This document shows, one piece after another, positions 1-64,000 of a stretch of 64,000 nucleotides of DNA. This DNA comes from Marsupella aquatica (Eukaryota > Plantae > Marchantiophyta): NCBI GenBank assembly GCA_973895155.1, contig OZ316897.1, positions 17,218,058 to 17,282,057 on the forward strand. The letters are read 5' to 3'. Position numbers and translations under genes: made by a program. Position 1 is the first letter of the stretch, and each line of letters begins with the position of its first letter. A model generated the notes under the pieces. That model saw nothing but the letters and a program-made list of their open reading frames with translations, had not been told where the DNA came from and searched no databases.

Positions 1-1065
1 GTTTATGTTCTGGTTGTCCGACTGAAGTAAATTTAACGCGTGATAAAATACTTGCCTCATTGGACTTGTGAAGTGCGGGTGCAAAAGTTGTGGGCATTAT
101 TCTTTTCACGGATCCAAACTGGAGGCCTGGACTGGGCCCAATTTTATTGAACATAAAGCCCGGATGGACTTGCACGTTGTTAGTGAAGCTCTCATGGATA
201 AACCAAACCTGCATGGACTGGATCAAAACATAAAAGTGTGCTTGGACATTGCTATTTACATTTCTGTCCATAAAGTACAGTGTCAATAACCAAATCTGCA
301 CTTCTATCCATAAATTTTCTTTGTCACTAACTCTGTCACCACTTCTATCCTAAAAATATGTCAGTGGCCATAGTATTTTTTTATTGAGAGCTTTGTTGCT
401 TTCTCCCAATACTCTTCCCCTCCACATAATTACTCTACCTATTTTTAAGATTTTAATAAAAAAGATAACATTTAAAGTACATTTAATTTGGTTCTTATGT
501 AAAGACCTTATAAAGTTTCATCTATTCAAAGTAGATGAAACTTTGAATAGATTGAGTGCTTCACATTTTATTCATACCGCCTTAAGTAGTTTGCCCAATC
601 ATAAAACCAAATGAACTTAATTTACTCAAAAATATTTTTTAATATTCAAAAGCCCCGCAAAGGGAGGAAAGCAAAAAACTACTCATGAGCCAAGGTGACA
701 ATTCCCACCAAGGAGGCCAGGTAACGCCCAAATAAGCTCAATTGTCACATATAGATTACAATTTTTCTACACACTTTCTTGAGATTCTAGGGCATCGATA
801 CTTTACGGAATGATTATACAATTTCCAGAAATGCTGTTGCAAAATATTTTTTATAGAGCATTGCTTGTTATCGGAAATATAGTCATTTTTCCCTCGGGGG
901 CCCATATCACGTGTGGAGTTTACAAGTAATAACACCCTAAAACTTAAGAAAATAAAGTTGAATTTTTACTATTTTTCCCCTAACTTTATGGAATATTCTA
1001 TGAATATTCTCACTTTTGATATTAAAAAACTTATAGTTCTTATAATTCTTAAAATTGGATTAAAA

Positions 1066-1409
1066 TGTTAGATATTGCTCTAGTCTTGTGACTCATGAGC
1101 TAACCACAGTTAGTCTAACTCGGGTTAGGACTTAGCTAATGTTAGTGGTAGTGCTGGTGTGCATATAGCCAGGGCTGATGCCAGACCCTGGTGGAACTTA
1201 GGCTCATTGTTACGGAGCTAGTTGAGAGATAGGGAGAGCTTGTGCTGTGGATGCTTGGTATGGCCGGTCGACCTAGAGTGCAGTAAAGCTCTTGTGTGTT
1301 CCCATGGACGTAGCCTCATGTGGAGGTGAACCACGTATCTCTCTGTGTCGATTATTGTGCGTTGGATGGTTCATGGGCTTGCAATTACGAATGTCGTCTA
1401 TGCTTAACA
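1066..1409 (+). mobile_element. Solo LTR (Copia-like), 344 bp
   Basis: Begins TGTTA and ends TAACA. A perfect 5-bp TSD, TAAAA, flanks it (1061-1065 and 1410-1414). Internal motif GGACGTAGCC...GGTGAACCACGTA is typical of plant Copia LTRs. Related copy at 35868-36252. Confidence 0.85.
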
Positions 1410-1564
1410 TAAAACGCCCCTATATTTCTTCAACAAAATTGTAAAGTCTTCCACGCATTAGAATTAAAAACCCCTAACTTCTTCGCATGCAATGGGTCGG
1501 AAGAACGGAAATGAGGACCCAAGATTTTTCCATTGTGAAGCTAAAGGAAATTTTAATTTACATG

Positions 1565-1750
1565 AGCATTGTTGTGGAATCCTATTTTTCAAAGACCATT
1601 GCTCTTGCTGTAAAAAGTGTTTTGACTAATTTTATTGTTATCGAGCTACTTAAGATTTTTCCTTTGGGGAATATTGTTGATGAATCATATTTTTCAGAGA
1701 ACAATGTTCTTGTCATAAAGAGCATCTTTTTTGCTGCAGAGCTATCGAAA
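1565..1750. repeat. Degenerate ~105-bp direct duplication
   Basis: ATTGTTG..GAATC.TATTTTTCA.AGA.CA.TG.TCTTG...GAGCTA occurs twice (~1568 and ~1673). Confidence 0.55.
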
Positions 1751-1851
1751 ATCATGTTATTCATATGACACTACTCTTGTTACAAGGAGTGCTTCAAGTA
1801 CTTTGCCACTAGGGAAGCTACATGAAATGTTAAATGCGCATCTTCATTCTC

Positions 1852-2844
1852 GAGATATATGCTTGATGGGCCCCTTGGTGAACCTTTCTTACCTGATGGG
1901 CCCCTAGGTAACTTTTTTTTACCAAGTCTCTTAATGACCAGTACACCTGTTCTTGTGTGGTGCCTACACCTGTCCTTGTGTGGTGCCTACTATGTATGGT
2001 GACTTCAAGCAAACTGCACAATTGAATTGTGCGGTCAACCTTGCATGGTCGATCGAGAAACCACAGAGATGATTCGGGAGAAACCGCGAAAAGCGACTGC
2101 CGCTGTCGAAACTATGATTTGAAGACAATATGCATTATGTCTTCGGATTCAATGGGTTAATGCCTGAAGACTCAATGGATTATGTCTTCCCGTGTTTCAA
2201 GGTTTAGGGTTTAGGATGTACCCCGACACTTTTGTGTCTGTCTTCTTTTGAAATTGTTTGTATGCATTGCACAGAGGAGTATTACCATTTTTTGAGCGCA
2301 ATTGTCAATCATTTGCCAATTTTTGTTGTGGCGGCAGTAGGCAAATTCTGAACATCGAACTTGAATATTCTTTGTGGACATTTGGAGGTACCCCACACTG
2401 ACGTTGACAGTCGTGCATGAAAACATCGTGAAAAACCCATGTGCGCAACGTGAAAAACATACCTAATAACTACCCCACGATACGGTAAAAATTTGAACCC
2501 GAAGACATAATCCATTGTGTCTTCAGGCATTAACCCAATGAATCCGAAGACATAATGCATATTGTCTTCAAATCGTAGTTTCGACAGCGGCAGTCGCTTT
2601 TTGCGGTTTCTCCCAAATAATCTCTGTAGTTTGTCGGTCGACCATGTAGAGTCGACCGCATGGTTCAACTATGCAGTTTGCTTGGAGTCACTGTACATAG
2701 TAGACACCACACAAGGACAGGTGTAGGCATCACACAAGAGCAGGTGTACTGGTCATTAAGAGGGGTCCTACTTGGTAAAAAAAGTTACCTAGGGGCCCAT
2801 CAGGTAAGAAAGGTTCATCGGTGGGCCCATCAAACATATATCTC
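1852..2844. mobile_element. Non-autonomous Mutator-like element (MULE) with ~340-bp TIRs
   Basis: 1852-2189 is the reverse complement of ~2502-2844. Termini are GAGATATAT...ATATATCTC. A perfect 10-bp TSD, CTTCATTCTC, lies at 1842-1851 and 2845-2854. The unique core is ~310 bp. Confidence 0.9.
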
Positions 2845-3231
2845 CTTCATTCTCTATTTCATAATTTTACATTCTTAATTTCAATTTTTGGTGTTATGTT
2901 TTTATAATTTGATGCACATTATGTTCTTACCCTGACAGAAATGTAGGTGGACAATTAATAACAGAATTGACCATCCATTTGCAGTTAAGCTGTCTCATGA
3001 TCATGTGTAATATGGTGTGTCCCCTGTCACTCAATGGGGATAAATGGAGACAACCTAAGAGTCCATCTGGGCTTTAGTTTCAACTTTATTTGATCAATAA
3101 GTTTACATGATCTATGCTTTTCGAGAGTTTTAATCAAATAAATCACATCTTACATAGGCCCACTACTTGGCATTTATGATCAGTGGACACCGGAAGTGAC
3201 TGGGCCCAGAGTCCACTCATTATATTCTCGA

Positions 3232-3600
3232 GGTAGGCACCACACCTGATTGGGCCCCAAGTTCTTGTAAAACGTAACGTAGCCATTTCCAATTCATGCA
3301 ATTATAGGTACACACCACACCTAATTGGGCCCCAAGTTCTTGTAAAACGTAACGCAGCCATTTCCAACTCATGGAATGATTGGTACCCACCACACCTAAT
3401 TGGGCCCCCAATTTTTGCAAAGCCAAGCCAGCCATGTCGACTCATTATAGTATTCAGGTAGTATCCAGCCATTTCGATTCATTATAGTATCAAGGTAGTA
3501 TCCACGTAGACACCATATCTGATTGGGGCCCCCGTTCTTGTAAAGCCAACAGCAAGGGAATAAAAAGACGGCAAATGGGCCCCACATCTTTGTAAAGCCG
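3232..3600. repeat. 75-bp tandem minisatellite (about 3 good copies plus degenerate ones)
   Basis: CACCACACCT(G/A)ATTGGGCCCC... starts at 3238, 3313 and 3388. Degenerate copies continue to ~3600. Confidence 0.85.
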
Positions 3601-4189
3601 CCCTTAATGACGACTGACCTGTAGATTGAGTGAGTTGTGCTACAACCAGGGTTTTTTTATTTGTTAAAAATTGTTAGATTCACACCTCAGTGCAAAGTCT
3701 TCGTCACTTTTGACTAAAATTAGCTAGGTTTTTTTGTTTTCCATTAGCCGGTTCCCCACCTAGCAGTAGACCCCAGTAGCCAGAATCCGAGGTTTCCTTA
3801 AATGTGGGATTTAACTGTCAAATATATTAGAATAAGATTAGATAAATATCATCCTTGTAGTAGCCACTTTTGGCCAGAAATTGTTAGGTTTTTTGGTCTT
3901 CGGTTTAAACATAGGTACAACCCCTATCAGCAAGAGTATGAACTTTTCCTTAAATATAGGTAGATCCACCTCCAGTAGCCACAAACCAATTATCTGACAG
4001 TTTTCTTCAATATCGTTAGATCTTAACTGTCAAAAGTAAATCTAAGGAAATTAATTAACTAATCTTCTTAGTGTCTTCACACGATTCGCCATTGGTCACA
4101 ACGAGAAAACCTTGAAAATTATCCTTGCTACCTTGAAAATTATCCTTGCTACAGATAACCACGATGGATCACACTATCCAGATGGACCA

Positions 4190-4560
4190 CCTTGTTGTAA
4201 ACCTCCCGTGGATGACATTTGGGTGGTCCATGGGAGTTTGAGGCTATAACTTGATGATTATGTGTCTTAATTAATAGCAAAACAACTAGAGAAGGAGGAG
4301 AAGTAAAATACACAAGCTAAATCTTTCATATTAACACAATGAAAATTAATTTGAATCAACCAAAACAGCCAAAAATGTAATTAATTTTAAGGTAAGTTAT
4401 ATTTTTAAAGTACTCTTGAAGGAAATATAACTTACCTACTCCTCTAGAGTATTTAAAAATAAATAAATGAATTTATGAATACAAGCTATTACAGTTTAGC
4501 TCAAATTTTGGGGAAGGTGGTCCATGGGGGTTTTAAAGACTAACCCTGTGCGCTATTTCC
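4190..4560 (+). repeat. Dispersed repeat family copy (probable non-autonomous TE)
   Basis: Colinear similarity to 33130-33500: GGTGGTCCATGGGAGTTTGAGGC..ATAACTT ... GTGGTCCATGGGGGTTT.AAAGAC. Confidence 0.65.
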
Positions 4561-5572
4561 AATATTATAGCGATGGAGGCCCTTGATCCAATCCAGGGGC
4601 TTTTAATTCACCTACAGCTGTTACCCAATTTTTAAGATTGAATTCTTGGGGAAGAGTAATTTTTAAGATTGACTTTTTGGGGAAGAGGAATCTGGACCCA
4701 TCTGTTTTGATTGAGATTGAAAAGTAGATAGATATGTGTTGAAAATTGTCACGACACACAGATGGACCATCTCTGTTCTCCTTTCTTTTCTGTTCACCAC
4801 CGGTCCAGACAATTTTCAAGTTAGGGGCTCTAATCCCATCATTGATTACTTTGTCATCAGTGCTCAAGTGGCAGAGCTTACGGAGAGACATTTACTTACT
4901 CAATTGAACCACAATTCAGAATGAGTGTGGGCAATTGGTTACTCAGGGTAAATAAAATGGAGGGTGGGCTTACTACTAATTGAACAGTCGGTTACTCAGG
5001 GTAAATAAAATGGTTATTTTTGAAACATTTTTACATCAAAGTTTATGGCATGGCGTCCCTCAATTTTACCAAAATTTTGCCACAAACATGAATGTTGAAG
5101 TAAATTTATTTTGTAAACCAAATTTTGCAGCACATCATAATGATGTGGCACGCTGTGGAGTCTTGAATTTTGGAAGGGACCTCTAGTGGGGTCCATAATA
5201 ATTCTTCCCAATTGTAGTCCGTCAGGGTTTTTTTCACTTTTTGGTCACATGGTTATAGGTTAGTAACCTATGAACAGATCTTCATTTTCCTGTACTTTGA
5301 GATGTTCTGGTGACACCTAGCAGACTCTCTTCACAGGCCGACCCTATTTTCAAATGCTGTGCACTATTCCCTGCACTACTTCAATCCCATCCCCATTTTC
5401 ACCCCCACCCCTAATTTGAATATTTTCCCCTAAGTCTTTGAGCATAAATAGAGACCAAAACAATGATTAAAGAACCATGCAATAAAAATGATTATACACT
5501 ATTGTTGGTTCAATTTTGTCCCATCTTTGTTTTTTGTCCACTTTATTTTTCTCTTTTGTTCTTATTGAGAGT

Positions 5573-5800
5573 ACTCTACACACTAGCCCTTAGCCCTCAA
5601 CAGTAGCACTGCGCTTTATCAGTAAGATGTTTAGTATGCCATGAGGTTTCACTCTACACACTAGCCCTCAGCCCTCAAAAGTAGCATTGCGCTTTATTAC
5701 TAAGATGGTTAGTATGCCATGAGGTTTCACTCTACACACTAGCCCATAGCCCTCAAAAGTAGCATTGCGCTTTATTACTAAGATGGTTAGTATGCCATGA
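5573..5800. repeat. 78-bp tandem repeat x3
   Basis: ACTCTACACACTAGCCC... starts at 5573, 5651 and 5729. Confidence 0.9.
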
Positions 5801-6101
5801 CATTAGTGACTGTAAAGCCTAATGCAAAAAAATTATCTAACCTGTGATAAAATTATGATCATTCCCATTTAGTAACTGTAAAGCCTCCTGCCCTAGTGCA
5901 AGAAAATTACCTAGCCTGTGATAAAATCTAGCCACGATTACCCAAACCTAGTAATTGTGAAGGTTTTGAGGCTCCCCTAATGATACCCCAAATCTTCGAG
6001 ATGCCCCAATGATACCTCAGAACCCAACTGGGAAAGTGATACGTGGGAAGGTCTGAACGAATGATACCCAAGCACCGAACTGGAAAGTCTGAAGTAGCGA
6101 T

Positions 6102-6130
6102 GGATATGCTCGTGAGAGGCCAGTATATCC
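6102..6130. promoter_or_regulatory. Pair of P1BS (PHR1-binding, GNATATNC) motifs
   Basis: GGATATGC at 6102-6109 and GTATATCC at 6123-6130. They lie ~250 bp before a CT-rich leader-like region upstream of a purple acid phosphatase, a family known to be induced by phosphate starvation. Confidence 0.5.
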
Positions 6131-8828
6131 GGATCATTCCCGATTGACGCACTTCCATGCACAGCACGAGCATTGCACCCTGTGCTGTACATTGGAAAAA
6201 TAGTATTATTATTGCACCCTGTGTGAAAAAAGAGTATTATCAATTTATTATGTCACTGAAGATGCTTCTTCTTTCAATTACGCAATCGATCTGACGTACC
6301 AGAGCGTAACCCACCTTTTCGCCGGGGAAAAGGGAGTTCGAATTCCCGTCTTTCCTCGTGCTTTTCCTCGTGCTTTTCCTCGTTGCTGAGTTGATCTGTC
6401 TGAGTGAGAAGAATTCCAGCAGACACTTTGTTGTGAAGTCAGATCGCTCGAGTCCAGTCTCCCCTTTGAAGCCGCCCTTGGGTTAATTGTGCTTTTCCCT
6501 CCTGAATTTCGGTCCTCGCAGAATCGACACTTCTGTGTACAGTAGTGGTGTCCTTCATCATTTATGGTTGATGTTGCTTTGAGTTCCGAGGCAGCAAGAA
6601 GCTTCGTGAATGGTGGAGTTCAGTTCCTTGGCGGCAGGACCAGAAACAGCTGGCGACATTTTGTTCAGGTAACGGATGCTTGCCAGAATGTGGGCGTTTA
6701 CCAGTGGAGAGCTGATTCACAGGAAGAATTGTTTTCTTTTGCTGGAGGAGAGAGAGAGACGTACTGTTGTTCAGAACATTGTCCGGCAAATAATTAGTAA
6801 ATTAATTGCGAAGCGGGGCAATGATGGTCGATGGTGCACAGGCGCCGGTATCATCAGGGGGAGGAGATATTCGATTGCTTTGCGTCCGTAAAGAGTAATT
6901 TGTTGGGTGGGGTGGGGCCACGATGCTACTTGTTGGCGTTGGAACGCGAGATCGATCGATGAGATTGTGGTCTCTGATCACTTTTGCAGGCCGGGCTTTG
7001 CATTTTTGCTTGATCGTCGAGCTTGCGGCGACTGCAAGCCCTGCCTAGCCCTGGACGGGTGCATGTCGCTGATCGCCCACGGGAGGGAGGGCGGAAGAGG
7101 AGGAACGCACTTAATTATTGCATTGGATTGGGCGTCTTTTCTACCTCTGTCCTCTTCATCCGCTTTCTGAATCAAGTACGACATTAAGAAGTCCGGCAGC
7201 TTTTAATCAGCTCTCGCTGATCTGGAAAGCGGTCAAGTCGAGATAGATCTCGAGCTTGAATCCAGCTCCTGGGCCGCGGGGCGGTGGAGGCGTCTCCTTG
7301 GTTGCAAGATTGATTTCTGAGTACGTAACGTGTGGTTCTTACATTTCTTTAACCTCGTGCCGTCTTCCTTCATTGTTCTTTCCTAATCCCTCTCCTTCTT
7401 CAATCTTGTCGTTGCTTTCCAACTTGTGGAAAGCCGGAGCTCGTTTTCATCGTAGGAGTTTTCCAGTCGACGAATTTTGGGTTACACTGTGTTGGAAACT
7501 GACGGATTAATGGTGAAACTTCATGAATCGGGGAGAGTAGCATCAATTGAATCTGGAATCTTTTAGAAATGGTAGCTCGTGAATTACCGTTCGGTGCTCT
7601 CCGGGGGGAAGGACAGACGAACGGGGAAGCTTACACGTGTTGTAGTTTCAGGTGCGGCTCCTCCTTGAGCGACTCTATGCATGATCTTAGTTCGCCCGGT
7701 CTGGCGATCACCTTGATAAGTTGTTATCTTGTAGTTTTGTTTTTCGCAGACTTTTGAAATCAGTTGTACTGTCCCACTGTCCTCAAGATCACACAAGTGA
7801 ATCTGTTGAATCTTTGAATTGAAGCGATGGCGCTAAACACTAAACCATGGGACTCCTGTCGATGGTAGAGGGAAAGTGTCGTTGCCTCTGAAGCCATCCT
7901 TCTCGGGATTGTTTGCTAGTGTCTTACTTATCATGATTGAAGAACCCACCTGCGTAACTGGATGGGACGCGGACACTACCAGAGGACGGATCAACGATGA
8001 TCTTCCTGAGAAACTCCGTGGGATGTCACTCACGGTCTATTATCAGCCTTCTCCTCGAGTACGGTAGGGAGCAAGCTAAGGTCGCTTTTCCTCACGAGAC
8101 GCTGCAACATATGAGCGTTTCAGATTCGACCATGAAATAGAGTCTTCTTGACGTCGAAACTTTCACCAGAATTACCAAATTATCACATGAGCTTGTCATT
8201 CTAAGAAATCGACCAGGGAAGTTGAGAAGTTCGAGCTCTACGGTTAGGAAGGGCGCCCAATTTCTGGAATGTTAGTTTGCGAGCGACTATCTCAGTTCTT
8301 CGACAGAATTGTATGAACAAACTATCTCAATTCTTCGATGTGGCTGGTAAAAGAAATTGCGGAAGGAAGGATATTTCTAGAAACCTTCACTGATCTTGAT
8401 TCGATTTGACCTTCTCCTGATGGTCTGCCGCACAGACCGATGACTTGTAGGTTGGTAGTGAGTCCTAGAGATGAAGCCCCCAAACATTGTGCCGTGATAT
8501 CAAGAGCACAGGTCGATCAGACAGGACTGATGTTACTAGTCAGTAGGATTTCATTCACTTCACTGGTCACTGAAGACTAGTTCTGTGGGACAGAGTGGGT
8601 AACAAGTCTGTCTGATGAATGACATTTGTCCAGGTCTGCCTAGGAATCACGAAGTTTTTATGCACTTATATAACGCCATCTCAATTGTTGTTTTCACACA
8701 GATGGTGACTTAGCGCTGATCAGCTCCGCTTCACTCACCAGATTGAAGCAACGGTCGCTCTCACTGCTCTACATCTGCTTCATCTTGACTGATTCGGACG
8801 ATCGAGTGAACAAAAAAGGGGTTTCAAG

Positions 8829-11800
8829 ATGGGAGATTTGAAAGATGAAGAAATCGGCCTCCTCGCAGAAGAGGTACGTATGTTCCTTGGGCTGCACTCC
8901 GATCCCTCATCACGGCTTCCTTTCAAGCATTATGTTGGTTCCACATATGAGCGGACGTGTGCGTGTCTGTAATTCGTGAGAGAACGTCGCTAAGGTCTAT
9001 ACTCGATCGCGTTCATTTGCTCCGAGTTTGTTCGGAAACTAGTATCGCTTCAATCGTCCCCGCCTTACTCCACAGGTTTGTGATGAGAACGGGATCCGTG
9101 GTGCTATTTGTAGGCTTCAGTTTGGCGCAGAACACCAATGCTTTGGCTGAATTGGTCCGTGAAGTCCCTCTCAGTTTGACTGAAAATTTCAACGATCGAT
9201 GAGTCTTCGGTTAGAGTAAATTGTAGTGTCGATGAACGGGAATGGTAATTTAGAGTGTCGCTTCAATGAACTGTGTCTGTCCTCATTCCAACAGTTATGG
9301 GCAGTGGTCTACTGTGTGAAATTTCAAACTTCTTCGTAGGTTTCGTTGAGAACTGAATTCATGAACATGCCCATTGCGACATAAGGGAAGCTGAAAGGTA
9401 ACCCGTTTTTGATGGTCAGAGCCTCGATGAAGAATTCCACAAGACCTACCAAAATTTCACAGAGCAGATGAACCTTGAGTTCCTTGCAGCCTGCCTAAGT
9501 TGGCATTAGCACTTCCAAAGCACCACTTCATAATATTGCTATCACGGACCGAGATCAGGATTCTTGACCGCTGGTTGTATCACTTGTCTTTAAAATGAAT
9601 CTGCCAATTGCGTTTCTCTCTCCTAATTGTGTGCACGGAGGCTCACCAATTCCTGTGAATGGTTTCAATTAGCAGGCGGGGTCGACGGCGGAAATAGTTG
9701 CGGCATCATCCTCCCGGAATGCATCCAGGAAGACTTCGACCTGGTCAGTGGCGATGACGCTGCTAATTCTTGTGGGCCTATTGGCCGTGATTTTCACCAT
9801 TTTCCATACTGAAGAGTACACCCATGAAATGGAGGTCATGGAGAGGAGAGAAGCTTGGAGGGCGAGGAGAGACGCTTTGCAGGCCCCCTTGAACGTGCTC
9901 GTCGTGGGCGACTGGGGACGGGAAGGCGAATACAATCAAACTCTTGTGGCAAACCAGGTACCCTTCTTTCGTTCCCTCAGCCTCTTCTACCCGGCAAACA
10001 GTTCCCAATCAAGGGTGGAAAACATTTAAGCAGCGCGCTGACATTCCGCACTTTTGCAGATGGGTAACGTGGGGAGACAGCTGGACCTCAACTTTATCAT
10101 CTCCTCCGGGGACAATTTTTACGATTCCGGTTTGGACACCGTCCAGGATGAGAAATTCGATGAGTCGTTCTCGGAAGTCTACACGGCTCCCAGCTTGCAG
10201 AAAACGTGGTATGCAGGTTGAGGCTCCGTTCCTCCCTCCCTCCCTCCCTCTCACACAAATGACTTTCTATCTCGCTCTCTGCCTCTTGCAGATTCTCTCT
10301 GTTCCTGAGATGTTGAGTGTCTTTAGGCAACCTTTGCATCTGGATTCCATGGTATTCCTATTGGCAGTAGCATAGAATTCTGGAATCCAAAGCTTTTAGA
10401 GTGCTTTGCCTTTGAAGTCAAGGTTGCATGTGTATGTGGTAAGACACAAGAGAAACGTTCACGTCATTTCATACGGCTATACTCCTGATGAAAACCTCAA
10501 TTTTCCCTTTTGATTGCATTACAGTGAACGATTGATTCAATTTAGAAGGAGAATTCGATGATTAGCATGCAACCTAGTCACTAAAATATGAGTGCTTGTA
10601 TTATCTGTCATTGCAGTGTTAGGCAATCATGATTACAGAGGAAACCCACAAGTTCAAGTGGACAAGGTTTTGAATAGCCGAGACTCCCGTTGGGTCTGCG
10701 ACTACACGTACACGCTCTCTGTCGACCTAGGCCATTCCTGTCATGGTATGCATTCATTTTCTTTCATCCCCGACTCTCCTCCGAATGCTGTCATGAAGGC
10801 TCCACTTTGCTCTCTGACTGCTCTTTGTAATCTGACCCAACTGGCTGAATTTCATCGGCCACAAAGAGTCACACCTCTGTCCAACAATAAGAGGAACACT
10901 TCTGAACATAAATCTCACACTTCATGAGATAATTCTGGTCATCGGAAGAGTCCTTTGACCTTGTAACTGAAGAGCACTAGTTTTGTGCTGCAACTCCTTT
11001 CACAGATAATTCGTCTGTAGAAGCGTCGCTCTTAATGTTGGACGGAGGAGGTATGTGATTTCCTCAGCAAGCTTCCTGGGCATGAGCTAGCATGAGCCCC
11101 CGGTGATAACAAAGCTTCAATCTGTGTTGTATGACAGGAAGAAGAAAGGATACTGGGTCACTCTACGCAGAGTTCTTCTTCATTGACACAAATCCTTTCG
11201 AGGAAGATTATTGGACTGACGACAACGAGCATTACACGTGGACGAGGCCAATTCCACGAGAAGTGGTCATTGCCAACCAGCTTAAGGTATTGCCTTTGTA
11301 GGCTTTGACTCATCCCGGTGTCCAGCACCTATTGCCCTTCGTGTTGAAAAAGTCGGAACTACATTACAAAACACCTGCTCCAAGCTAATTTCTTCAGTCT
11401 AACGTGGAATCTCACTGGGTGCGAACAGAATCTGACTGAAGCTCTCGAGACTTCAACAGCAACGTGGAAAATTGTGGTTGGTCACCATACGATGTTCAGC
11501 TACGGGCCCCACGGCAACACTCCAGAGCTAATTCAGAAGGTCTTACCGATATTGAAGGTAGAAACAGCTTGTGACATCCTCTGTTCTGGTTGGCTGATTT
11601 CAAGGGTTTCCACCGGTCAAGTAGTTCTGTCGAGTCCTCTGATCCTAGGATGAGCATCTGCAATGAGGGTGCACGCTGGATAATTCGTGACCATAAGTTT
11701 ATTCAACGTTGTTTTGTTTTAGGCGAACAAGGTCGACTTGTACGTCAATGGACATGATCATTGCCTCCAAGACATCAAGCGGGCCGACAGGTAATGTGAC

Positions 11801-12162
11801 CTATTCGGAAGCGTTGAGCAAGTTGAGGGTTTTTCTGCCAAGTTTGCAATCTGAGTTGTCAATCACTCCTAGAACCAAAGATAGAAACTACACGGTACTG
11901 TGTTTGTTCTGGTTAGAGAGGTTCAATGCCTTAAGCTGATCGAGGGTTTGTGTTGAGGATGTGCAGTGACATCCATTTTGTGACGTCCGGAGGTGGATCT
12001 AAGGCCTGGAAGGGAGAGTTGCCTCCCTCCAACTTAGAAGATTCCAAGCTGTACTACGATGGGCAGGGCTTCATCTCCATTTCCATCTCTCCATCGATCT
12101 TACAAGTGAACTACTATGATGTGTATGGGGACATTCTACATCAAATAGAACTCACGAAATGA
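8829..12162 (+). CDS. Purple acid phosphatase, low-molecular-weight PAP17/PAP3/ACP5 type, 8 coding exons
   Basis: Exons 8829-8873, 9676-9957, 10060-10216, 10617-10745, 11138-11286, 11429-11557, 11723-11790 and 11967-12162 join in frame with GT-AG introns. All five metal-binding motifs are present: [32 protein letters not shown] is also present. Confidence 0.93.
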
Positions 12163-13050
12163 TCAGCACTTTGATAAGTTTTTCCTTTCAAGATATGACC
12201 TAGCTACGTTAGGGGAGATTTTGCCAGCGGATATCTACCCAGCCAACATTGTTGTATCATACCATGTTGATGGACACTATCCTAGCAGGACTAATGAAAT
12301 TACGTTAACTATGAGATAGTTGTCCCCACCCTTGCCACAGAAGTACTGGACCTTCACAGAGTAGATAGCAAACGTTCATAACCGCTGTTGGCTAGTACTG
12401 CTAAGGTAGTGAGCAAGTCAAGTAGATTGCATAGAACCAAAATGTGTAATCATCTCTTATAGAAAGAAACGGATTTTGTATCAAATATCACCGGTTGGTC
12501 AGCGATAACAGAGTTTGTTGTGGGACACTTTCCTAGTCTCTTTTGCCTACATGTGAAACTGAATTAAATTTCAAAAGCATTAGGTTAAGTGCAGCCCGAG
12601 TGCCTCAAAAGCTAGTAAACTCAGTAAATCAATACCGTTAAAACAAAGTGAATGTTCCCAGACTGTAAACAAAGATAATAGCAAGCAACGACACAATTCC
12701 GAGGAACATCTGGGCTAAAAATTGTTTACGTTCTCTATTCATTCATAAAACTATCCTTGTGTATGTGAAGAAACCTTATCGGAAATAGCTCGCCCACTTT
12801 CGAAAATTGTTATCCAATCTCTACTTGCGGATCGATACACCCTGCCGCTTTCCGAGGGGCTTCTTGTGATTAAGGGGAATCCTACTACGTTGGGCACAAA
12901 GTAGTCTACAAATTGCACTATGGAAAAATAGGGTACGGACTTCCAGATGAATGTGGCCCATGCAGACATCCACTTCCCACTCAGATTCAGGTTCCAATGT
13001 AACTGAGCCGTGGTAACCAAAAATCGTACAAAATTTGTTCGTCAAAGGGT

Positions 13051-16000
13051 TTAAGAGGAAGATGAACCCACAGCAATGTCCTCTCCACCCTCTGCTCTGT
13101 CGATAGCCCCAGTTGGTCTATGACGCCATATCCCAGCAAGAGTGCTTCCAATGAGGGAGTGACAAACACTGGAGACTGCACATGGGACTGCTGTCAAGGG
13201 GCTGCTAAAATGTTGCCCCGCAAGTACCACTCCTAGCACAGAGTTCTGCGAAACCACCGACATAATCAGAAGGCAATTCGATAGAACATTCCAGACGTTC
13301 TTTTCCACAATGCTGGAGACACTTAATAATACCACTGACCACCAATGATTGCATCCAATCCACTGGACTTGAAAGAGATGTTTACGAAAGAAACTACTGG
13401 AAACGAAGGACGAAGTTTTCACAGAGTACCTGCATCCCAACTTCAATTGAGATTGTCCGTGAACTGCTCTCGTCAATACGAAGAAGGCGTGCTAATATGT
13501 AGCCCCATGCAAAGCCCAGTGTATGCAGTAGCAATACGGCTAGAACTACTGGACCCCCTGATGAAAGAATGGCTCCTGCACTACGCCCAACTGCCCCTGC
13601 ACATACTAATGCAACAATGACTACCGCAATCGATGGGGACACTAGTGATATTTTCTTCACAGATTTGTTGAAGAAGTAGTTCAATATTGCGCCACAGATC
13701 ACCGGAGCAAGCACCACCTGCACAACAAGATTCACAAAAAAGACGCTCCTGAGAACCAACGCCAGTCCAGGGTCCATTCAACAAAAAATATAGACATTTT
13801 TCCTGAGGAACTAAGGAAGACAGATCACCGTGAGAGTCTTGCCCCCTCTGCTACTCTCTCATTTTCCCAGTAAAGAAAGTCCCCTGTGCATGACAGGATA
13901 TTTACACACCTGCAAAGTTGATGCAAATAGGGCAGTAGCATCAACGTTGATGTACTGGCCAACAAGCTTTGCCGTCAGCACTGGGGTCATGACCTGCATG
14001 TAGAAACAATTTAAATCAGATTTCGACAAACCAATCCAACCCTCTTACTGCAGTCCGATATGGGATTCCCTCACTAAGGCTACACCAATCTCCCACTCTT
14101 AGCTGAAGCATCTGAATTTGCTTTGAGTGACATATCGTTTTCATAAGCTTCCATCCATCCCTCTGGACGCAGAGCATGCAACACCCGGACTCCCACCTTA
14201 CCATAAGACTCGCGGCACGCGTAAACACAAACAGACCTGAATAAAAAGAATTTTATGGATACTTTTGGGGGGCAGTGGACAACCATTCTTCGCCCGGCCC
14301 CCACACACAAAACGGTAACTTCGACCGCAAACCAAGACAAACAAAACGTAGGCTGACATCTTTCATATCAAACAAAACCTGCATCTCAAAAGAGAAAATC
14401 TCACCACAGCTAAAAAGGTGCTGGCCGCCGTCATAAGCACTGAGAGTGCCACATTGCCCCTGCATAGCCCATTCCATTGGTATATTATGAGGCGCTTGTC
14501 AGACATACAGAGGGAGAGGGCACAACACCGACAATCAGCAATGACCAACATAAGGAACATCTGCTTCTACCGAAAGATATGAATTGAAGTAATTTTCAAA
14601 GTGGTTGAGTATGTCATCGGCATCCCAGATCATATCCAATCAACCAACAGCGACGATGAGCCAACACAAAGGCAACGGCCGATCAGAAGTAAATACTTTC
14701 AAAATACCTTGCAAGATAGGTTACAATGTTGCTTGCTGTGCCTGCATGCAAGCAAAGGAGCGGTTATTATTAAGACAACAGGAAGACTATTCCATACTAT
14801 TGGGAAACCGACTGATTTCCATCAGTTTGCCACCAGTCTAATCGTGACGTTCCTATATCATTTTCCTTGAGAATTAAGACGAGACCAATGAGTCTTATGA
14901 TAGGAAAAGATCAACGACCTTATAACACGGAAGACTTCTGGAAAAAGAAAACAAGATAAAGCCCTGAAGAGGAATAGGACCAACCTCCAGGACAGCAGGC
15001 TACCAATATAATACCCGCTGCATATTCGGGAGGTAATTTCAACAGGCGACTCACAAGAAAACCAGCAGAAGGCATCACCTGCAGGGAAATGAGGTTGCCT
15101 GTGTGATCAGACCAACAAAAGACACCTTCGTTTCTCCTAGGAACTCAGAAAGATTCGTTAGGGAAAGGAGACTTGAACAAGGCTGATTCTTTTCCGACAC
15201 AAATCCGGATGAGTAACACCTGAGACCACTGTAGCACAGGAGTTGGCTATTCCGGGCCTTGACAAGCACTGTACATCATCTAAACAATAAATTGACAAAC
15301 TTGGCGACAGATTCCTTAATACCGTGTACTGAAGTAGCACTCCCACAAACAGCTCCTTTGGCATTGCAAGTGCGCCCTTGAGATCCTCAAGAGTCAATGT
15401 CATACCCATACCTGTTACATTCACACTCAGCCACAGTCGTCAGCAAAGCCTTACCACGCACTATGAAGCCTTGCATTCGACGAGTCCAGGGAGGAGAGGT
15501 CAACACTTGCATAAGCAATCAATGTAAAATAGATGATTCCTACCCTTTTATCGTTCTTGCTGACTCAAACGACGTGAGGGCGTATAGGGAAGAAATCGCC
15601 CAATTCATGTATAACTGGGAAACGGACTTCTTTTTCGGCTAGCAGGAAGATAGAGTAGCATTCAGACAATAATGCTCTCAGTTTCTTAAGAGCGAACGGT
15701 CAGCAAGGAGTTCCGGTGCTCTACGGTTGAAACACAACTCTTCACATCAACTTACAAAAATTCTATCAAGCTTTATCATATCAGTCTGCTTGAAATCTCT
15801 CAATCTAGCTTTAATTTTTCCCTAAAACTCACTGCCCAGAAGATCAGGTTGGTTTTTCAAGGTGTCCCCTTGTCATTTCAGTATGTATGCTTCATAAATC
15901 TCAAAATAACCTTACTTCTTTCTGAAAGTCACAAGACCAGTGGGTCAGGCTGGCTGAAATGGCTTATCAAGGACTCCATGAACGTGGTAGGGAAAACATT

Positions 16001-16725
16001 AGTCATGTACTCCGGCATCATCGTCCTCATCCCAGATTACCCCTCTCCTCTGGATTCCAAGATTGTGGCAAATAGGAGAAAGGCCAATGTGAAACAACAC
16101 CGCAGGGCAATGGGCGGGAGGGGGAGGGGCAATACGGTCTTCACGTACCGAGCATAGTGACGGTGATGAGCCAGAAGGTAATGGGCCCATTTAGCCATAA
16201 TGTGGTCGTCGGAAACAACAAAGCATAAATGCATGCCAGCCCCACCCATAAAGGGAATGCTGAAGACAAAGCTTCCCCAAACTTCTCCACCTTTTTCTCC
16301 CAGCCCTGCAATTCATTAGCGTCAACTAAAGAATTCCCCAATCTTTCCTCGCCTCCTTCTGCAGTGGCATCCAAAGCTCCCACAAACCCATTCCTAGACC
16401 CAGGTTGGGCCCTCCTGCGTCGACTTTCGGGAGGACGTTCGAGGCCAGAAGACGAAAGAAGACACGAGTCTCGTTGCTTTAAACCCCTTTGCAGAGACAA
16501 CTTGGCGAGATGAGTCGTCGGAAATGAACGCTTACAATCCCCTCGTGCCCGACCCGACAGAATCATTGGGAGAGCTTGAGAAGGACGAACGCTATTTTCC
16601 CTGTGACTTCCATGAACCGAATGCAAAGAAGAACCCCCAAATTGACCTCCTCCTAGACGCTGAATGCTCAAATCTGCAAGTCGAGAAGACTGGAAAAACC
16701 TCGCTGACGACAACGCGAGCTCCAT
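13051..16725 (-). CDS. BASS1: Plastid bile acid:sodium symporter family protein (BASS1 type), 7 exons
   Basis: Ser/Arg-rich transit peptide from the ATG at 16725. Exons carry MLGMGMTL, LVACCPG, GTASNIVTYLA, GNVALSVLMT and ISIEVGMQ/NSVLGVVLAGQHFSSPLTAVPCAVSSVCHS. The last motif fits BASS1 rather than BASS2. Confidence 0.9.
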
Positions 16726-19154
16726 CTTGGAGTAATGTAAGAAACTCAATCGCTCCCCGGTAGAACAATAAAACCCACCAAAGCAAGTCCAGGTACTGCA
16801 GTCTTACATCAATTCTTCGAACTCCAGGTACCAAAACTCCCAAAATTCTTCCCGTACGCTACTGTGGGTGATATCCAAGAGGGGGATTGGTGAGTACATC
16901 CAAAACCCATCAGAGTTTTCTTCCTTTCCAGAAAGTGCATCCTGTAAACTCTGCTGCATGCATCTAAAATGAAGCTGAGAGATACGGTGAACTTGAGGAG
17001 CACACGGAGCTGCTGCTGCACCCAGAAGGAGGCCAGGCAAGGATGGCGCAGCCAGTTCTGCTCCGGTGCTTCGTTTCTTCTTCGACTTGCAGATATTCGT
17101 CGCTGTTTCGTGGTCATTGGGGCTGTGCTGGAACTCTTACAGATCTCGGAAATCACAATTTTGCTCTGCACTGTTTGGAGTGGGTACGAGATTTTGAGGA
17201 GGTCTAGCACTACCGCATTAGATTCCATTTCACTAGGCCGTACTCAAATTCTTCTTTCTAATCAAACTCTGCAAATATATATATATATATATATACGACA
17301 CAGTGAGACACCATGACTTGGTGACACACCCGCAATCTATTACAGTAGATACTTCTGGTCAAATGGGGACTCAAAGTTACTCAAAGTTAACCATATCGAT
17401 ACTTCAGGTCAATTGAGTACTCTCAGTCTATTTGGTCTCTTTGGGTTCAACTCTGGTTTTCTCCCTTCTATTGAGGAGTCCGTTGGGGACACTAGATTTT
17501 TTGTTTATTCGCTTTGTTGGGTTTTCCTCTTGTTTTCTCCCCTTTATTGGGGTCTCCTCCTTTGGGATCCTTCCTCCAGGTTTGGATTTTATTGTTCTTT
17601 GGCAGTGTTGAATACTCTAGATCATCTGGGGAACATATCATTGGATGAGGCGGAGGGAGCAACCGGAATGAGGGGAGGTACCACACCTCTCCTTTCCAAT
17701 TTATTAAGAAAATTAAACAGGCTGGGGCTCACATGTCACTAGTTTAACTGTAGAACCAAGAGGTATACCAAGGAAGATTGGGAGAACGCTTCTCATTCTT
17801 CCTCCCTTGGACTAACCTTCAGGACCTCCTAAGGCCTGGTTTGGCGTGACGATACTCGTTCAGGCTTGGTATTGGCCAAAAAGTTTTCAATTCTCTTCCC
17901 GTAACCATAAATTGGAAATTGTAAAACGCCAGATCCTTCTAGCTTGGAGCTTACTTTCCTCAACAAAAGAAATATACTTGAAATAGCTAATGGGGGTTAT
18001 CCTAGGAGCACAAATTTTGCAATCTGCAACGACTACACAATTTGGTAGATTCACATTGTCTGTATTTATTCACTTCTTGGATGACTTTCGGCCACATCTT
18101 CCAAAAGTTTACAATTTCAGTCAACTTTTTTAGCGAATGCACGACTTGGAACCTTCAGTGTGTCGATGTCTTGACAGGCACTAATAGTTTGTAGCAACCA
18201 TTCACGCTACAAACAGAAATTCTGCACTTTTAGAAGTTCTTTGAAATATCATCATTTTGAGGGGCAAGAGCTTTGTCAATTATCATTCTCATCAAAATTT
18301 GGTTACGGAATTTACCAGCACTAGTTTGTGGGGTCCAGTTTCACTCGGTCTAACTAAGGGACATTGAACTCAGAACTATGGATGTGAGGCGCTTTGCAAA
18401 GCCTAGAACAAATGCAAATAGCAAATATACAACGAGATTCCAGAGTACTTCTAGTTTAGGTTTACCAGGAGCTCTTCGTTACCTTTCTCACTAGTAACCA
18501 TCTCCACTAGTGACAAAGATACAAATGGTAGAGAACCTTGGTAAGTGTTGAAGAGCTATATGGAGGAAGACCCAGGACGCTGCACAGTACCTCGACTGAC
18601 AGGATCACGATTTAGAGGGTCTCTGCCGGTCAGCGGTGTCACTGGTCAATTACATGTGGGGCTTTGGACAATCAGCCAAGGAAATCACCAGGCCCTAGTT
18701 GAGCGTCAATGGCTAACACTACCTCCAGTCCTACTTGATCGGGAATTCATTCTAGGAGTTCAGAACCATAACAAATTAATCATCAAGAAACGCAGGCACC
18801 AGCAATGTGATCCAATCAACAGTCGGCCTATCTCATACCCACTTGACAGCCAATACGCCCACAAGTCTTAGTGGCACAAACGTGCGCTCCCTAAGCTCAT
18901 AGCTTGTAGGAGCAAAGCATCATCCCTTGTTTTACTCACAAGCATTGACTCGACAACTTATTTTGTTAATTTGAAGGATGATCTAAAAAAACGGATCCTC
19001 GGGCCTAATTTGCACTCCCTCTTGAAACCAGCTCAGACATTCACCAATTTTTCTCGACGTACCGGGAGCGTCAACTCCTTCTCCCCTACACGTGAGAGAA
19101 CCCAAGATTCATTATGGATTGACAAGACGTGGGCGACAGTGGATCTATAGAGTT

Positions 19155-22100
19155 CTAACTAGCGATCATGGGGACCTCGGAATCCATCATGGCAACCTTT
19201 TGAAAGTCATTTCGCAATTGCCCACAAGCTGCATTTGCATCCAATCCACGCGTCCGCCTTAGACTAGCTGTCACGTGCTGCTTATTCAGCGTATCCACAA
19301 ATGCCTTAACCTGTCACGAAAGCAGACCATCAGCAAGGTATGTGAAGAACTCCAACTGTACTCACAAACTTACGTTGTGAAGTTGGAAAACTATCCAAAA
19401 CACTTTAGTTCATGACGAAGGTTGATTTGAACTAAAATTCAAATTTGGAGGATGCAGACAAAAAGTCGAAATTACAGTAAACATATATAATTACAGGTTT
19501 AAATTTCGTGTACCTTGGTAAGCGAATATGAGTTGACTAAAATTTCCCAAAACAACCAGATCTTGCTCTAACCAACCATATCGGACGAATCTTTCTACTT
19601 AATATCTCTTAAATAATCAAGCAGTGGAGAAATAATGTACAAAACGTTCTCATTGCTCGTGGCTGTATATTCTTCTGCAAATGGCTATAGTGAACATGGG
19701 CTGCTTTCTTACCTGCGCATTAGTTGGACGCCGAAAAGTCGAATCAGCTATTGGGTTGTATGGTATCACATTCACGTGCCTACCAAGTTTCCAGTGATGC
19801 AGTAGTCGTGCCAATTCCTCTGCGTGCTCAGGCTGGTCATTTACTCCACCTGCACATAAATATATATTTTGTAAGACGTTTCCTGGGGCATGCTTTTCTT
19901 ATCTTTGGATCTGATCTGAAGGCAGTACCGTCTTTTAAACAATATCTGATACACCTCATAATGAAGTAGGTCCCACGAGCTCGGAGATCCTTGTCTTCAT
20001 CTAGTTTTACAAGTCTTCACTAGCAAAATTGACCAGTTTGAAAGAGCTTTTGATGTTGTAAGTTCATTCCCATTATTGTATTTTGTTTTAGTAGTCTGAT
20101 TGTTAACAAGTTGTATTTCTTAAACTCCTGGATATATCGGGATAACAAAGATCAAAGCACAAAACTGGAAGAGTAAGACAAGAAAATGCTTACTTAAAAG
20201 GGTGTACTCAATGGAAACACGCCGGCCAGTTTCATGAAAGTAATTTCTGCAGTCCATCAACAGTGCCTCCAATGGGTATGCCTTTGCACTGGGCACTATT
20301 TGCGTTCGCAATTGCTGATTCGGTGCATGTAAGCTGATAAATTGTCAACAATAACATGTTACCACATCGTCTGGTAGCAAACTCGAAATGAAGAAATCCA
20401 GGAAGATCGTTTCAGTTATTCCTCATACAATAGAATCTGCATTCGGTTATTCCTAATTCAAATAGATTGTCAGTTGTTGGTAATGAAGGCTTCCAGACGG
20501 GTGCGATTCAAAAGCTATACAAAATTGCCCCCTGAATCCCAACCTGATTGCCAGATTAGATTGGAGTTTGTGACTCGCAAGCCTAGCAATGGTATTTGGG
20601 ACACCCACAGTTGAAATTGTCATCATCCTCTGACCTATCGCGACGTCCTGTTCAGATTCCACAGATATGCATCAGCAGCAATCCTCTTGAGCGTACAACG
20701 ACGCCCGCTGGGAAATCAATGTCTTCTATGTGTCAATCCTCTACCAACTCTCTGCGATTCATAATTTCCCATACCATACACTCATGGTTCTGCAGGTCAC
20801 CCAGAAAATAAACATTGCTCATTTACACATTATGCAAGAAATGTCATTTCAAGGGAAGGAGATCGCCAGACCTGGTTCAATGCTCGAACGGCTGGAAGTA
20901 AAGCTGCCAGGTTCATCAAGGGCTCACCCATTCCCATGAAAACGACATTACTGACACGAGCTGTAAACAGCTCTTCTATAACAAGGACCTGCACGAGGGT
21001 ACACACTTTTGTCATTCCAGCTCCGACAGCTGTGCCTAAATTGAAGCACACGAGCAGAGAGGTCTCAATTGGTTTCTCGTATATCTAGTGCAATATTCAT
21101 ATATTCGTGACCAAGAATCCCAGGACTTGGCCACAACGGCAGCATTAGACACTGGACGCAGAAATAACTTGAAACAGAGACTCCATCGAATCACCTGTTC
21201 AATTATTTCATGAGGTTTCAGATTCCGAGCAAATCCACCCTTTCCAGTCGCACAAAACGCGCATTTTAAAGCGCAGCCCACCTTTCAAAAATCACCGGGG
21301 CACATGTTAAAACCAGACAGCAAGTTAACAGAAGGTGAGCTCCGGAACTCAAAGCAAGCAATGCAGTAAGTATTGATGGTACCTGTGAAGAGACACAAGC
21401 TGTTAGTCGTTCGATTTTCCCTTCTTCACCAAATACTGGTATCCCAACAGTCTCCACCAACCTATTATCCTCCAGCCTTAATAAAACCTACAGGGTGGAT
21501 CCCGAGGGAATGAGCAAGTCAGAATGTGTAAATGACATACATTCAGAAGTAATCTGCAGACATTTCACCCCAGGTGAGCTCAGCATAGTACTCAGTAGAT
21601 TTAGTGAACTTAATCACATTCAGATTTTTCTATGCCAAGAGCATATTAGTTTAAGAATTCAATCACTCTTCTGCGTCTACCTGACGGAACAGAAATAAGG
21701 CAACAGTTAAGACAGCAGATCATTAGAATCGTATGGTCTCCTTCCACAACCAACTGTTACAAAAGCAGTTACACACCTTAATGGTACCATCAAGTGATCT
21801 TGCTATATGATGTATGGGAGCACGACCAACTTGCCATCCTTCATTGGTAAGAGCCTCCCTCAATGATTTGGGTACTGATCACAGTCATTGCAAAAACCCG
21901 TCCGATAAGTTCTCAGCCGCCGATGGCGTTTCAACCTATCCCCCTATTTCATCAAGGCAGTTAAGAAATTCTATTGGCTTTGGTGTAAGACAAATTTTGG
22001 TCCCTCATCGAAGTGGCCACTCTCCGAAGAGAACAGGTAGGAACATTTGCATTTTGTAGCAAATATAGACGAGAGTCAAAACTTTTCCGCATATGACACA

Positions 22101-23233
22101 AATATGTGAAAGAAACCTTCATCATTAACAGCCAAAAGAAAGTCACAATGCACCCGGCCTCAACAGAGGCTCCACTGAATTGTTTAGAAAGCACAAAATG
22201 AGATTTGGGCGCATTTAGTCTACCTAGGATGGAACCAGGACAACTTACTGTGGTGAAAATCGTCTATATGCTTTGCCTTGGTTTTATATATCAGTTGATG
22301 GATTTGTCTCCCACGATATTTTTGCTGTAGGACAGTTACCCCACAAAACCCAATATCATGCGTTTCACAAGTTAGAAACCAAGTTAGAGCATGAGAATCC
22401 CAAATCTGCCGGAAATGGTATAACTCCCACCAGATATGGTTTGTTCATCAAATCACTTTCTACATTGGTTCAATTCTCCCTTGCTGAGCGAATTTCTCGT
22501 TACTAGCAGCTCAAAGGTTTTAAACCCTAAACCCCTCGGGATCTTTGAAAAGGCTGCAGACGCCAGTGAGACGGGGCAGAGAATTCCAATTTTGCAGGCA
22601 CTCATGCCCCATAACGCAGCAATGTGTGAGTTATTCATCAGTCCTCTACGATATTTCTTTTGCCAGTATTCCTAGAGTAAACGAAATACCTTCCCAAAAA
22701 TAAAATTGGATCTGAGGAAAGGTACGAACCGCGCCTAACGACATACATAACTTTTGAAGATCTTCCTCAGAGCTTCCAATGAGATATCTGTTGGCAGTAT
22801 TACTTCTATTTTCTACATCCCCCTTCGTTAAAATTTCTCCAGGAGCAGACGAGGATTGCTCTTCATCCACCACACCGGTAGAACTCCGACTGGAGGATTG
22901 AACTACCACAGAAGCGGCACCACCAGCGTCAGCACGCACGGCAGCTCCGAAATGTCGGCTAGATGATGAGGCAACATCACAGAGAGACTGGCCCCTGCTG
23001 CCAATTTTCCGTAGCACCGGTGTTTTGGCCTGCAGCCCAAGTTGGGAGAACATAGAGACGTGTTGGGCAGAAGCTGCTGAGCTGCCACAGAAAGTAGAGC
23101 TACAGCACGAGGAGAACTGCTGCTGCTGCAGCTGCTGCTGTTGTTGTTGTTGTGGAAGAGCTGTGCTGAAGGATGGCCACGGACCTCCGTTAGAGAGCAC
23201 TGCTGGCGGAATCCTCAGTGCTAGTGAAGCCAT
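19155..23233 (-). CDS. rlmN: Dual-specificity RNA methyltransferase RlmN (radical SAM), plastid-targeted, multi-exon
   Basis: Exons carry [25 protein letters not shown] (CxxxCxxC), [31 protein letters not shown] and [12 protein letters not shown]. Stop TAG at 19155-19157. The N-terminal transit peptide has a poly-Gln tract. Confidence 0.93.
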
Positions 23234-23399
23234 TTCTATTTCTCAGCTCGAAAGACAAGGCCAGGCATGGATCGAGCTTAGCACATGTTTGCAGATTTTG
23301 AGACCCGATGTACCCACAAAGGAGAGAGGATGTCTCAGGTCGAGCAAAGAGGCTACAGTAGGAGTGGGGGCAGCTTAGGACATTTTTGTTTGTAGATTG

Positions 23400-25220
23400 G
23401 GCAAGACAATAATATGCACACCCACAAAGGAGGGAGGGTTATCCTCACGGGAGATTTGGAGGGTTGGGTTTTTGCCTCGCACCCTTTGTGGGGGTTTGGC
23501 CACTCTTGTGGTAGGACCTCTTTGTGGAAGTGGAAGCTCGGATATACACAAACCTCTAACATTGCTGTTCGTATGAACAGAGTATTATCTTCACTTGCCC
23601 AAATACAAGGTAACTTCCTCTTTGTGAGACTACTCTAGATATTAATTATTTTGGTTTACCGAAGCAAATAGATATCTTATATATAAAGCCAGAAGGGAAG
23701 GCCCCACCATAATATATGTGCATAGAAAGGAGTATGTTATGATATGCATGATTGTTAGAATGATGGGGCCCAGGCATGATGGGGTTTTTTTCATTTCATT
23801 AACCTTCAAAGAATGGGAATAGTAAATATCTTTTGTTGACACTTTTATTGTCCTCTCCTCTATTCACGTTCAAACAACGGGTAGTTAGGGCTAATAGATA
23901 TAGACAATAGAAGTAGGTAGGGTTGTGTCTAAACCCACAGTTTGTGGGGGTTTGGACATTTTTGTGGTAGGGTCACTTTTTTGAAGTGGAAGCCCGGATA
24001 TGAACAAACTTTTAACATTACTATTTGTGTGGACAAAGTGTTATCTTCACTTGTGAGTAGGGAGGGGCATGGGGAGTCCTTTTGTGAGACTCCCCGTGCC
24101 CCTCCCTACTCACAAGCATACTCTACATATCAATTTTTTCTGTTACCAGAGCAATTATGGCCTGTGCCTTCACTCCATGGAGTACTTACAAATTCTATGC
24201 TATGGTCACCATTTATCATAATTATAGATGTAGGTAGCCTCAATACCACAGTTTGTTGGGTTTGGTCAACTTTGTGGTAGGACAACTTTTTGGAAGTAGA
24301 AGCTCAGATAGTCACATTGTTACTAGGATCATGGCCTTGGAAGCATAAGATTGACTAGACACGTATGTTTGACATTGCTATGTGATGGACACCGGGGATG
24401 GACACTGATTATCTTCACAAAGGGACTTGTAGGGTAGAGCAATTCGACAGTTTTGGGTGTTTGGCTACTTTTGTGGTAGCATCTGTTTTTGGAAGTAGCT
24501 TGGATACACACAAATTAACCTTTGACATTGCTAGTGACATGGACACTATCTTCACTAGCCAGAATACCCATGCATGTGCACAAGAAGGGTTTCACTTACA
24601 TGACATGGACACAAGATTATCTTCACTAGCCAGACCCATGCCTGTTCCTACTCACAAGCATAGCCCAGATATCATTTTTTTATGTTAGCATAGCCCAAAT
24701 ACCATTTTCTTTTTAGCATAGCAAATGACTGCCTATGGCTTCACTCTGTGGAGTACTCATGAATGGCAGACTTCAATGTGAATTATGGTATAGATGAAAG
24801 ATTTGCAGGTAGAGTTTTGTCCTGATTTCCTGTCGTGGGAGTGTGGCCACTTTTGTAGGACCTCATTTTGGAAGCAGAACCTTGGATACACAGAAAAGTT
24901 TGCCCTTGCTACTCAGATAGATACAGGATTATCTTCACGAGAGATTTGTGCTGCAGAGTTTTGTCTCAAATGTAAAGTTGTGGGGGTTTGGCCATTTTTG
25001 TGGTAGGACCTCTTTCTATAAGAGAAGATCAGGGATACACAAAATATTTGAAATTTCTACTCTGATGACATAGGATTTGCAGGTTAGAGCTTTGCCTCAA
25101 TGCAAGCGTTTGTGAGGATTGGGCACTTTTTGGTTGAACATATTTTTGGGAAGTGGAAGCTCAAAGATGCACAAACTCTTGACCGGGCTCTTGACATTGC
25201 TATTTGGATGAACATAGACA
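23400..25220 (+). repeat. Degenerate array of ~7 related ~140-bp units with variable linkers
   Basis: Recurrent GGGTTTGGCCAC.TTTGTGGTAGGAC...GGAAGTGGAAGCT..GATACAC...ACATTGCTA...TTATCTTCAC near 23490, 23945, 24255, 24455, 24840, 24980 and 25120. Confidence 0.75.
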
Positions 25221-26006
25221 CTTTACGGTGTCATAGTGCTTCCAGTACCTTCTAGTGTCCCATCTTGTGTCGTAGAAGTGTAAGAGTCGTATACACAGTA
25301 CCCACTGCAACTAAGGGAATTCAACTCCTGCAGTTGAATGAGAGTCCAGACCACACCATCAATTTCATTGGGACAAAGGGAGTAGTTCTATGATGATCAA
25401 CGAATGGTGATTGGTAAGTTTAATTTATGTATAGGGTAATGGTCTCGAGATGGACCATTACCATGCATAAAGGTCAACAGTATGTCTGATCCGTGTATGC
25501 AGGGAGGCAACAACTGTCATAGCCCACCACTGACTACCTTAATGTATGCTCAAAGGAGCATGAGGGTGGTGAGGTTCCAGCTCCTTACCTTTCCCCACCA
25601 TCCGAACCTGAAGAGACAAGGCTTTACTAATAACTCCTCATTGACTGGTAATCGACCTTCTTGTGGGCGATCTCAATGGTTACGATTTCGATGCTGAATG
25701 TTTTCCCTCAGAAAACACCTCATACTGGGTCTGCTATGCAACTTTCCTGATGCCATGCTGAAAATTTCGCTCCCAACGTTTAACCTCATACAGATGTTGA
25801 CGAGGCTTCTCTAACTCCAACACCACTCACTGAAGGAGATCTAGCGCCATGAAGCATCCATAGGACAGAGGATGGATAAAAATTGGCCTTCTTCGCTAAG
25901 AAAATTGTACAAATATGCGGAACTATGATCTTAGTATTCACACTCTTTCGATATCAAAATCATAAACCACCGCCTCCCACATCTGCCGAGAAGGTGTCAT
26001 TACCGG

Positions 26007-26422
26007 TAACCTACCTTTCTACTATGTTAACTGTGCGCTCAAGCCTTTGCTCGCAAGCCAAAGCCTCCTGCATAAGATGAGTAGTGAGATTAAAGGAACT
26101 CCTAATCTATACAAGAATTGCAAAATCGTTTCCGGAAGGGGGACATAACCTACCTATCTACTATGCTTACTGTGCGCTCAAGCCTTTGCTCGCAAGCCAA
26201 AGCCTCCTGCATAAGATGAGTAGTGAGATTAAAGAAACTCCTATCTATACCAGAATTGCAAAATCCTTTCCGGAAGGGGGCCATAACCTACCTATCCTAT
26301 GTTTGAATGTGCGCTCAAGCCTTTGCTCGCAAGCCCAAGCCTCCTACATAGGTTGGGTAACGAGATTAAAGGAACTCCTAATCTATACAAGATTTGCAAA
26401 ATCCTTTCCGCAAGGGGGCCAT
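26007..26422. repeat. ~138-bp tandem repeat x3
   Basis: TGTGCGCTCAAGCCTTTGCTCGCAAGCC starts at 26032, 26171 and 26308. Confidence 0.9.
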
Positions 26423-26625
26423 CCATGCAGGACAGAGCTGACAATTGAGATTTCACTTTTTAGACCGCGACCCTGGATATACCACCTCCCTGTGACACAA
26501 AAGTCCAAGATATATGATAACATGAACAAAACTGAACACTTCCTAGCAGAAATACTCACAGACAAAACATACATCATAACATTCATCGGTACTGCTTTTG
26601 ATCAGCTGATCGCACTGTTGATACC

Positions 26626-29331
26626 TCAAAGACAGTCTTTCAAAGACCTACGGGCAAGTTTTGGGAAATGAGATGAAAAGCAGATAGCAAAATAGATATA
26701 TTGCGCAAATGAAAAGACAATTGTCATCGTATATGCACCTCAATGCTGCATCCAACTCTTTCTCATCCTCACAATTGTAACCAAGTAGATATGCCCGCCC
26801 TGCAAACAGATATTGTAAAGATGTAACGAAAATTAGAAGGCTCGATTCTGAACAAGGGCAACGTCTACAAATTTACCATTTGTACACTAACCAATGAAAA
26901 TAAACGCAATGATTCCAAATGACGAAATCCGGGGAACACAAACGCCTCACATTAATCTAGAAGGCAAAAGTGGTTCATTTACCAAGTCTGCCGGCATTCA
27001 TGTAAGTTTCACCCTCTTCTGCAGCTGCAATACTCTCAGCCTGCTGACGCGACTACAGTTCCAGACAAGAACCCCATCAGATCATTTGTAATAAAAAAAC
27101 TGGCAAAAAACAAACCGAATCAAGGCATGCACTTAGCCTAAACTACGGAGAGCACCTGCAAGACATAACTCACCGGTGTTGATTCATCTTCATCATCTCC
27201 ATCCAGCCAACGGTCAAAGCAGCGACCAGAAACTGTGCATACAAGAAGTTCATTTGAAGGGTCCAAAATAGTCTCCCTGCAAGTATCATCACACACTGCG
27301 GAAAAGACATGGCAGGAGAGGCATAGTTAGCTTCTACAATTCATGTCATCTTGGCTTCACCACAAATGATCACATATATAGAGACGATTGTATACAAAGA
27401 ATACCAGCTCTTCTTGGGGGTCTCCTGTACCATCCCATCATACCAAATGCCACCCTAGAATAACAACCACAAAGAATATCTACACTTGAATGGACTCAAC
27501 CCTCGTTTCCATAGTATCAGCAGGTCATACAAGCATACCATGAGCACGTCCAGTCTTCTCACAGAGAAATATATCTCCAATCTGATTGTATGAACATGTT
27601 CGGCCTGAACACGAGTGATGACCGAGATACACGTCAGGCAGCTTGTGGTTTCGGCGCCATTCCGTTATGTGGTCAGCAACTGTCATGTCAATTACGACAA
27701 GATCATCACGTACCTGCAAACCAAGAATTCCAAAGACCGTTATCTGACATGATTCCAAGAACCCTTGTAGAAGATCCGTAATGTCTTCCATTTCATGTAA
27801 GATTCAAAATTGGGAGATCTCCAATTGAGTCAACTCTGCTGGATACGGGTAAAATTGGGAGATCTCCAATACAGTCAACTCTGCTGGATACGGCTAATCG
27901 GAATAATTACTTGGGAAGGTGCTGGCGTTTGACTGCGCTTTGCAGCTTGCATTTGAACGTAGTATTCGCGAAACTCGTCCGGTGTATTGCGGACAAAATC
28001 TGTCATATCTGCCTTGTCTCGCTGCATGGAAACAAAAAGTTTAACTTACTATTGGTATACCCTGAACTTGGAGGAAAAGATTTATTCATTCCTTGTGGTA
28101 AGGACTTCAGCTGAATATTCACAGAGTCCTGTGAATATTCATAATCAAGTACCCAAACAGCTGAATATTCACACAGTTGCGTCCAAGGGATCCTATAATT
28201 CACAGGCATCTAGTCCACTGAACTAGGAAAGGAGTACCAAAAAACAGAGGACAGCCGAAATATCTGCCGATTCCACATCGATATTCAAAATCAATAATAG
28301 TTTAAGACACGCACGGAGCTCTTCTATACCTCAAAGTAGAGTTGCTTCCAGGCACAACCCCGTAGCTTGCCCTTTCGGTCAGCTTGTGCCGGAGGCCCCC
28401 AACGAAGGCAGTATCTGTCAATCACAGACGACATTCATTTCATTCCGCCACGATTTCATAGTAGTATTCCTCGTCTTCACACCAAACATGTAAACTTTGC
28501 CCTTCACCACACTACAACTTCACAACTACTTTCTTGGACTGCGAGGACAAAAACTTTGAACCAGAGAGATGACCACAAGCAACTTACAGCCTGCGCCAAA
28601 GGCTCTCATCTGAAGTGGCTACCCTGAGAAACTTGCAGACACCCGCACACATCGAAAGATCCTGCGCAGAATGTTAAAGGACAACAGTAAGGACGCCATT
28701 TTCTCTTGTAGAAGGAAATATCCAAAACCCCTTCTTTTGAAATCACACTAAATCTGGAACCTTATATATTATTTACGAGATAGGACCAATGCCATAATAA
28801 CAACTACAAACACTGGCCAAAATTTCAACCTTAGTTTTAGCTTCATTATCACACTGAAGTGGTGCAACTGGAGACTGAATTCAAGGAAACTCTGTGCCTG
28901 CTCTCAGTATAGTAGCTATTGAAAACTTTGGAGAGTAAACTAAATCCACCAATTTGATATTCAGCCTTTCAAGCAACAATTTTCGAGGACAAGATGAAAT
29001 CACAATATTTCATACCTCTGAAGAAAGAAACTTGAGAATGTTGGGGAAAAGCTCCGGCGGAATCTTGCCAAAATTTCCAGTGTAGATAGGATGCTCCCCT
29101 GCTTCGTCCAGGCACTTTCTCACAACACGACTTCCTTTCCCTCGTGACTCGTTTTGGTTCCTATACAACAGTGACAGAAAAAATAGTACACAAGAGATCA
29201 CCATGCGAACGAAAATATATATAATTACCATACGCAAGAGGTCAAGAAACATCATTCACTATGGTGAAACGACGTGAATTCGGGTAATCATCTTACCCTG
29301 CCATATCCTTTGCCAACCGTTGGATAGGCAT
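26626..29331 (-). CDS. SKIP31: F-box protein SKIP31-like, multi-exon
   Basis: F-box GNFGKIPPELFPNILKFLSSE/DLSMCAGVCKFLRVATSDESLWRRL. Further exons carry WKQLYFE, EFREYYVQMQAAKRSQ, CSYNQIGDIFLCEKTGRAH, VCDDTCRE...CTVSGRCFDRWL and RAYLLGYNCEDEKEL. The start (ATG 29331) and last exon (26626-26647) are inferred and less certain. Confidence 0.85.
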
Positions 29332-31039
29332 TGTTGGGAGCCTTTACATGAGAAGTACAACTAGTGCGCTTTATTGTCTTTGTTAAATAGTCGAGTCTGG
29401 AATAAACAGAACATGGAATCATTAACAGGATCAAAATTTGACTCGGACGAACAAAGGCAACAATTTAGGAAGAACAAGCAAGCGCCACGGAAAGCCTGAT
29501 ATCAACACGAGGCATTTGGGACACTAAGCACAGATAGAGGAAATGGGAGACAACCAGTGGCGAAAATATATGTATACTTGGAAACATGAAAACGCACTCA
29601 AAGCTGTCAGTCAAAAGTTCAACTGAATCTTTAGTCCTGGCACAAGGTGTCAAGAATGTGGGGAATGTAGTGCCAAGGTAAATGACCAGAGCATTGGAAA
29701 TGATTAAACTGCTGAAAAATAAACTTTGCAAGAGGATCACGTCAGTTCTTCCTAGATTGTGACTACCGTGGCACGAAAATAAAACAGAGAATAATTGAAT
29801 CTTTGTGGCACGGAAGCTCAAGCTCCTTGTCAAGAGACGAGCAATAGAAAGATAAATACACGGCCGGAAACAATTGCAAAGTGATCGGCACCACAAGATA
29901 AGGCTATCGTCAACCAGCTCCAAGATAAACTGTACTAATACTCTGTGCCCCCTCTAGAAAACATTATCTAGCCCAGGACGCACAGAGCTAGAGAGCAGAC
30001 AGTGTAAGTTTATTTCTTTTGATTGCAATTTGAAACAACCGAGCCCGAAGAACGCATAAAGAAAATCGACAAAGAAAGAAATCACAGCTCTGAAAACGAA
30101 AAGTTCAGACTGGAACTGAACGTGTTCACGAAGAAGGAAGACAACAACAACAAAAAATCACTTCTGCTTAGCGTGACGAGTCTCTTAACAACCAGCTCGA
30201 GGACATCGGGGACAGGTAAAAAGCTTCCTGGAGTGTCTGTTAACGACAGACGACAAATTTCCGCCACTTACACTGCTGGACCGATAAATAATCATTTCCT
30301 TTCCTCTGAACAGAATCGGAAACCGACCGTTCCTAAAGAACAGAGTCACAAATTTAACAACGACAGAAATTACAAATCTGAAAACAAAAAACCTAGGACA
30401 GAGACTGAACTTCGTCACAAAACACGAAGAATCACAACAGCAAGCCGTTCCGTTTCACCACGGCTGAAACCGACTCCTGTTTTTCGAAAGCCTCTCGTTC
30501 CAGAAAGCAAGAAACTACATCACACAAAGTCACGGCCAGAATCGCACGACGAGCACACGGAACGGGAACAAGCGGACTGGGAAGGAGCGGAGGAAAACAG
30601 AAGCAAAAAAAACACACAACCACCAAGAATCTCCATGATCTTAGGACATGTCCAGGAACAAGTTACTCACATGCTCGGAATCCACAGCTTTCCGTCCGTG
30701 GAGCACCTCGAGCGGAGAAAAAAAAACCTGCGTCGTGTTCACCTCCAGCACCGGAAGACCGAGGAACAAGCACCGATTATCGACCGATCCAATCACCATT
30801 CTTTCTTCGGAGATTTGCATCCACGATTACTTCGATCGAGAAAAAGCAATGTGCCGAAATCGGAGGTACGAAGGCCGAGACGCGAAGGAAACGAGGAACG
30901 ATCCTCGTGGCGGGGCTTCGCGGGCCGGGCGGGCGTTGCGAGTTCGAACCCCGCCAGCTGCCACAACGCCCAACACGTAATTACGAACATTTCATTGTTT
31001 TCATTTCAGTAACCGGGATGAAGAAACACTCTAACAAAT

Positions 31040-31682
31040 AATTACTTATAGGATAATGGAGGGTCTTGTTTGGGTTACTAACCCCATAAGGTTTTCTGAG
31101 CTTTCTTGGAGCAGGCGATTACCCCTCCTAGACATACATTTCTAGTATGTAATATCTGTCAAAAGAAGTTATTTTTTGACAACCTATTATGGGAATAGCA
31201 AGGAACTCCACAATGTTTACATGCCAGGAACCTGTTTTCAACCTGTTTTCTTGACAGACAGTATCTAATATCTATAAAAAGAAGGTTATTTCCTGGCAAG
31301 AGATTATGGAAATAGCAAGGGACTTCAAAATGTTGACATGCCACTAACCTGCTTTCTTGACAGAATTTACTTATAGGATAATGCAAGGTCTGGTTGGGGT
31401 TACTAGCCTTGTAATTACGTTACCAGTGGCAGTCAAGAAGATTTTCTGAGTTTTCTTGCAGTTGAGTTCAGGCTAAAACCAATGCCCATACATGCATTAT
31501 AATACATGATTTCTGACCAAAAAAGGGTCAGGCTAAAGCCAAATGCCCATACATACATGCATTATAATACATGATTTCTGACCAGAAAAAGGTTACTTCC
31601 GTGCAATGCAATAGATTACAGGAATAGCAAGGGCCTCCATAAATGTTTACATGCCAGTAACCTGCCTTCTTGACAGAATTTA
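31040..31682. repeat. Degenerate direct repeats
   Basis: ATAGCAAGG.ACT.CA.AATGTT.ACATGCCA..AACCTG occurs three times (~31195, 31312, 31624). TCAGGCTAAA.CCAA.TGCCCATACATGCATTATAATACATGATTTCTGACCA occurs twice (~31468, 31528). Confidence 0.7.
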
Positions 31683-31689
31683 TGGATGT

Positions 31690-32875
31690 TCTTTTTTCAA
31701 GAAAGGACTGAACCAGTCCCCTCCAACATCTTGTGTACTTGATGGATCAAAAGTTGTACTAAGGACTTGACCGGGGCCCTTCAGATGTTCACCGTCAGAA
31801 ATCCAAGAAACACAGTAGTTGCGCAACAATTGTTGTTGGGTCCGCTTCTATTACACAAGGCATCACTATCAACTCAGGGTGCCACAAACCTACAAAATGA
31901 TAGTTTGGATAAAACTAAATATTTTGTCGAATGACAATATGGATATGGTTTGAGCTGAAAATTGTTTGGTATGATCTCTAACTCGGGGGGGGGGGGGCAT
32001 TTAGATGGGTGTGGCGGAACACTTCCAAAGTTTTGTGAAAAAACACATAGAACATGTTTTATTGACTGGACGGCTTCAAAGAACACATAAGCTTATTTAA
32101 TTGTCTCTTTAGGGGTTTTTAGTAAAAAATGGTAAAATTTAAAGAAAGAAAGGGTTTTGCAAAAAACCATTTTTCACTTATAAGTTAGGGGGTTAAACAC
32201 TAAAACATCGCATGCGATGTATGGCCCTCCACATAGTGAACCCCCCCCCCCCCCCAAAGATCTCTAATGTTCAAGCTACCTACTTGACAATGTTGGGACG
32301 TTGTGGACACCTCCAGCACTCAATCCTATATCCTCAAAAGTCATGATTTTACAAACTGCAATCTACAATTATATGCTTTTCTTTAAGTACGTAAAGCAAA
32401 GTTTGAACCAAAATTGAGCTAGGCACCTTCTTTTGAAATAAGTTAACAGGTTGTCAGTCAAGCATGAAAGTATTATATTTTTGCAAAACAAAAGACTTAA
32501 GAAAATTTCTAAATTGTAGATTTTGAGAATTAAAGATAGAGTGTTAGTGGACGTCCAAAAAGTCCCAACATTTTTCAGTAGGTAGCTTGAACTCAAGAGA
32601 TCACACCAAACAATTGTCACCTTAAACCGGATCCATTTAGTCATCCAATAAAATATTAAGTTTTATCAAAAATTAGCATTTTGTGGTGCCCCAAGTCAAC
32701 AATGGTGCCCCTATGTAGTAAAGTTGTACCTGATGGAAACTGTTGCGCAGTTAGTGTGTTTTTTAGACTTCTGACAGCCAACCGTCCAAAGGGTCTGGTC
32801 AAGTCCGATTCCATCTATGTGGTCCATCAAGTCCACAAGATGATGGAGGGCCTGGTTAAGTCCTTTCCTGGAAGA
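31690..32875. mobile_element. Degenerate foldback element with long inverted arms
   Basis: 31690-31981 plus 32268-32370 is the reverse complement of ~32500-32875. Examples: AAAGGACTGAACCAG/CTGGTTAAGTCCTTT and TCAAGCTACCTAC/GTAGGTAGCTTGA. No clear TSD. Confidence 0.75.
31982..32258. mobile_element. Nested 277-bp MITE/MULE-like insertion with poly-G/poly-C ends
   Basis: 9-bp TSD GATCTCTAA at 31973-31981 and 32259-32267. The opposite arm of the host foldback (~32587-32607) shows the empty site. Confidence 0.75.
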
Positions 32876-33129
32876 AACACTCAAGAGTAATTACGGAAGA
32901 TTAATTTTTTATATTAATTTTTGTAGCCCGAGTGAATAAACTGAAGCTAGAAGGACCACCATGTTGGACAAGGGTGTCTAAAGTCTCTGGGTTTTAGCTC
33001 CCCAATGTCACACATTTTCCTGAAAGTAAATGACAGGTTCACTCACAAAAGCTTGTCTTACCACATGTGACCAATGTTGGTAACTCACACTTGCGGACCT
33101 AGCACTTCAGATTTGAGACCCCGTGTGCT

Positions 33130-33500
33130 CCCTTGGACCACATTTTGGTGGTCCATGGGAGTTTGAGGCCCATAACTTATTGATTATGAGTTTGGACCTA
33201 CAATGCAACTACGGAAAGTTGAAGGAACAAAAAAAAAATTCACAAGCCCAAATATTTCATATTAAGAGAGAACAAATTAATCTAATGAAGTTGAACCCTC
33301 TTCTTTTTATGTTGAATAACTCAACCAAAATGGCCAAATTCACTATCACTTTAGTTTATGGAAGTGTAGCTTCCCTACTCCTCTAGCATATCCCTGAAAC
33401 TAAAATATGTTTGAGATTATGATTATCATGTTATTACAAGTAAAGTCAACTTTAGGGAAATGTGGTCCATGGGGGTTTCAAAGACCAGCTTTGTGGTCCA
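33130..33500 (+). repeat. Dispersed repeat family copy (related to 4190-4560)
   Basis: Shared blocks GGTGGTCCATGGGAGTTTGAGGC, CAACCAAAA..GCCAAA, CCTACTCCTCTAG and GTGGTCCATGGGGGTTT. Confidence 0.65.
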
Positions 33501-35867
33501 TGGGGGCTTCAAATTTGCCAAATAAATCTACCTATCTACCTAATTATACAAGACCTACTCTTGAGTCTCTGTGCTTGGAGTGAAGCCTCTATTTTGGTGG
33601 CATAACTGAAATTAGGTTTGTGGTCACTATAGGCTGAAGCTTGGGTTAAGTTTGTGGTCCCTATGCATTATTGTTTCGACAATATTTGGTACAATACTTC
33701 CAACAATTCACAGCAAATATTGGAGAATTTGATTTGGGGCCATTTTTTACCCCCCAACACAAGAACTGAACAAAGTTCAGCCAACCACACCTGCCCATGT
33801 AAAAGTGCCCCCTCCCCTGCTCGGCCAGTGTTCATTCCTGCCCACGGTTAAGAGTGGACTGACCAATGTACTTATCTTTAGCAAATTCTCGTCATCTTCC
33901 TAGTCACTCAAAACCTTGGCAAATTTTTAACAAATTTAACACTGAGCTACTTGTGAGTTCTCATATAGAGGAGATGCCATCTAACTTTTGACGGCTCGGT
34001 GGGCATAAAAAGAGCTTTAGCACGCACCTCTTGCTATTTAAGTCAGTGCTGGCAGGGCATTCCCCACAAAGGTTGGGTATTCTTAGAATGTACTTGTGAG
34101 GGGGGGCATGGGAGTCTAGATAGAGGAAGCCTTTTTTGTGTCTATGCACATAAATATGAACTTGTAGAAATGAAAGCCATCATGTATGGACATAGAGGAA
34201 GGTTCTTGAGCCTTGGATGGCCATTGTATCACACAAAGTGTGTAAGCATAGGGTGAACTTTATGGCAATGGAGAACACCAAACAACATTACCTTGGTTGA
34301 ATTGGAAATTCTACAATTAATCTAACCTAAAACATTATAACAATCAAAAGGACTCTGTGAATGTTACTTCTCTAACTGTTATGGCAACATTGTGAATGTC
34401 AAATATGGGCAGGAATGATCCCTTGCTGGAGGATCTATGTAGGCATCTTCTAATCTCTCAGATGCACCAGAGAGGCCTTGTGCAACCTCGATCATGACAT
34501 TGGACTTTGGGACACCTACCTTTGTGCTTCCTGGAACTTTGTGACACTCCACTAGCACAACCATTTTGCACAGTCTCTAGGCCTTTGCCCGCCTCACAAG
34601 CTTGGCCTTCTGCAATGTCCATGCCAAGATTGTCTGATTGTAACTACTATTCGGACCCAATATCCTAAACCCTAAGCAATTTGCAACTGTCACATTAAAG
34701 TATATGTAGCCTAGCCCAGGGAGGCATGATCTTTGTGGTAGCTCACTTGAGTAGAGACTGATAGGTTTGGGGTTCAACTATTGTGGCTAACTCTTCCCTT
34801 TTTGTAGGGTTGCACAGATTTTCCCTTTAAAATAAATAAAAATAAAAATAAAAAAGTATCTACAGCCTCGTCACATTCACCACAAATGTTCTCCACAAAA
34901 GCTCCTTATTTCAATTTTGCGTGGAAGATGGGCTCACTATGGTGACAGAGTAGGATAACTCTCCTTGCAATTTATCTCTATACAAGACTTGCACAACTTT
35001 GACCACACACTCTACCAAACTATTCCTTTACATTCAATTCCATGCTACGAGCTCCACCAATGAGTGCTCATTGTGACACCACATGAAGCACCTGCACATG
35101 GCTAAGACACAATAGGAATGACACTGTAATTTCCTTTCTATGCATGTGAAGTCTCTTCAGTTGGCCTTTCTTTGCTAGCCTATAGTCAACGTGTCTCCCC
35201 GTGATTACCATGGCTAAAAGTAGTAGAAAATACGCATGCCAACATGAATCCATTTTTTTAAGTGGGTTCTCCTTAAGGACGGGGTTGAATGACAACCTTA
35301 AGATAGTAGTATAGAACATGTCACATGTATTTTTACTCCACTTGATGGTTCCTAGCATGCCAATGAAATACAGGCATGGTTGCACTGCATGTAGAGTTAC
35401 TCAATCTACAAGAGACCGGAAGCTTATAGTATGCAACCTGCTGCCATACATGTTTCTGCTACAATATCTACTTACTTTCCATGGATATGCCAATAGACAA
35501 ATGTAAACCAGTATATTGCAATCTTGACCTTGTTTTGTTTATATGTGTTTAGCATGGTTTTGTTCACAAGTGTGTGATCTGATCTTTACATACACCACTA
35601 TTATCATCAAACTCCATGCACTCATTCAATTTGTGGATTACACATATGACTATATACACTGCTACAATAGCATAAATTAATACTGTATATCATGTATTAA
35701 TTCAAACTACTCATGGACTATTTGCATCTCTATCACACTATATAATATGATCATAACGAATATTTGTTTGCAAAAGCAACACCTCTTGCTTTGAATGGCA
35801 TGGCCTACATTCTAGGCATTAACTAAGTGTACATATTAGGATACTACTTGCAATCCTAGGCTAATAT

Positions 35868-36252
35868 TGTTGGGGAAAATCGTCGTCCAGGATCGACACA
35901 AGAGTTACATCAACAATGTGCACACCAACAACTCATGCACAGCAATCATCATGAGACTACACAACATGTAAGTGGTTCACCCGAATGGGCTACATCCACT
36001 ATCGTCAAGGAAATCACTAATGATCAAATCATACATGATCCACCGTAGCCTCCACCCCGGAGCTCTAAGGCGTATCTCCTCTCTCTGTCTTTCACCCAAA
36101 ACTTCACTGTGTAGATTGAATGAGTTCTACACTGGAACTCTCTAAGGTATTATGCCTACTCGAGTGAGCCATTCTGCAAACTGTGCTAGTGTCTAACTAG
36201 AGCTAATGCTAACCGCAGTTAGCCGAGTACAAGGTAGAGACAACACCCAAAA
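35868..36252 (-). mobile_element. Solo LTR, related to the 1066-1409 copy, opposite orientation
   Basis: TGTTGGG at 35868 and CCCAAAA (CA mutated) ending at 36252. TSD AATAT at 35863-35867 and 36253-36257. Contains GTGGTTCACC...GGCTACATCCA, the reverse complement of the motif in the first LTR. Confidence 0.75.
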
Positions 36253-36789
36253 AATATAAATACTCATATTTTATACAGAAAATATATTAGGAATATTATC
36301 TATTTTTAATATTAATGCTCTTTTTTAATTTACAAAAGGTATATATTAAAGAATATTCTATTAACTTGAGTTTATAACACCTTCTTTTACTTCTTATACT
36401 TTAAAAAAAATTTAGTTGCTTTTCATTGAAACTAACTATTTTGGATTGCATTTGGTAGTTGACCCATTGAGGACCTACATCATAAGAAGGTTCACCCCAA
36501 TATGCTTCTTGAGAAGACTTAGCTTGTGTGATTTGATACTATCTTATATTGGCTTGGCCTTGTGAGGGTGTAACCTTTTCAACCTTATCGCTCTCTCCTA
36601 TGTCACTCTTATCTAATACGATGAGCTTGTGTCGCACTCGTAGAGAGATGCCACTAACATCTCTAAGCACAGCAAGCCAACATAGTTGCCTCACCTACAT
36701 ATCGTATGTAAGGTCATATCATGTAAGCCTAGACTAAAAGTGACTACTTTAGACAAAGGTTATTGGGTCTGGTTATTGTAAGGATGGAA

Positions 36790-37320
36790 TGGGGAATTTA
36801 CCAAAACAGATTTTTACAAACATGTCCCCCAACCTACCCAATAGTTCTAATGTGCACCCCAAACAAAATTCATTATCAACTTGTCCCCCATTTTGGATTC
36901 GGGTCAGTATTAACTCGTATACAGTTCCTATTGCCATGTGGTAAGTCACTATTGGCTAGCCTTAGCTCACGGCCCCCTTCTCCTTCCTTCTCCTTCCCCA
37001 CTGCGTTTTTTTGAGTAAAAGTGAGGGCCAAAGTTTTGGGTTTTTGTGAGGGGAGTGAGGAGTGCAAAACAACATATTCTTGCCCCTCTCGGACCTGCGA
37101 TTGTGCCCTCCAACGGGGAAGGGGGGCTGGGGGCGGGGGTTGTGGCTGGTTAAGGCTAGCCAATAGTGGGTTCTGACATGGCACCGGGAACTTGTACACA
37201 AGTTAATACTGACCTGAATACAAAGCAGGGGACCGCTTGATAGTTAATTTTGTTTGGATGACACATTAATAATATTGGTTAGTTTTTAGGGATAGATTAG
37301 AAGAAAGCTATTTCCTTCCT
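36790..37320. mobile_element. Degenerate foldback/MITE
   Basis: ~36820-37000 is inverted relative to ~37110-37300: GGTCAGTATTAACT/AGTTAATACTGACC and CACTATTGGCTAGCCTTA/TAAGGCTAGCCAATAGTG. Ends are approximate. Confidence 0.7.
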
Positions 37321-39782
37321 TGTTGGTTAGCCACCACCCCCAAAAAGCAGTCATTGCTACATCGAGCCCAAACCCCACATGCCTTCATTGGCAAATTTCT
37401 CCAGATTCAGAAATATATGGATTTGTGTCTACAATAAGTGGAAAGTGGTTAAAGTTATTGGCTAAGTGGAAAGCTATCGGGCTTTTCTTTTCCCCAACCA
37501 ATCTTTGACTCTCACAACTTTTATAGAGTTTAAAAGAGATACAACACCCCCCTCATGCACCAGGCTGATTGAAAAGAAAGCCCGTTTGCTTTTACTGAAA
37601 TCTCTGTTGCCAGGAAAGTGTCCGTCTTACACAGACTCACACTACTCTAGTTGAGAGCCACATTTTGAAGGACCTTGCAATTTGAGTTGGGCCTAAGGGC
37701 TGTCTTGCATGTGATGGTCCTTGGAATTCTGGCCCTCTACATTCCCAAACATGCAGGGAAAAAGTAGAATTTGTTTGTCCACAAGGTCTATGTTAATGAT
37801 GTGTGTGATTTGTTTTTGTAAAATAAAGTACTTTGTTTGTTATGAAATTTGAAGGTCTTGAAGGGAAGGGTTGGAAACCTTGCTGCGCTTGCCCTTTAGA
37901 TTGCCTCAAATGTTGCCGTGAGGCCTGCCTAGGGAGATGGGTCAGGCAAGAAGCACTCACTCAATGATAAGGTGACATGAGTGAATGGAAAGGGGCAATT
38001 TTTTTAAGGACATGCACATGCAAGGTCCTTTGTTTTCTGGCCCTCAAGTACCTGTTTCACTTCAAAAGACTGGGACAGTAAGGCATCCTGACGGCATATT
38101 TTGTGGGGAAGCAAGGGCAAGGGCCGGAAACAAGGGCAAGGGCAGGAAAGTTTCCGGCCCTTGAGGTACCGAACCTTCAAAAGAGAATACAACAAAATTG
38201 CAGCCAGTACAACTGAATGGGCGCCTCACACATATTAAGTTCTTTGATTGAGTTTAGATTCAAGTTTACACTCCTACATTTGTGGGCTGGTTAGGGCTCC
38301 ATTTTTGAGTATTCTTGAACATACAAGACTGCCCAAAGACCTTGGTTATGGGAGTGATTTGACACCCCCATTAACCAAACCCAATAATAATAGGGTGGGA
38401 GATGCTCTTACGCTGTCAAAAACCCAAACCCTAGACCTCTCAATGGAGGAGAGAGGTGCGGCGACACGGAGGGAAAACGAGCAAACCCTAGAACATCCAG
38501 AGGCCGCCACGGAACATCTACAGTCGCCTTTTGTTTGGTCCATGGTAGTGTTGTGCACAGCATATGTTTCGCGTTGTGCTCTCGTTCTCTCTCATTCAGT
38601 CTTCGGGAGCCATCGTTTCATTCCTCAATTCCTCCGCATCGACAACAGTTGGCTCCTGCATTTTGTTAGAGCTCCGCTGCAGTGTAGTTGGGTCTATTGA
38701 TTTACAGTATGAGTCGTTGAAGTTTGCAACCAGGTCTTGTTTCCTCGATGAAATGTTAGCTCTACTGCTCATACTCTGTCGCGCTTTCTTTCGCTGGTAC
38801 ATTGGGTTCAGCTTTTCGTCGGAGCTCATTACAAACACTGTCTGTGCTCGGGCCGGTGTTTCGAGCCTGTGGTGATATGTGGATTAGAGGTTCTGGAGTT
38901 TCCGCATAGATTAGTTGGGTTGTCACGGATCTGTAATCTGTTTGTGGTTTACGTTCTCCGGCTGGTTTCCCTCAGTTGAGACAGCCTGGGGCAAGACTTC
39001 CGTTCGTCTTGAGAAGCACCTTTTGCAGCTCGTTCCTCCCGGAGAACTGTTCAAATGGTGGGATTCATTATGAACGGAAGTCTCTCGACTGAGATGAGGT
39101 CAGCGTCCGGTTGTGGGTTTTTTTATCTAGCCTTCGCTTCCCCAGTGAGTAATTTGTGTCTCAGGTTGGTCTTTAATATCTAGTGAGCACGTTGAGGAAA
39201 ATCTTTTTTCGTCTTGAGACCTAGGTCTTTGATGAAGATAACCTCCTACTCATTCTGAGTGCTCTGAAATTCAGAAGGCATATGATGAGAAAGGTATATT
39301 ATGGGTAATTTGCAACTGAAATTTGTGATGATCATTAGCCTTCACCTTGGAGAACTGATGCCTTCTCTCTTCTACTGTACCAGTATTGTGTCCTTCAGCC
39401 CGGAGTTCAGGTTTAGCTTTATTCCCTCATGTTTTATGAAGTAGAAGTGTGCTCATATTGGCCGATGAAGAGTAATTTAATTGGAATTACCGTCTGAGAT
39501 ATAACCATGCGGATAAACGATGCGGTTATCTGAGGCCTCTTGATATATTAATCGTTGCCAACCTGCCACGGAATGGGTAGGTTAAACTCGGACCTTAAGC
39601 CGTCCAGGGTTGGCACAAAGGAATCTTTCACTTCTCGATAGGAAGCCACTGGTGCTGCTTAAGCAAATCGCCTGTGGTGCCAAATAGGGTGATTACAATC
39701 CATAATGTTCCTCTGTAGGTTAACGCTGCTTGAAAATGCTGTAGATTGTGTGCGTTAGTCTGTGTTCTATGTAGGTGAGTAA

Positions 39783-40040
39783 ATGCCAAAATGGTCTTCT
39801 ACGATCGCTGCTGGTGCTCCCGTTCTTTCAGGAAGCCCGTTGATGACAAATAACCTAGATAGGAAGTGCCGTATGACACACGTAGTCAGCCAGACAATTG
39901 TGATGACAACCACGCCGAGAGGGTTCGCTCTTAGCATCGAGGGCTGGCTTGCAATGTGGCCTACGCATGGCGACACCATGCCGTGGTTACTTGTCTGCCT
40001 CTTCTCCATGTTGGCAGTGTTTGCATTACTAGTTCTCTAG
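39783..40040 (+). CDS. Candidate small protein (85 aa or shorter) with a C-terminal transmembrane helix, unknown function
   Basis: The ORF follows an acceptor-like TTCTATGTAG (39774) downstream of an intron-like region. Upstream are telo-boxes (AAACCCTA at ~38427 and ~38483) and a CT-rich leader. It ends in the hydrophobic stretch PWLLVCLFSMLAVFALLVL. No family recognised. Confidence 0.45.
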   Translation: MPKWSSTIAAGAPVLSGSPLMTNNLDRKCRMTHVVSQTIVMTTTPRGFALSIEGWLAMWPTHGDTMPWLLVCLFSMLAVFALLVL

Positions 40041-40509
40041 CTGTTGATTGATTTTATCCTGGGTGCTGAGGGCTTCCATATTGTGAACTATGATGAGAGC
40101 TAGAGTTTCGGACTAGAGTTTCTGATCTGGTTTATCCAGTCTGACGAGACATCTCTTGGCTGTCTGAGTTCTATTCTTTTTATTAAGTTAGGTCAGTGAA
40201 ATCGATCTGTCCGCGCTAATTACCAATACCGAGAATTGGGGTCTCTCCGTCATATTCTGTGGTGCAATGGCTTTAGCGCTACAGGAAAACGTGGCATTCT
40301 AAACTTGGGGACTTCCATTCCCCACTTTTTTGGGAAACCCACGATATACGAAGTTTAGACAACCTAATCCACAAGTTCTGTCACTGCTACAACTGACATT
40401 TCTTGGATCTCGTCATAAGGAAGACGTGGTGAAGCAGAGTTTATCGTTTTATCTATGTCATTCCAGACGACTATGTCATTTCTAGATTCCAATATCCAGG
40501 TGACATCAG

Positions 40510-40610
40510 TTCACTGGCTTCGAATGGAGCGTAACATCAGGCCACATTCACTGGCTTCGAATGGAGCGTAACATCAGGCCACATTCACTGGCTTCGAATG
40601 GAGCGTAACA
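40510..40610. repeat. 37-bp perfect tandem repeat x2.7
   Basis: TTCACTGGCTTCGAATGGAGCGTAACATCAGGCCACA repeated head to tail. Confidence 0.9.
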
Positions 40611-41877
40611 CTCTGTATTCCCAATTGAGGTGCCTAAAATACCTTTGTTCCTCTCGTATTGGAGAGCCGGCAGTCGTCTTCATACAACTGCGATCACTCA
40701 CCGTAAGCAGTGAAGTGAGCTTTTTATTATCAATGTACATCTACACAAAGCAATGAAAGTTCGCAACATGCAAGCAAGAGACAAACCAAGAAGTCCTTTT
40801 AAAACTCAGCGAATTGGCTGCTCAAGCACACAAATGTTTTCTCCAATTCAAACTAAATTAAGTGCACTTCAAACGTTTCCTCCAACATTCCCCAACTAAG
40901 CCAAATGTATTCAAAAAGATCCGACTTTTCTTCCGATCAGTAAATGAGCAAGTTATAGCTTTCTAGAGAAGGCTGGGGGAACTTGGGAGCTCACACCGGT
41001 ATATATTTCCGCATAAACCGGGAATAGGGAGAACATGTTACTTTCTTCTTGCCTATCAGGTAAATGAGCAAGTTCTAGCTTTCTAGAGAAGTAGCAATCA
41101 CAATCGAGTCAGCTGAAAAACGCACGACAAGCATACACAGCATGGTTTCTGATGTTAGGCTCCTGGTGTTACACGTAGGCCTTATCCCCATAGAGGCTCT
41201 GGAGGCGGCTCCACCGTAATAAAGCCATGAGAGCCTCACTCTTAAGGGAGGGTCACCGCAAAACGCGGAACTCCGCCTCTCGGTTTGGCATGCTCTGTTC
41301 CTCTCGAAAGATATCGAGATGTTGCTTTTTTGGGTGATTGAGGCTACACTCATGGAGTTCACTTTGACTTGGTTGTCGTCTAGAGTCACTTTATCAGTTG
41401 AGTTACGGGAAACGAGCGCTTGATGTCACACCATCTACAGGATGAGCTGACTACAAGACCTGCTTTACAAGGCCGTGAAGCTCCCTGCCTAATAACATCG
41501 ATGTGGCATATGTGGATGCAATGCACCTAAGTCACCCACGATTTGCGAGAGGGGTGAGTGCACAACAACCGTAGAGGACGTGCAGCTCAGAAAGAGGAGA
41601 CAGGTCCCGATTGACATGTCCAGGAGCTTGGTGTACCATTTTGAAAATCTGAAGTGGGCTTAGAGCAGTAACCGTCCATCTCGCTAGCCTTTCGATTTTT
41701 GTTGCTAACAAAAGCATTGTGCTGACGACCTTAGACTAGGATTTGGGATCACTGCTTTCAAAGAGGAGAGGGGTTGAATCCTTGGCTCGTCGAAGTCTCA
41801 TGTTTTTCCGCTACTAGAGTTGAGCACCCACATCAGTCTGCTGCTAGATTGCTGCTGCTGCTGGTGTGGGAAGCCAA

Positions 41878-43164
41878 ATGGCAGGGCAAGCAGTGCTGCA
41901 TTGTGGTCAGCCGCTGGCCTCCGTGGATGCGCTGCTAAGAAATGCTGGGCCATCTTCGTCTTCGTCGACCTCCTCGTCTTCGTCTTCGGTCAATTTCGCA
42001 GCTGCAGCTCAGAGGAGGAGCTCTCGCTCGCGAGTAGCGCAGTCCTCTTTCTGGGGCGCTCTGGAGTCCGACTCTGGGCCCTCCTACTCCATCTTCTTGC
42101 CGGCTGAGAAGCGCTCATTACTATGTCAGAGAGCAGCAGCAATTGGGGGCAAATCCACCATCGCCACCACAATTGTTGCAACTGCGGCTATGTCCGGCAC
42201 GCCTGTGAGGAATACCAGCATTCTCGTTGTGGGGGCAACAGGCACGCTGGGCCGGCAGGTAGTGCGTCGAGCACTCGATGAAGGGTATGATGTCCGCTGT
42301 CTGGTACGATCCAGGCCCACTCCAGCTGACTTCCTTCGTGATTGGGGTGCCATCGTCGTCAACGGTGACTTGAGCAGGCCAGAGACTCTGCCAGCCACTC
42401 TAGTGGGTATCCACACCATTATCGACTGTGCCACTGGGAGGCCCGAGGAGCCCATCAGGAAGGTGGATTGGGACGGGAAGGTGGCTCTGATACAGTGTGC
42501 GAAGGCCATGGGAATCCAGAGGTTTGTGTTTTTCTCAATTCACAACTGCGAGAAGCATCCTGAGGTTCCTCTCATGGAGATCAAGCGGTGCACTGAGAAG
42601 TACTTGGCTGATTCAGGGCTCAATTACACGACCATAAGGTTGTGTGGCTTTATGCAGGGAGTGATTGGACAGTATGCGGTGCCCATTCTTGAGGAGAAGT
42701 CTGTTTGGGGAACGGATGCTCCCACTCGTGTGGCTTACATGGACACCCAGGATGTTGCTAGATTGACGCTGACGGCATTGAGGAATCCGAAAACAGAGAA
42801 GAAGTCGCTGACCCTGGCTGGACCGAGAGCTTGGACGACTCAGGAGGTGATCAGCTTGTGTGAGAGGTTGGCAGGGCAGGACGCTAAGGTGACAACAGTA
42901 CCAGTAGGGATGTTAAAATTTACCAGGATTTTGACCCGGCTCTTTCAGTGGACATCTGATGTTGCTGACCGCCTTGCCTTTTCAGAGGTGCTTTCAAGTG
43001 ATGCCGTTTTCTCTGCTCCCATGACCGAAACGTATGGATTGCTGGGTGTCGATCCGAAGGATACGACCACTCTGGAGCTGTACCTACAAGAGTACTACTC
43101 ACAGATCCTGAAGAAATTGAAGGAAATGAAAGCCACATCGAAGCAGGGTGATTACTACCTTTAG
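41878..43164 (+). CDS. HCF244: HCF244/Ycf39, atypical short-chain dehydrogenase (NmrA-like) PSII assembly factor, intronless CDS
   Basis: Ser-rich transit peptide, then GTPVRNTSILVVGATGTLGRQVVRRALDEGYDVRCLVR...PADFLRDWGA, HPEVPLMEIK, WTTQEVISLCERLAG and ADRLAFSEVL. Confidence 0.96.
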   Translation: MAGQAVLHCGQPLASVDALLRNAGPSSSSSTSSSSSSVNFAAAAQRRSSRSRVAQSSFWGALESDSGPSYSIFLPAEKRSLLCQRAAAIGGKSTIATTIVATAAMSGTPVRNTSILVVGATGTLGRQVVRRALDEGYDVRCLVRSRPTPADFLRDWGAIVVNGDLSRPETLPATLVGIHTIIDCATGRPEEPIRKVDWDGKVALIQCAKAMGIQRFVFFSIHNCEKHPEVPLMEIKRCTEKYLADSGLNYTTIRLCGFMQGVIGQYAVPILEEKSVWGTDAPTRVAYMDTQDVARLTLTALRNPKTEKKSLTLAGPRAWTTQEVISLCERLAGQDAKVTTVPVGMLKFTRILTRLFQWTSDVADRLAFSEVLSSDAVFSAPMTETYGLLGVDPKDTTTLELYLQEYYSQILKKLKEMKATSKQGDYYL

Positions 43165-45023
43165 AAATCTGCATTTTGTCAACTTTTCTTTTCCTGCTAG
43201 GACTTGCAAGTAGTAGAATTGGGGCACGGGATAAATATGCCTCCTAGGGTTAAATTTGGATAAGTGACAGCACTGTATTTGTGCCTGTGAGGGGGATTTT
43301 GTATGTTCTTGGCTCCAGATAATTGTTTACCTGTCGCAGGCCGCTTTTGTTGCGTCCGGTCTGAGTCTATTGCGGTGTTCAGTTAACAGAGTATCAGGGA
43401 AGACCATTCCAGACCACGAAAGTCTCACAATGATTGTCAACTGTTCCTGGCTCTGGTTGTGTTAGTGCGCACCACACCTCTCAGGGATGTATAATACGTC
43501 CAGAGAGTGTTTCCCTGATTGAATAGCTGGAAAGAGCTACCTCAATGGATTATTCCATCTGTCTAGTAACATGTTCGATTTTCTCTCCACAAGCCTTCCA
43601 TATCTACTTTGTTGACTCCTGTATTTGTTTTGCAAGTGGCATTCAATTTACTGCCCATTGGTTACTAGAATAAGTGAGTCAAACAGTCTCTATTGCATTA
43701 TATTTAGTCATCTCCCCCTTAGAAGAGTCGTTAATATGTTGGAACAACTTTCATTCATGTAGCAATTTTGACCTCAAATGCTCTACATTTATGCTCAATA
43801 TCAAGATTATGAAGCTGTCGACTAGAAATTCATGGCAGGTTTGTTGCTAACCGGTTCCTTGCTGGCCAGAGTTCTCACTCATTACAGGGGGCTGGTCATA
43901 GCATACTTTTCTGTGAGCAGTTTTGTCTTTTAGCAATTAAATAAAGGTCCTTGTGTCATGCTTGAATTCATTTGTCGTCAAAGTAGGTTTTGCCCAGGCT
44001 CGCTTACTCTTGGCATCCAAGCTTTTAATTGGAAGATGGATTACCAGTTGACCAATGTAGAGAGTGCAGTCTCATTTCTATTGTCCTTCGCTTAAGCGTT
44101 TAATAATGGAAGAGGAGCTGCAGCAAGCGCTTACAGCTGCAGGTAGCTGCACTATACTTGCTGCCGCTGGACCTCAGCGATCCAGGGTTTTGGTTATAAT
44201 CTATCCCGATTGTGAGTGTAATTATGCCAAGCTTTGAATGATGTTTCGGACGCCATGGTAAAAATAGGAATGCTGAACGGTGTTTGATACCTAGCGAGGA
44301 TGCCTCCTTGCGTTAGATCAGACAAACCACTTGCAGTTCTGCTAGATCACTTTCCGTCAGTCGTCTACGCTTTAAATGTTGGACTTCGCTATGTGGAGGA
44401 CACTTGTACAATATGAGCCGTCGTGAATAGGACTCAGCTGTCCATTAGCACACAAAATGCATTGTTGAGTACAGATTAAAGTGATTTTTTTGTGATTATT
44501 TTGGACTCAGTTACCATGTGGAGGTTGTCACGGACAGCAAGAGAGAGCTCACCCAAAGTTGGAACGCCAACGTTCAGCCATAGCACATAATGGACGGCCA
44601 TCTCAACTTTTTATCAAATTGCATGCCTTCAAACCCTGAGCCAGGATTATCTATGAAATAGGTTATCATTGGAGAATTTGAATTAGGTGTGCAACACCTT
44701 CGTACATTCGTTTGGAAGTAAACTGATGAAATCATGTTTTCTTACTTCAATTGCCTCAGCAAAAACGCCTGTACCTTCTCGAGCAAGAAAACTGCCTGTC
44801 CCATTTTTCCATTTGTAGTGGAGAAGGGGGGAATCATTTGTATATTGCACAAAGGAGCCACTGCACTTCACGTCGATTCAGTACATAATCTCACTTTAGA
44901 GAATGACTAGGTTACAAATATGGAGATGTCAGGTAGGAGATGACTAACGATCACTCTGTAAAGGTTAATAGGGAGCACAAAAATAAAACTGCCGACTACT
45001 TCTATGGGAAGGAAAGAACACAT

Positions 45024-46601
45024 CTACCATCTGTCCCTTGGTCTCTCAATCGTTGCAACTTCAGGTCTTTGAAGTCTGCTTTCCGTCAGTCTAGGGCGTA
45101 AGTCTTTATAGGTCTTCGCTAGTTTTCGTGGAGATGGAGCATAAGTCCTAACAGGGATCTCTGCGTCATTCATTGAACTTTCATCACCTTCTCTTTCGTC
45201 CTCATCGGACAATTCATCGTCACTCTCACCTTCTTCATCCTCATCAAATTGGTCATTCCAGTCGCCATCTTCATCTTCATCATCATCGTCCTCATCCTCA
45301 TCACCTTCTTCGCCTGCATTTTCTGATTTCATGGCTTTGGTCCGAGCATGCACAAGCGCGCTCAGGCGCTCCCTTGCTAAAACCAGAGGATCCTTGTCTA
45401 CGAGTTCTGAACCTTGGTAAGCTTCACGAAGGAAGACGGAATCCCTGTGGCCCTTGAATGAGACGTAAAACATTTCAGGATGGCGGATGAGCGTAGCCCT
45501 GATTCTCTGTGAGAACTTGAAGTCCTTTTTGAAATGGGTGAGATGGTCCACCAGGGTCTTCTTCTCCAAAGTCATGCTCAAGAGCTCATGCACAGTTGCA
45601 CATGCTCTTTTTTCTGCTTGTATAGAAGCCGGATCCAAATCTGTTGCATCAGAATAAGGTGACACGTACGGAATCTGCTGAAACCTCAATGCAACTACTC
45701 TGTCCTTCTTGGCAAGGTTCAAACCTTTCGGCAGATTCAGCCTTTTGTTGCTCATTTGTGTTGGAACTATTTCCTCCCCATCTATGACAATTCTAGTTCT
45801 ATCATCCACTTTGTTAGCCTCCGCTGCTGCTTTCTTCTGTGCAGCACAAATCGCCAACAGCGGGTCCCAAAAAGTAAGCTCTAACGCAGGCCCAGTCTCT
45901 GTTTCAACAAGCTTAAAATACTGGGGGTATTTAGGTAGGATACTAGTTCTGAAGTCCTCAGGTAATCCCAAATCATTTTTTATGTGGGCAATTTTGTCGA
46001 TCGTAAGCCTCTTATCCAAGGACATCATCAACAATTTCCTTAGCTTTTCTACGTGGAATACTTCCAAATTTGCTTTTATCCTCAGCTCCTCTTCGTACTG
46101 AGCTTCAGCCTCCTCTGTGAAGCGCACGTACATTACATTGCAGCCTTCCTCGTAAACCTCGAACACAGCCGGATACTTGTTTAGGAGAGCGATCACTCGC
46201 CTCCTTCCCGTCAATGCGAAATTCTTCCTATACTTTCCCAGCTGCAGCAGCGTCATCGTCCGGCCCGGCTGCTTGATCAGAATGTCCTTGATCTTATTGA
46301 CAATCCTCACCTTCTTCTCTCTTTGGACGACATTATCAAATGCGGAGTCCTTCCTGCGCTTGATTTTTGCCCGGGCGCCTAGCGATCGGCTGGGATTCCA
46401 AATCCCATACGCAGGGAAGGTAACACATTGCAAGCTTTGTGTGCATCCGAAAAAATTCGGGCGAGTGATCCGGACCGTGGTCTCGGAGGTGCAGGGCAAA
46501 CCTGATGATGACAGCACGCCGCTCCTACCAGCAGCCGAGAAGAAACGAACCGCCGAAGCTGCTGATAGCGCCCTCGTCAGTGACAACCTGAACGACGCCA
46601 T
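45024..46601 (-). CDS. WTF1: PORR-domain organellar RNA-binding/splicing factor, WTF1 type, intronless
   Basis: KRRKDSAFDNVVQREKK, KLRKLLMMSLDKRL, DLGLPEDFR, GPALELTFWDP, PYVSPYSD, AEKRACATVHELLSMTLEK and RHPEMFYVSFKG, followed by an acidic C-tail. First ATG at 46601. Confidence 0.9.
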   Translation of the reverse strand: MASFRLSLTRALSAASAVRFFSAAGRSGVLSSSGLPCTSETTVRITRPNFFGCTQSLQCVTFPAYGIWNPSRSLGARAKIKRRKDSAFDNVVQREKKVRIVNKIKDILIKQPGRTMTLLQLGKYRKNFALTGRRRVIALLNKYPAVFEVYEEGCNVMYVRFTEEAEAQYEEELRIKANLEVFHVEKLRKLLMMSLDKRLTIDKIAHIKNDLGLPEDFRTSILPKYPQYFKLVETETGPALELTFWDPLLAICAAQKKAAAEANKVDDRTRIVIDGEEIVPTQMSNKRLNLPKGLNLAKKDRVVALRFQQIPYVSPYSDATDLDPASIQAEKRACATVHELLSMTLEKKTLVDHLTHFKKDFKFSQRIRATLIRHPEMFYVSFKGHRDSVFLREAYQGSELVDKDPLVLARERLSALVHARTKAMKSENAGEEGDEDEDDDDEDEDGDWNDQFDEDEEGESDDELSDEDEREGDESSMNDAEIPVRTYAPSPRKLAKTYKDLRPRLTESRLQRPEVATIERPRDRW

Positions 46602-47294
46602 TGCTGCCAATCCTCAAAACCCTAAACCCTGCCAATCCTCCACAAATCTCCTCCACCTCCTTGTTTTCAGTTTTCCGCACTCAATATTCCCGAGCGAAAT
46701 GAGGGCTCTCTCTATAAAAAGTGCTCCACCTCCGCAGGAGAAATCGCTCGGGACGGGATGAAACGGTGGTGGGATTCTCAATTTTTGTCAGTTGCTTGTT
46801 ACACCATGACAATCGGGAGTCCCGATTGCCGCAGACAGATTCAAGTGAACTGCAGGCGCCGTCATTGCAGAAATTCCAGTACCACAAATTCAAAGATCGG
46901 TGAATTCAAAGATCACCGAATGCTCAAAAGGCCCTCTCTGTGCTTTGCCGACAAGGTTTGGACACAATCTCTGTGCTGGGTTTCGACACAATGTTTCAAC
47001 CAAGTGTGGGACGCAGCGAAAGAAACCGAGACAGAGTGTGAGTAAATCGATTGAGCTCAGATTTCTTTGTAGGACCTTGAGAAAACTTGCTTCGACCTGG
47101 TTGCGAACGACTTGCACGAGACAGAGTAGTAGTAAACAATTGATGGAGCTCACATTGCTGTGCGTAGTTTCAACACGTTGCTTCAACCTATTAGTACTAG
47201 TGAATGGAGCAAAAAATAGCTCGCTCCCACAACCAAGTGGCTTTTGGTCCTATTACCACTAGTGTGGTTGCAAAGGAATTGAGCAAAAAGAAGG

Positions 47295-47580
47295 CCCGCT
47301 CCCAAAACCAAGTGGCTTTGGTTGGCAGGGGCTTAGTCTAGAACCTAGAGGTCCCAGGTTCAATCCCCCCACATGCAAGGGTGTGTGTGTCGGGTGTAGT
47401 GGCGGGATTGAACCCTTCCACATGCAAGGGGGTGTGTGTTTGGGGTGACTGTAATGATGGGAGGTTAGGGTTTAGGGGTTCAGCCCCTGGCTAGTGGGAT
47501 TTCGTTCAACCCTGTCTCCCTCCTGGTTTGGGTATGACCCCCTTGTAGGCTACCCTATAGAGGTGCATGCTCCAGAGTCT
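47295..47580 (+). mobile_element. tRNA-derived SINE-like sequence
   Basis: B-box-like GAGGTCCCAGGTTCAATCCC at ~47348-47368, preceded by an A-box-like CCAAGTGG segment. No full cloverleaf. Internal duplication of CCACATGCAAGGG(GG)TGTGTG. Confidence 0.45.
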
Positions 47581-48039
47581 ATTGCCTATTGGATCGGTCA
47601 GCTTTTGGTTTTGGGGCCAAAAACGAAACTTGCTCCCAACGAACAAGTGAGATATGAGAGGAGAGCTCTGTAGCCTTTGGACAAGTTGAGAGGTCCGAAG
47701 TTCCTCTACGCTGCAGGTATCTACTTATCCTAACTAGGTAATAGCAATGGTAGGCTACTCTTAATAGTGTGTTTTCTTCCTTTGAAACCAAAGCAAATTC
47801 CAAGAAACGGAGGATATATAATCTATTCTGGAGCATGCAATTTTATAGGTAACCACAAGGGATTCGGCAGGACCCAGACTAGGGAAGAGTTTTAAACCAG
47901 AGCCCCAAAGCAGACCATTGAAGGGTTGACGAGTAACTAGTACTCGCCCCACTACACGCCACCCACATACATACCCTCCACTCCCCATGTGAAGGGGGGA
48001 GTGAACCTGGGAACTCATTATTCTAGGCTAATCCCTTGG

Positions 48040-49780
48040 CCAACTTTTTTTTTCTTCTTTTCTGTTTTGGAAAAACTATGCAAGGCCCGTCAAAACCACG
48101 CAAGGAAGCATGCAGAACGCCTACCCAGGAAGGACAACAAAGGGCACAAGCGCTAAAAAGGCCAAAAAGCTGGCAAAACAAACCAATCAACTAGTCAAAT
48201 GATAGGTCATGAAGAGCCACAACAAGGTAGTTGGCTCACAATCCCAAACAGTCTTCAATGGTTATTCTATCTATCTCTACTCTTAGTTGATGAATTTCAA
48301 GAGTTCATCTAATTCTGAGTTTTATCAATATGGGTCAAAATGTTCATCATATCATTCATGGGCATGATTCCTTGGGTCTACATCTACGTACTTTGCTGAC
48401 TGTTTTCAAATAAATCAATTCATTTACGCTCACCCTTAGCCCAAAGAGACATTGTGTTTTGTCCTACTCTTCTCTTGAAGGTGAGTTCTCTTCCACTCCA
48501 TTCCAATCTTCTATCCACCATTTTCAACATCAATTAATGTTGAGCGCAATGGTACTTTCAAGACCCTTCCTAGGATTGAGCACCTCTAAGAGCTCACCAA
48601 TGGGCATATTGAAGTTGTTTAGCCTTCTTGTCAAAGTGGCAAATATCAAACATAGATCTCAGGTGCATTTCCATTGTAAGACAACCCATCCAGGTAATCT
48701 CCCAATGAAGCAAGTAGCGGCATTCAGCTTGTTCCAAATGCCAGTGCATATCTCCATCAGCAACACAACAAGACCAAGTGTCCACTTTTGCCTATGAACG
48801 GCAAAAGTTATTGCTTCATACAACAACTTTGTGGAATCTTAAGCAAATCCGATCATTGCACCAATCCTTGTACTTCATTCCATCTTTCAGTGATCCTTGT
48901 GTGGTTGAAGAACAAGTGCTCAATGTCCTCAAACCGCTACCACACAGACCGTTGCAAACTCCCCAATGGCTCACCTTGCTGTTCGTTAAGAAACCATGAT
49001 TTAGCAACGCCCACATGAAAACCTCAACTTGGGGAAGGACCATCCACCCCAATTTAACCCACTTTTGTTTCCAGCTTGTGAGATGAATCACTTGTCCCAA
49101 TTGTTGGTGCAACTTGGTAACATTAATTGTGGTTGGCTCGGTGCCGGCTTGGTGTTTTTAACTAGGCCACAATCTATTGGAGAAAGTCTAGCCACGGTTC
49201 CTTGCTACCCTTTTGATCCCATTGCCAACCCTTGCAATCATAAAGCTCTGTAGCAATGTGGCTAGTTGTCTATCTTAGTTTGTGGTAGAAAGTAGTGAAC
49301 TTGGTCTATCCAACCATTATGGTGCTCCTAATCTGTGGACTGATCTTGCTATTAGGAATTATACAATCACCCTGCAACAACCTAAGGTCAGACAAGTGCC
49401 TAATCTTCCTACTGGCCTGAATCTCCTTAACTCCACCCCTCATTGTTCTGTCACGTAATTATTGCAGAGATGCAGCAAAATGATTTGCTCAATGGAAATT
49501 TTGGTAGAAAGCATACCATTGCCAAAGTTGAATTTGAGGTGTTCAAACCAGCCTCCCAACAATACTTTCACTATATAGGGGAACTTTTGACTGCCAGTTA
49601 CTCAGTATGCACTTGAGCTAAACCTTGGCCAATTGACATAAGCAAGTTGCTTTTCTTAAGGCCTATTGTTTGGAAGGAAGCCTCTAGAAGACCGAGACTC
49701 TCAAGGACTAACTGAAAATGGGAGTGCCAATGAAAACCATGGATTCAGGGTATATATGGTGAGCCTTTGAAAGTAGCCAC
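48040..49780 (-). mobile_element. Degenerate 5'-truncated L1-type LINE fragment (post-RT and zf-RVT region)
   Basis: Minus-strand fragments KLGWMVLPQVEVFMWALLNHGFLTNSKVSHWGVCNGLC and LHWEITW resemble the zf-RVT region, with many stops and frameshifts. The T-rich run at ~48044-48068 would be the 3' poly(A) tail. Confidence 0.65.
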
Positions 49781-51199
49781 TAGAAATGAATTGTTGAATC
49801 AATGAACGGGCAATGGCCTTGAATGTACTCATCTCTATTTACATTCAAAGAATCTTCAAACTTTATTATAGCAATAAAAGGATACTTGTTAAGGCCTCTT
49901 GTATTTATGTTTCTTCTTTTTAAGAAGGGAAATCTATGAAACCCCAAAGAAAGGAAACTGTTAGTCACAACATTTGAACTTTAGACCGATGAATCTTGAC
50001 TCAAGTGAGCTACCACACAACAATGCCTCTCTGGGCTAAGGGCATCTTGTAATGAGTAAAGGAACTCCTGTGTAGAGTGAAAACTCTAGACCGTGACTTT
50101 GGGGGCAAAATTGAAATTGGGGGTGCATCAAAAACAAGGATTGGGGGCAGGGTGAGTCTCTCAAATTGGCCAATTGAAAACTGAACCAATGAATGGGCAA
50201 TGGGCTTGAATTTACTCACCTCAATTTACTTTCAAAGAATTGAACCAGCATTCACACTAGTGTGTACTAGGGTAGTTACCAATGCACGGCTTGGAAGGGT
50301 TTACCTATCTAACTATACAATCATGATTAAAAACTACTCTTTAGGGCCTACTGTCCAAAGTTAATCTTCTAGACGCAAGTCTAAAGACATGGGGAGTTTG
50401 GGTATAGGGAGTCCTGCATGTGCATAAGCATGGATATTCAGACTAGTGGGTTGTAATCCCCAAGGCTGGTGAGCTCGAGGGGGTTATAGCCATGGGTTAG
50501 CTAGCAAGCATAACCCCCAACACTCTTTAAAAAATCATTTGAGAATCAACAACTTTGGGTGAAGAGTATGACACTTGGAATCCACTCTAGCAAAGTTAGC
50601 AAGGGATTAGAGCATCCCCACCAATCACGATGAACTCAACTTGGTGTTGTGGTCAATGGTGTTGTGAGTAGCAGGCCCAATTAGGAGTCCAGACCAGCTC
50701 CTGAATTGTTGCACCCGGGGTTGCACCTAATCAATGGGGTAAGATGTGTTGGTGACAGCTTGCTCTCAGATAGTTCACTTGCAGATGGCAATTGTATGAA
50801 CACTTTCACAATTTACTTCAAACAGGGACTTCCAAGCTTGAAGAAGACATACCTCACCGCACAAGCTTTATCACAGGAAAAAATTGATTCCCCTTCATTG
50901 ATCCAGGCTTTTGTGTGCTGCATGCTAGAAAAGGCTAAACTTGAGATAGTGATCATAATACTTGGACAAATTTTGATCAACAAATATTTGCAATGGAAAT
51001 TCAAGATGACTCCTTTGCAACAATGGAGGAGGAGATTGAAGTTGAAGATGGAAGAAACCCAACAAGAATGGGATGATGACCAAACCCGGTGGGAAAGCAT
51101 GACAGTCACAGGCCCCTTGGCATGGACAAACCAAAACCATGGTGCATCAGGGGAAAAAGAAAGAGATGCATCAAGGCCAGACAAAGGTTACAATATATA

Positions 51200-51851
51200 A
51201 TCAAGATAGAATTGTCAGCAATCAATGCATTCCGAAGAGTTATGTGTATCGACAAGCATTTAAAGAGGTGCTACATTACAAATCAACCACGGTGGCAAAT
51301 CCATGATTGAGTGTGTGCATATGACCTATGTTTCATCTCTAAGTGAGATTCAACAAAGGTACTTGACATGTCCTCCACACAAATGACCAGACCTTTGCAT
51401 ATGCTGGGGCATTGGTGTGTCTTTCCAAGGCTTTGTATACAAGTATGTGAGAAATAGGGAGAGCACAACTGTGAAATCATTGAGACAGTTATGTGTTACT
51501 GATCAAATTATTTTTTAGGAGCATCTTTGACAGCCCACAAAGGAGGATGTGGAGACTCAATTTTGGATCAATGAGAAGCATGGATTCTCTCAGTCTCATT
51601 TTGCTTCACTTGATTGTATGCATTATAAGTGGGAGAAATGCCCAATCGCTTAGCAAGGATTATTCACCAACAAGGACGTGGCCAAACGTATTATGCTCAA
51701 GGCTGTTGCCAACCAATCCATGCATGTGGATCTAGCATGCCCACTTTGGATTGTTCTTGGGGGGGCAAGGGGGGGGGGGCAATGTCATGAATATGCTTGC
51801 TTGGTCTCCATTGATGAACAATCCGCTGCAAAATGCTCATCATGTTCTACG
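51200..51851 (+). pseudogene. PIF/Harbinger (Pong-like, DDE_Tnp_4) transposase pseudogene, interrupted by the tyrosine-recombinase element
   Basis: Translates as KHGFSQSHFASLDCMHYKWEKCPIA*QGLFTNKDVAKRIMLKAVANQS...HAHFG...SPLMN. This matches the family pattern GSIDCMHWxWKNCPxAWxG...IILEAVAxxDLWIWHAFFG...SPL. Possible continuation (DVNGH; IIIHNAMV) at ~56020-56415. Confidence 0.75.
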
Positions 51852-51858
51852 TATAGGG

Positions 51859-52003
51859 TAACGACGATCTGGTCGACCGTTACTGGGGTGTAACGGGGCG
51901 ACCGGGTTCTGACACAGGTGTGATCGGCGGTAGCCGATCACGCCTGGGGAGGAAACCGGGAGGATCGGTACACCCCAGTAATGGACGGCCTGGATCGTCG
52001 TTA
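51859..52003 (+). other. ~145-nt imperfect hairpin at the left end of the element
   Basis: Nested paired blocks TAACGACGATC/GATCGTCGTTA, CCGTTACTGGGGTGTAACG/CGGTACACCCCAGTAATGG, CCGGGTTC/GAAACCGG and CAGGTGTGATCGGC/GCCGATCACGCCTG, around a GGTA loop (51929-51932). Confidence 0.85.
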
Positions 52004-52451
52004 ACGTACGTAATCGCGATCTAGGTTTCAGGTTCACCGGCTCATGAAGGTTAAAACAATTCCAGGTCATTGGATCGAAGAGACGCTGTATCGGGACCGT
52101 CAATTTGATCGTAGCGAAGGTGGGAGGGGGTATTCTGCAAATCGGGTGGGCTGCAGCTATTTCGTCATGACGTTGAACGAGGTAGAGTTGGGAGGCAGCG
52201 AAGCGCTGTGCGATCCGGCGGGGCAAGGCCAAGCTCGGAGACTACAGACTACAGCGATGCGCGATCCGGCGGGGCGAGGCAATGCAATGGCGATGGTGGT
52301 GGTGAAAGCTTGGAGATGGTGGCGGGATGGAGCGCGGCGCGTTTGAGCTGGTTTCAAACCAAACGCGACTGTGTTGCAACCAGGGGGAGCCTTACATTTT
52401 CAGTTCTATTTTGTTTGAATTTTTGCATGCGCCATGCATTGTTTGCAGATC

Positions 52452-54847
52452 ATGGATAGCGGGGTGGAAGCAAATGCAACATTGAAGTGGAGCGTCGTTA
52501 TATCGTTCGATTGCTTGTTGTTGAGTTGTAGTACTTATGCATTGCTACGGATGTTGAGTAGTCAAATGGCTGTAGCGACTAAGCAACTTGTGTCGTTCGG
52601 AGTGATCTGTGAAGTAGCTCGTATGAAGATGGAGGGAGAGTTAAGCGATGAAGTTGTTCCTGGCGATTATTCAGACGCTGAGAGGGAGATGTTTTATATG
52701 GATGATTTGAGTGTTGGTGGGGAGACTTGTGACCTTTCAGAGTTTGATTCGGCCACTGCATTTGACGAGGCATCTATAGAAGCTGTTTCTTTGGATGTTT
52801 TGTCTACTTTGGTCGAGCCTGATCGAGAGCTTGTCAATGAGGTTGAAAGTGGGCTGCAGGTTATTGAGCAGAACCATTTGGATCAAGCGGCTGCAAGTTC
52901 GTCCACCTTGAGGCAAGATCTAGACGTGGAAGTAAGCCTGCCAGGCTTGAGACTCCTGCCTGATCCTGCTTTAGAGGAAGCAGGCCGAGGACTGGAGAAG
53001 TTGTCGTCCGAACGGAATGATCAATGGGCTGTTAGGAGGGCAGACGGGTTGCGGAAGGGGATGGGGTGGGACTTGAGTATTGCATTTGGAGACTTGTCAC
53101 TTGTGCAGGTGGACGAGTTGCTCAGCAACTATTTTGCTCGAGCAGTGAAGAAAGACGGTAATGTTTACCCATCATCTTCACTCATGAACCAAATGAATAG
53201 CTTCAATCGAGTGTTGAGGCGAGGGAGTGATCTGAGATCGCTGAAGGGCTCTTCTTACATTATGCCGAGAGATTTCAACATCAACTCACATCCGGCTTTC
53301 TCAAGAACTCGAATGGTGCTGAAAGCTGCCATCAAGAAGTCTCCAAGGGAGGGGGCTAACAAGAAACGAAAGAAGGTGAGAGTTGTCAGCTTGCATTGCC
53401 TTTAAAGATGTCGTGTGCTTGTAGATCTATTCTGCTGCTTCTGACTTTTGGATGTTTAACTGATCCAGGTTGAGATATTGACAGAGGAGCACGAGAAATC
53501 TATTATGGCTGACATTGACCACCAAGTGACAAGCAGCCATGGATGTCAAAAGCGCTTGGCATTTTACTGTTTGGTCAGGTTTGGCATCCGTGGAGGTGGC
53601 GAGCTCTATGACCTCCATAGAGGCGACTTATCTGTATGCATTGACAAGGCAGGAAGAAGCTATGTGCAGTAAGTGTTTTCTGTTCAGGTGATATTTATGT
53701 TTATGAGATGTAACTTTGTTGTATCTGTTTCTTGTGTGCCAGTGATACTAATAAACATTTGAATTTGTTCAGGTTCGAGGAGCGCCAAAGTAAGAATAAC
53801 TCTTACACGCTCGATCGATACAACGAAGAGCAGTTTAGAAAGATGTATCATAGTTACGAAGTTGATTTTGTGCTGACTATTAATCAGTACAAACGCCATT
53901 TATCTCCAGAAGCAGAGTCGTCAAAGCCTGACCTCTTTATGCAGGCGATTACCAATCCTGCCGGGAATGTTTGGTATAACAAAGTCCACAAGGTAGGGAG
54001 AGATACTGCTGCTCATTGGCTTAAGAATATGTTGGCGCTGGTGGGGCTGCCCCCTAATCTTTTTTCCAACCGAACTGGAAGGACCACACTAATCTCTCGA
54101 CTAGCTGCAAAAGGAGTCCCTGATGTGGTTGGTATGCTGATTAGTGGGCATCATTCAACCAGAGGTTATTCTCATTACGACAGAACTCAAGAACTTAAGA
54201 TGGAGGCTGCAGCCCTGGTCTCTGCTAGTCCAGGCCTTGATTATGAGAAGGCTCTTGGACATGTTTCGAAGTCTTTTGTCCAGGAGAAGCTTGTTGGATC
54301 ATCCGAGGGTCTGAAACCCCTTGTTGACAGGGTGAACGAAAAGGCTAATGTGCAGCCTTCACTCATGACACTTGTACAGGTATGTTCATGAACTTTGATT
54401 TGTTTGTGAGTGAGTTTCTTGGTATTGTTTCTAATGGAAATTTCGTTGGTTGGCAGGGATGTACCGGTTTGAGTGGAGTACTAGGAGAAACATCAGCAAG
54501 AGCTTCACAACAGGTTTGTTTCTACCTGTTTCAACTTTCGGTTGCTGCCTGTCTAGCAAGACTGAGATTAATGTTTGTTTTGTGTGTGGCAGGAAGGAAG
54601 CCACGTTGTTGGGGATATGTTATTACAAAGAACAGATGCTGCCAGATGGGATTCGTCCTATGACATAATTGATTGGGTGGGCGAGTTGTTGAAGCAGAAC
54701 CCTTTGCTTCACGAGAGAATTTCAGGCCCACCACTAGCCAGAGTTTCTGTGGGTAGCAACATCTCTGGAAACTCCTTCCACAATTGTTCAGTATCAATTA
54801 AAATTGTCAAGGCAAGGGAGGATGAGAAGGAGGACGCAGGCCCGTGA
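52452..54847 (+). CDS. Tyrosine recombinase, DUF3504/Crypton type, 5 exons, reading frame intact
   Basis: Exons: (start uncertain, 52452 or 52623)-53375, 53469-53668, 53773-54379, 54457-54513 and 54593-54847, with four short GT-AG introns in consistent phase. Motifs: YFARAVKKDGNVYPSSSL (core-binding), FGIRGGGEL (catalytic R), ERQSKN (K), SNRTGRTT (HxxR position), ISGHHS (H), GYSHY (nucleophile Y), and C-terminal FHNCSVSI as in animal DUF3504/Crypton proteins. Confidence 0.85.
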
Positions 54848-55204
54848 TATTTTAGTTAGTGATATTTTACTTAGTTTTCAGATATTTCAGTAAAGTAGCA
54901 TTAGCAGGAAATAACAGTAAGTAGAAACATTGTACATATAAGGAATTTACTGATATGGCTGTATCGGCTGAATCAACACACCTATGTACAGCAAGAATGG
55001 TTTTACTATTCGATTAAACTTTGCATGACTCCCTTGAATAAAGTGGAATTTTTTAGTACTTTACTTCTTCCAAATCACTATTTGGGTTCAATGCTAAAAG
55101 TGAATAAAAGTTTTACGACTGTGAACTCAGCATACACAAAGCTGAAACATCAAATCATACCCTATTCTGAAACCCCTTGTTGACACAAGCCTATTCCGGA
55201 CCTA

Positions 55205-55395
55205 TTGAAGGATGGAATATGCCAATTGAATGTACACGTATGGACCCACGTATGGATGGAAAATGTGTTTTGGATGGAATATGTTTAAGGTGGATGAAAT
55301 ACTAATTTTCCATCCGGTAGTTATGGGTTCTGTAGCTGCATTACGGGATTCCGTAGCCAGGTTACAGAGTTCTGTAGCCCATGTTACAGAGTTCC
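55205..55395 (+). repeat. Subterminal arrays: GGATG(G)AA motif x4, then 3-4 ~21-bp palindromic units
   Basis: GGATG(G)AA at ~55210, 55254, 55272 and 55292, with an inverted copy at ~55308. Units: GTTATGGGTTCTGTAGC, ATTACGGGATTCCGTAGC, GTTACAGAGTTCTGTAGC, GTTACAGAGTTCC. Confidence 0.75.
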
Positions 55396-58027
55396 AAAAC
55401 GTCAGATGTGTCAAGAAGGCAGATTACGAGAATACAAGGGACCCCCAAAATAGGGTTACACGCAGGTAACCTGAAACCAAGACCGCGATTACGAGCCCTA
55501 TGCTAGTGCTTTGCACTGTGCAAGGAGGGCCAGGGCATTTATGGGGCAAATCAAGAGCAAATGCGTGCGTCAGTGCAGTAGGCCAAAGTCAAGTGGAGAC
55601 ATGGAGTGGAGGGCGAGGCTGGACTTGCTTGGCTGCTTTCTGCTTTCTGCTTTCATACATTGGGAGTCATCGTTGTTGGGACGGAGGCATCGGTGGGAGG
55701 CTGGGAGCATTCACAAGGGAGGGAGATGGATAAGGTAGAGGGGGGAGGCATAATGAATGCACGGAGTGGAGGTTTCGACATGGGGCCAGTATTGAAGATT
55801 GTATTGTCAGGCATGGGAGCCCTAGACAGAGACAGAGAGGATGGGCCGATGCGAGGTGATTGAAGACGGTATTGTCGGGCATGGGAGCCCTGGCACGTGA
55901 ATCGGATGGACACGCAAAATCTGATGCCTGTATCTAATGGTCAATTTTGATTTCCGCCGAAATTGAAATTTGTAACGGGACGAAGGACGAAATTGGCAGC
56001 ATTGCCTATTACAGTGTTAGATGTCAATGGACATTCGTAAAGGGCTAGGTTTTATTTTCTTTCCATCAACTCACCACAACACTTCCCACATAAGATTTGC
56101 CCAGGAAAAATGGCTGTCCCGTGGTTGTGTATTGGTACAATGGTGTGTCTTATCTTACGTCCACCTTCGTAGGAAGAAATTTTAAGTAGCACTCCCCTCT
56201 CTTGCACTCGCACAAACCAGTGCCCTCATAGGGAACAACCAGTTCACAAGTAATGAGTCTGGTTGACTTATCAGGTGGGGATGGAAAGCAAAGTCTATCT
56301 ATATTATGTTTAGTACTATCCTATTAATAGGGCATTGTGGAATGCATACTGCCATGATGACGGATGGCCTTAGCTTGAGTTTTGACGAGCTATTATTATC
56401 CATAATGCTATGGTAACAAAGTTAATACACTTAATGGTCTAAGAGAATTTAGTGCTTACTAGTCAGTAAAAGCGAGAGAAGATTTCATAGTTAGTTATCC
56501 AAATCTTGAATGTGCATTTTTCTCCACAAATGTACTGAAAATTACAAAGAGAAAAATCACCATAGCCTTTGAGTATTGTAAACAGGCCACACTTGACTCA
56601 ACCAGCAATTCGTTGAGTTCAAAATTTGTCAAAATCCACCCTGTTGAGAAAGGTTTGCCACAAAGCATAGCAAGAGCTTTCAAATCTCATTAGCCAGTCT
56701 CCATCCAAGGCACAGGGCCCATTGGCAACCATGTAGCTGCTCTCCTGAAGTCTAGGGAGATCTAACACTGTAAAACAAATCTAGGGAAATGTTAATAGAG
56801 AATATTTCTAGCAATTTTGGGGCCTCAAGAATGTGAGCCTTTATACAAATGGAAGATACTATTTAAGTTCAAAGTAATGTTTACAAATGGTCCATACAAG
56901 TTTTTGTCAAATATTGTGGTTCAGCCATTTGCCAGCCTAAGTGAATTAAATAACCCTAAGAAAAGTATTGGAACTCCACCTCATCCAGAAAGCTTTGCAA
57001 GGGGCAAGTCTCCCACCAAATCTGAGGGCTCTCTCAAATCATGGCAGACCGAATGGTCAAAATAAGTCTATAAAATTTCAAAGGGTGGTGTCAAACCTCA
57101 GATTAAATTGGACCTTGATTACAGTAAGTAGTTAAGGTTTGGGACAGAAAATTTATGTACTACCTATTCAATTCACGATCCATAACTTTTTGCAATATAC
57201 AGGCTAGTGAAAATGAAATGAAATTTTCACATAACCCTTTGAAAAAGGTGTAGCCACCATCGGTAAGTATGAAGCTTTTAAACGCAAGATTCCAAACATC
57301 CAGTAGTCTCCAGACTGTGGTAGTGTACACGTTACAGTCTACGTAGTACTACTACAGTAGTCTGTCTCAGCGCTCACCGCTTACTCACCTCACCACGCCT
57401 GACTCCCTGACTGACCTGTCTGTCTGCCTGTCCGCCTGCCGCCCAGCGTCGTGACTCCTCGTTCGCTCGTTCGAATTGGAATCGAACGAGATCCGATCGT
57501 TGACAGAACGAACAATAATAACGCCTCCACCTCGATAAACGTACGGCACTTTCGCCTCGCCACCAGATTTGCGCGGCCTTCGCCATCTCCGCCGTCCACC
57601 GTATTCCAATCCAGCGGTCCCGAGAACGCCACCACGCCCCCGTTCCGAGGTTCCGAAACACAGCAACACAGCATGCAGGCCTGCAGTAGTAGTAGTGGAA
57701 CGGGGGGACTACGACCGTCGACGGGAGCCGCCGGTCTCGAGCGAGCGCGCCGCGAAAGGAAGAGGAGAGCGGAAAGAAGGGGTGCTCATTCGGAGAGCGC
57801 GGACGGAGGATTTCGAAGATCGACGGGGGAGGTGTGAGTCGAGCGAGAAAGAAGAAGGCGAGGAAGGGGAAAGAGAGGAAGGGGGGTGACGGGGTGATCG
57901 ACTACGGTAGAGAGGTGAATGGAGGGGAGAGGAGGGGAGAGGAGAGTGCGAGAGAGAGTATGTCGACGAGGAAGAGGAGGAGGCGGACTGTACAGTAGTA
58001 GTAGTAGGAGGGACGGACGGGCGGGAG

Positions 58028-58200
58028 CAAGGAAGGGAAGGAAGGAAGGGAAGGGAAGGGAAGGGAAGGAAGGGAAGGGAAGGGAAGGGAAGGGAAGGGA
58101 AGGGGACGGGACCAGGTTTGGTTTGGTTTGGGCGGGGCGGGCGAGGGGGCTAGCTAGGGCTTGTGGGCAAGGGAAGGGAAGGGAAGGGGGGGGGAGGGGG
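58028..58200 (+). repeat. (GGAAG)n purine microsatellite in the 5' leader of the bromodomain gene
   Basis: Long runs of GGGAA/GGAA. Confidence 0.9.
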
Positions 58201-58298
58201 CTGGACTGGGCTGGGCTGGGGAGGCAGGGTGAATGGGTGCGAGGAAGAGGGAGGGAAGGGGTGAGGGGGCTAAAGAAGGAGGAGGGGGGGGATGGGCC

Positions 58299-61200
58299 AT
58301 GGCGGACAAGGACAAGAAGAAACTGAAGGTCATTCTCAAGCTTCCTCCGAAGTCTTCGTCGTCGGCCCAACAGAAATCATCTGCAGCAGGAGGAGGAGGA
58401 GCAGGAGCAACAGCAGCATCGGGAGGAGGAGCGAAGGGTGGTGGTAATGCTTCATCGGTAGGAGGAGGGGGTTTCACTTTTTCGGGGTCGGCAATAGGAG
58501 CGTCGCAGCAATTTGGTGTGGGATTACAAGATCAGCAAAAGCGGCAGCAGCAGCAGCAACAACACCGGAGTGGCAGTACTGGGAGCAGCAGAAATGTGCA
58601 ATCGGGTCAAGCAGCAGGTCGGCATGGGGTGGTGCTTCTCCCGGGGGCTACTGCTGGAGCAGCAGGAGCAGCGGCATCGTTGGGACATACACTGTTTCAC
58701 ACTCCTGGGTCTTTTAGCTCTGTGCGATCTAGTAGTAATTCATCGGCTGCGGGCCCTTTTTCTTCTTCTGCAGCAGCACCGGGAGCAGGAGGAGGAGGGG
58801 GAGGATCGGCATCCGCTCTTCACCATTTGTCACCTCCTGGCTCCTTAAGTCAGGCTCCAACTCCTCTTAAGAAGAGAAAGTTTAAGGCTGTGGAGCACGC
58901 TGGAACCTTTGGTGTTGGAGCGCTAGTAGTAGGACGATCTACAAGTTCTGGTACTGCTGTTGCCTCGGACGGACCGGGATCTGGTAGGGATGCGGGAGGA
59001 GGAGCAGGAGGAATAACGAGAGTTGGTGGTGGAGGAGGCGGAGGAGGAGCAGAACCTGGAACGGGTGGAGCGGGAGGAGGAAAGAGAGCACATGGGGGAG
59101 GAAGAGATGGAGGAGGAAAAGATGGAGGAGGAAGAGAAGGAGGTATGGGAGCAACAGGAGGGAAAACGGGTTTGCCGCCAACCCCGAGTGCTCCGTTTCC
59201 TCTTAAGAAGTCGCACAAGGTGTGTTTACCTTCTTCAATGGTAGAACATCCTTGATTCGCTTCCTCGATTGAAGTTGCTATGTAGATGTCCTTCTTGAGC
59301 GTTTCTGCGGTGAGTGCTCATAACGTGTCTATGCTCTCTCCAAACTAGAGTTTTCATGGGAACGGTGTGAAACAGACAGCCTGGGTGGAGGCAGCATGAA
59401 CTGGAAGTTGGACAAGTTGCTGGGAGAACGAGGTTTGCTTTTGTTGGAGTCCGGCGGGTCACTTTCATCTCGTACTACACTCAACTGCACGAAAGATGGA
59501 AACCCTAAGTTTCGGCAACAATTTTCCTGCGTCGTGTGTATGGAAGCTACAGGAGGAACGGATTAGACCAGTACTGGTCGAGTTCAATTTGGTGCCGTTG
59601 CACTCCTTGTACAACTTCTCTAGGGTATCGTCCATTTCTGTTGGCGTTCGCCCGTTCTGATCCGGTGACTTGTGGTTCTTCCTATATCGCAGAAGCAAGT
59701 TAAACCGTCCACTCGAACCGATGGACCTCAAGCACACAATCCTTTCGCCGGTAAGTGTGGCTCAGGATCATTGACTTTTCTAAGAAGTTGCGATTATTTT
59801 CTTTTCCTTCGACGACGCCCTTGTCGTTATAGCTAGCTTATGGCACGGTGATTTTAAGCGGTGCATTTGTTGCGTCATTTTGTCCCTGCAGGAGTTATTA
59901 TGCCAGAAAAAACTCCATCAGAACCGCTCTCGAAGATGATGTTGGAAGGTGTCCTGGAGAAATTACAAAAGTAAGGACAGTTGAAAACACTTTTTCTATT
60001 ACCTTTCGGTGGAGCTTACCGCTTTTGTTAATTGGACTATGATCTTGCGACGGCTCGAACATTTCAGTTCCTTTGTTTAAGTGTGTCGTTGTTATAAAAG
60101 TATTTGTGTCCAAGACTTTCGTCATTAGATTTGAGACGTTTGTCTAGGTGGAGATCGCACTGTATCTGTGCTCTCGAATCATCCAGTAACATTTTACCAC
60201 CTGGTGTTTTCAGGAAAGATACATATGCAGTTTTTGCTGAGCCGGTAGATGCAACTCAGGTAAGCTAATCTCCTTACTCTGTACTCGGTTGTGGAATAAC
60301 CGTCCTAGTGAATTCTTAGGCCATGTATTTGCATATCTCTATACATATAAATTGGGTATTGTAAAACCTCGTAGTTGTTTATATCATATATGGGAGTGGT
60401 TTCTTAGAGTGGGTGTTTACCTTGGCAGGTGCCTGATTACTACGAAATCATTAAAGAGCCCATGGATTTCGGCACTATGAGGAAGAAGATAAAGAAAGGC
60501 TCGTATAAATCAGTCGAAGAATTTGAGGTTTGTTGCCTGCCTGTTTGTTTTACACTCTTCTCGGTGGCTTCTAAGTTATGCTGAAGTCTCGAAAGAAAGT
60601 TGGGATGAGCCTTCGCTTACTAGCTAGCAATGGTCGGAGCATGCTCTTTTCTTTTTTCTTTTAGTGTTTTGGGGTTTCGATGTCTGTTCCTCTAGCTGGA
60701 AGCTTCTTTCTTTTTGTATAAGATTGTCGGATTTACTGAGTGGCGGTTATTTTGGCTAATGTTCAGGGAGATATATACTTAATTTGCAGCAATGCCATGC
60801 GTTACAATGGGCCAGAGACTATATACTACAAACAGGTAAAGAATCGTCCATCCAAGAGATTGCGAGATTACTTCGTTTACCTGGGTATGTGAAATGCTAG
60901 ACGAAATTTGTTTTGCAGATGTGCAACACTTTTGCGTTGAAGCCTGCATATTTTAGGATTGTAGGATAATGGAAAGTCCGACTCCTCTAAATATCTATGG
61001 AGAGTTTGAAACGCTGCCCATGTTCATATATTAAGCTACTGAACTATCTGAATTAGGGATGGAAACGATTGAGTGGGTGTTCAGTCTCTCCCGTTCATCT
61101 AGGCAAAGAAGCACCATCCTAGTCAAATTATTTGATCATGCATTTCATGAGCAGTATACCACTGTGTACACCTTACCGGGTTCTCACTTCTTCAATTTGC

Positions 61201-64000
61201 CTGACGTTCTTCTACAGGCTAGGGCCATACGAGAGATGGCGCGGAAAGCTCTGGAGGGCATTAGAGCCCAGCTTGCCGGCGAGATTCGCAAACCTGTTTC
61301 ACACAAGAAAAAACAGTCTCCCTCCTCCAAGAAGTCTCACGCTAAAAAGCCTACTCTCGGCAAAGTCCGTCTTGATGGGATGGGTTCTGATTTTGCCTCT
61401 GGTGCAACGTTGGCCGGTGATGGTGAACACTCCCGAGGATGGTCGAACTCCACGGTGGATATTGGTAAAGTCAAGAAAGGCTTGCCAGTTGAGAAAGTGG
61501 TTGGTTTAGTTGAGGATTCACAGGATGCATGGGTCTCTCAACCTGCCGGCAAAGAAGGCAAAATCGAATCGCAAGAGGAGCCTTCAGGTTAGCAACTGAT
61601 GAACTTCTTGAAATTTCTCCTCGTTTTAAGTGCCCACAAGCTTGTTTTGCTTCGCTACAGCAGCAGTTTATGAGGAAGTAAGCGCAGTGAGGAGATGGCT
61701 TTGAAGAAATCTGCAGCCAGGTCCCATTTGATTGAGAGATTTGGTCAGTTTAACAGGATGTGTGTCCTCCATATTGTGCTCTTAGTCATGTGAATGCCCT
61801 GGACTTTACCTTTGAGGTTTCCTTTAAGGAGTTCGCATTATTTATGAGCTGGAGAAATGGATTGATAGTATCCGCCACACGGTCTGTGTACATTTTGGAT
61901 AACAGAAACCTGTGAAAATGAAGGGATTGACTTGAATTTTTCGAATGATTTTTAAATCCCTGCCTGAAAACGCGTTTCAGGTGCTTTATTGAAACCGATG
62001 GGTCCGAAAGACGGACGACGACCTCTTTCCACTGATGAATACCATAGGAATACATACAAGCAGAGACTTTTACCGGCTCATGGTCAAGGTCCGCCCCTTG
62101 CCGCTGTGGGTGGCGAAAGTCGTCAATTCGTACCTGTAAGTCAGTTTCTGAAGTTATGTTCTCGCAAATGCTTTCGATAAATGACTCAGTTTTCTTTACT
62201 GTACCGGCAGTACTGAAGCTTACATTTCCCTGCACTGTGGCAGGTTGGGTATCAAGTTGAACATGCCTATGCCAAAAGCCTTGCAAAATTTGGTGCGGGG
62301 TTAGGTCCGAGGGCGTGGCACTTTGTTGCGAAAAGGCTTGAACTACTTAATGCTCCCCCTGTCCAGCGGGGGACAACAAATGATTCTTTAGACGCAGACA
62401 AAATGAGGGTGCCATTACCAAGCCAAACAGGAGCTACTACAAACAGCAATCCTCCTGCTGGTGGCAAATCAGTAGGCATTGGTGGAGGTCGAGCACCTAG
62501 TACGTCCCAGTCTAGGCAAGTTGGAGATGCCGTTCCCAGTCGTCCATTTGGAGAAGCACATAGTGGGCAAGGCGTAGACTCGACTCTCAGTCGGCCTTCT
62601 GGGGTACCACATACCGGACAAGTTGCGGATTCCACTCCTGGTGTACCCTTTATTTCATCAAATGTGGGCCAAGGAGGAATCTCCAATCTCGGTTATCCTA
62701 CTGGGGCGTCACGTGTTGCAGAAGCCGTCGTTTCTATTACCAGTCAGACTGCGGGTGTCTCGAATGTTGGTGACGCTGTAGGTTCCTCTCAAAATTATCC
62801 ATATGGAGGTTCACTGGTTGGACAAACCGTGGTGTCCGCGTCCAAGAATCCATCCGGAGGGGAAGCGCATATCCCGCAAGCTGCAATTCCCGCACTCAAT
62901 AATCCCTCTGGAGCGTCACAAGCTGCAGTGCCCATTCCCAATTTCCCTTTTGGGCAACCACATGTCGGGCAAGCTTTGGGTTCGAATCCCAGTTCCTCAC
63001 CGTCACACGCTGGCCAAGCTGCAGGATCCAGACTCAATTCCTCTGGACCGTTACACGCTGGTCAAGCTCTAGGATCCAGTTTCAGTTCCTCAGGGCCATT
63101 GCATGTTGTTCAAACTCCTACCAGTTTTCCAGCTGGGGGCATAATTGGCACTACTGATCGAACAACAGTAAACAACCTGCAGGTGGGTTCTCAACAGGGT
63201 GGAGGTCCTCCTGATACTCAACAAGAAAGGGGGAACGGTAGGCTGGACAACGCTCGGAGTGATCCGGGGAGTGAGTCTTTGGTACATACTTCTGGAACTA
63301 AACAAATTTTGGGCTTAGATAGTGACGGGTCTTCAGAGGAGAAGAATGCGAGAAGACACGGGTGGACTCCTGTGACTGGAGTCGACCAGGCAGTCAGTGG
63401 TTTGGCCGTTGGTGCCAGTAAAGCTTTTTCTCAAGCTTGGAGTGCTACTCCCTTGAAGCATGGCTCGACTAGCTACGCTTATGCGCCCATGCCGTCATCA
63501 GCTGGGAGAGATGAGTCAAATGCTCAAGCTCAAGCTTGGGCTCAAGCAAGGGTTATGAGTTTGACTAGTTCAGCCGATGCCAAGAGAAACGTTCCACGTG
63601 ACGCACAGGTTTTAGCATTCCTTGCACAGAATAGAGAACTTACCTCCGATTTTGCAACCAATTTACCTCAAATTTTGCAATCAAATGCCTATGCAGATTA
63701 CAATAGCAGGCCCCCCAGGCAAAGTACAGGTCTGTTGTCGTCGACTGCTTCAATGCCACAAACTCAAGACCAACGACCTGAAGCGTTTGGAAACAATTCA
63801 GCCGCCCCTGAGCAGAAGGGCCCTTCTCCAGGTCTGCACTCCCAGGGGACCATGCGACCAGCGCCCTTACAGCAGAGTTCGTTGCAACAGAGGGCAATGC
63901 CACCGGACTTGAATGTGGCCTTGCTATCGCCATCTGCGTTGCAGTCACCTCCACCTCAACAAGGCTCGACCCCAACGAGTGCACGACATCCTGATCTCAA
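58299..64000 (+). CDS. Bromodomain protein (plant BRD1/2/13, BRD7/9-like SWI/SNF subunit), 3' end beyond window
   Basis: ATG 58299 ([17 protein letters not shown]) with a Gly-rich exon 1 containing TPLKKRKFK. Bromodomain exons [64 protein letters not shown]. Later [17 protein letters not shown] and [18 protein letters not shown]. The last exon appears open to the window end. Confidence 0.9.

Follow-up and report, generated by a model that had tools for sequence, protein, structure and literature searches.

The window, meaning the whole 64-kb stretch of liverwort DNA that was analysed, probably harbours a multi-copy, 3.65-kb Crypton-type DNA transposon that bears TACG at both ends (51848–51851 and 55490–55493) and a tyrosine recombinase gene that is intact and has introns; the transposon is likely to leave as a circle and to re-enter by crossing its single TACG with a genomic TACG(A), and not through TAT. 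The ends of Cryptons are notoriously hard to define. Here, those of a plant Crypton-type element are set to the base by independent copies, the gene is intact, and the two ends make sense only jointly, as one palindrome. With this element, the recombination site of a eukaryotic tyrosine-recombinase transposon becomes concrete and open to testing, and a Crypton lineage in liverworts and ferns is indicated; a literature search retrieved no description of such a lineage. Only one Crypton family has been caught moving, in Chlamydomonas, according to the accessible part of PMC9977147. The features of the element and its right flank are collected in Table 1.

Table 1. Features of the element and of the adjoining repeat, in window coordinates
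Feature	Position	Strand	Remarks
Whole element	51848–55494	+	3,647 nt, counting both TACGs and the conserved A at 55494; limits from other copies
Left TACG	51848–51851		Copy of the terminal direct repeat and likely crossover core; from the sequence and the left end of other copies
Right TACG	55490–55493		Second copy of the terminal direct repeat; followed by A at 55494, common to the three other right ends listed
Long left-end hairpin	51848–52012		165 nt; 153-nt imperfect palindrome (51854–52006) bracketed by TACGTA at 51848–51853 and 52007–52012
Inverted repeat, left arm	52009–52034		26 nt; GATTACG on the minus strand within
Inverted repeat, right arm	55468–55493		26 nt; ends in GATTACG
Third GATTACG	55422–55428	+	59 nt inside the right end; possible extra binding motif
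Tyrosine recombinase gene (predicted)	52434–54847	+	Exons 52434–53375, 53469–53668, 53773–54379, 54457–54513 and 54593–54847
Start of repeat H, flank outside the element	55494–55774		Separate, far more abundant repeat; holds the CCCTAT and GCTAG of the first-pass annotation

Limits of the element and the adjoining repeat

The ends of the element were located with public sequencing-run contigs of at least 90% likeness from runs X1 and X2, which bear two organism labels and may represent close kin. Among the contigs listed, the match with other copies starts at 51848 (two contigs of X1) or 51847 (two of X2) at the left end, and ceases after 55494 (one contig of X1, two of X2) at the right end, these few contigs, four left and three right, coming from 12 of 39 loose-end entries. 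Outside the ends, their DNA is unlike that of the window and mutually different (agreement 0.62–0.73). Contigs from the left flank gave the same limit: all three listed, from X1, X2 and X4, stop at 51877 and, since Logan contigs are built on 31-letter words, the shared sequence starts at 51848. Contigs with at least 90% likeness to the element numbered 71 in X1 and 183 in X2, across all likeness bands, and represented at least three different left flanks and at least three different right flanks besides the window's own. Elsewhere in the 64-kb window, neither the element nor its ends nor the neighbouring repeat was found again.

The flanks of the copies listed differ from one another apart from TACG, a motif that occurs in the window 1.4 times per kb per strand. 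The element has at both termini a 4-bp direct repeat that matches the target, with no separate target-site duplication, and its ends are set independently by other copies. Full-length copies would run from TACGTATAGGG... to ...GCGATTACGA. Viewed as sequence alone, TACG at both ends has the same look as a site-specific 4-bp target duplication.

Immediately to the right of the element begins a separate high-copy repeat, H, with CCCTATGCTAG... as its start. Contigs beginning to match at 55490, 55491 and 55494 numbered 29, 23 and 12 in X1 and 28, 19 and 20 in X2, and the DNA preceding H in them is non-consensus and A+T-rich (agreement 0.42–0.51). Summed depth in X1 reached 1249 in the bin 55344–55524 versus 18 in unique flank, and two of the three right-flank contigs listed start at 55745. 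The sequence AGCCCTATGCTAG... was found in dozens of contigs per run with no element in front of it, and where H stands without the element, one (T)ACGA occupies the corresponding position. Because the sequence from 55490–55494 onwards recurs behind unrelated A+T-rich DNA, CCCTATG... is joined to TACGA where the element is absent. The CCCTAT at 55496–55501 therefore lies outside the element, as part of a much more abundant repeat starting at 55490–55494, and in the window the element is likely to have inserted into a TACGA formed at the very start of H. H was also considered as a non-autonomous relative that the same enzyme mobilises, but this was dropped, since neither 55774 nor 56021, where H seems to stop on the right, has a TACG.

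Two other delimitations were weighed against these limits. The first-pass annotation had drawn the element from the TAT at 51852–51854 to the TAT at 55499–55501, with TA(T) as the crossover core and CCCTATAGGG as the circle junction. The letters that it quoted are present (CTACGTATAGGGTAACG at 51847–51863 and TACGAGCCCTATGCTAG at 55490–55506), as are both TATs, and a joint across them does make a 10-nt palindrome without a mismatch. When 31-nt stretches were drawn at random from the window in 20,000 pairs spaced by 3.65 kb, only 1.4% had a 3-nt direct repeat that yields a perfect 10-nt palindrome on joining (14.8% had an inverted repeat of at least 6 nt in common). Such a pattern is infrequent, though chance does produce it now and then, and it is left as a coincidence. 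The left junction so drawn is 4 nt off and the right one 7 nt off: all four listed left-end contigs match from 51847 or 51848, ahead of the TAT, and all three listed right-end contigs diverge after 55494, ahead of CCCTAT, which is what the annotation itself had named as telling against it. The TATs do not mark the ends of the other copies listed, so TA(T) is unsupported as a core, and the proposed circle junction falls away because the CCCTAT half of its palindrome lies in the flank. The recurrence of AGCCCTATGCTAG... with no element in front also speaks against this version, as do the eight extra letters by which its junction, with AGCCCTAT between the ends, would break the palindrome arms described below. 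It is hardly credible, and a tidy but wrong junction is corrected ahead of any primer design. Alternatively, the mobile unit could be the whole block 51850–56021 (the element, repeat H and 247 nt after it), which is absent from a diverged paralogous contig. The sole contig type without the element, present as one contig each in X2 and X4 and about 88% alike in the flank, lacks this block, that is, the element plus 528 nt more; its sequence passes from 51849 to about 56022, the left break falling at the left end of the element, and its 26 'between' letters match 56022–56047 at 21 of 26 positions (manual count). However, the other copies listed end at 55494, H is far commoner without the element, no TACG is present at 56018–56021, and the flank is about 12% diverged, so that several separate events are plausible. 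A mobile unit of this extent is very improbable.

The predicted tyrosine recombinase

The gene predicted in the element has five exons separated by four GT..AG introns, and its open frame encodes 686 aa from the first in-frame ATG. The product is 52% identical over 580 aa to protein P0001 of Calypogeia fissa (gene model with an exon 1 three bases longer), and 128 relatives were retrieved at E values up to 0.001. Exon 3 matches the distant relatives P0100, P0112, P0116 and P0117 at E values of 8e-5 to 3.5e-4; all four score above the Pfam cut-offs for DUF3504 (PF12012), and P0100 and P0116 also above that for Phage_integrase (PF00589). The link to DUF3504 is thus transitive: the four exon translations searched from the window returned no Pfam family at E values up to 1, and so passed no PF12012 or PF00589 cut-off, and the homologue P0001 returned no Pfam family. 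A profile built from exon 3 and its relatives matched QRICH1 (2e-5), the integrase 3nkh (5.5e-5) and XerA (2.5e-3).

The aligned residues comprise R (in GIRGGGE), K (SKNN), a second R (NRTGR), H (SGHH) and Y (SHYDR), of which both arginines, the tyrosine, the lysine and the later histidine align with those of the relatives bearing DUF3504 or Phage_integrase. In place of the H of H-x-x-R, the window protein and P0001 have R, whereas P0012, P0020, P0023 and P0038 have K; plant relatives show either R or K there. Type IB topoisomerases have a lysine at the matching place.

A structural model of P0001, with pLDDT mostly 73–93 over about residues 212–571 and short dips to about 51–67, matched Cre at an E value of 2e-6 (probability 1.00, about 340 columns, TM 0.50 on the target). 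It matched 47 chains at E values up to 0.001, also including Tre, QRICH1, XerH, Tn1549 Int and XerA. These matches point to a two-domain tyrosine recombinase fold in the modelled protein, with core-binding and catalytic domains as in Cre, Xer and integrases. The model of exon 3 by itself (pLDDT 77) had only weak hits, none of them a Foldseek match at E values up to 0.001, and its best VIA match, with HetR and an integron integrase tied, was weak as well (Z 5.1). The eight further ORFs of the element contain no Pfam family at the curated cut-off and no transposase family, their one sub-threshold hit being DUF2650 (E 0.06; 13.5 bits versus a cut-off of 22.9). A single-protein search of metagenome contigs gave 178 pattern matches, none of which was confirmed. 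Combined, the relatives, the profile search, the aligned residues and the fold of the homologue support in kind what had been claimed at first, namely a Crypton-type element encoding a tyrosine recombinase, and the gene is predicted to be an intact one for a 686-aa recombinase of the Crypton/DUF3504 type.

A proposed palindrome of the two joined ends

The DNA fold of 51847–52045, around the left hairpin, has an energy of −62.4 kcal/mol (z = −10.3), and none of 200 shuffles was as stable. The two arms of the inverted repeat are complementary at 24 of 26 positions, with 0 matches expected in shuffles. GATTACG occurs three times in the 64-kb window, always in the ends of the element, its window-wide count being that expected by chance. 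When 55493 is joined to 51852, the fold goes from −66.7 to −90.9 kcal/mol, and the alignment of the two arms runs on from the inverted repeat, across TACGTA, and into the hairpin. With the ends joined through TACG, the right arm of the inverted repeat would extend the stem of the left hairpin, and the circle would hold one palindrome of about 215–230 nt with two mirrored TACGTA motifs, which probably carries the recombinase binding sites. The earlier idea that circularisation sets the right end beside the left hairpin holds, and more strongly than proposed, since the TACG junction makes one continuous palindrome. The DNA beside TACG at this junction has no inverted-arm pair of the lox or FRT type. 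A search of metagenome contigs for the inverted-repeat pattern gave 0 matches, Rfam returned only two sub-threshold miRNA-like hits (27 bits versus 128 and 30.9 versus 60), and a sigma-70 promoter scan found nothing, a bacterial-type promoter model being irrelevant to a plant.

The element would leave the chromosome as a circle by recombination between its terminal TACGs, and the circle, with one TACG, would re-enter by recombination with a genomic TACG(A). A short direct repeat at both ends, which the published Crypton circle model expects (accessible parts of PMC3212892 and PMC9977147), was borne out, in the form of TACG. The run contigs used for copies, ends and junctions drop rare forms, and among them there was no junction of 5549x back to 5185x (circle or tandem) and no clean empty site of the window's copy.

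Other readings of the two ends concern the origin of the hairpin and the nature of the enzyme. As a possible variant of the best explanation, though a clearly less probable one, the 153-nt hairpin could be a separate small palindromic element that was inserted by a like recombination between the two 20-odd-nt inverted arms of an ancestral lox-like site, into their TACGTA spacer, which it duplicated. The TACGTA brackets at 51848–51853 and 52007–52012 are the signature of a 6-bp Crypton-type insertion, and if the hairpin is removed, the right arm (55468–55489), TACGTA and the left arm (52013–52034) make a near-perfect inverted-arm site. Against this, the bins 51780–52029 show no excess depth relative to the element interior, so that free-standing copies are not evident, and the other copies listed also begin with the hairpin, none having been seen without it. 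It is rather doubtful, by comparison, that the element represents an uncharacterised land-plant Crypton lineage (liverworts and ferns) with a structured recombination site, in which the recombinase would act on an extruded hairpin or cruciform of the 215–230-nt circle palindrome, with its two mirrored TACGTA cores in the stem, and not on a flat lox-like duplex, by analogy with integron integrases on folded attC.

A DDE transposase encoded elsewhere could instead act on the inverted repeats and duplicate a 4-bp TACG target, with the recombinase gene as a passenger. The 26-nt inverted repeat does exist, TACG at both ends formally resembles a duplication, and a Crypton–Mariner fusion, MarCry-1_FO, is on record in the accessible part of PMC3212892. 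However, the left arm of the inverted repeat is not terminal and lies 161 nt inside, behind the hairpin, the flanks listed differ apart from TACG, and the eight further ORFs are devoid of any transposase family or Pfam family at cut-off. A fixed TACG duplication is not known from any DDE superfamily. Included here is the hAT-like TAGGG...CCCTA element with an 8-bp duplication that the first-pass annotation had offered as its alternative: TAGGG and CCCTA do lie close to the left and right ends, respectively, but CCCTA is outside the element, the inverted repeat does not lie at both true ends, no 8-bp duplication was seen and no hAT transposase was found in the eight further ORFs, and membership of the hAT superfamily was rejected. 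A passenger role for the recombinase gene is highly unlikely.

Relation to known tyrosine-recombinase systems

The accessible part of PMC3212892 describes Cryptons with 4–6-bp terminal direct repeats, taken as recombination substrates, and with neither inverted nor long direct terminal repeats. As in the DUF3504-bearing, CryptonA-like Cryptons (accessible parts of Kojima and Jurka 2011, PMC3212892, and of the Glomhopper paper, PMC13465315), a tyrosine recombinase is the sole recognisable enzyme of the Crypton-type element proposed here, no reverse transcriptase or DDE transposase having been found in its exons and eight further ORFs. DUF3504, Phage_integrase and the QRICH1 N-terminal domain are found among the relatives of its protein, and the element is likewise multi-copy, with a short direct repeat at its termini (4 bp in this case) and no separate target duplication. 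It differs from Cryptons as described in those parts in its host, a land plant (a liverwort, with relatives in ferns), in the four introns of the predicted gene, in its 26-nt inverted repeat and 165-nt terminal hairpin, in having R for the H of H-x-x-R, and in exons that fall below all Pfam cut-offs. The active Crypton of Chlamydomonas reinhardtii, CryptonF-1_cRei, ends in CACCG and targets CAYCG (PMC9977147, accessible part); there as here, the terminal motif is the target motif (TACG and TACG(A) in the window) and the host is of the green lineage. By contrast, that source reports observed insertions and clean excisions, whereas mobility in the liverwort is inferred from copies only, and it assigns CryptonF-1_cRei to another Crypton group (CryptonF, with a GCR1_C domain) and mentions no palindrome in its accessible part.

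With Cre/loxP and FLP/FRT the element would have in common the fold, to judge from the match of the P0001 model to Cre, and apparently, once the hairpin is set aside, inverted arms around a short core. Unlike in those systems, the arms have a 153-nt palindrome and another TACGTA between them, and the genomic partner site has only TACG(A) in common with the element. DIRS elements encode a reverse transcriptase and RNase H, neither of which was found in the exons and eight further ORFs of the element. The likeness to DIRS1-type retrotransposons, which the accessible part of PMC13465315 mentions, consists of a tyrosine recombinase and of terminal inverted repeats that are meaningful only in the circular junction.

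Position of the element's ends

No second copy of the element was found within the 64-kb window, and its ends were located by comparison with contigs from four public sequencing runs (two organism labels, two studies). At a likeness of at least 85%, many contigs of every likeness band matched the interior of the element, and contigs of the unique left flank ended at 51877 in runs X1, X2 and X4 (all three listed). Contigs of these runs were presumably built from 31-letter words, which places the start of the shared sequence at 51848. In a second pass, at a likeness of at least 90%, X1 and X2 were compared with the stretch cut at 55505 to exclude the neighbouring repeat, hereafter H. Among the best 12 of 39 loose ends, left ones began to match at 51848 (two contigs of X1) or 51847 (two of X2), right ones stopped matching at 55494 (one contig of X1, two of X2), and none lay at 55498–55501. 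Beyond the loose ends, the DNA differed from the window and from contig to contig. These loose ends delimit the element to 51848–55494, with ends that rest on seven contigs under two labels that are possibly close kin. The element starts with TACGTATAGGG and finishes with GCGATTACGA; the sole repeat found at both ends is TACG (51848–51851 and 55490–55493), and the A that follows in the window, at 55494, recurs in all three of the other right ends. Immediately to the left, 51752–51784 contains G runs (GGGGGGGCAAGGGGGGGGGGGGCAATG).

The first-pass annotation had placed the ends at the TATs of 51852–51854 and 55499–55501, with TA(T) as crossover core and CCCTATAGGG as the circle junction. The letters that it quoted are present: since the window reads CTACGTATAGGGTAACG at 51847–51863 and TACGAGCCCTATGCTAG at 55490–55506, both TATs are real sequence features, as is the 10-nt palindrome obtained by joining them. 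When 20,000 pairs of 31-nt stretches, each pair 3.65 kb apart, were drawn at random from the same window, 1.4% had a 3-nt direct repeat giving a perfect 10-nt palindrome on joining, and in 14.8% an inverted repeat of at least 6 nt was common to both stretches. The configuration is uncommon, not extraordinary. The ends of the other copies refute this junction and the TAT core; the general idea of a Crypton-like element with a short core, whose ends meet in a circle, stays tenable at the corrected positions.

A divergent tyrosine recombinase gene

Between the ends lies a single plus-strand gene with five exons. All four introns are of the GT..AG type, and from a predicted start codon the reading frame runs uninterrupted for 686 aa.

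Features of the element, in window coordinates
Feature	Position	Strand	Basis
Recombinase gene exons	52434–53375, 53469–53668, 53773–54379, 54457–54513, 54593–54847	+	Splice sites and open frame
NRTGR motif	54201–54203 region, exon 3	+	MAFFT alignment
26-nt inverted repeat	52009–52034 and 55468–55493		24/26 complementary, none expected by chance
153-nt imperfect palindrome	51854–52006		DNA fold of 51847–52045: -62.4 kcal/mol, z = -10.3
TACGTA flanking the palindrome	51848–53 and 52007–12		Sequence
GATTACG	52009–15	-	Heptamer count
GATTACG	55422–28	+	Heptamer count
GATTACG	55487–93	+	Heptamer count

The window's own exon translations matched no family in a Pfam search. Exon 3, searched against 1.84 billion representative proteins, yielded 128 relatives at E ≤ 0.001, of which four distant ones (P0100, P0112, P0116 and P0117) exceeded the Pfam cut-off for DUF3504, P0100 and P0116 also exceeding that for Phage_integrase, and P0112 and P0117 that for the QRICH1 domain. 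A profile query made of exon 3 and 33 relatives matched a solved QRICH1 chain (2e-5), integrase 3nkh (5.5e-5) and XerA (2.5e-3), and weakly Cre (0.08). The nearest full-length relative, P0001 from the liverwort Calypogeia fissa, is 52% identical over 580 aa (to a model with exon 1 three bases longer). Its structure model, confident across about residues 212–571, matched Cre at an E of 2e-6 over about 340 columns and 47 chains at E ≤ 0.001, including Tre, QRICH1, XerH, the Tn1549 integrase and XerA. Further relatives, annotated as hypothetical proteins, occur in the ferns Adiantum capillus-veneris and A. nelumboides.

Aligned to its relatives with MAFFT, the window protein retains the first R (GIRGGGE), the K (SKNN), the second R (NRTGR), the late H (SGHH) and the Y (SHYDR). 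The H of H-x-x-R is replaced by R in the window protein and by K or R in the plant relatives P0001, P0012, P0020, P0023 and P0038, and is kept in the four DUF3504-bearing proteins. Passages of Kojima and Jurka (PMC3212892) derive DUF3504 from Crypton recombinases, and because of this domain in its relatives the gene is assigned as a Crypton-type tyrosine recombinase, albeit a divergent one. It is apparently intact, and activity of its product is a prediction, given the H-to-R change. Eight further ORFs of the element gave no Pfam match at the curated cut-off, with a single sub-threshold DUF2650 row (E 0.06). A perfect 20-nt direct repeat (family D7), which exceeds chance length, links 54310–54329, in exon 3 coding sequence, to 55166–55185, in the 3' non-coding part of the element.

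Its genes, the kinship of its recombinase and its short direct repeats at the termini make the element Crypton-like; it belongs among the Cryptons bearing DUF3504 and would work like them. It departs from published Cryptons, described in a passage of PMC3212892 as having 'neither terminal inverted repeats nor long direct repeats', in its split palindrome, its liverwort host and the four introns of its gene. No such elements were described in the papers searched on Cryptons of liverworts, bryophytes, ferns and land plants in general.

Geometry of the ends and proposed movement

In the integrated element, the left arm of the 26-nt inverted repeat lies 161 nt from the end, behind the hairpin, and the right arm is terminal. 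When the ends are joined via TACG (55493 beside 51852), the right arm extends the 5' arm of the hairpin, the long arms align from inverted repeat through TACGTA into hairpin, and the predicted fold goes from -66.7 to -90.9 kcal/mol. At the junction first proposed, eight extra letters would break the palindrome arms, and the symmetry of the TACG junction is the more interesting of the two. GATTACG heptamers occur three times in the 64-kb window, each time within the element ends; their total is as expected by chance, so that only their placement is suggestive. Compared with the gene body, both non-coding ends have a 4–7 times higher density of GTAAC/GTTAC motifs, and short direct repeats (CCAGGTTACAGAGTTC and CCATGTTACAGAGTTC) lie in 55320–55400; both are possible protein-binding repeats.

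By analogy with the circle model of Goodwin and co-workers, which passages of PMC3212892, PMC9977147 and PMC13465315 quote, the recombinase would bring both TACG ends together and cut out a circle with one TACG, which would then recombine with a genomic TACG(A); re-entry would leave TACG on both sides, without other duplication. According to a passage of PMC9977147, the active Chlamydomonas CryptonF-1_cRei moves in just this way, with CACCG and CAYCG. The geometry of the palindrome also fits a site that could be lox-like, in which two 20-odd-nt inverted arms surround TACGTA, the 153-nt palindrome having been placed in the spacer and TACGTA duplicated. The TACG ends might otherwise be a fixed 4-bp duplication, which has the same appearance as a crossover repeat at sequence level. 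Contigs of the runs examined, which hide rare forms, contained no circle or tandem joint. The Crypton-type reading as a whole, comprising the element, its ends, circle excision and TACG re-entry, is probable. The circle step is less firm than the identity of the element and the position of its ends. What the data show is where the element ends, that TACG is repeated there, that several copies sit in different flanks, that the recombinase gene is intact and how the palindrome is laid out.

The adjoining repeat and the probable insertion site

Summed contig depth in the bin 55344–55524, which is not a copy number, reached 1249, 3567, 1199 and 8146 in the four runs, as against about 18 to 110 for flanking unique contigs. 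In all four runs, the best-supported loose ends began to match at 55490, 55491, 55493 or 55494 (29, 23 and 12 contigs with such starts in X1; 28, 19 and 20 in X2), behind A+T-rich, non-consensus DNA (agreement 0.42–0.51, dozens of contigs per run). With so many contigs starting here behind unrelated DNA, (T)ACGAGCCCTATGCTAGTGC... marks the left end of H, which reads (T)ACGAGCCCTATG. H is thus a different, far more abundant repeat, with many copies that are not preceded by the recombinase element. Unique right-flank contigs begin at 55745 in two of the three listed, which puts the end of the repeated sequence near 55774; CCCTAT and GCTAG, assigned in the first-pass annotation to the right junction, are therefore both part of H. 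Other copies of H have about 16–20 letters after 55531 that are missing from the window copy (loose ends behind 55530–55533). Two 33-nt units (55791–55823 and 55859–55891), 91% alike, both end in GGGAGCCCT, which echoes GAGCCCT at the start of H.

The TACGA ready-made at the start of H is likely the site that the element entered. In X2 and in X4, and only there, a single contig joined 51849 to about 56022 in a flank about 88% alike; its 26 unplaced letters matched 56022–56047 at 21 of 26 positions by manual count. This diverged contig, paralogous or homeologous, is without the block 51850–56021, that is, the element, H and 247 further nt. Its left break is the element's left end, a coincidence accounted for only if the element entered a TACGA bordering an earlier insertion. 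A clean empty site of this copy was not found in contigs of the runs examined.

Among neighbouring host genes, an apparently intronless PORR-domain (WTF1-like) gene at 45024–46610 (minus strand) shows 78% identity with a protein of Calypogeia fissa and 61–64% with Riccia proteins; the window thus comes from a liverwort other than C. fissa. An NmrA-like NAD(P)-binding protein gene, also apparently intronless, lies at 41866–43164 (plus strand).

Follow-up and report, generated by a model that had tools for sequence, protein, structure and literature searches.

A putative Crypton-like tyrosine-recombinase DNA transposon with an inverted internal copy of its joined ends in a liverwort genome

The locus

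The window, a 64-kb stretch of DNA, contains an intron-bearing tyrosine-recombinase gene in a 3.6-kb element that is adjoined by a non-coding repeat. The initial annotation took the host to be a land plant. This is borne out by the PORR gene that Pfam places at 45027-46613 (E 6.7e-105) and by the nearest protein relatives, which are from a liverwort. The units and the gene around them are as follows.

51480..51847, forward strand: decayed Harbinger-type transposase gene, 5' part, cut at 51847 and extending further left
51848..55493, forward strand: whole element, 3,646 bp, one TACG per end
51848..51851, forward strand: left terminal direct repeat TACG, read from the sequence, presumed recombination core
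55490..55493, forward strand: right terminal direct repeat TACG, read from the sequence, also the first letters of the adjoining repeat
55490..56013, no strand assigned: second repeat, non-coding and high-copy, beginning TACG and ending TACA
56014..56200, forward strand: likely continuation of the Harbinger-type gene, with a VNG motif

The Harbinger-type gene carries stops and frameshifts, and Pfam Plant_tran matches 51537-51650 (E 1.7e-6, above the cut-off). The VNG motif at 56014..56200 is a trait of the same family. Pfam found no match on 56041-56172, so the continuation is supported at motif level. The element had been described as cutting this gene. The gene is indeed cut, by the element plus the second repeat: deleting the element alone leaves it unjoined, and deleting both units rejoins it. 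The first proposal that the element is younger than the relic is supported: it is inserted in a dead gene, and its CpG o/e is 0.74 versus 0.21 for the relic.

The rejoining of the gene after removal of both units would suit a single composite element, 51848-56013, in which the second repeat forms the right end. However, in X1 (X1, X3 and X4 are the assembled contigs of public runs) two contigs depart at 55494, and 41 others join the second repeat at its start (55490/55491) after unlike flanks. Each unit therefore occurs alone, and a composite is highly improbable. The right end of the second repeat was placed from the rejoined Harbinger frame; depth drops to flank level past 56023. No second copy of its start was found in the window. 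It is possibly a non-autonomous element sharing the TACG core.

The recombinase gene and its product

The gene was modelled as five exons.

52452..53375, forward strand: exon 1, an acidic, poorly conserved N-terminus and then the predicted core DNA-binding domain
53469..53668, forward strand: exon 2, with catalytic Arg349 (53589-53591)
53773..54379, forward strand: exon 3, with Lys382, Arg475 (His position), Arg478, His501 and Tyr510 (54176-54178)
54457..54513, forward strand: exon 4, 57 nt, the least supported, placed by splice signals and frame
54593..54847, forward strand: exon 5, with the FHNC tail, which aligns to P0001, and the stop

The introns are GT-AG and measure 93, 104, 77 and 79 nt. 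The spliced frame of 680 aa is free of stops, in agreement with the initial annotation; depending on the choice of ATG (alternatives for exon 1 lie at 52434-52629), the protein would be 621-686 aa long. The closest relative, protein P0001 of Calypogeia fissa, aligns straight over the junctions of introns 1 and 2. Counted by eye among 150 listed profile matches, about 15 start or stop at the intron-1 position and about 25 at the intron-2 position. At the intron-3 donor, diverged contigs (four in X3, five in X4) match to 54381 and are then unlike. Intron 4 was placed by splice signals and frame. Diverged copies are alike in exons and lose their likeness in introns (joints 53393-53467 and 53676-53770).

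All six motifs named in the initial annotation were located in the spliced protein. Its claim of a canonical catalytic set stands for five residues and fails for the HxxR His: the first R of NRTGR occupies that position, so the protein has five canonical residues and one substitution, and its tetrad is R-R-R-Y, not R-H-R-Y. Most plant-group members have Lys or Arg there; counted over the motif matches of all proteins retrieved, the residue is K in 43, H in 11, R in 8 and T in 2. A replacement of the His by Arg is tolerated in some other tyrosine recombinases and in topoisomerase IB, and may be tolerated here. The catalytic columns are conserved across the plant group, and the family is predicted to be catalytically competent.

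The Pfam search that had been proposed, with DUF3504 and Phage_integrase, gave no match in the four exons tested or in P0001 or P0002. In the plant group P0077 alone rose above the DUF3504 cut-off (31.7 bits), with P0006 and P0023 below it. The FHNC tail had been read as DUF3504-like; in relatives the DUF3504 domain maps to the catalytic region instead, and an FHNC-like tail was seen in 10 of the 38 relatives examined. GCR1_C (Pfam) is absent from exon 5, P0001 and the 33 relatives scanned.

P0001 shares 61-64% identity with the spliced protein in the core (for exon 1, 28% over aa 1-160 and 62% over aa 161-310), and it is this relative, not the window's own spliced protein, that was folded. 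AlphaFold, given 47 aligned rows, placed 263 core residues of P0001 at a pLDDT of at least 90. Foldseek's best matches to the model were Tre/Cre (E 1e-6), and VIA-align against a Cre variant gave Z 17.9 and rmsd 4.1 over 292 aligned residues. The anticipated tyrosine-recombinase fold was thus recovered in the modelled relative. A single-sequence fold of P0001 was uninformative (pLDDT 32.6), and phmmer of P0001 against PDB sequences returned a chance match. The ESM Atlas returned DUF3504/Phage_integrase clusters (score 0.98, TM 0.78), and hhalign of the exon 3 profile against animal-type DUF3504 rows gave a probability of 99.0 and E 6e-18. The spliced protein matched an HMM of 15 animal-type rows at E 4e-64, although the query had itself been part of the profile by which these rows were first gathered. 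The gene product is predicted to be a Cre-like tyrosine recombinase akin to the CryptonA/DUF3504 recombinases.

Ends, copies and age

The element had been placed at 51852..55501; contig branch points correct its bounds to 51848 and 55493. Two X1 contigs diverge before 51848 and two after 55494, and they agree poorly with one another (0.62, 0.68); the ends rest on these 2 + 2 flanking contigs, whose consensus is a mixture, and TACG is read at the window insertion. Flank contigs stop at 51877 in X1, X3 and X4, which corresponds to the branch at 51848.

The 4-bp direct repeat TACG stands at both termini, at 51848 and 55490. Terminal direct repeats of 4-6 bp are a described hallmark of Cryptons (PMC3212892, PMC8969392). 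A symmetric terminal inverted repeat is absent; the element does have a hairpin at its terminus and a 26-bp inverted repeat that is asymmetric, and in the literature compared neither is described for Cryptons. Since its product is a recombinase and it has no gene for an HUH protein, we set aside a Helitron or Replitron reading of its ends (PMC10288648). The tRNA search found none.

In line with the initial annotation, the element is multicopy and not a single-copy host gene: other contigs have the same ends and different flanks. No second copy was found in the 64-kb window. Stacked X1 contigs differ by 10 in 1,774 nt, 20 in 269 and 58 in 360; X1 flank contigs, by contrast, show 0/1,878 and 0/1,756 differences. 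Summed X1 contig depth, which we do not take as copy number, is 31-62 within the element versus 13.5-18 on flank contigs.

At nine coding places all aligned X1 contigs differ from the window, and six of these alter a residue. At aa 185, 298 and 509, the last adjoining the catalytic Tyr, P0001 and the sister copy have the same residue, which marks the window copy as the altered one. Nor is the insertion a fresh one: three runs under two organism codes have it too, in contigs that stop 30 letters into the element. Neither a joint of 51847 to 56010 nor one of 51847 to 55494 was found in the 15 joints listed of 16. The suggestion that this copy is possibly active is not supported, and the insertion is shared and has private changes at conserved residues. 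The family was probably mobile until recently, with the window copy as one of its slightly decayed members.

Relatives in plants

Relatives were found in liverworts, a moss, ferns and lycophytes; they include P0002, P0011 and P0202 of Calypogeia fissa besides P0001, and members in Riccia and Adiantum. A HMMER scan found 791 relatives at E 0.001, and word-index protein searches matched only 2, 2 and 5; two scans of metagenome contigs found no related loci. By sequence, the family is widespread in non-seed plants and not confined to the source genome. In a tree (unrooted, from a quick search, without CryptonF/S/I/V references) the plant group splits from the animal-type DUF3504 rows on a long branch with SH-aLRT 100. 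One Marchantia member bears the automatic name "DUF3504 domain". The literature searched held no described land-plant Crypton family, in line with the initial annotation; for Dracaena, one repeat table does list "Crypton", with 24 hits and 1,719 bases (PMC6294377), under an automatic label that does not stand for a described family.

Some of these relatives look domesticated: the lycophyte rows have lost the catalytic residues and have several isoforms, and a Marchantia gene, Mp5g04240, falls in one 90% cluster spanning two species. One might then read the window gene as a domesticated host gene that stands among repeats by chance. Against this, it has several copies with sharp common ends and different flanks, lies inside a dead transposase gene, retains all five canonical residues, and sits far from the lycophyte/Marchantia branch in the tree. 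This reading is largely refuted and barely credible.

The hairpin and the inverted junction copy

Three further features lie at the ends of the element.

51848..52011, no strand assigned: hairpin, a 164-nt imperfect palindrome from the element's first base, loop 51929-51932
51933..52034, reverse strand: inverted internal copy of the joined ends, resembling a DIRS ICR, in the order right end, TACG (52012-52009), left end
55468..55493, forward strand: right-end arm, 24/26 identical to the reverse complement of 52009-52034

The inverted copy of the would-be circle junction is the most unusual feature of the element and was missed in the initial annotation. Joined ends and internal copy align over 111 columns with a score of 113, against 34 for the best of 1000 shuffles; with host flank replacing the right end, the score falls to 74. 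For the right end against the internal copy, none of 1000 shuffles and none of 1773 other 34-mers of the window scores as well. The hairpin has z -10.0 (51840-52060), with 0/200 shuffles as good, and a predicted fold of -61.6 kcal/mol. The structured ends reported earlier are thus above chance by shuffling, for the hairpin and for the match of right end to internal copy. Between equal-length stretches, the predicted fold is -66.1 kcal/mol with the ends apart and -88.7 kcal/mol once they are joined. Rfam gave sub-threshold matches on the hairpin. At 51964-51965, two letters common to all aligned X3/X4 contigs would strengthen the hairpin from -61.6 to -69.0. The junction copy of this family is known from one group of samples only.

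Proposed mechanism

We favour, at a probability of roughly 0.7, a low-copy 3.6-kb DNA transposon of a non-seed land plant, with a predicted CryptonA/DUF3504-related recombinase, which likely moves by the joining of its TACG ends into a circle for reinsertion at a TACG-like site. The spliced recombinase gene, the ends and the multiple copies support the Crypton-like identity first proposed. The recombinase would join the terminal TACGs, and the circle would insert at another site that resembles TACG, if the target follows the core.

The least certain step is a function for the internal inverted junction copy. On single-stranded DNA, this copy could act as a splint that keeps the 5' and 3' ends adjacent; once the element is circular, the copy would make a palindrome of about 220 bp complete. 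Its favoured role would be in copying the element out, with the donor not lost; as a second choice, it may offer the recombinase a further binding site upstream of its gene. The fuller account, a recently mobile land-plant Crypton branch that is copied out as a single strand with a DIRS-like splint and is joined and reinserted by its own recombinase, is speculative and we hold it to be doubtful.

The element could instead be an ordinary Crypton, of a family that inherited the hairpin and the junction copy as a functionless accident, from an old snap-back or from recombination of a circle into an end. The hairpin arms have drifted to 74% complementarity; three X3/X4-contig letters at 51938-51940 would make the hairpin less stable (-55.1) if the other arm has not changed with them; the second repeat lacks the junction-copy pattern (370-725 of 1000 shuffles as good); and inverted repeats are not required by the Cryptons described in PMC3212892 and PMC8969392. 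Yet the copy ends exactly at both termini, linked by the same TACG, its right-end part is still 24/26 identical although it sits 3.4 kb from the right end, and contigs of other element copies also span the region. An accident is unlikely on this evidence, while deserving serious consideration.

The junction copy also raises a non-autonomous DIRS-like retroelement that encodes a recombinase only and uses its internal complementary region with RT supplied in trans. Four sense-strand introns are retained, two of them at family-shared positions; long terminal inverted repeats are absent; the protein is DUF3504-like; no RT or RNase H was found in the proteins of 33/33 relatives, a scan of proteins and not of separate ORFs at their loci; and the element has no further ORF above 92 aa. 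We consider this very unlikely.

Significance

Tyrosine-recombinase DNA transposons are undescribed from land plants in the literature searched, and the window copy, unlike a relic, has its gene open and its two ends in place. The route by which Cryptons gain copy number is an open question (PMC9977147), for which the junction copy is a concrete candidate part. A plant-native, predicted Cre-like enzyme with a 4-bp core could serve genome engineering. The catalytically dead lycophyte relatives and the conserved gene of Marchantia suggest that plants, too, have domesticated such genes, as animals did with ZMYM/KCTD1. If the single-strand splint account were true, it would supply a mechanism for Crypton copy gain, a structural bridge from Cryptons to DIRS retrotransposons and a native plant site-specific recombinase, and the same branch would be the source of the domesticated Marchantia and lycophyte genes.

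Comparison with known systems

The element is like the CryptonA/DUF3504 elements of animals in its single recombinase gene, its related catalytic domain, and the lack of RT and of a long target duplication (PMC3212892). It differs in its land-plant host, its long branch (SH-aLRT 100), the Lys/Arg at the HxxR His, and a domain below Pfam DUF3504 detection. Kojima and Jurka 2011 describe animal Cryptons without terminal repeats (PMC3212892); here 4-bp terminal repeats, a hairpin and a junction copy are present.

Glomhoppers, a CryptonA subfamily of Glomeromycota that is predicted to be active, likewise have a DUF3504-type recombinase outside animals, and often introns (PMC13465315). They are fungal, unlike our element, and reportedly keep R-H-R-Y. 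The likeness is by description, no Glomhopper having been identified among the compared rows.

CryptonF-1_cRei of Chlamydomonas is also from the green lineage and has a short terminal motif equal to its target, as we infer for the target here. It is active, ends in CACCG, targets CAYCG, and rises in copy number by an unexplained route (PMC9977147). Unlike the present element, it is a CryptonF with GCR1_C, a 5-bp CACCG core and observed activity.

DIRS-like retrotransposons share a tyrosine recombinase and an internal region complementary to both ends (PMC8969392, PMC6681497). Unlike them, the element has no gag, RT, RNase H or long ITRs and keeps its introns, and its complementary region is found at the 5' end, with which it folds into a hairpin.

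Starships are eukaryotic tyrosine-recombinase transposons as well; their core is 4 bp long, and their circular intermediate has been demonstrated (bioRxiv 10.64898/2026.09.21.753150). They differ from the element in being giant, cargo-carrying and fungal, with a DUF3435 enzyme.

Limits of the element and its other copies

The Crypton-like element occupies window positions 51848-55493 and has TACG at each end (51848-51851 and 55490-55493), a short terminal repeat of the kind expected of Cryptons according to the accessible part of PMC3212892. The initial annotation had placed it at 51852..55501; an element is indeed there, but contigs of public sequencing runs (X1-X4) set its limits at 51848 and 55493. 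The left flank contig stops at 51877 in X1, X3 and X4, which indicates a branch at 51848. The X1 flank contigs equal the window (0 differences in 1,878 letters and 0 in 1,756). Four further X1 contigs leave the window sequence at the element's limits, two of them left of 51848 and two right of 55494, and agree poorly with one another, so that copies with the same ends and different flanks, which had been suggested as a check, were found.

Inside the element, five X1 contigs differ from the window at 10 of 1,774 letters, and other internal contigs show 20 differences in 269 letters and 58 in 360. As judged from these alignments, the internal contigs represent a near-identical sister copy and older copies. 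The exons of the diverged contigs match and the likeness drops in the introns; among the differences listed, 15 of 30 coding differences are silent, where random changes in the core would give 23%, but this sample is weak and biased. A copy with a short right-end duplication, at window 55464-55491, appears in one X1 contig and in one X2 contig.

Recombinase gene and predicted fold

The five exons of the recombinase gene (52452-54847) splice, as had been claimed, into one stop-free protein of 680 aa, or 621-686 aa depending on the choice of in-frame ATG, and the four introns (93, 104, 77 and 79 nt) are all GT-AG. Exon 4 is backed by splice signals and frame alone. Close database relatives are only unnamed Calypogeia fissa proteins, P0001 (61% over exon 3) and P0002. 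The alignment to P0001 runs unbroken over introns 1 and 2, with identity of 61-64% over aa 161-577 and 28-30% elsewhere. By a count made by eye among the best 150 of 791 profile matches, about 15 start or stop at the intron-1 position and about 25 at that of intron 2, which makes the two introns old within the family.

A Pfam search, which covers the DUF3504 and Phage_integrase named as a check, gave no match of any kind in four exons, each searched alone. The fold was modelled on the relative P0001 and not on the window's own spliced protein. AlphaFold2 with 47 aligned rows predicted a confident core (263 residues with pLDDT of at least 90), for which Foldseek gave Cre and Tre as best matches (E 1e-6); VIA-align likewise put Cre and Tre first, with Z 17.9 (rmsd 4.1, 292 aligned to a Cre variant), and gave Z 17.7 to XerA. 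The proposed comparison with Cre thus yields a predicted Cre-like fold for this relative. The ESM Atlas clusters nearest to P0001 are animal DUF3504/Phage_integrase (0.98; TM 0.78), and a three-row profile headed by window exon 3 matched animal-type DUF3504 rows at 99.0%.

The catalytic columns of the window protein hold Arg349, Lys382, Arg475, Arg478, His501 and Tyr510. All but one agree with the canonical set that the initial annotation had described; the exception is Arg475, which stands at the His of HxxR, where Lys or Arg is usual in the plant group. Such enzymes may tolerate a replacement of this His.

Relatives and candidate domesticated genes

Searched with a profile, 1.84 billion representatives yielded 791 matches at E 0.001 and 37 at 1e-30. 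Species were looked up for 30 of the best 150 of the 791, and 16 of the 30 had no species name. The named top-ranking matches among them belong to Calypogeia, Marchantia, Riccia, Ceratodon, Adiantum, Diphasiastrum and Selaginella. A fish accounts for one distant match, and neither a seed plant nor an alga was found among these 30.

A quick IQ-TREE search, drawn with midpoint rooting, used 39 rows (40 were given and one with a short core was dropped) and contains no CryptonF/S/I/V references. On one side of a branch with SH-aLRT 100 stand 24 rows, namely the window, 16 named non-seed plants and 7 unnamed; on the other side stand 15 rows, and each of the 12 tested among these exceeds the Pfam DUF3504 cut-off. 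The window clusters with P0001/P0002 (support 100). The JGI records P0017/P0154, from contigs about 10 kb in size, belong to the plant group, are long (819-843 aa) and retain every catalytic column; P0154 occurs on 12 contigs, and a scan for loci turned up nothing. In P0013 (Adiantum capillus-veneris), the gene model fuses PPR repeats with the recombinase, probably an annotation artefact.

The Marchantia gene keeps most catalytic residues, falls in a single 90% cluster spanning two species and is already named a DUF3504 protein in UniRef, and the lycophyte rows have lost their catalytic residues. P0026/P0157 (Marchantia Mp5g04240), P0069 (Diphasiastrum) and P0076/P0082 (Selaginella) group together (SH-aLRT 91), and in these DUF3504-like genes the catalytic residues are lost in part or wholly. 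The Marchantia and lycophyte genes are candidates for domestication, possibly old.

Insertion site and age

Features of the window around the insertion are as follows.

Other features of the window
1852-2844, MITE-like element whose inverted arms are long (262 nt, 91%)
32259-32602 and 36831-37285, smaller MITE-like elements
41848-43161 (+), host gene for an NmrA-like NAD(P)-binding protein
45027-46613 (-), PORR gene (Pfam E 6.7e-105)
47326-47370 and 47994-48038, 45-nt inverted repeat, containing what we take to be a tRNA B-box-like motif; ARAGORN found no tRNA there
48433-50042, pair of 23-nt inverted repeats separated by 1.56 kb, edged by TTA/TAA, probably a non-autonomous element of the Harbinger type; 50036 is the end of a high-copy repeat
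58233-59255 (+), low-complexity first exon of a host gene, no Pfam match

The PORR gene and a Plant_tran match identify the genome as that of a plant, and the closest relatives of the recombinase point to a liverwort.

The element had been described as cutting a decayed Harbinger transposase. Such a gene does lie left of 51848 (Plant_tran E 1.7e-6), but it is not resumed at 55494, where a high-copy repeat of about 520 bp adjoins (55490-56013), starting with the same TACG and ending in TACA at 56013. Taking out both element and repeat restores the expected Harbinger motif order, with a frameshift; the right-hand motif used for rejoining, in a part with no Pfam match, is presumably that of the same gene. 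In 3 of 4 runs the left flank of other copies of the repeat tends to close with ATGTT and one further letter, though the consensus agreement is low, and the host flank here ends likewise. The simplest order is decay of the Harbinger-type gene, then the repeat, then the element at the TACG on the repeat's left edge. The repeat is non-coding, with a short hairpin after its TACG start and no terminal inverted repeat, and may represent a non-autonomous family of the element's kind.

CpG observed/expected is 0.74 in the element versus 0.21 in the Harbinger relic, a much weaker depletion, which bears out the earlier view that the element is the younger. Together with a sister copy about 99.4% alike, this means that the family was mobile in the evolutionarily recent past. 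The same insertion occurs in runs under two organism codes with slightly different flanks, in contigs extending 30 letters into the element, one below the bridging threshold. The window copy is unlike both the sister and P0001 at three conserved residues, one next to the catalytic Tyr. Its open frame does not mean a working copy.

A copy of the joined ends inside the element

An imperfect palindrome of 164 nt (z -10) starts the element and is directly followed by 26 nt that repeat the inverted right end (24/26 identical), a match score that none of 1000 shuffles and none of 1773 control 34-mers reached. Because the two adjoin, 52034-51933 (-) reads right end, TACG, left end, as would be expected if the element's ends were joined. 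This junction copy scores 113 against the joined ends; substituting host flank for the right end lowers the score to 74, and the best shuffle gives 34. Other copies carry variants of both kinds: two letters would make the hairpin stronger, and three would make it weaker if left unpaired. The second repeat has no significant junction copy.

Mechanism and comparison with known systems

Most probably, the recombinase joins the two TACG cores into a circle, which then inserts at a TACG-like target. We give this overall reading of the element a probability of roughly 0.7. The junction copy could act in several ways. It might serve the circle as a further site in inverted orientation, similar to 2-micron-plasmid amplification via inverted sites; a folded single-strand substrate, such as integrons use; or a place where the enzyme is bound upstream of its own gene. 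It might also splint a displaced single strand as in DIRS elements, a version that we consider unlikely in full.

In the accessible parts of the sources, the circle-and-insert route is proposed for Cryptons and supported in Chlamydomonas CryptonF (PMC9977147), and a circle is shown for Starships (bioRxiv 10.64898/2026.09.21.753150). The literature searches brought up no published Crypton or DUF3504 family of land plants, nor, in the accessible parts of the literature (PMC3212892 and PMC8969392 among them), a description of such end-joining architecture for Cryptons; the PMC3212892 supplements, on element termini, and Repbase/Dfam entries may bear on both novelty claims. The junction copy matches what PMC8969392 defines, for DIRS retrotransposons, as their internal complementary region, but the window element, unlike these, has no RT. 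It falls within the broad definition of Cryptons and probably works like one, but lacks two CryptonA markers. New here are its unbroken gene, its two ends with their core, and the junction copy.

Follow-up and report, generated by a model that had tools for sequence, protein, structure and literature searches.

To our knowledge, the mechanism by which Cryptons move has never been shown, and we know of no eukaryotic tyrosine recombinase that has been shown to use folded single-stranded DNA. In the available text of the published descriptions, Cryptons lack terminal inverted repeats and carry only 4-6-bp direct repeats at their ends (PMC3212892; PMC13465315), and the sole 'plant' in the species key of the former is Chlamydomonas. 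The only direct observations that we found concern active Chlamydomonas Cryptons, which excise yet gain copy number; as given in the accessible part of the preprint on them (10.1101/2022.05.23.493040), these observations fit site-specific recombination at a 5-bp core, and the rise in copy number despite excision is left unexplained. The strings 'hairpin' and 'palindrom' are absent both from this preprint and from the Glomhopper paper (PMC13465315), as are 'palindrom' and 'stem-loop' from PMC3212892. Our literature search, which covered openly available main texts, found no published description of hairpin-type Crypton ends, and a folded single-strand way of moving has likely not been described in print for these elements.

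Several other mobile systems provide points of comparison. Integron attC sites are imperfect palindromes of about 57-141 nt with boxes RYYYAAC ... GTTRRRY. Their unpaired or mismatched bases could set the choice of strand; with the crossover placed close to the stem foot, integration splits the palindrome between the ends, and elements can stack head to tail. For the CTX phage, Val et al. are said to have shown in 2005 that attP(+) is recombined by XerCD as folded single-stranded DNA; the inverted halves of the site pair on the circular single strand into a duplex recombination site, and replication resolves the junction. DIRS retroelements combine a reverse transcriptase and inverted terminal repeats with RNA-based replication. 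In the available text on DIRS elements, which also encode a tyrosine recombinase, an internal complementary region matches the joined termini (PMC13465315), and attC sites are thought to fold on one strand with structure kept more than sequence (PMC2727003, PMC6393395). Two further groups, again as far as the accessible text goes, move through single strands: the strand-biased circularizing integrative elements of Vibrio (SEs; PMC9345347), which set a precedent for a single-strand copy-out route, and IS200/IS605, IS91 and Helitron2 (PMC3627910), which carry subterminal hairpins kept by compensatory mutations and asymmetric inverted repeats near their ends.

The locus studied here lies in 64 kb of DNA from the land plant Marsupella aquatica (the window), where an element of about 3.6 kb appears to span 51848-55493, with TACG at both ends. 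Contigs from four public runs (X1-X4; two organism labels) were aligned on the region, and depth together with loose contig ends defined the repeat boundaries, the left end being placed by depth and the flanks of other copies, and the right end at 55493 by the stop of an inverted repeat and the start of the neighbouring repeat. Depth is single-copy up to 51839 and jumps between 51840 and 51859 (from 18 to 129 in X1, 70 to 426 in X3 and 97 to 604 in X4), with the repeat-family depth rising at 51847-51850. Loose contig ends with unlike flanks fall before 51847, 51848 and 51849, which together with the window's own flank gives at least four different left flanks. This depth jump and the loose ends at 51847-51850 place the left end at TACG 51848-51851 (+ strand), a terminal short repeat and the predicted crossover core, which reads TACGTA with 51852-51853 and has the same TACG as its counterpart at the right end. 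As judged from the contigs of the public runs, the element family is multi-copy and diverged over its entire length.

On the right, the terminal arm of an inverted pair (55468-55493, + strand) ends in TACG 55490-55493, and a different repeat, at around a hundred times single-copy depth, starts at 55490-55494. Other copies of this high-copy repeat have heterogeneous AT-rich left flanks and begin (T)ACGAGCCC, and we infer that a resident element's terminal TACG served as the insertion site of the present element. The short direct repeat TACG stands at both inferred termini without a target-site duplication, as expected of a Crypton, and we found no long direct repeats at the element ends. Within the 64 kb there is no second copy of the gene or of the right-hand repeat. 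The two ends are not inverted copies of each other; instead, the right terminal 26 nt recur inverted at 52009-52034, 161 nt inside the left end. We also observed that an ATAGGG motif, which near the left end includes TAGGG 51854-51858, recurs at 55451-55456, before a small stem (GGTTAC / GTAACC with a 6-nt loop; 55454-55471, + strand) that can be read from the sequence just inside the right end.

A single gene nearly fills the element. Open exons, GT..AG borders and protein alignment mark a tyrosine recombinase gene with introns at 52623-54847 (+ strand), for which the splice models give open exons bounded by GT..AG at 52623-53375, 53469-53668 and 53773-54379, a stop codon at 54845-54847 and a possible upstream exon near 52313. 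Models of 569-649 aa reach the stop at 54847, with 200 open models possible for the 3' exons, and almost all of these models align as a single segment to residues 136-709 of an 'unnamed protein product' (711 aa) from the liverwort Calypogeia fissa, at about 51% identity over about 575 residues. The copy in the window is apparently intact. Pfam assigned no family to the window's own exons and ORFs or to the Calypogeia fissa protein, for which phmmer returned 561 relatives, the named ones coming from a fern and a lycophyte. Among 27 long relatives, 11 carry DUF3504 above the Pfam cut-off, most of these with Phage_integrase and QRICH1 as well, and 12 have no family. We attribute the lack of a DUF3504 match in the window's protein to its divergence, as it appears only distantly related to the animal DUF3504 group. 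Scans of metagenomes with the family alignment and protein P0152 gave no relative, nor did a scan of viral contigs.

The AlphaFold model of the Calypogeia fissa protein has a core at residues 211-570 with pLDDT mostly 70-90, and its best structural matches are Cre-loxP complexes (E 1.2e-6, TM 0.59 by target), with human QRICH1 also matching, while a PDB sequence search with the family profile returned only a chance match (E 1). The window's protein has, in order, the motifs FGIRGGGEL (R), ERQSKNN (K), NRTGRTT (R) and GHHSTRGYSHY (H in GHH, Y in GYSHY), all conserved in the family alignment; the putative catalytic residues R/K/R/H/Y were placed by motif order, not by superposition on Cre, and NRTGRTT gives N-x-x-x-R where H-x-x-R is expected. 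Among the ORFs of at least 80 aa in 49000-60000, Pfam found no reverse transcriptase or DDE transposase in the three scanned, nor the RT/RNase H domain that characterizes DIRS elements. We therefore regard the gene as encoding a Crypton-type tyrosine recombinase with a predicted Cre fold, related to DUF3504/QRICH1 proteins, and the Crypton context proposed in the earlier note is supported by the DUF3504, QRICH1 and Phage_integrase relatives, the Cre-like predicted fold and the TACG at both inferred ends. The element thus shares with Cryptons of the DUF3504/CryptonA-like type (Kojima and Jurka 2011, PMC3212892; PMC13465315; in the text available to us) a single intron-containing tyrosine-recombinase gene, the lack of a reverse transcriptase, TACG direct repeats and multiple copies. 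It differs in its host, a land plant, and in its ends, where a terminal hairpin of 145 nt is accompanied by an internal mirror of the joined termini, neither of which appears in the accessible descriptions (PMC3212892; PMC13465315), in agreement with the earlier note's remark that such a hairpin is not a standard Crypton feature.

The hairpin is a conserved left-terminal structure of this Crypton-type transposon, upstream of the recombinase gene and in the same sense. Fold prediction gives a single long hairpin of 145 nt at 51859-52003 (+ strand), with a 5' arm at 51859-51928, a GGTA loop at 51929-51932 closed by C-G, and a 3' arm at 51933-52003 that repeats the left terminus of the element as its reverse complement. 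The earlier note had it begin 7 bp inside the left end, which holds if counted from TACG 51848-51851, 7 nt before the hairpin; the element start at 51848 puts the hairpin 11 nt in, a distance that is constant in the family given its shared left end. As RNA, the + strand reaches a minimum free energy (MFE) of -104.9 kcal/mol (z -14.6), which none of 200 shuffles equalled, compared with -81.2 kcal/mol for the - strand (z -11.4); with DNA parameters the + strand likewise folds better than the - strand (-57.7, z -12.4, versus -44.3, z -9.4). Folding of both strands, the check proposed in the earlier note, thus confirmed the hairpin of about 145 nt with a GGTA tetraloop that it had described and favored the + strand under either set of parameters. 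In a scan of 150-nt segments (2554 across the 64 kb, DNA parameters), no other segment folds as strongly as the hairpin (-55.6; mean -13.8, sd 4.7), whose strand difference of 14 kcal/mol is by far the largest among the strongest segments listed, the next strongest region, near 24000, being strand-symmetric. There is no second copy of the hairpin in the window.

The mismatches in the stem favor the + strand too. The RNA MFE structure has 59 pairs, made up of 53 Watson-Crick, 6 G.T and 0 A.C, and when the two arms are aligned with each other, there are 54 Watson-Crick columns and a single indel, while the 16 mismatches comprise 5 G.T, 8 G.A, 1 G.G, 1 A.A and 1 T.T. All 14 of the strand-asymmetric mismatches (G.T, G.A and G.G) favor the + strand, with no A.C, C.T or C.C; on the - strand the same 14 would read C.A, C.T and C.C. 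Several of the G.A mismatches are in tandem, such as 51900-01 with 51960-61 and 51911-12 with 51949-50. We take all of the mismatch types present to be among the more stable ones in DNA, and C-GGTA-G presumably fits a stable DNA tetraloop class. The earlier note had counted about four G-T mismatches and no A-C; the lack of A-C stands, but the count and the bias were understated, the actual figures being 5 G.T, 8 G.A and 1 G.G. Neither the G.A mismatches nor the complement of the joined ends described below figured in that note. We dropped strand-biased mutation as a source of the G-rich mismatches because the differences that separate copies along the full element are symmetric between strands (in run X1, C>T 111, G>A 108, C>A 25 and G>T 35). 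A telomere-resolvase-type site was also considered and dropped, the GGTA center not being palindromic in this copy.

These mismatches bear directly on whether the palindrome acts as a duplex, either bound directly by multimers of the recombinase or, on a supercoiled circle, extruding a cruciform whose four-way junction the enzyme would resolve, and in both cases without a single-stranded intermediate. We consider this unlikely, although there are grounds for it: both strands of the hairpin fold far better than shuffles, including the - strand (z -9.4 to -11.4), which makes a cruciform or duplex site possible, and tyrosine recombinases normally use duplex inverted arms around a 6-8 bp spacer (PMC3212892, in the text available to us). 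However, neither a duplex nor a cruciform site explains why all 14 asymmetric mismatches favor a single strand; such mismatched 'pairs' do not exist in duplex DNA, and their types should drift freely.

Conservation could be followed in one diverged copy across the loop, carried by an X1 contig of 680 nt (depth 57.9) that spans 51864-52015 with 29 differences (81% identity). This copy was phased by depth, using single-contig rows, exact sums (79.9 = 57.9 + 22.0; 75.3 = 57.9 + 17.4) and exclusion; 5 of the 29 differences lie outside the rows listed, and 21 secure substitutions were scored. At 51894/51967, 51918/51943, 51924/51937 and 51885/51976 both partners have changed and Watson-Crick pairing is maintained, with 51888/51973 as a probable further case; two G.T become G-C, two pairs are gained and two new G.T pairs arise. 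Purine-purine mismatches in this copy number four to five, with a new tandem G.A among them, and no mismatch contains C. When the 21 secure substitutions were dealt to random positions with the same base, 0.49 compensations were expected against 4 observed (permutation, P 0.00045), 4.8 C-containing mismatches against 0 (P 0.00055) and 43.7 paired positions against 49 of 54 (P 0.0022). A duplex site offers no reason for a diverged copy to avoid C-containing mismatches, and together the 14:0 asymmetry and this 81%-identical copy support the earlier note's view that the + strand folds, rather than serving as a symmetric duplex site for a protein.

Other contigs add single cases. A second contig (X4, depth 89.5) changes T-A to C-G at 51921/51940, and in one X2 contig, with a loose end behind 51913, the GGTA loop is kept on an apex stem of another sequence, which also contains G.T and G.A. 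In X3, eight contigs have G>A at 51885 with no C>T listed at 51976, a case in which the assignment to an arm is ambiguous. Short palindromic contigs can align on either arm, so that single-arm variants are unscorable and may hide A.C mismatches; counts of such variants as a test of G.T versus A.C were dropped for this reason. The arms of a palindrome can also co-evolve through gene conversion without selection.

The same contigs are relevant to the prospect that the structure is a neutral foldback without function, left by a single inverted duplication of the left end or by a palindromic MITE inserted beside the terminus. Some contigs share only the hairpin or one of its arms before running into unlike sequence (loose ends behind 51913, 51918, 52015, 52028 and 52042), and the 5' arm has about twice the depth of the 3' arm, although this difference can come from short palindromic contigs placed on either arm. 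We nevertheless find a functionless foldback very improbable, since 51859-52003 is not framed by a target-site duplication (it has TAGGG to its left and ACG to its right), the left end of the family coincides with the hairpin across copies with different flanks, and the compensatory changes and strand bias argue for constraint. The adjacent 28 nt, moreover, complement the other end of the element, unlike what an independent insertion would leave.

This complement is the second unusual feature of the element. The 26 nt at 55468-55493, ending in TACG, are the reverse complement of 52009-52034 (2 pattern matches in the window versus 0.00 expected). Because TACGTA is self-complementary, the right and left ends, once joined, would pair with 52007-52034 over 28 positions, so that this stretch (+ strand) reads as the predicted circle junction in inverted form: TACGTA together with 22 nt, pairing with the right end 55468-55493 and then the TA of the left end. 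Of these 28 positions, 26 are Watson-Crick, with one A.A and one C.A. Taken as a whole, 51933-52034, comprising the 3' arm and the next 28 nt, mirrors the left and right ends as joined. In the joined-end fold, TAGGG (51854-51858, + strand) forms the unpaired 5' side of an internal loop between the TACGTA foot and the hairpin, with ACG (52004-52006, + strand) on the opposite side.

Joining the ends adds 25-29 pairs below the hairpin, and a 263-nt construct has an RNA MFE of -160.5. The 222-nt joined region again folds better on the + strand (-153.3 as RNA and -88.1 as DNA) than on the - strand (-132.0 and -73.8). A circle junction would thus lengthen the hairpin to about 215 nt. The junction complement is also an inverted repeat at the duplex level, which a duplex or cruciform site can claim in its favor together with the single C.A mismatch of the outer 28-bp foot (55483/52019), which runs counter to the pattern of no C in the mismatches.

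We propose that the hairpin acts in cis as a recombination site, its + strand functioning as folded single-stranded DNA in the manner of attC or CTX attP, and put the probability of this reading at roughly 0.5. The earlier note had left three options for the hairpin, an RNA cofactor, a folded single-stranded DNA substrate or a source of siRNAs, and the single-stranded substrate fits best because the joined ends have their reverse complement just 3' of the hairpin, an arrangement that makes sense at the level of DNA. The class of the enzyme, a tyrosine recombinase with a predicted Cre fold, counts for a recombination site as well.

For the two RNA options, read-through, or transcription that crosses a circle or tandem junction, would produce a + strand transcript serving either as a structured element RNA or as a precursor diced into siRNAs that silence the family. 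Plant inverted repeats often give rise to small RNAs, the predicted RNA structure has a very high stability, RNA accommodates G.U wobbles and tandem G.A, and the hairpin has the same sense as the recombinase gene. We still judge an RNA role to be distinctly improbable. With only 11 nt of the element upstream of the hairpin, there would seem to be no room for an internal promoter of a + strand transcript in the integrated state, and a hairpin of -105 kcal/mol in a 5' leader would block scanning. We know of no RNA cofactor for tyrosine recombinases of this class, and the sole Rfam match of the hairpin region is a miRNA model, MIR1883, on the - strand and far below threshold (27 bits versus a gathering score of 128). 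Complementarity to the junction is a feature of DNA, and a hairpin that silenced its own family would not be kept by compensatory change.

Under the folded single-strand proposal, the element would be excised, or copied out, as a circle or a single strand, and the joined-end + strand would fold into the hairpin of about 215 nt, whose 28-bp foot would hold the TACG core as a duplex. The recombinase would then bind the folded site, as IntI does the bottom strand of attC or XerCD the folded attP of CTX phage; a target TACG would be the partner in strand exchange, and replication would finish the process. The strand in use would be marked by its G.A, G.T and G.G mismatches, which only the + strand tolerates. 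Excision with rising copy number, as in the Chlamydomonas Cryptons, leaves room for such a replicative route.

Each of the systems set out above matches part of this scheme. The hairpin is an imperfect palindrome of a size similar to attC, its mismatches could likewise set the choice of strand, and its predicted crossover also lies near the base of the stem, but IntI belongs to another branch of recombinases and is bacterial, whereas the Crypton-type enzyme here has eukaryotic relatives and is encoded by the element itself, and the folding here is predicted. An attC site in the strict sense is ruled out: the stem ends, GGGTAAC ... GTTAACG, agree with the attC boxes only in AAC and GTTAA, so that the R''/L'' and L'/R' consensus is not matched, and the partner is not IntI. 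The hairpin may therefore work like attC at most and is not a member of that family. For CTX attP(+), the phage genome is naturally single-stranded and the enzymes are those of the host, whereas the Crypton circle or single strand is a putative intermediate. The internal complementary region of DIRS elements finds its parallel in 51933-52034; in contrast to DIRS, no reverse transcriptase was found here, and the complement lies beside the left end, where it forms a hairpin. The Vibrio SEs differ in being bacterial and having four genes, with no long terminal hairpin described in the accessible text (PMC9345347), and IS200/IS605, IS91 and Helitron2 rely on HUH nucleases, in contrast to the Cre-type tyrosine recombinase here (PMC3627910, in the part available to us).

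A broader proposal, which we advance tentatively and hold at somewhat less than even odds, is that Cryptons of land plants and animals share a single-stranded-circle route, in which the joined ends would pair with an internal mirror beside a hairpin marked by G.A and G.T, forming the site on one folded strand. This would be the eukaryotic counterpart of attC and CTX attP and a likely ancestor of the internal complementary region of DIRS elements, and elements landing in each other's terminal TACG would build up cassette-like stacks.

The strand-marked terminal hairpin and the mirror of the joined ends together offer a concrete and testable model of Crypton movement with defined biochemical substrates. 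If the model is true, recombination of folded strands by tyrosine recombinases is not confined to bacteria, and Cryptons would be tied to the end design of the DIRS retroelements. In the accessible text of the 2026 Glomhopper paper (PMC13465315), Crypton ends are called hard to define, and the hairpin with its junction mirror gives annotators a way to locate them. The element also places apparently intact Crypton-type transposons in land plants of bryophyte grade, where related proteins have been filed only as unnamed or hypothetical.

Comparison of the window with contigs from four public runs carrying two organism labels (X1 to X4) revealed contigs that differ from it at both ends of the Crypton-type element. 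One contig in X1 and X2 carries two tandem copies of the right-end unit, separated by 17 other letters (aligned at window 55464-55491), and this double reading indicates that the right end is duplicated in some copies. At the left end, X3 and X4 each contain a single contig with a 71-nt gap (at window 51933-52005) that corresponds precisely to the hairpin's 3' arm, the short side of these contigs being just 36 letters. These two contigs could represent a copy with half a hairpin, or could be an artefact of mapping across a palindrome.

Several smaller repeats lie in and around the element. Outside the element, 70-95 nt from its left end, are two long runs of 7 and 11 G (51752-51780). The stretch separating the hairpin from the start of the recombinase gene holds two GC-rich direct repeats of 33 nt each (52202-52234 and 52253-52285; 85% alike), and the region that they span, 52202-52285, is a possible promoter region. 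A perfect 20-nt direct repeat is shared by exon 3 of the recombinase gene (54310-54329) and the element's non-coding tail (55166-55185). The tail is dense in short repeats at 55200-55400, with at least four occurrences of GGATGGAA-like words, three to four of TTCYGTAGC and two of GTTACAGAGTTC; these short repeats are possible accessory binding sites.

Elsewhere in the window, we found a large nested inverted repeat at 1852-2844, with arms of 262 nt (91% identity) and 68 nt (93%). It is unrelated to the Crypton hairpin and is probably another foldback-type element. At 23460-25180, four to five diverged direct repeats recur every ~300-580 nt; this cluster holds the second strongest folds in the fold scan of the 64-kb window, and these folds are strand-symmetric. 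An open frame of 340 aa at 58233-59255, rich in Gly, Ala and Ser, lies in GGA/GCA-rich DNA whose GC skew is strongly positive; the frame gave no match in the Pfam scan.

Directly at the right TACG of the Crypton begins a very high-copy repeat, which starts with (T)ACGAGCCC and occupies window 55490-55800 and beyond. Contig depth in the bin 55388-55531 was ~100 times that of single-copy sequence in all four runs. The other copies of this repeat have AT-rich, heterogeneous left flanks, and their consensus is ~16 letters longer than the window after 55531. If these extra letters are included, the repeat could form a hairpin of ~50 nt at its start (CCCTATG ... CATAGGG). The high-copy repeat may be a gene-less relative with the same TACG core, stacked head to tail with the Crypton.

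Follow-up and report, generated by a model that had tools for sequence, protein, structure and literature searches.

Analysis of the window (the whole 64-kb stretch of DNA considered here) indicates that an imperfect inverted-repeat pair around a predicted recombinase gene is not free-standing; judged from its sequence, it is the outermost portion of an internal stretch complementary to the predicted circle junction of a Crypton-type tyrosine-recombinase DNA element, which occupies positions 51850 to 55491 on the plus strand (3,642 bp, with a putative crossover TA|CG at each end). This 3.64-kb element is multicopy in land-plant DNA, likely that of a liverwort, and its sole gene encodes a predicted tyrosine recombinase; it is likely a Crypton-type transposon of CryptonA/DUF3504 relationship with a self-pairing junction.

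The first-pass annotation described 52009 to 52038 (plus strand) as the reverse complement of 55465 to 55493 with two substitutions and one indel, and alignment bears this out; an inverted-repeat search also lists the pair, as 26 nt at 92%. The local alignment score of the pair is 44, against a mean of 23.9 and a maximum of 35 for 200 dinucleotide shuffles of 51850 to 55505, none of which reaches 44. The left copy directly follows a long hairpin, as had been noted, and begins 159 bp inward of 51850, the left end. The right copy, which had been placed about 8 bp short of the end, in fact forms the terminal 27 bp of the element (55465 to 55491, plus strand): a separate high-copy unit begins at 55490 to 55494, and the last two letters of the repeat, CG (55492 to 55493), are the first letters of this neighbor. 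The pair is placed asymmetrically because it belongs to the internal complement of the circle junction, a relationship that the annotation had missed.

Element boundaries and the Helitron-like neighbor

Both element ends were set by reads, independently of pairing. At the left end, flank contigs end at 51877 in three of the four runs (X1, X3, and X4), and a paralogous flank attaches at 51849 in assembled reads; at the right end, the neighbor begins at 55490 to 55494 in all four runs, and one X2 contig breaks exactly after 55491. With the left end fixed, the junction-pairing score peaks at a right end of 55491. The 4-bp direct repeat TACG is present at both ends of this copy (51848 to 51851 and 55490 to 55493, both on the plus strand), the CG of the right repeat being common to the neighbor. 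The X2 contig breaks after the TA of the right repeat, and the left TACG is probably common to other copies, as is the stretch from 51848 to 51877. Branching at 51848 to 51877 and diverged contigs in the assembled reads indicate several copies; within the 64-kb window, neither the element nor its ends recur, and the assembled reads of the four runs showed no flanks of other copies at the right end. Sequence common to other copies extends outside 52009, from 51848 onward, and the suggestion that the repeats are the ends of an inner element is not supported. The sole empty form seen, in X3 and X4, joins 51849 to about 56022 and lacks both the element and its neighbor.

The neighbor is a high-copy Helitron-like unit (55492 to 56021, minus strand) that is not part of the recombinase element and supplies the right half of its target. 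Loose ends occur at 55490 to 55494 in all four runs, with 10 to 29 contigs per row, and depth is 1,299 to 8,908 in the bin 55384 to 55574 versus 57 to 315 in the preceding bin. Its Helitron features are a 5' TC, a 3' hairpin, and a position between A and T; the terminus after the hairpin is CTCG (CTTG in other copies), not CTRR. An alternative right end at 55501, which would give a 6-bp terminal repeat (ATAGGG/CCCTAT), was rejected because those bases belong to the high-copy neighbor. A single 4,172-bp element from 51850 to 56021 was rejected as well, since the sequence from 55492 onward is flanked by dozens of unrelated sequences and has Helitron-like ends of its own. The element was also rejected as a Replitron, there being no HUH protein.

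The recombinase gene and its relatives

The gene is predicted to comprise five GT-AG exons on the plus strand, which splice into a 680-aa open reading frame without stops. Exon 1 (52452 to 53375) shows 52% identity over 203 aa to a relative, P0001; exon 2 (53469 to 53668) carries the catalytic Arg in GIRGG; exon 3 (53773 to 54379), over which identity to P0001 is 61%, carries the Lys in SKNN, RxxR, His, and Tyr; exon 4 (54457 to 54513) is predicted from GT-AG and frame only; and exon 5 (54593 to 54847) shows 35% identity to the P0001 C terminus. The catalytic motifs read GIRGG, SKNN, SNRTGR, SGHHS, and YSHY, and a tyrosine recombinase is the only transposition enzyme, as in Cryptons. No other long open reading frame was found in the element (the minus strand never runs more than 130 codons without a stop), no replication or helicase protein that could generate single-stranded DNA is encoded, and terminal inverted repeats, long direct repeats, and reverse transcriptase are absent, as expected of a Crypton. 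The structure model of P0001 has a Cre-like fold (Cre match, E = 5.5e-7), with low confidence over the N-terminal 210 residues. Pfam gave no match for three exon open reading frames of the window or for P0001; 9 of 40 relatives match DUF3504 (PF12012) at E ≤ 0.01 (best, 9.9e-39), and a 40-sequence profile matches QRICH1 at 1.5e-18, while a 17-row profile matches nothing. At the level of sequence, the recombinase is probably related to DUF3504/CryptonA proteins and nearer to these than to DIRS.

Excerpts of the literature on CryptonA/DUF3504 elements, including Glomhoppers (PMC3212892, PMC13465315), describe a like organization, with a single intron-containing tyrosine-recombinase gene, no reverse transcriptase, and no terminal inverted repeats; the 4-bp direct repeat at the ends of this copy and the matches of relatives to DUF3504 and QRICH1 are further resemblances to Cryptons. 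Unlike the present element, animal CryptonA has no reported terminal repeats, and the same excerpts mention no hairpin or junction complement; none of the hosts they name is a land plant, these being animals, fungi, stramenopiles, and a green alga. The HxxR motif is RxxR in this recombinase and KxxR in most of its relatives. Literature searches did not find the layout of junction and internal complement, although Crypton end structures may appear in figures or Repbase Reports, and a four-term search of six supplementary text files of PMC3212892 gave no match.

The circle junction, its internal complement, and candidate recombinase sites

The element opens with a long imperfect hairpin (51850 to 52008, plus strand) whose arms span about 51850 to 51928 and 51933 to 52008 around a 4-nt loop; the folding energy of 51848 to 52010 is -62.4 kcal/mol (z, -9.8), and none of 200 shuffles is as low. 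When the right end is joined to the left end, the right repeat copy and the left hairpin arm form one arm of about 108 nt, which is complementary to 51933 to 52038 (plus strand), i.e., the right hairpin arm together with the left repeat copy, with 84 paired, 20 mismatched, and 4 gap columns. The junction-to-internal score is 92 at 55491 versus 56 for the integrated left end, and 11,850 other right ends score at most 66. By alignment alone, shortening the joint by 2 nt (left 51854, right 55493) gives a higher score, 99, and the register therefore rests on the reads.

The top strand folds more stably than the bottom strand (-88.7 versus -74.8 kcal/mol), and mismatches are purine-purine in 13 cases versus pyrimidine-pyrimidine in 1 (P = 0.005 to 0.011); the bias of G-T over A-C is only 5 to 1 (P = 0.11). 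A two-letter variant at 51964 to 51965 (X3 and X4) strengthens the fold to -96.1. Protelomerase-type hairpin resolution, which requires a near-perfect palindrome, was rejected because the arms are imperfect. The complement could instead be a functionless relic: the circle junction would have been duplicated in inverted form long ago and passed on by later copies. In keeping with this, only about 78% of the arm columns pair (84 of 108); in X3 and X4, one copy diverges from the window across the right arm, over 51934 to 52004; and a G>A change at 52010, found in one contig per run in all four runs, disrupts pairing with 51850 unless compensated. The 40 of 653 differences listed include no change at 51850. 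We consider a relic improbable, as the 14 pairs around the loop and the box positions adjoining the spacer are kept where other parts have diverged, the mismatch types are biased, the gene is unbroken, and the copies are close. Four scans yielded no related loci for covariation: 178 pattern matches in metagenomes with exon 3, 41 in metagenomes with alignment A4, and 11 and 1 in two viral scans, with none confirmed in any.

Each repeat copy ends in a 12-bp box (55480 to 55491 and 52011 to 52022) that recurs at 51859 to 51870 (minus strand, from a box search) and 51992 to 52003. Around the joint, these four boxes make up a 12-7-12 site inside the element (51992 to 52022, with the spacer at 52004 to 52010 between the box and its inverted partner) and a 12-9-12 site across the predicted circle junction, with its 9-nt spacer at 51850 to 51858 (plus strand). 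Box symmetry is 8 of 12 at the 7-nt spacing of the internal site and at the 9-nt spacing of the junction, which 1.2% of element positions equal; the box consensus, derived from these same four boxes, has 4 exact and 4 one-mismatch matches in 64 kb. Target symmetry is not comparable, with no more than 5 of 12 positions symmetric, as would suit a one-sided exchange. As the boxes stand in tyrosine-recombinase core-site geometry, the first-pass reading of the repeats as recombinase binding sites is likely right in that they are candidate sites; "arm-type" is not supported, since the boxes flank the putative crossover and no folded arm-binding domain is evident in the low-confidence N-terminal 210 residues of the modeled relative.

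Closest to that idea is an explanation in which the internal 12-7-12 site acts double-stranded, in an accessory, autoregulatory, or synapsis-aiding role, excision and integration are ordinary two-strand reactions, and the complementarity stems from repeated binding sites. The site has textbook geometry (11- to 13-bp arms and a 6- to 8-bp spacer; PMC3212892, in excerpt) and sits some 430 bp before the first ATG, and Starships are described, in part of a recent report, as mobilizing via a circle sufficient for integration (10.64898/2026.09.21.753150). However, the complementarity extends over about 108 nt, far past the boxes, and continues collinearly through the joint; a 9-nt junction spacer and a 7-nt right-end spacer are a poor fit to two-strand exchange; and the mismatches are strand-biased. 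We regard this explanation as rather unlikely. It is far less probable still, to the point of being hardly credible, that the recombinase inverts 52009 to 55493, as had been proposed, or the hairpin interior: the internal site and the right end do form inverted box-spacer sites, but their 7-nt spacers share only the first two letters and differ at the other five, the right end lacks a second box, and no strand-changing joint is among the 15 of 20 joints listed from assembled contigs, which drop rare forms. Nor is a circle or head-to-tail junction among those joints from assembled reads, which counts against the mechanism proposed below.

As RNA, too, the sense (top) strand folds best (-154.7 versus -133.6). 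This, and a logic shared with the internal complementary region (ICR) of DIRS elements, would suit a DIRS-like retroelement without reverse transcriptase, in which the complement would bridge the two ends of a cDNA produced in trans, or the hairpin would function at the RNA level. In excerpts on DIRS-1-type elements (PMC6681497, PMC8969392), an internal stretch is likewise complementary both to where the left end starts and to where the right end finishes, and accompanies a tyrosine recombinase. Unlike those elements, the present one lacks reverse transcriptase/RNase H, gag open reading frames, and long terminal inverted repeats, has no other long open reading frame, and retains four GT-AG introns; its complement lies at the 5' rather than the 3' end, continuous with the terminal hairpin. 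The recombinase is nearer to DUF3504 proteins, and Rfam gave two matches, both far below threshold. That the element is a DIRS-like retroelement is very improbable.

A proposed single-strand mechanism

We think it somewhat probable that the repeat pair, as part of an internal mirror of the circle joint, allows one strand to fold into a site cut by the predicted recombinase. In this proposal, the element would end at TA|CG, and its top strand would fold in the circle or as a cruciform, the 9-nt spacer pairing with the 7-nt spacer much as in the bulged attP(+) site of CTX phage. The recombinase would then exchange one strand at TA|CG with a double-stranded target requiring little beyond TA-CG, by analogy with CTX attP(+) and integron attC, and replication or repair would resolve the resulting junction. 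In the chromosome, the internal complement could bring the two ends of one exposed strand together, so that a single-stranded circle would be released and copy-out transposition would become possible.

As described in part of PMC3089051, CTX attP(+) also has two inverted recombinase sites about 100 to 150 nt apart that pair when the strand folds; their central regions differ in length (12 and 7 nt, versus 9 and 7 nt here), and one strand is exchanged, as proposed here. Unlike the present element, which encodes its own predicted enzyme, CTX has a single-stranded phage genome, borrows the host XerCD, and targets dif. Integron attC (PMC4792948, in excerpt) is likewise a folded single-strand site with strand bias, unpaired bases, a double-stranded partner, and replicative resolution, the last two being predictions here; it differs in being bacterial, with an integrase that is separate from the cassettes and has an I2 insertion, and the present element has no attI platform.

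More tentatively, and with a little less assurance, we suggest that DUF3504-type Cryptons, from animals to non-seed land plants, may transpose as folded single-stranded DNA with the internal complement splinting the ends for copy-out, a design that would be a DNA-only forerunner of the DIRS ICR. Crypton movement has been modeled yet left open; in excerpts of PMC9977147, active Chlamydomonas Cryptons excise cleanly but gain copies, and a folded single-strand donor would explain such copy gain despite clean excision. If correct, the proposal would provide a eukaryotic counterpart of CTX attP(+)/integron attC recombination, extending to a eukaryotic transposon a reaction described for CTX phage and for the integrons of bacteria, and would make this plant copy, whose gene is unbroken and whose 12-7-12 and 12-9-12 sites can be read, a ready substrate. 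The 3.6-kb element offers a direct test, as the predicted gene is unbroken and the boxes, spacers, and cut position are exactly predicted, and it adds non-seed land plants to the hosts of Crypton-type elements that are multicopy and apparently intact.

Two smaller features lie near the right end. The palindrome GGTTAC-ACGCAG-GTAACC, reported in the first-pass annotation, is present at 55454 to 55471, and its arms match the 12-bp box in the last four letters only; upstream of it, at 55318 to 55403 (plus strand), are four imperfect tandem units of 21 to 22 bp, each a small palindrome.

Extent of the element and its neighbor

Contigs from four public sequencing runs (X1 to X4) were compared with positions 50800-56500, and the results below are those among the 15 of 20 joints, 24 of 473 loose ends, 40 of 653 differences, and 32 of 1560 pieces listed. 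Contigs of the left flank terminate at 51877 in X1, X3, and X4; since they were presumably assembled with words of 31 letters, this means that other copies have 51848-51877 in common and diverge at 51847. X3 and X4 also contain a diverged paralogue of the flank in which 51849 is followed directly by sequence resembling 56022 and beyond (21 of 26 letters agree by eye). The whole span 51850-56021 is therefore inserted, and it comprises two units, the recombinase element and a high-copy unit. The latter starts at 55490-55494, with 10 to 29 unrelated flanks per row in all four runs and a depth of 1299 to 8908, and a single X2 contig, in which the element's last 28 letters are repeated, breaks exactly after 55491. 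The element therefore extends over about 51850-55491, and TACG occurs both at 51848 and at 55490. In X2, the terminal stretch (55455-55491) is present as a tandem repeat joined right after the terminal TTA, which may be a self-insertion or an aberrant recombination product. The flanks, 51360-51849 and 56022-56480, are halves of an older repeat; in X3 and X4 the empty site is bridged by a paralogue of about 88% similarity.

The neighbor (55492-56021, minus strand) starts with TC at 56021 and ends with a hairpin and then CTCG at 55492, between A and T; by its sequence it resembles a Helitron save for the CTRR end. This high-copy, 530-bp unit ends in CTCG, or in other copies CTTG, instead of CTRR. 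The element's target consists of the neighbor's 3' end plus host TA; judging from this single case, such 3' ends might be favored for insertion. A second copy of the neighbor's 13-bp 5' start (TCTAACACTGTAA) lies at 56761-56773 on the plus strand, after A and facing away, and is probably a related truncated unit.

The recombinase and its relatives

With splicing predicted from sequence, the recombinase gene has five exons, GT-AG introns, 680 aa, and no stops, and its predicted product carries the motifs GIRGG, SKNN, SNRTGR, SGHHS, and YSHY. Exons 1 and 5 match P0001, a relative whose structure model is confident over about 212-575 and best matches Cre. The liverwort Calypogeia fissa supplies the nearest named relatives (61% over exon 3), and others come from Adiantum ferns and unnamed records; the set comprises 128 representatives at E ≤ 0.001. 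These relatives and the PORR-domain gene described below show the window to be land-plant DNA, probably of a liverwort. A Pfam search with the window exons and P0001 matched no family; among 40 relatives, 9 matched DUF3504 and 15 the phage integrase family. A 40-row profile of relatives matched QRICH1 (1.5e-18), and a 17-row profile gave no match. Taken together, the DUF3504, QRICH1, and Cre-like matches alongside the Pfam nulls would place this tyrosine recombinase, provisionally, near the DUF3504/CryptonA group. One Adiantum relative (P0069) combines PPR repeats with a match to exon 3, as a gene-model fusion or a capture.

The repeat pair and the predicted circle junction

The first-pass annotation had described an inverted pair, 52009-52038 and 55465-55493, with two substitutions and one indel. 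The pair is real (local alignment score 44, where none of 200 shuffles exceeded 35), its left copy starts at the base of a hairpin (z -9.8), as described, and the small palindrome also reported lies at 55454-55471. The right copy had been placed about 8 bp from the end; it is instead the element end itself. Of the roles suggested there, recombinase binding sites or the ends of an inner or invertible segment, the interpretation was right in part, and inversion of the segment between the oppositely oriented copies is very improbable. A near-copy of the left-end motif (ATAGGGT-A/T-AC) lies in the same orientation at 55450-55459, 40 bp inside the right end.

Joining 55491 to 51850 in silico fuses the right copy with the left arm of the hairpin, and the resulting single arm is complementary to 51933-52038. 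This junction scores 92 against the internal region; the integrated end reaches 56, and none of 11850 other right ends exceeds 66. Elevated scores are to be expected close to the repeat, but coincidence with both read-defined ends is not; the left copy adjoins the hairpin precisely at the point of pairing with the read-defined left end, and its right counterpart halts at the read-defined right end. By alignment alone, a joint 2 nt shorter is preferred (score 99 versus 92).

At the joint, 12-bp boxes (55480-55491 and 51859-51870) surround a 9-nt spacer, and internally, boxes at 51992-52003 and 52011-52022 surround a 7-nt spacer; either pair is symmetric at 8 of 12 positions (background, 1.2%). 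In the reconstructed target, two TA dinucleotides enclose a 7-nt spacer, and there is no box symmetry. The internal site could be a double-stranded accessory site, the main rival reading, which we consider rather unlikely. Folding is stronger for the top strand than for the bottom (-88.7 versus -74.8), and mismatches in the fold are purine-purine in 13 cases versus pyrimidine-pyrimidine in 1 (p 0.005-0.011), with G-T in 5 versus A-C in 1 (p 0.11). Among the three variants listed in the fold region, two adjacent ones improve folding to -96.1; variant 52010 A, found in one contig in each of the four runs, disrupts a spacer pair unless compensated. One copy diverges from the window across 51934-52004.

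Because of this site geometry and two precedents for folded-strand recombination, we lean slightly toward a mechanism in which the top strand, in a circle or as a cruciform, would fold into a bulged site, the enzyme would carry out a one-strand exchange at TA|CG with double-stranded target DNA, and the product would be resolved by replication. On the same grounds, the internal complement could, in the chromosome, splint both ends of a single strand, giving copy-out excision. In CTX attP(+), two inverted sites whose centers measure 12 and 7 nt pair to form a 150-nt hairpin, with exchange of one strand pair (PMC3089051); attC is the second precedent (PMC4792948).

Comparison with known systems

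As far as the accessible parts of the cited papers go, the element is like Cryptons in its gene content and, in this copy, in having a short direct repeat at both ends (PMC3212892, PMC13465315, PMC8969392), and its end logic is like that of the DIRS internal complementary region (PMC6681497), but it does not belong to DIRS. Replitrons (PMC10288648) and human Crypton traces (PMC5753468) were also compared, from excerpts. The available text of PMC9977147 has active Cryptons increasing in copy number despite excision, and that of 10.64898/2026.09.21.753150 has Starship circles now detected. Within the partial texts and paper listings our literature search covered, no Crypton was described with a junction complement or from liverworts or ferns. 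This locus contributes a multicopy and apparently intact example from a land plant, in which the site geometry can be read.

Elsewhere in the window, an intronless PORR-domain gene occupies 45024-46610 (minus strand). Within the element, a perfect 20-bp direct repeat has one copy in exon 3 (54310-54329) and the other in the 3' region (55166-55185), and the latter region holds small hairpins at 55060-55117 (a sub-threshold Rfam microRNA match) and 55254-55315 (an inverted repeat).
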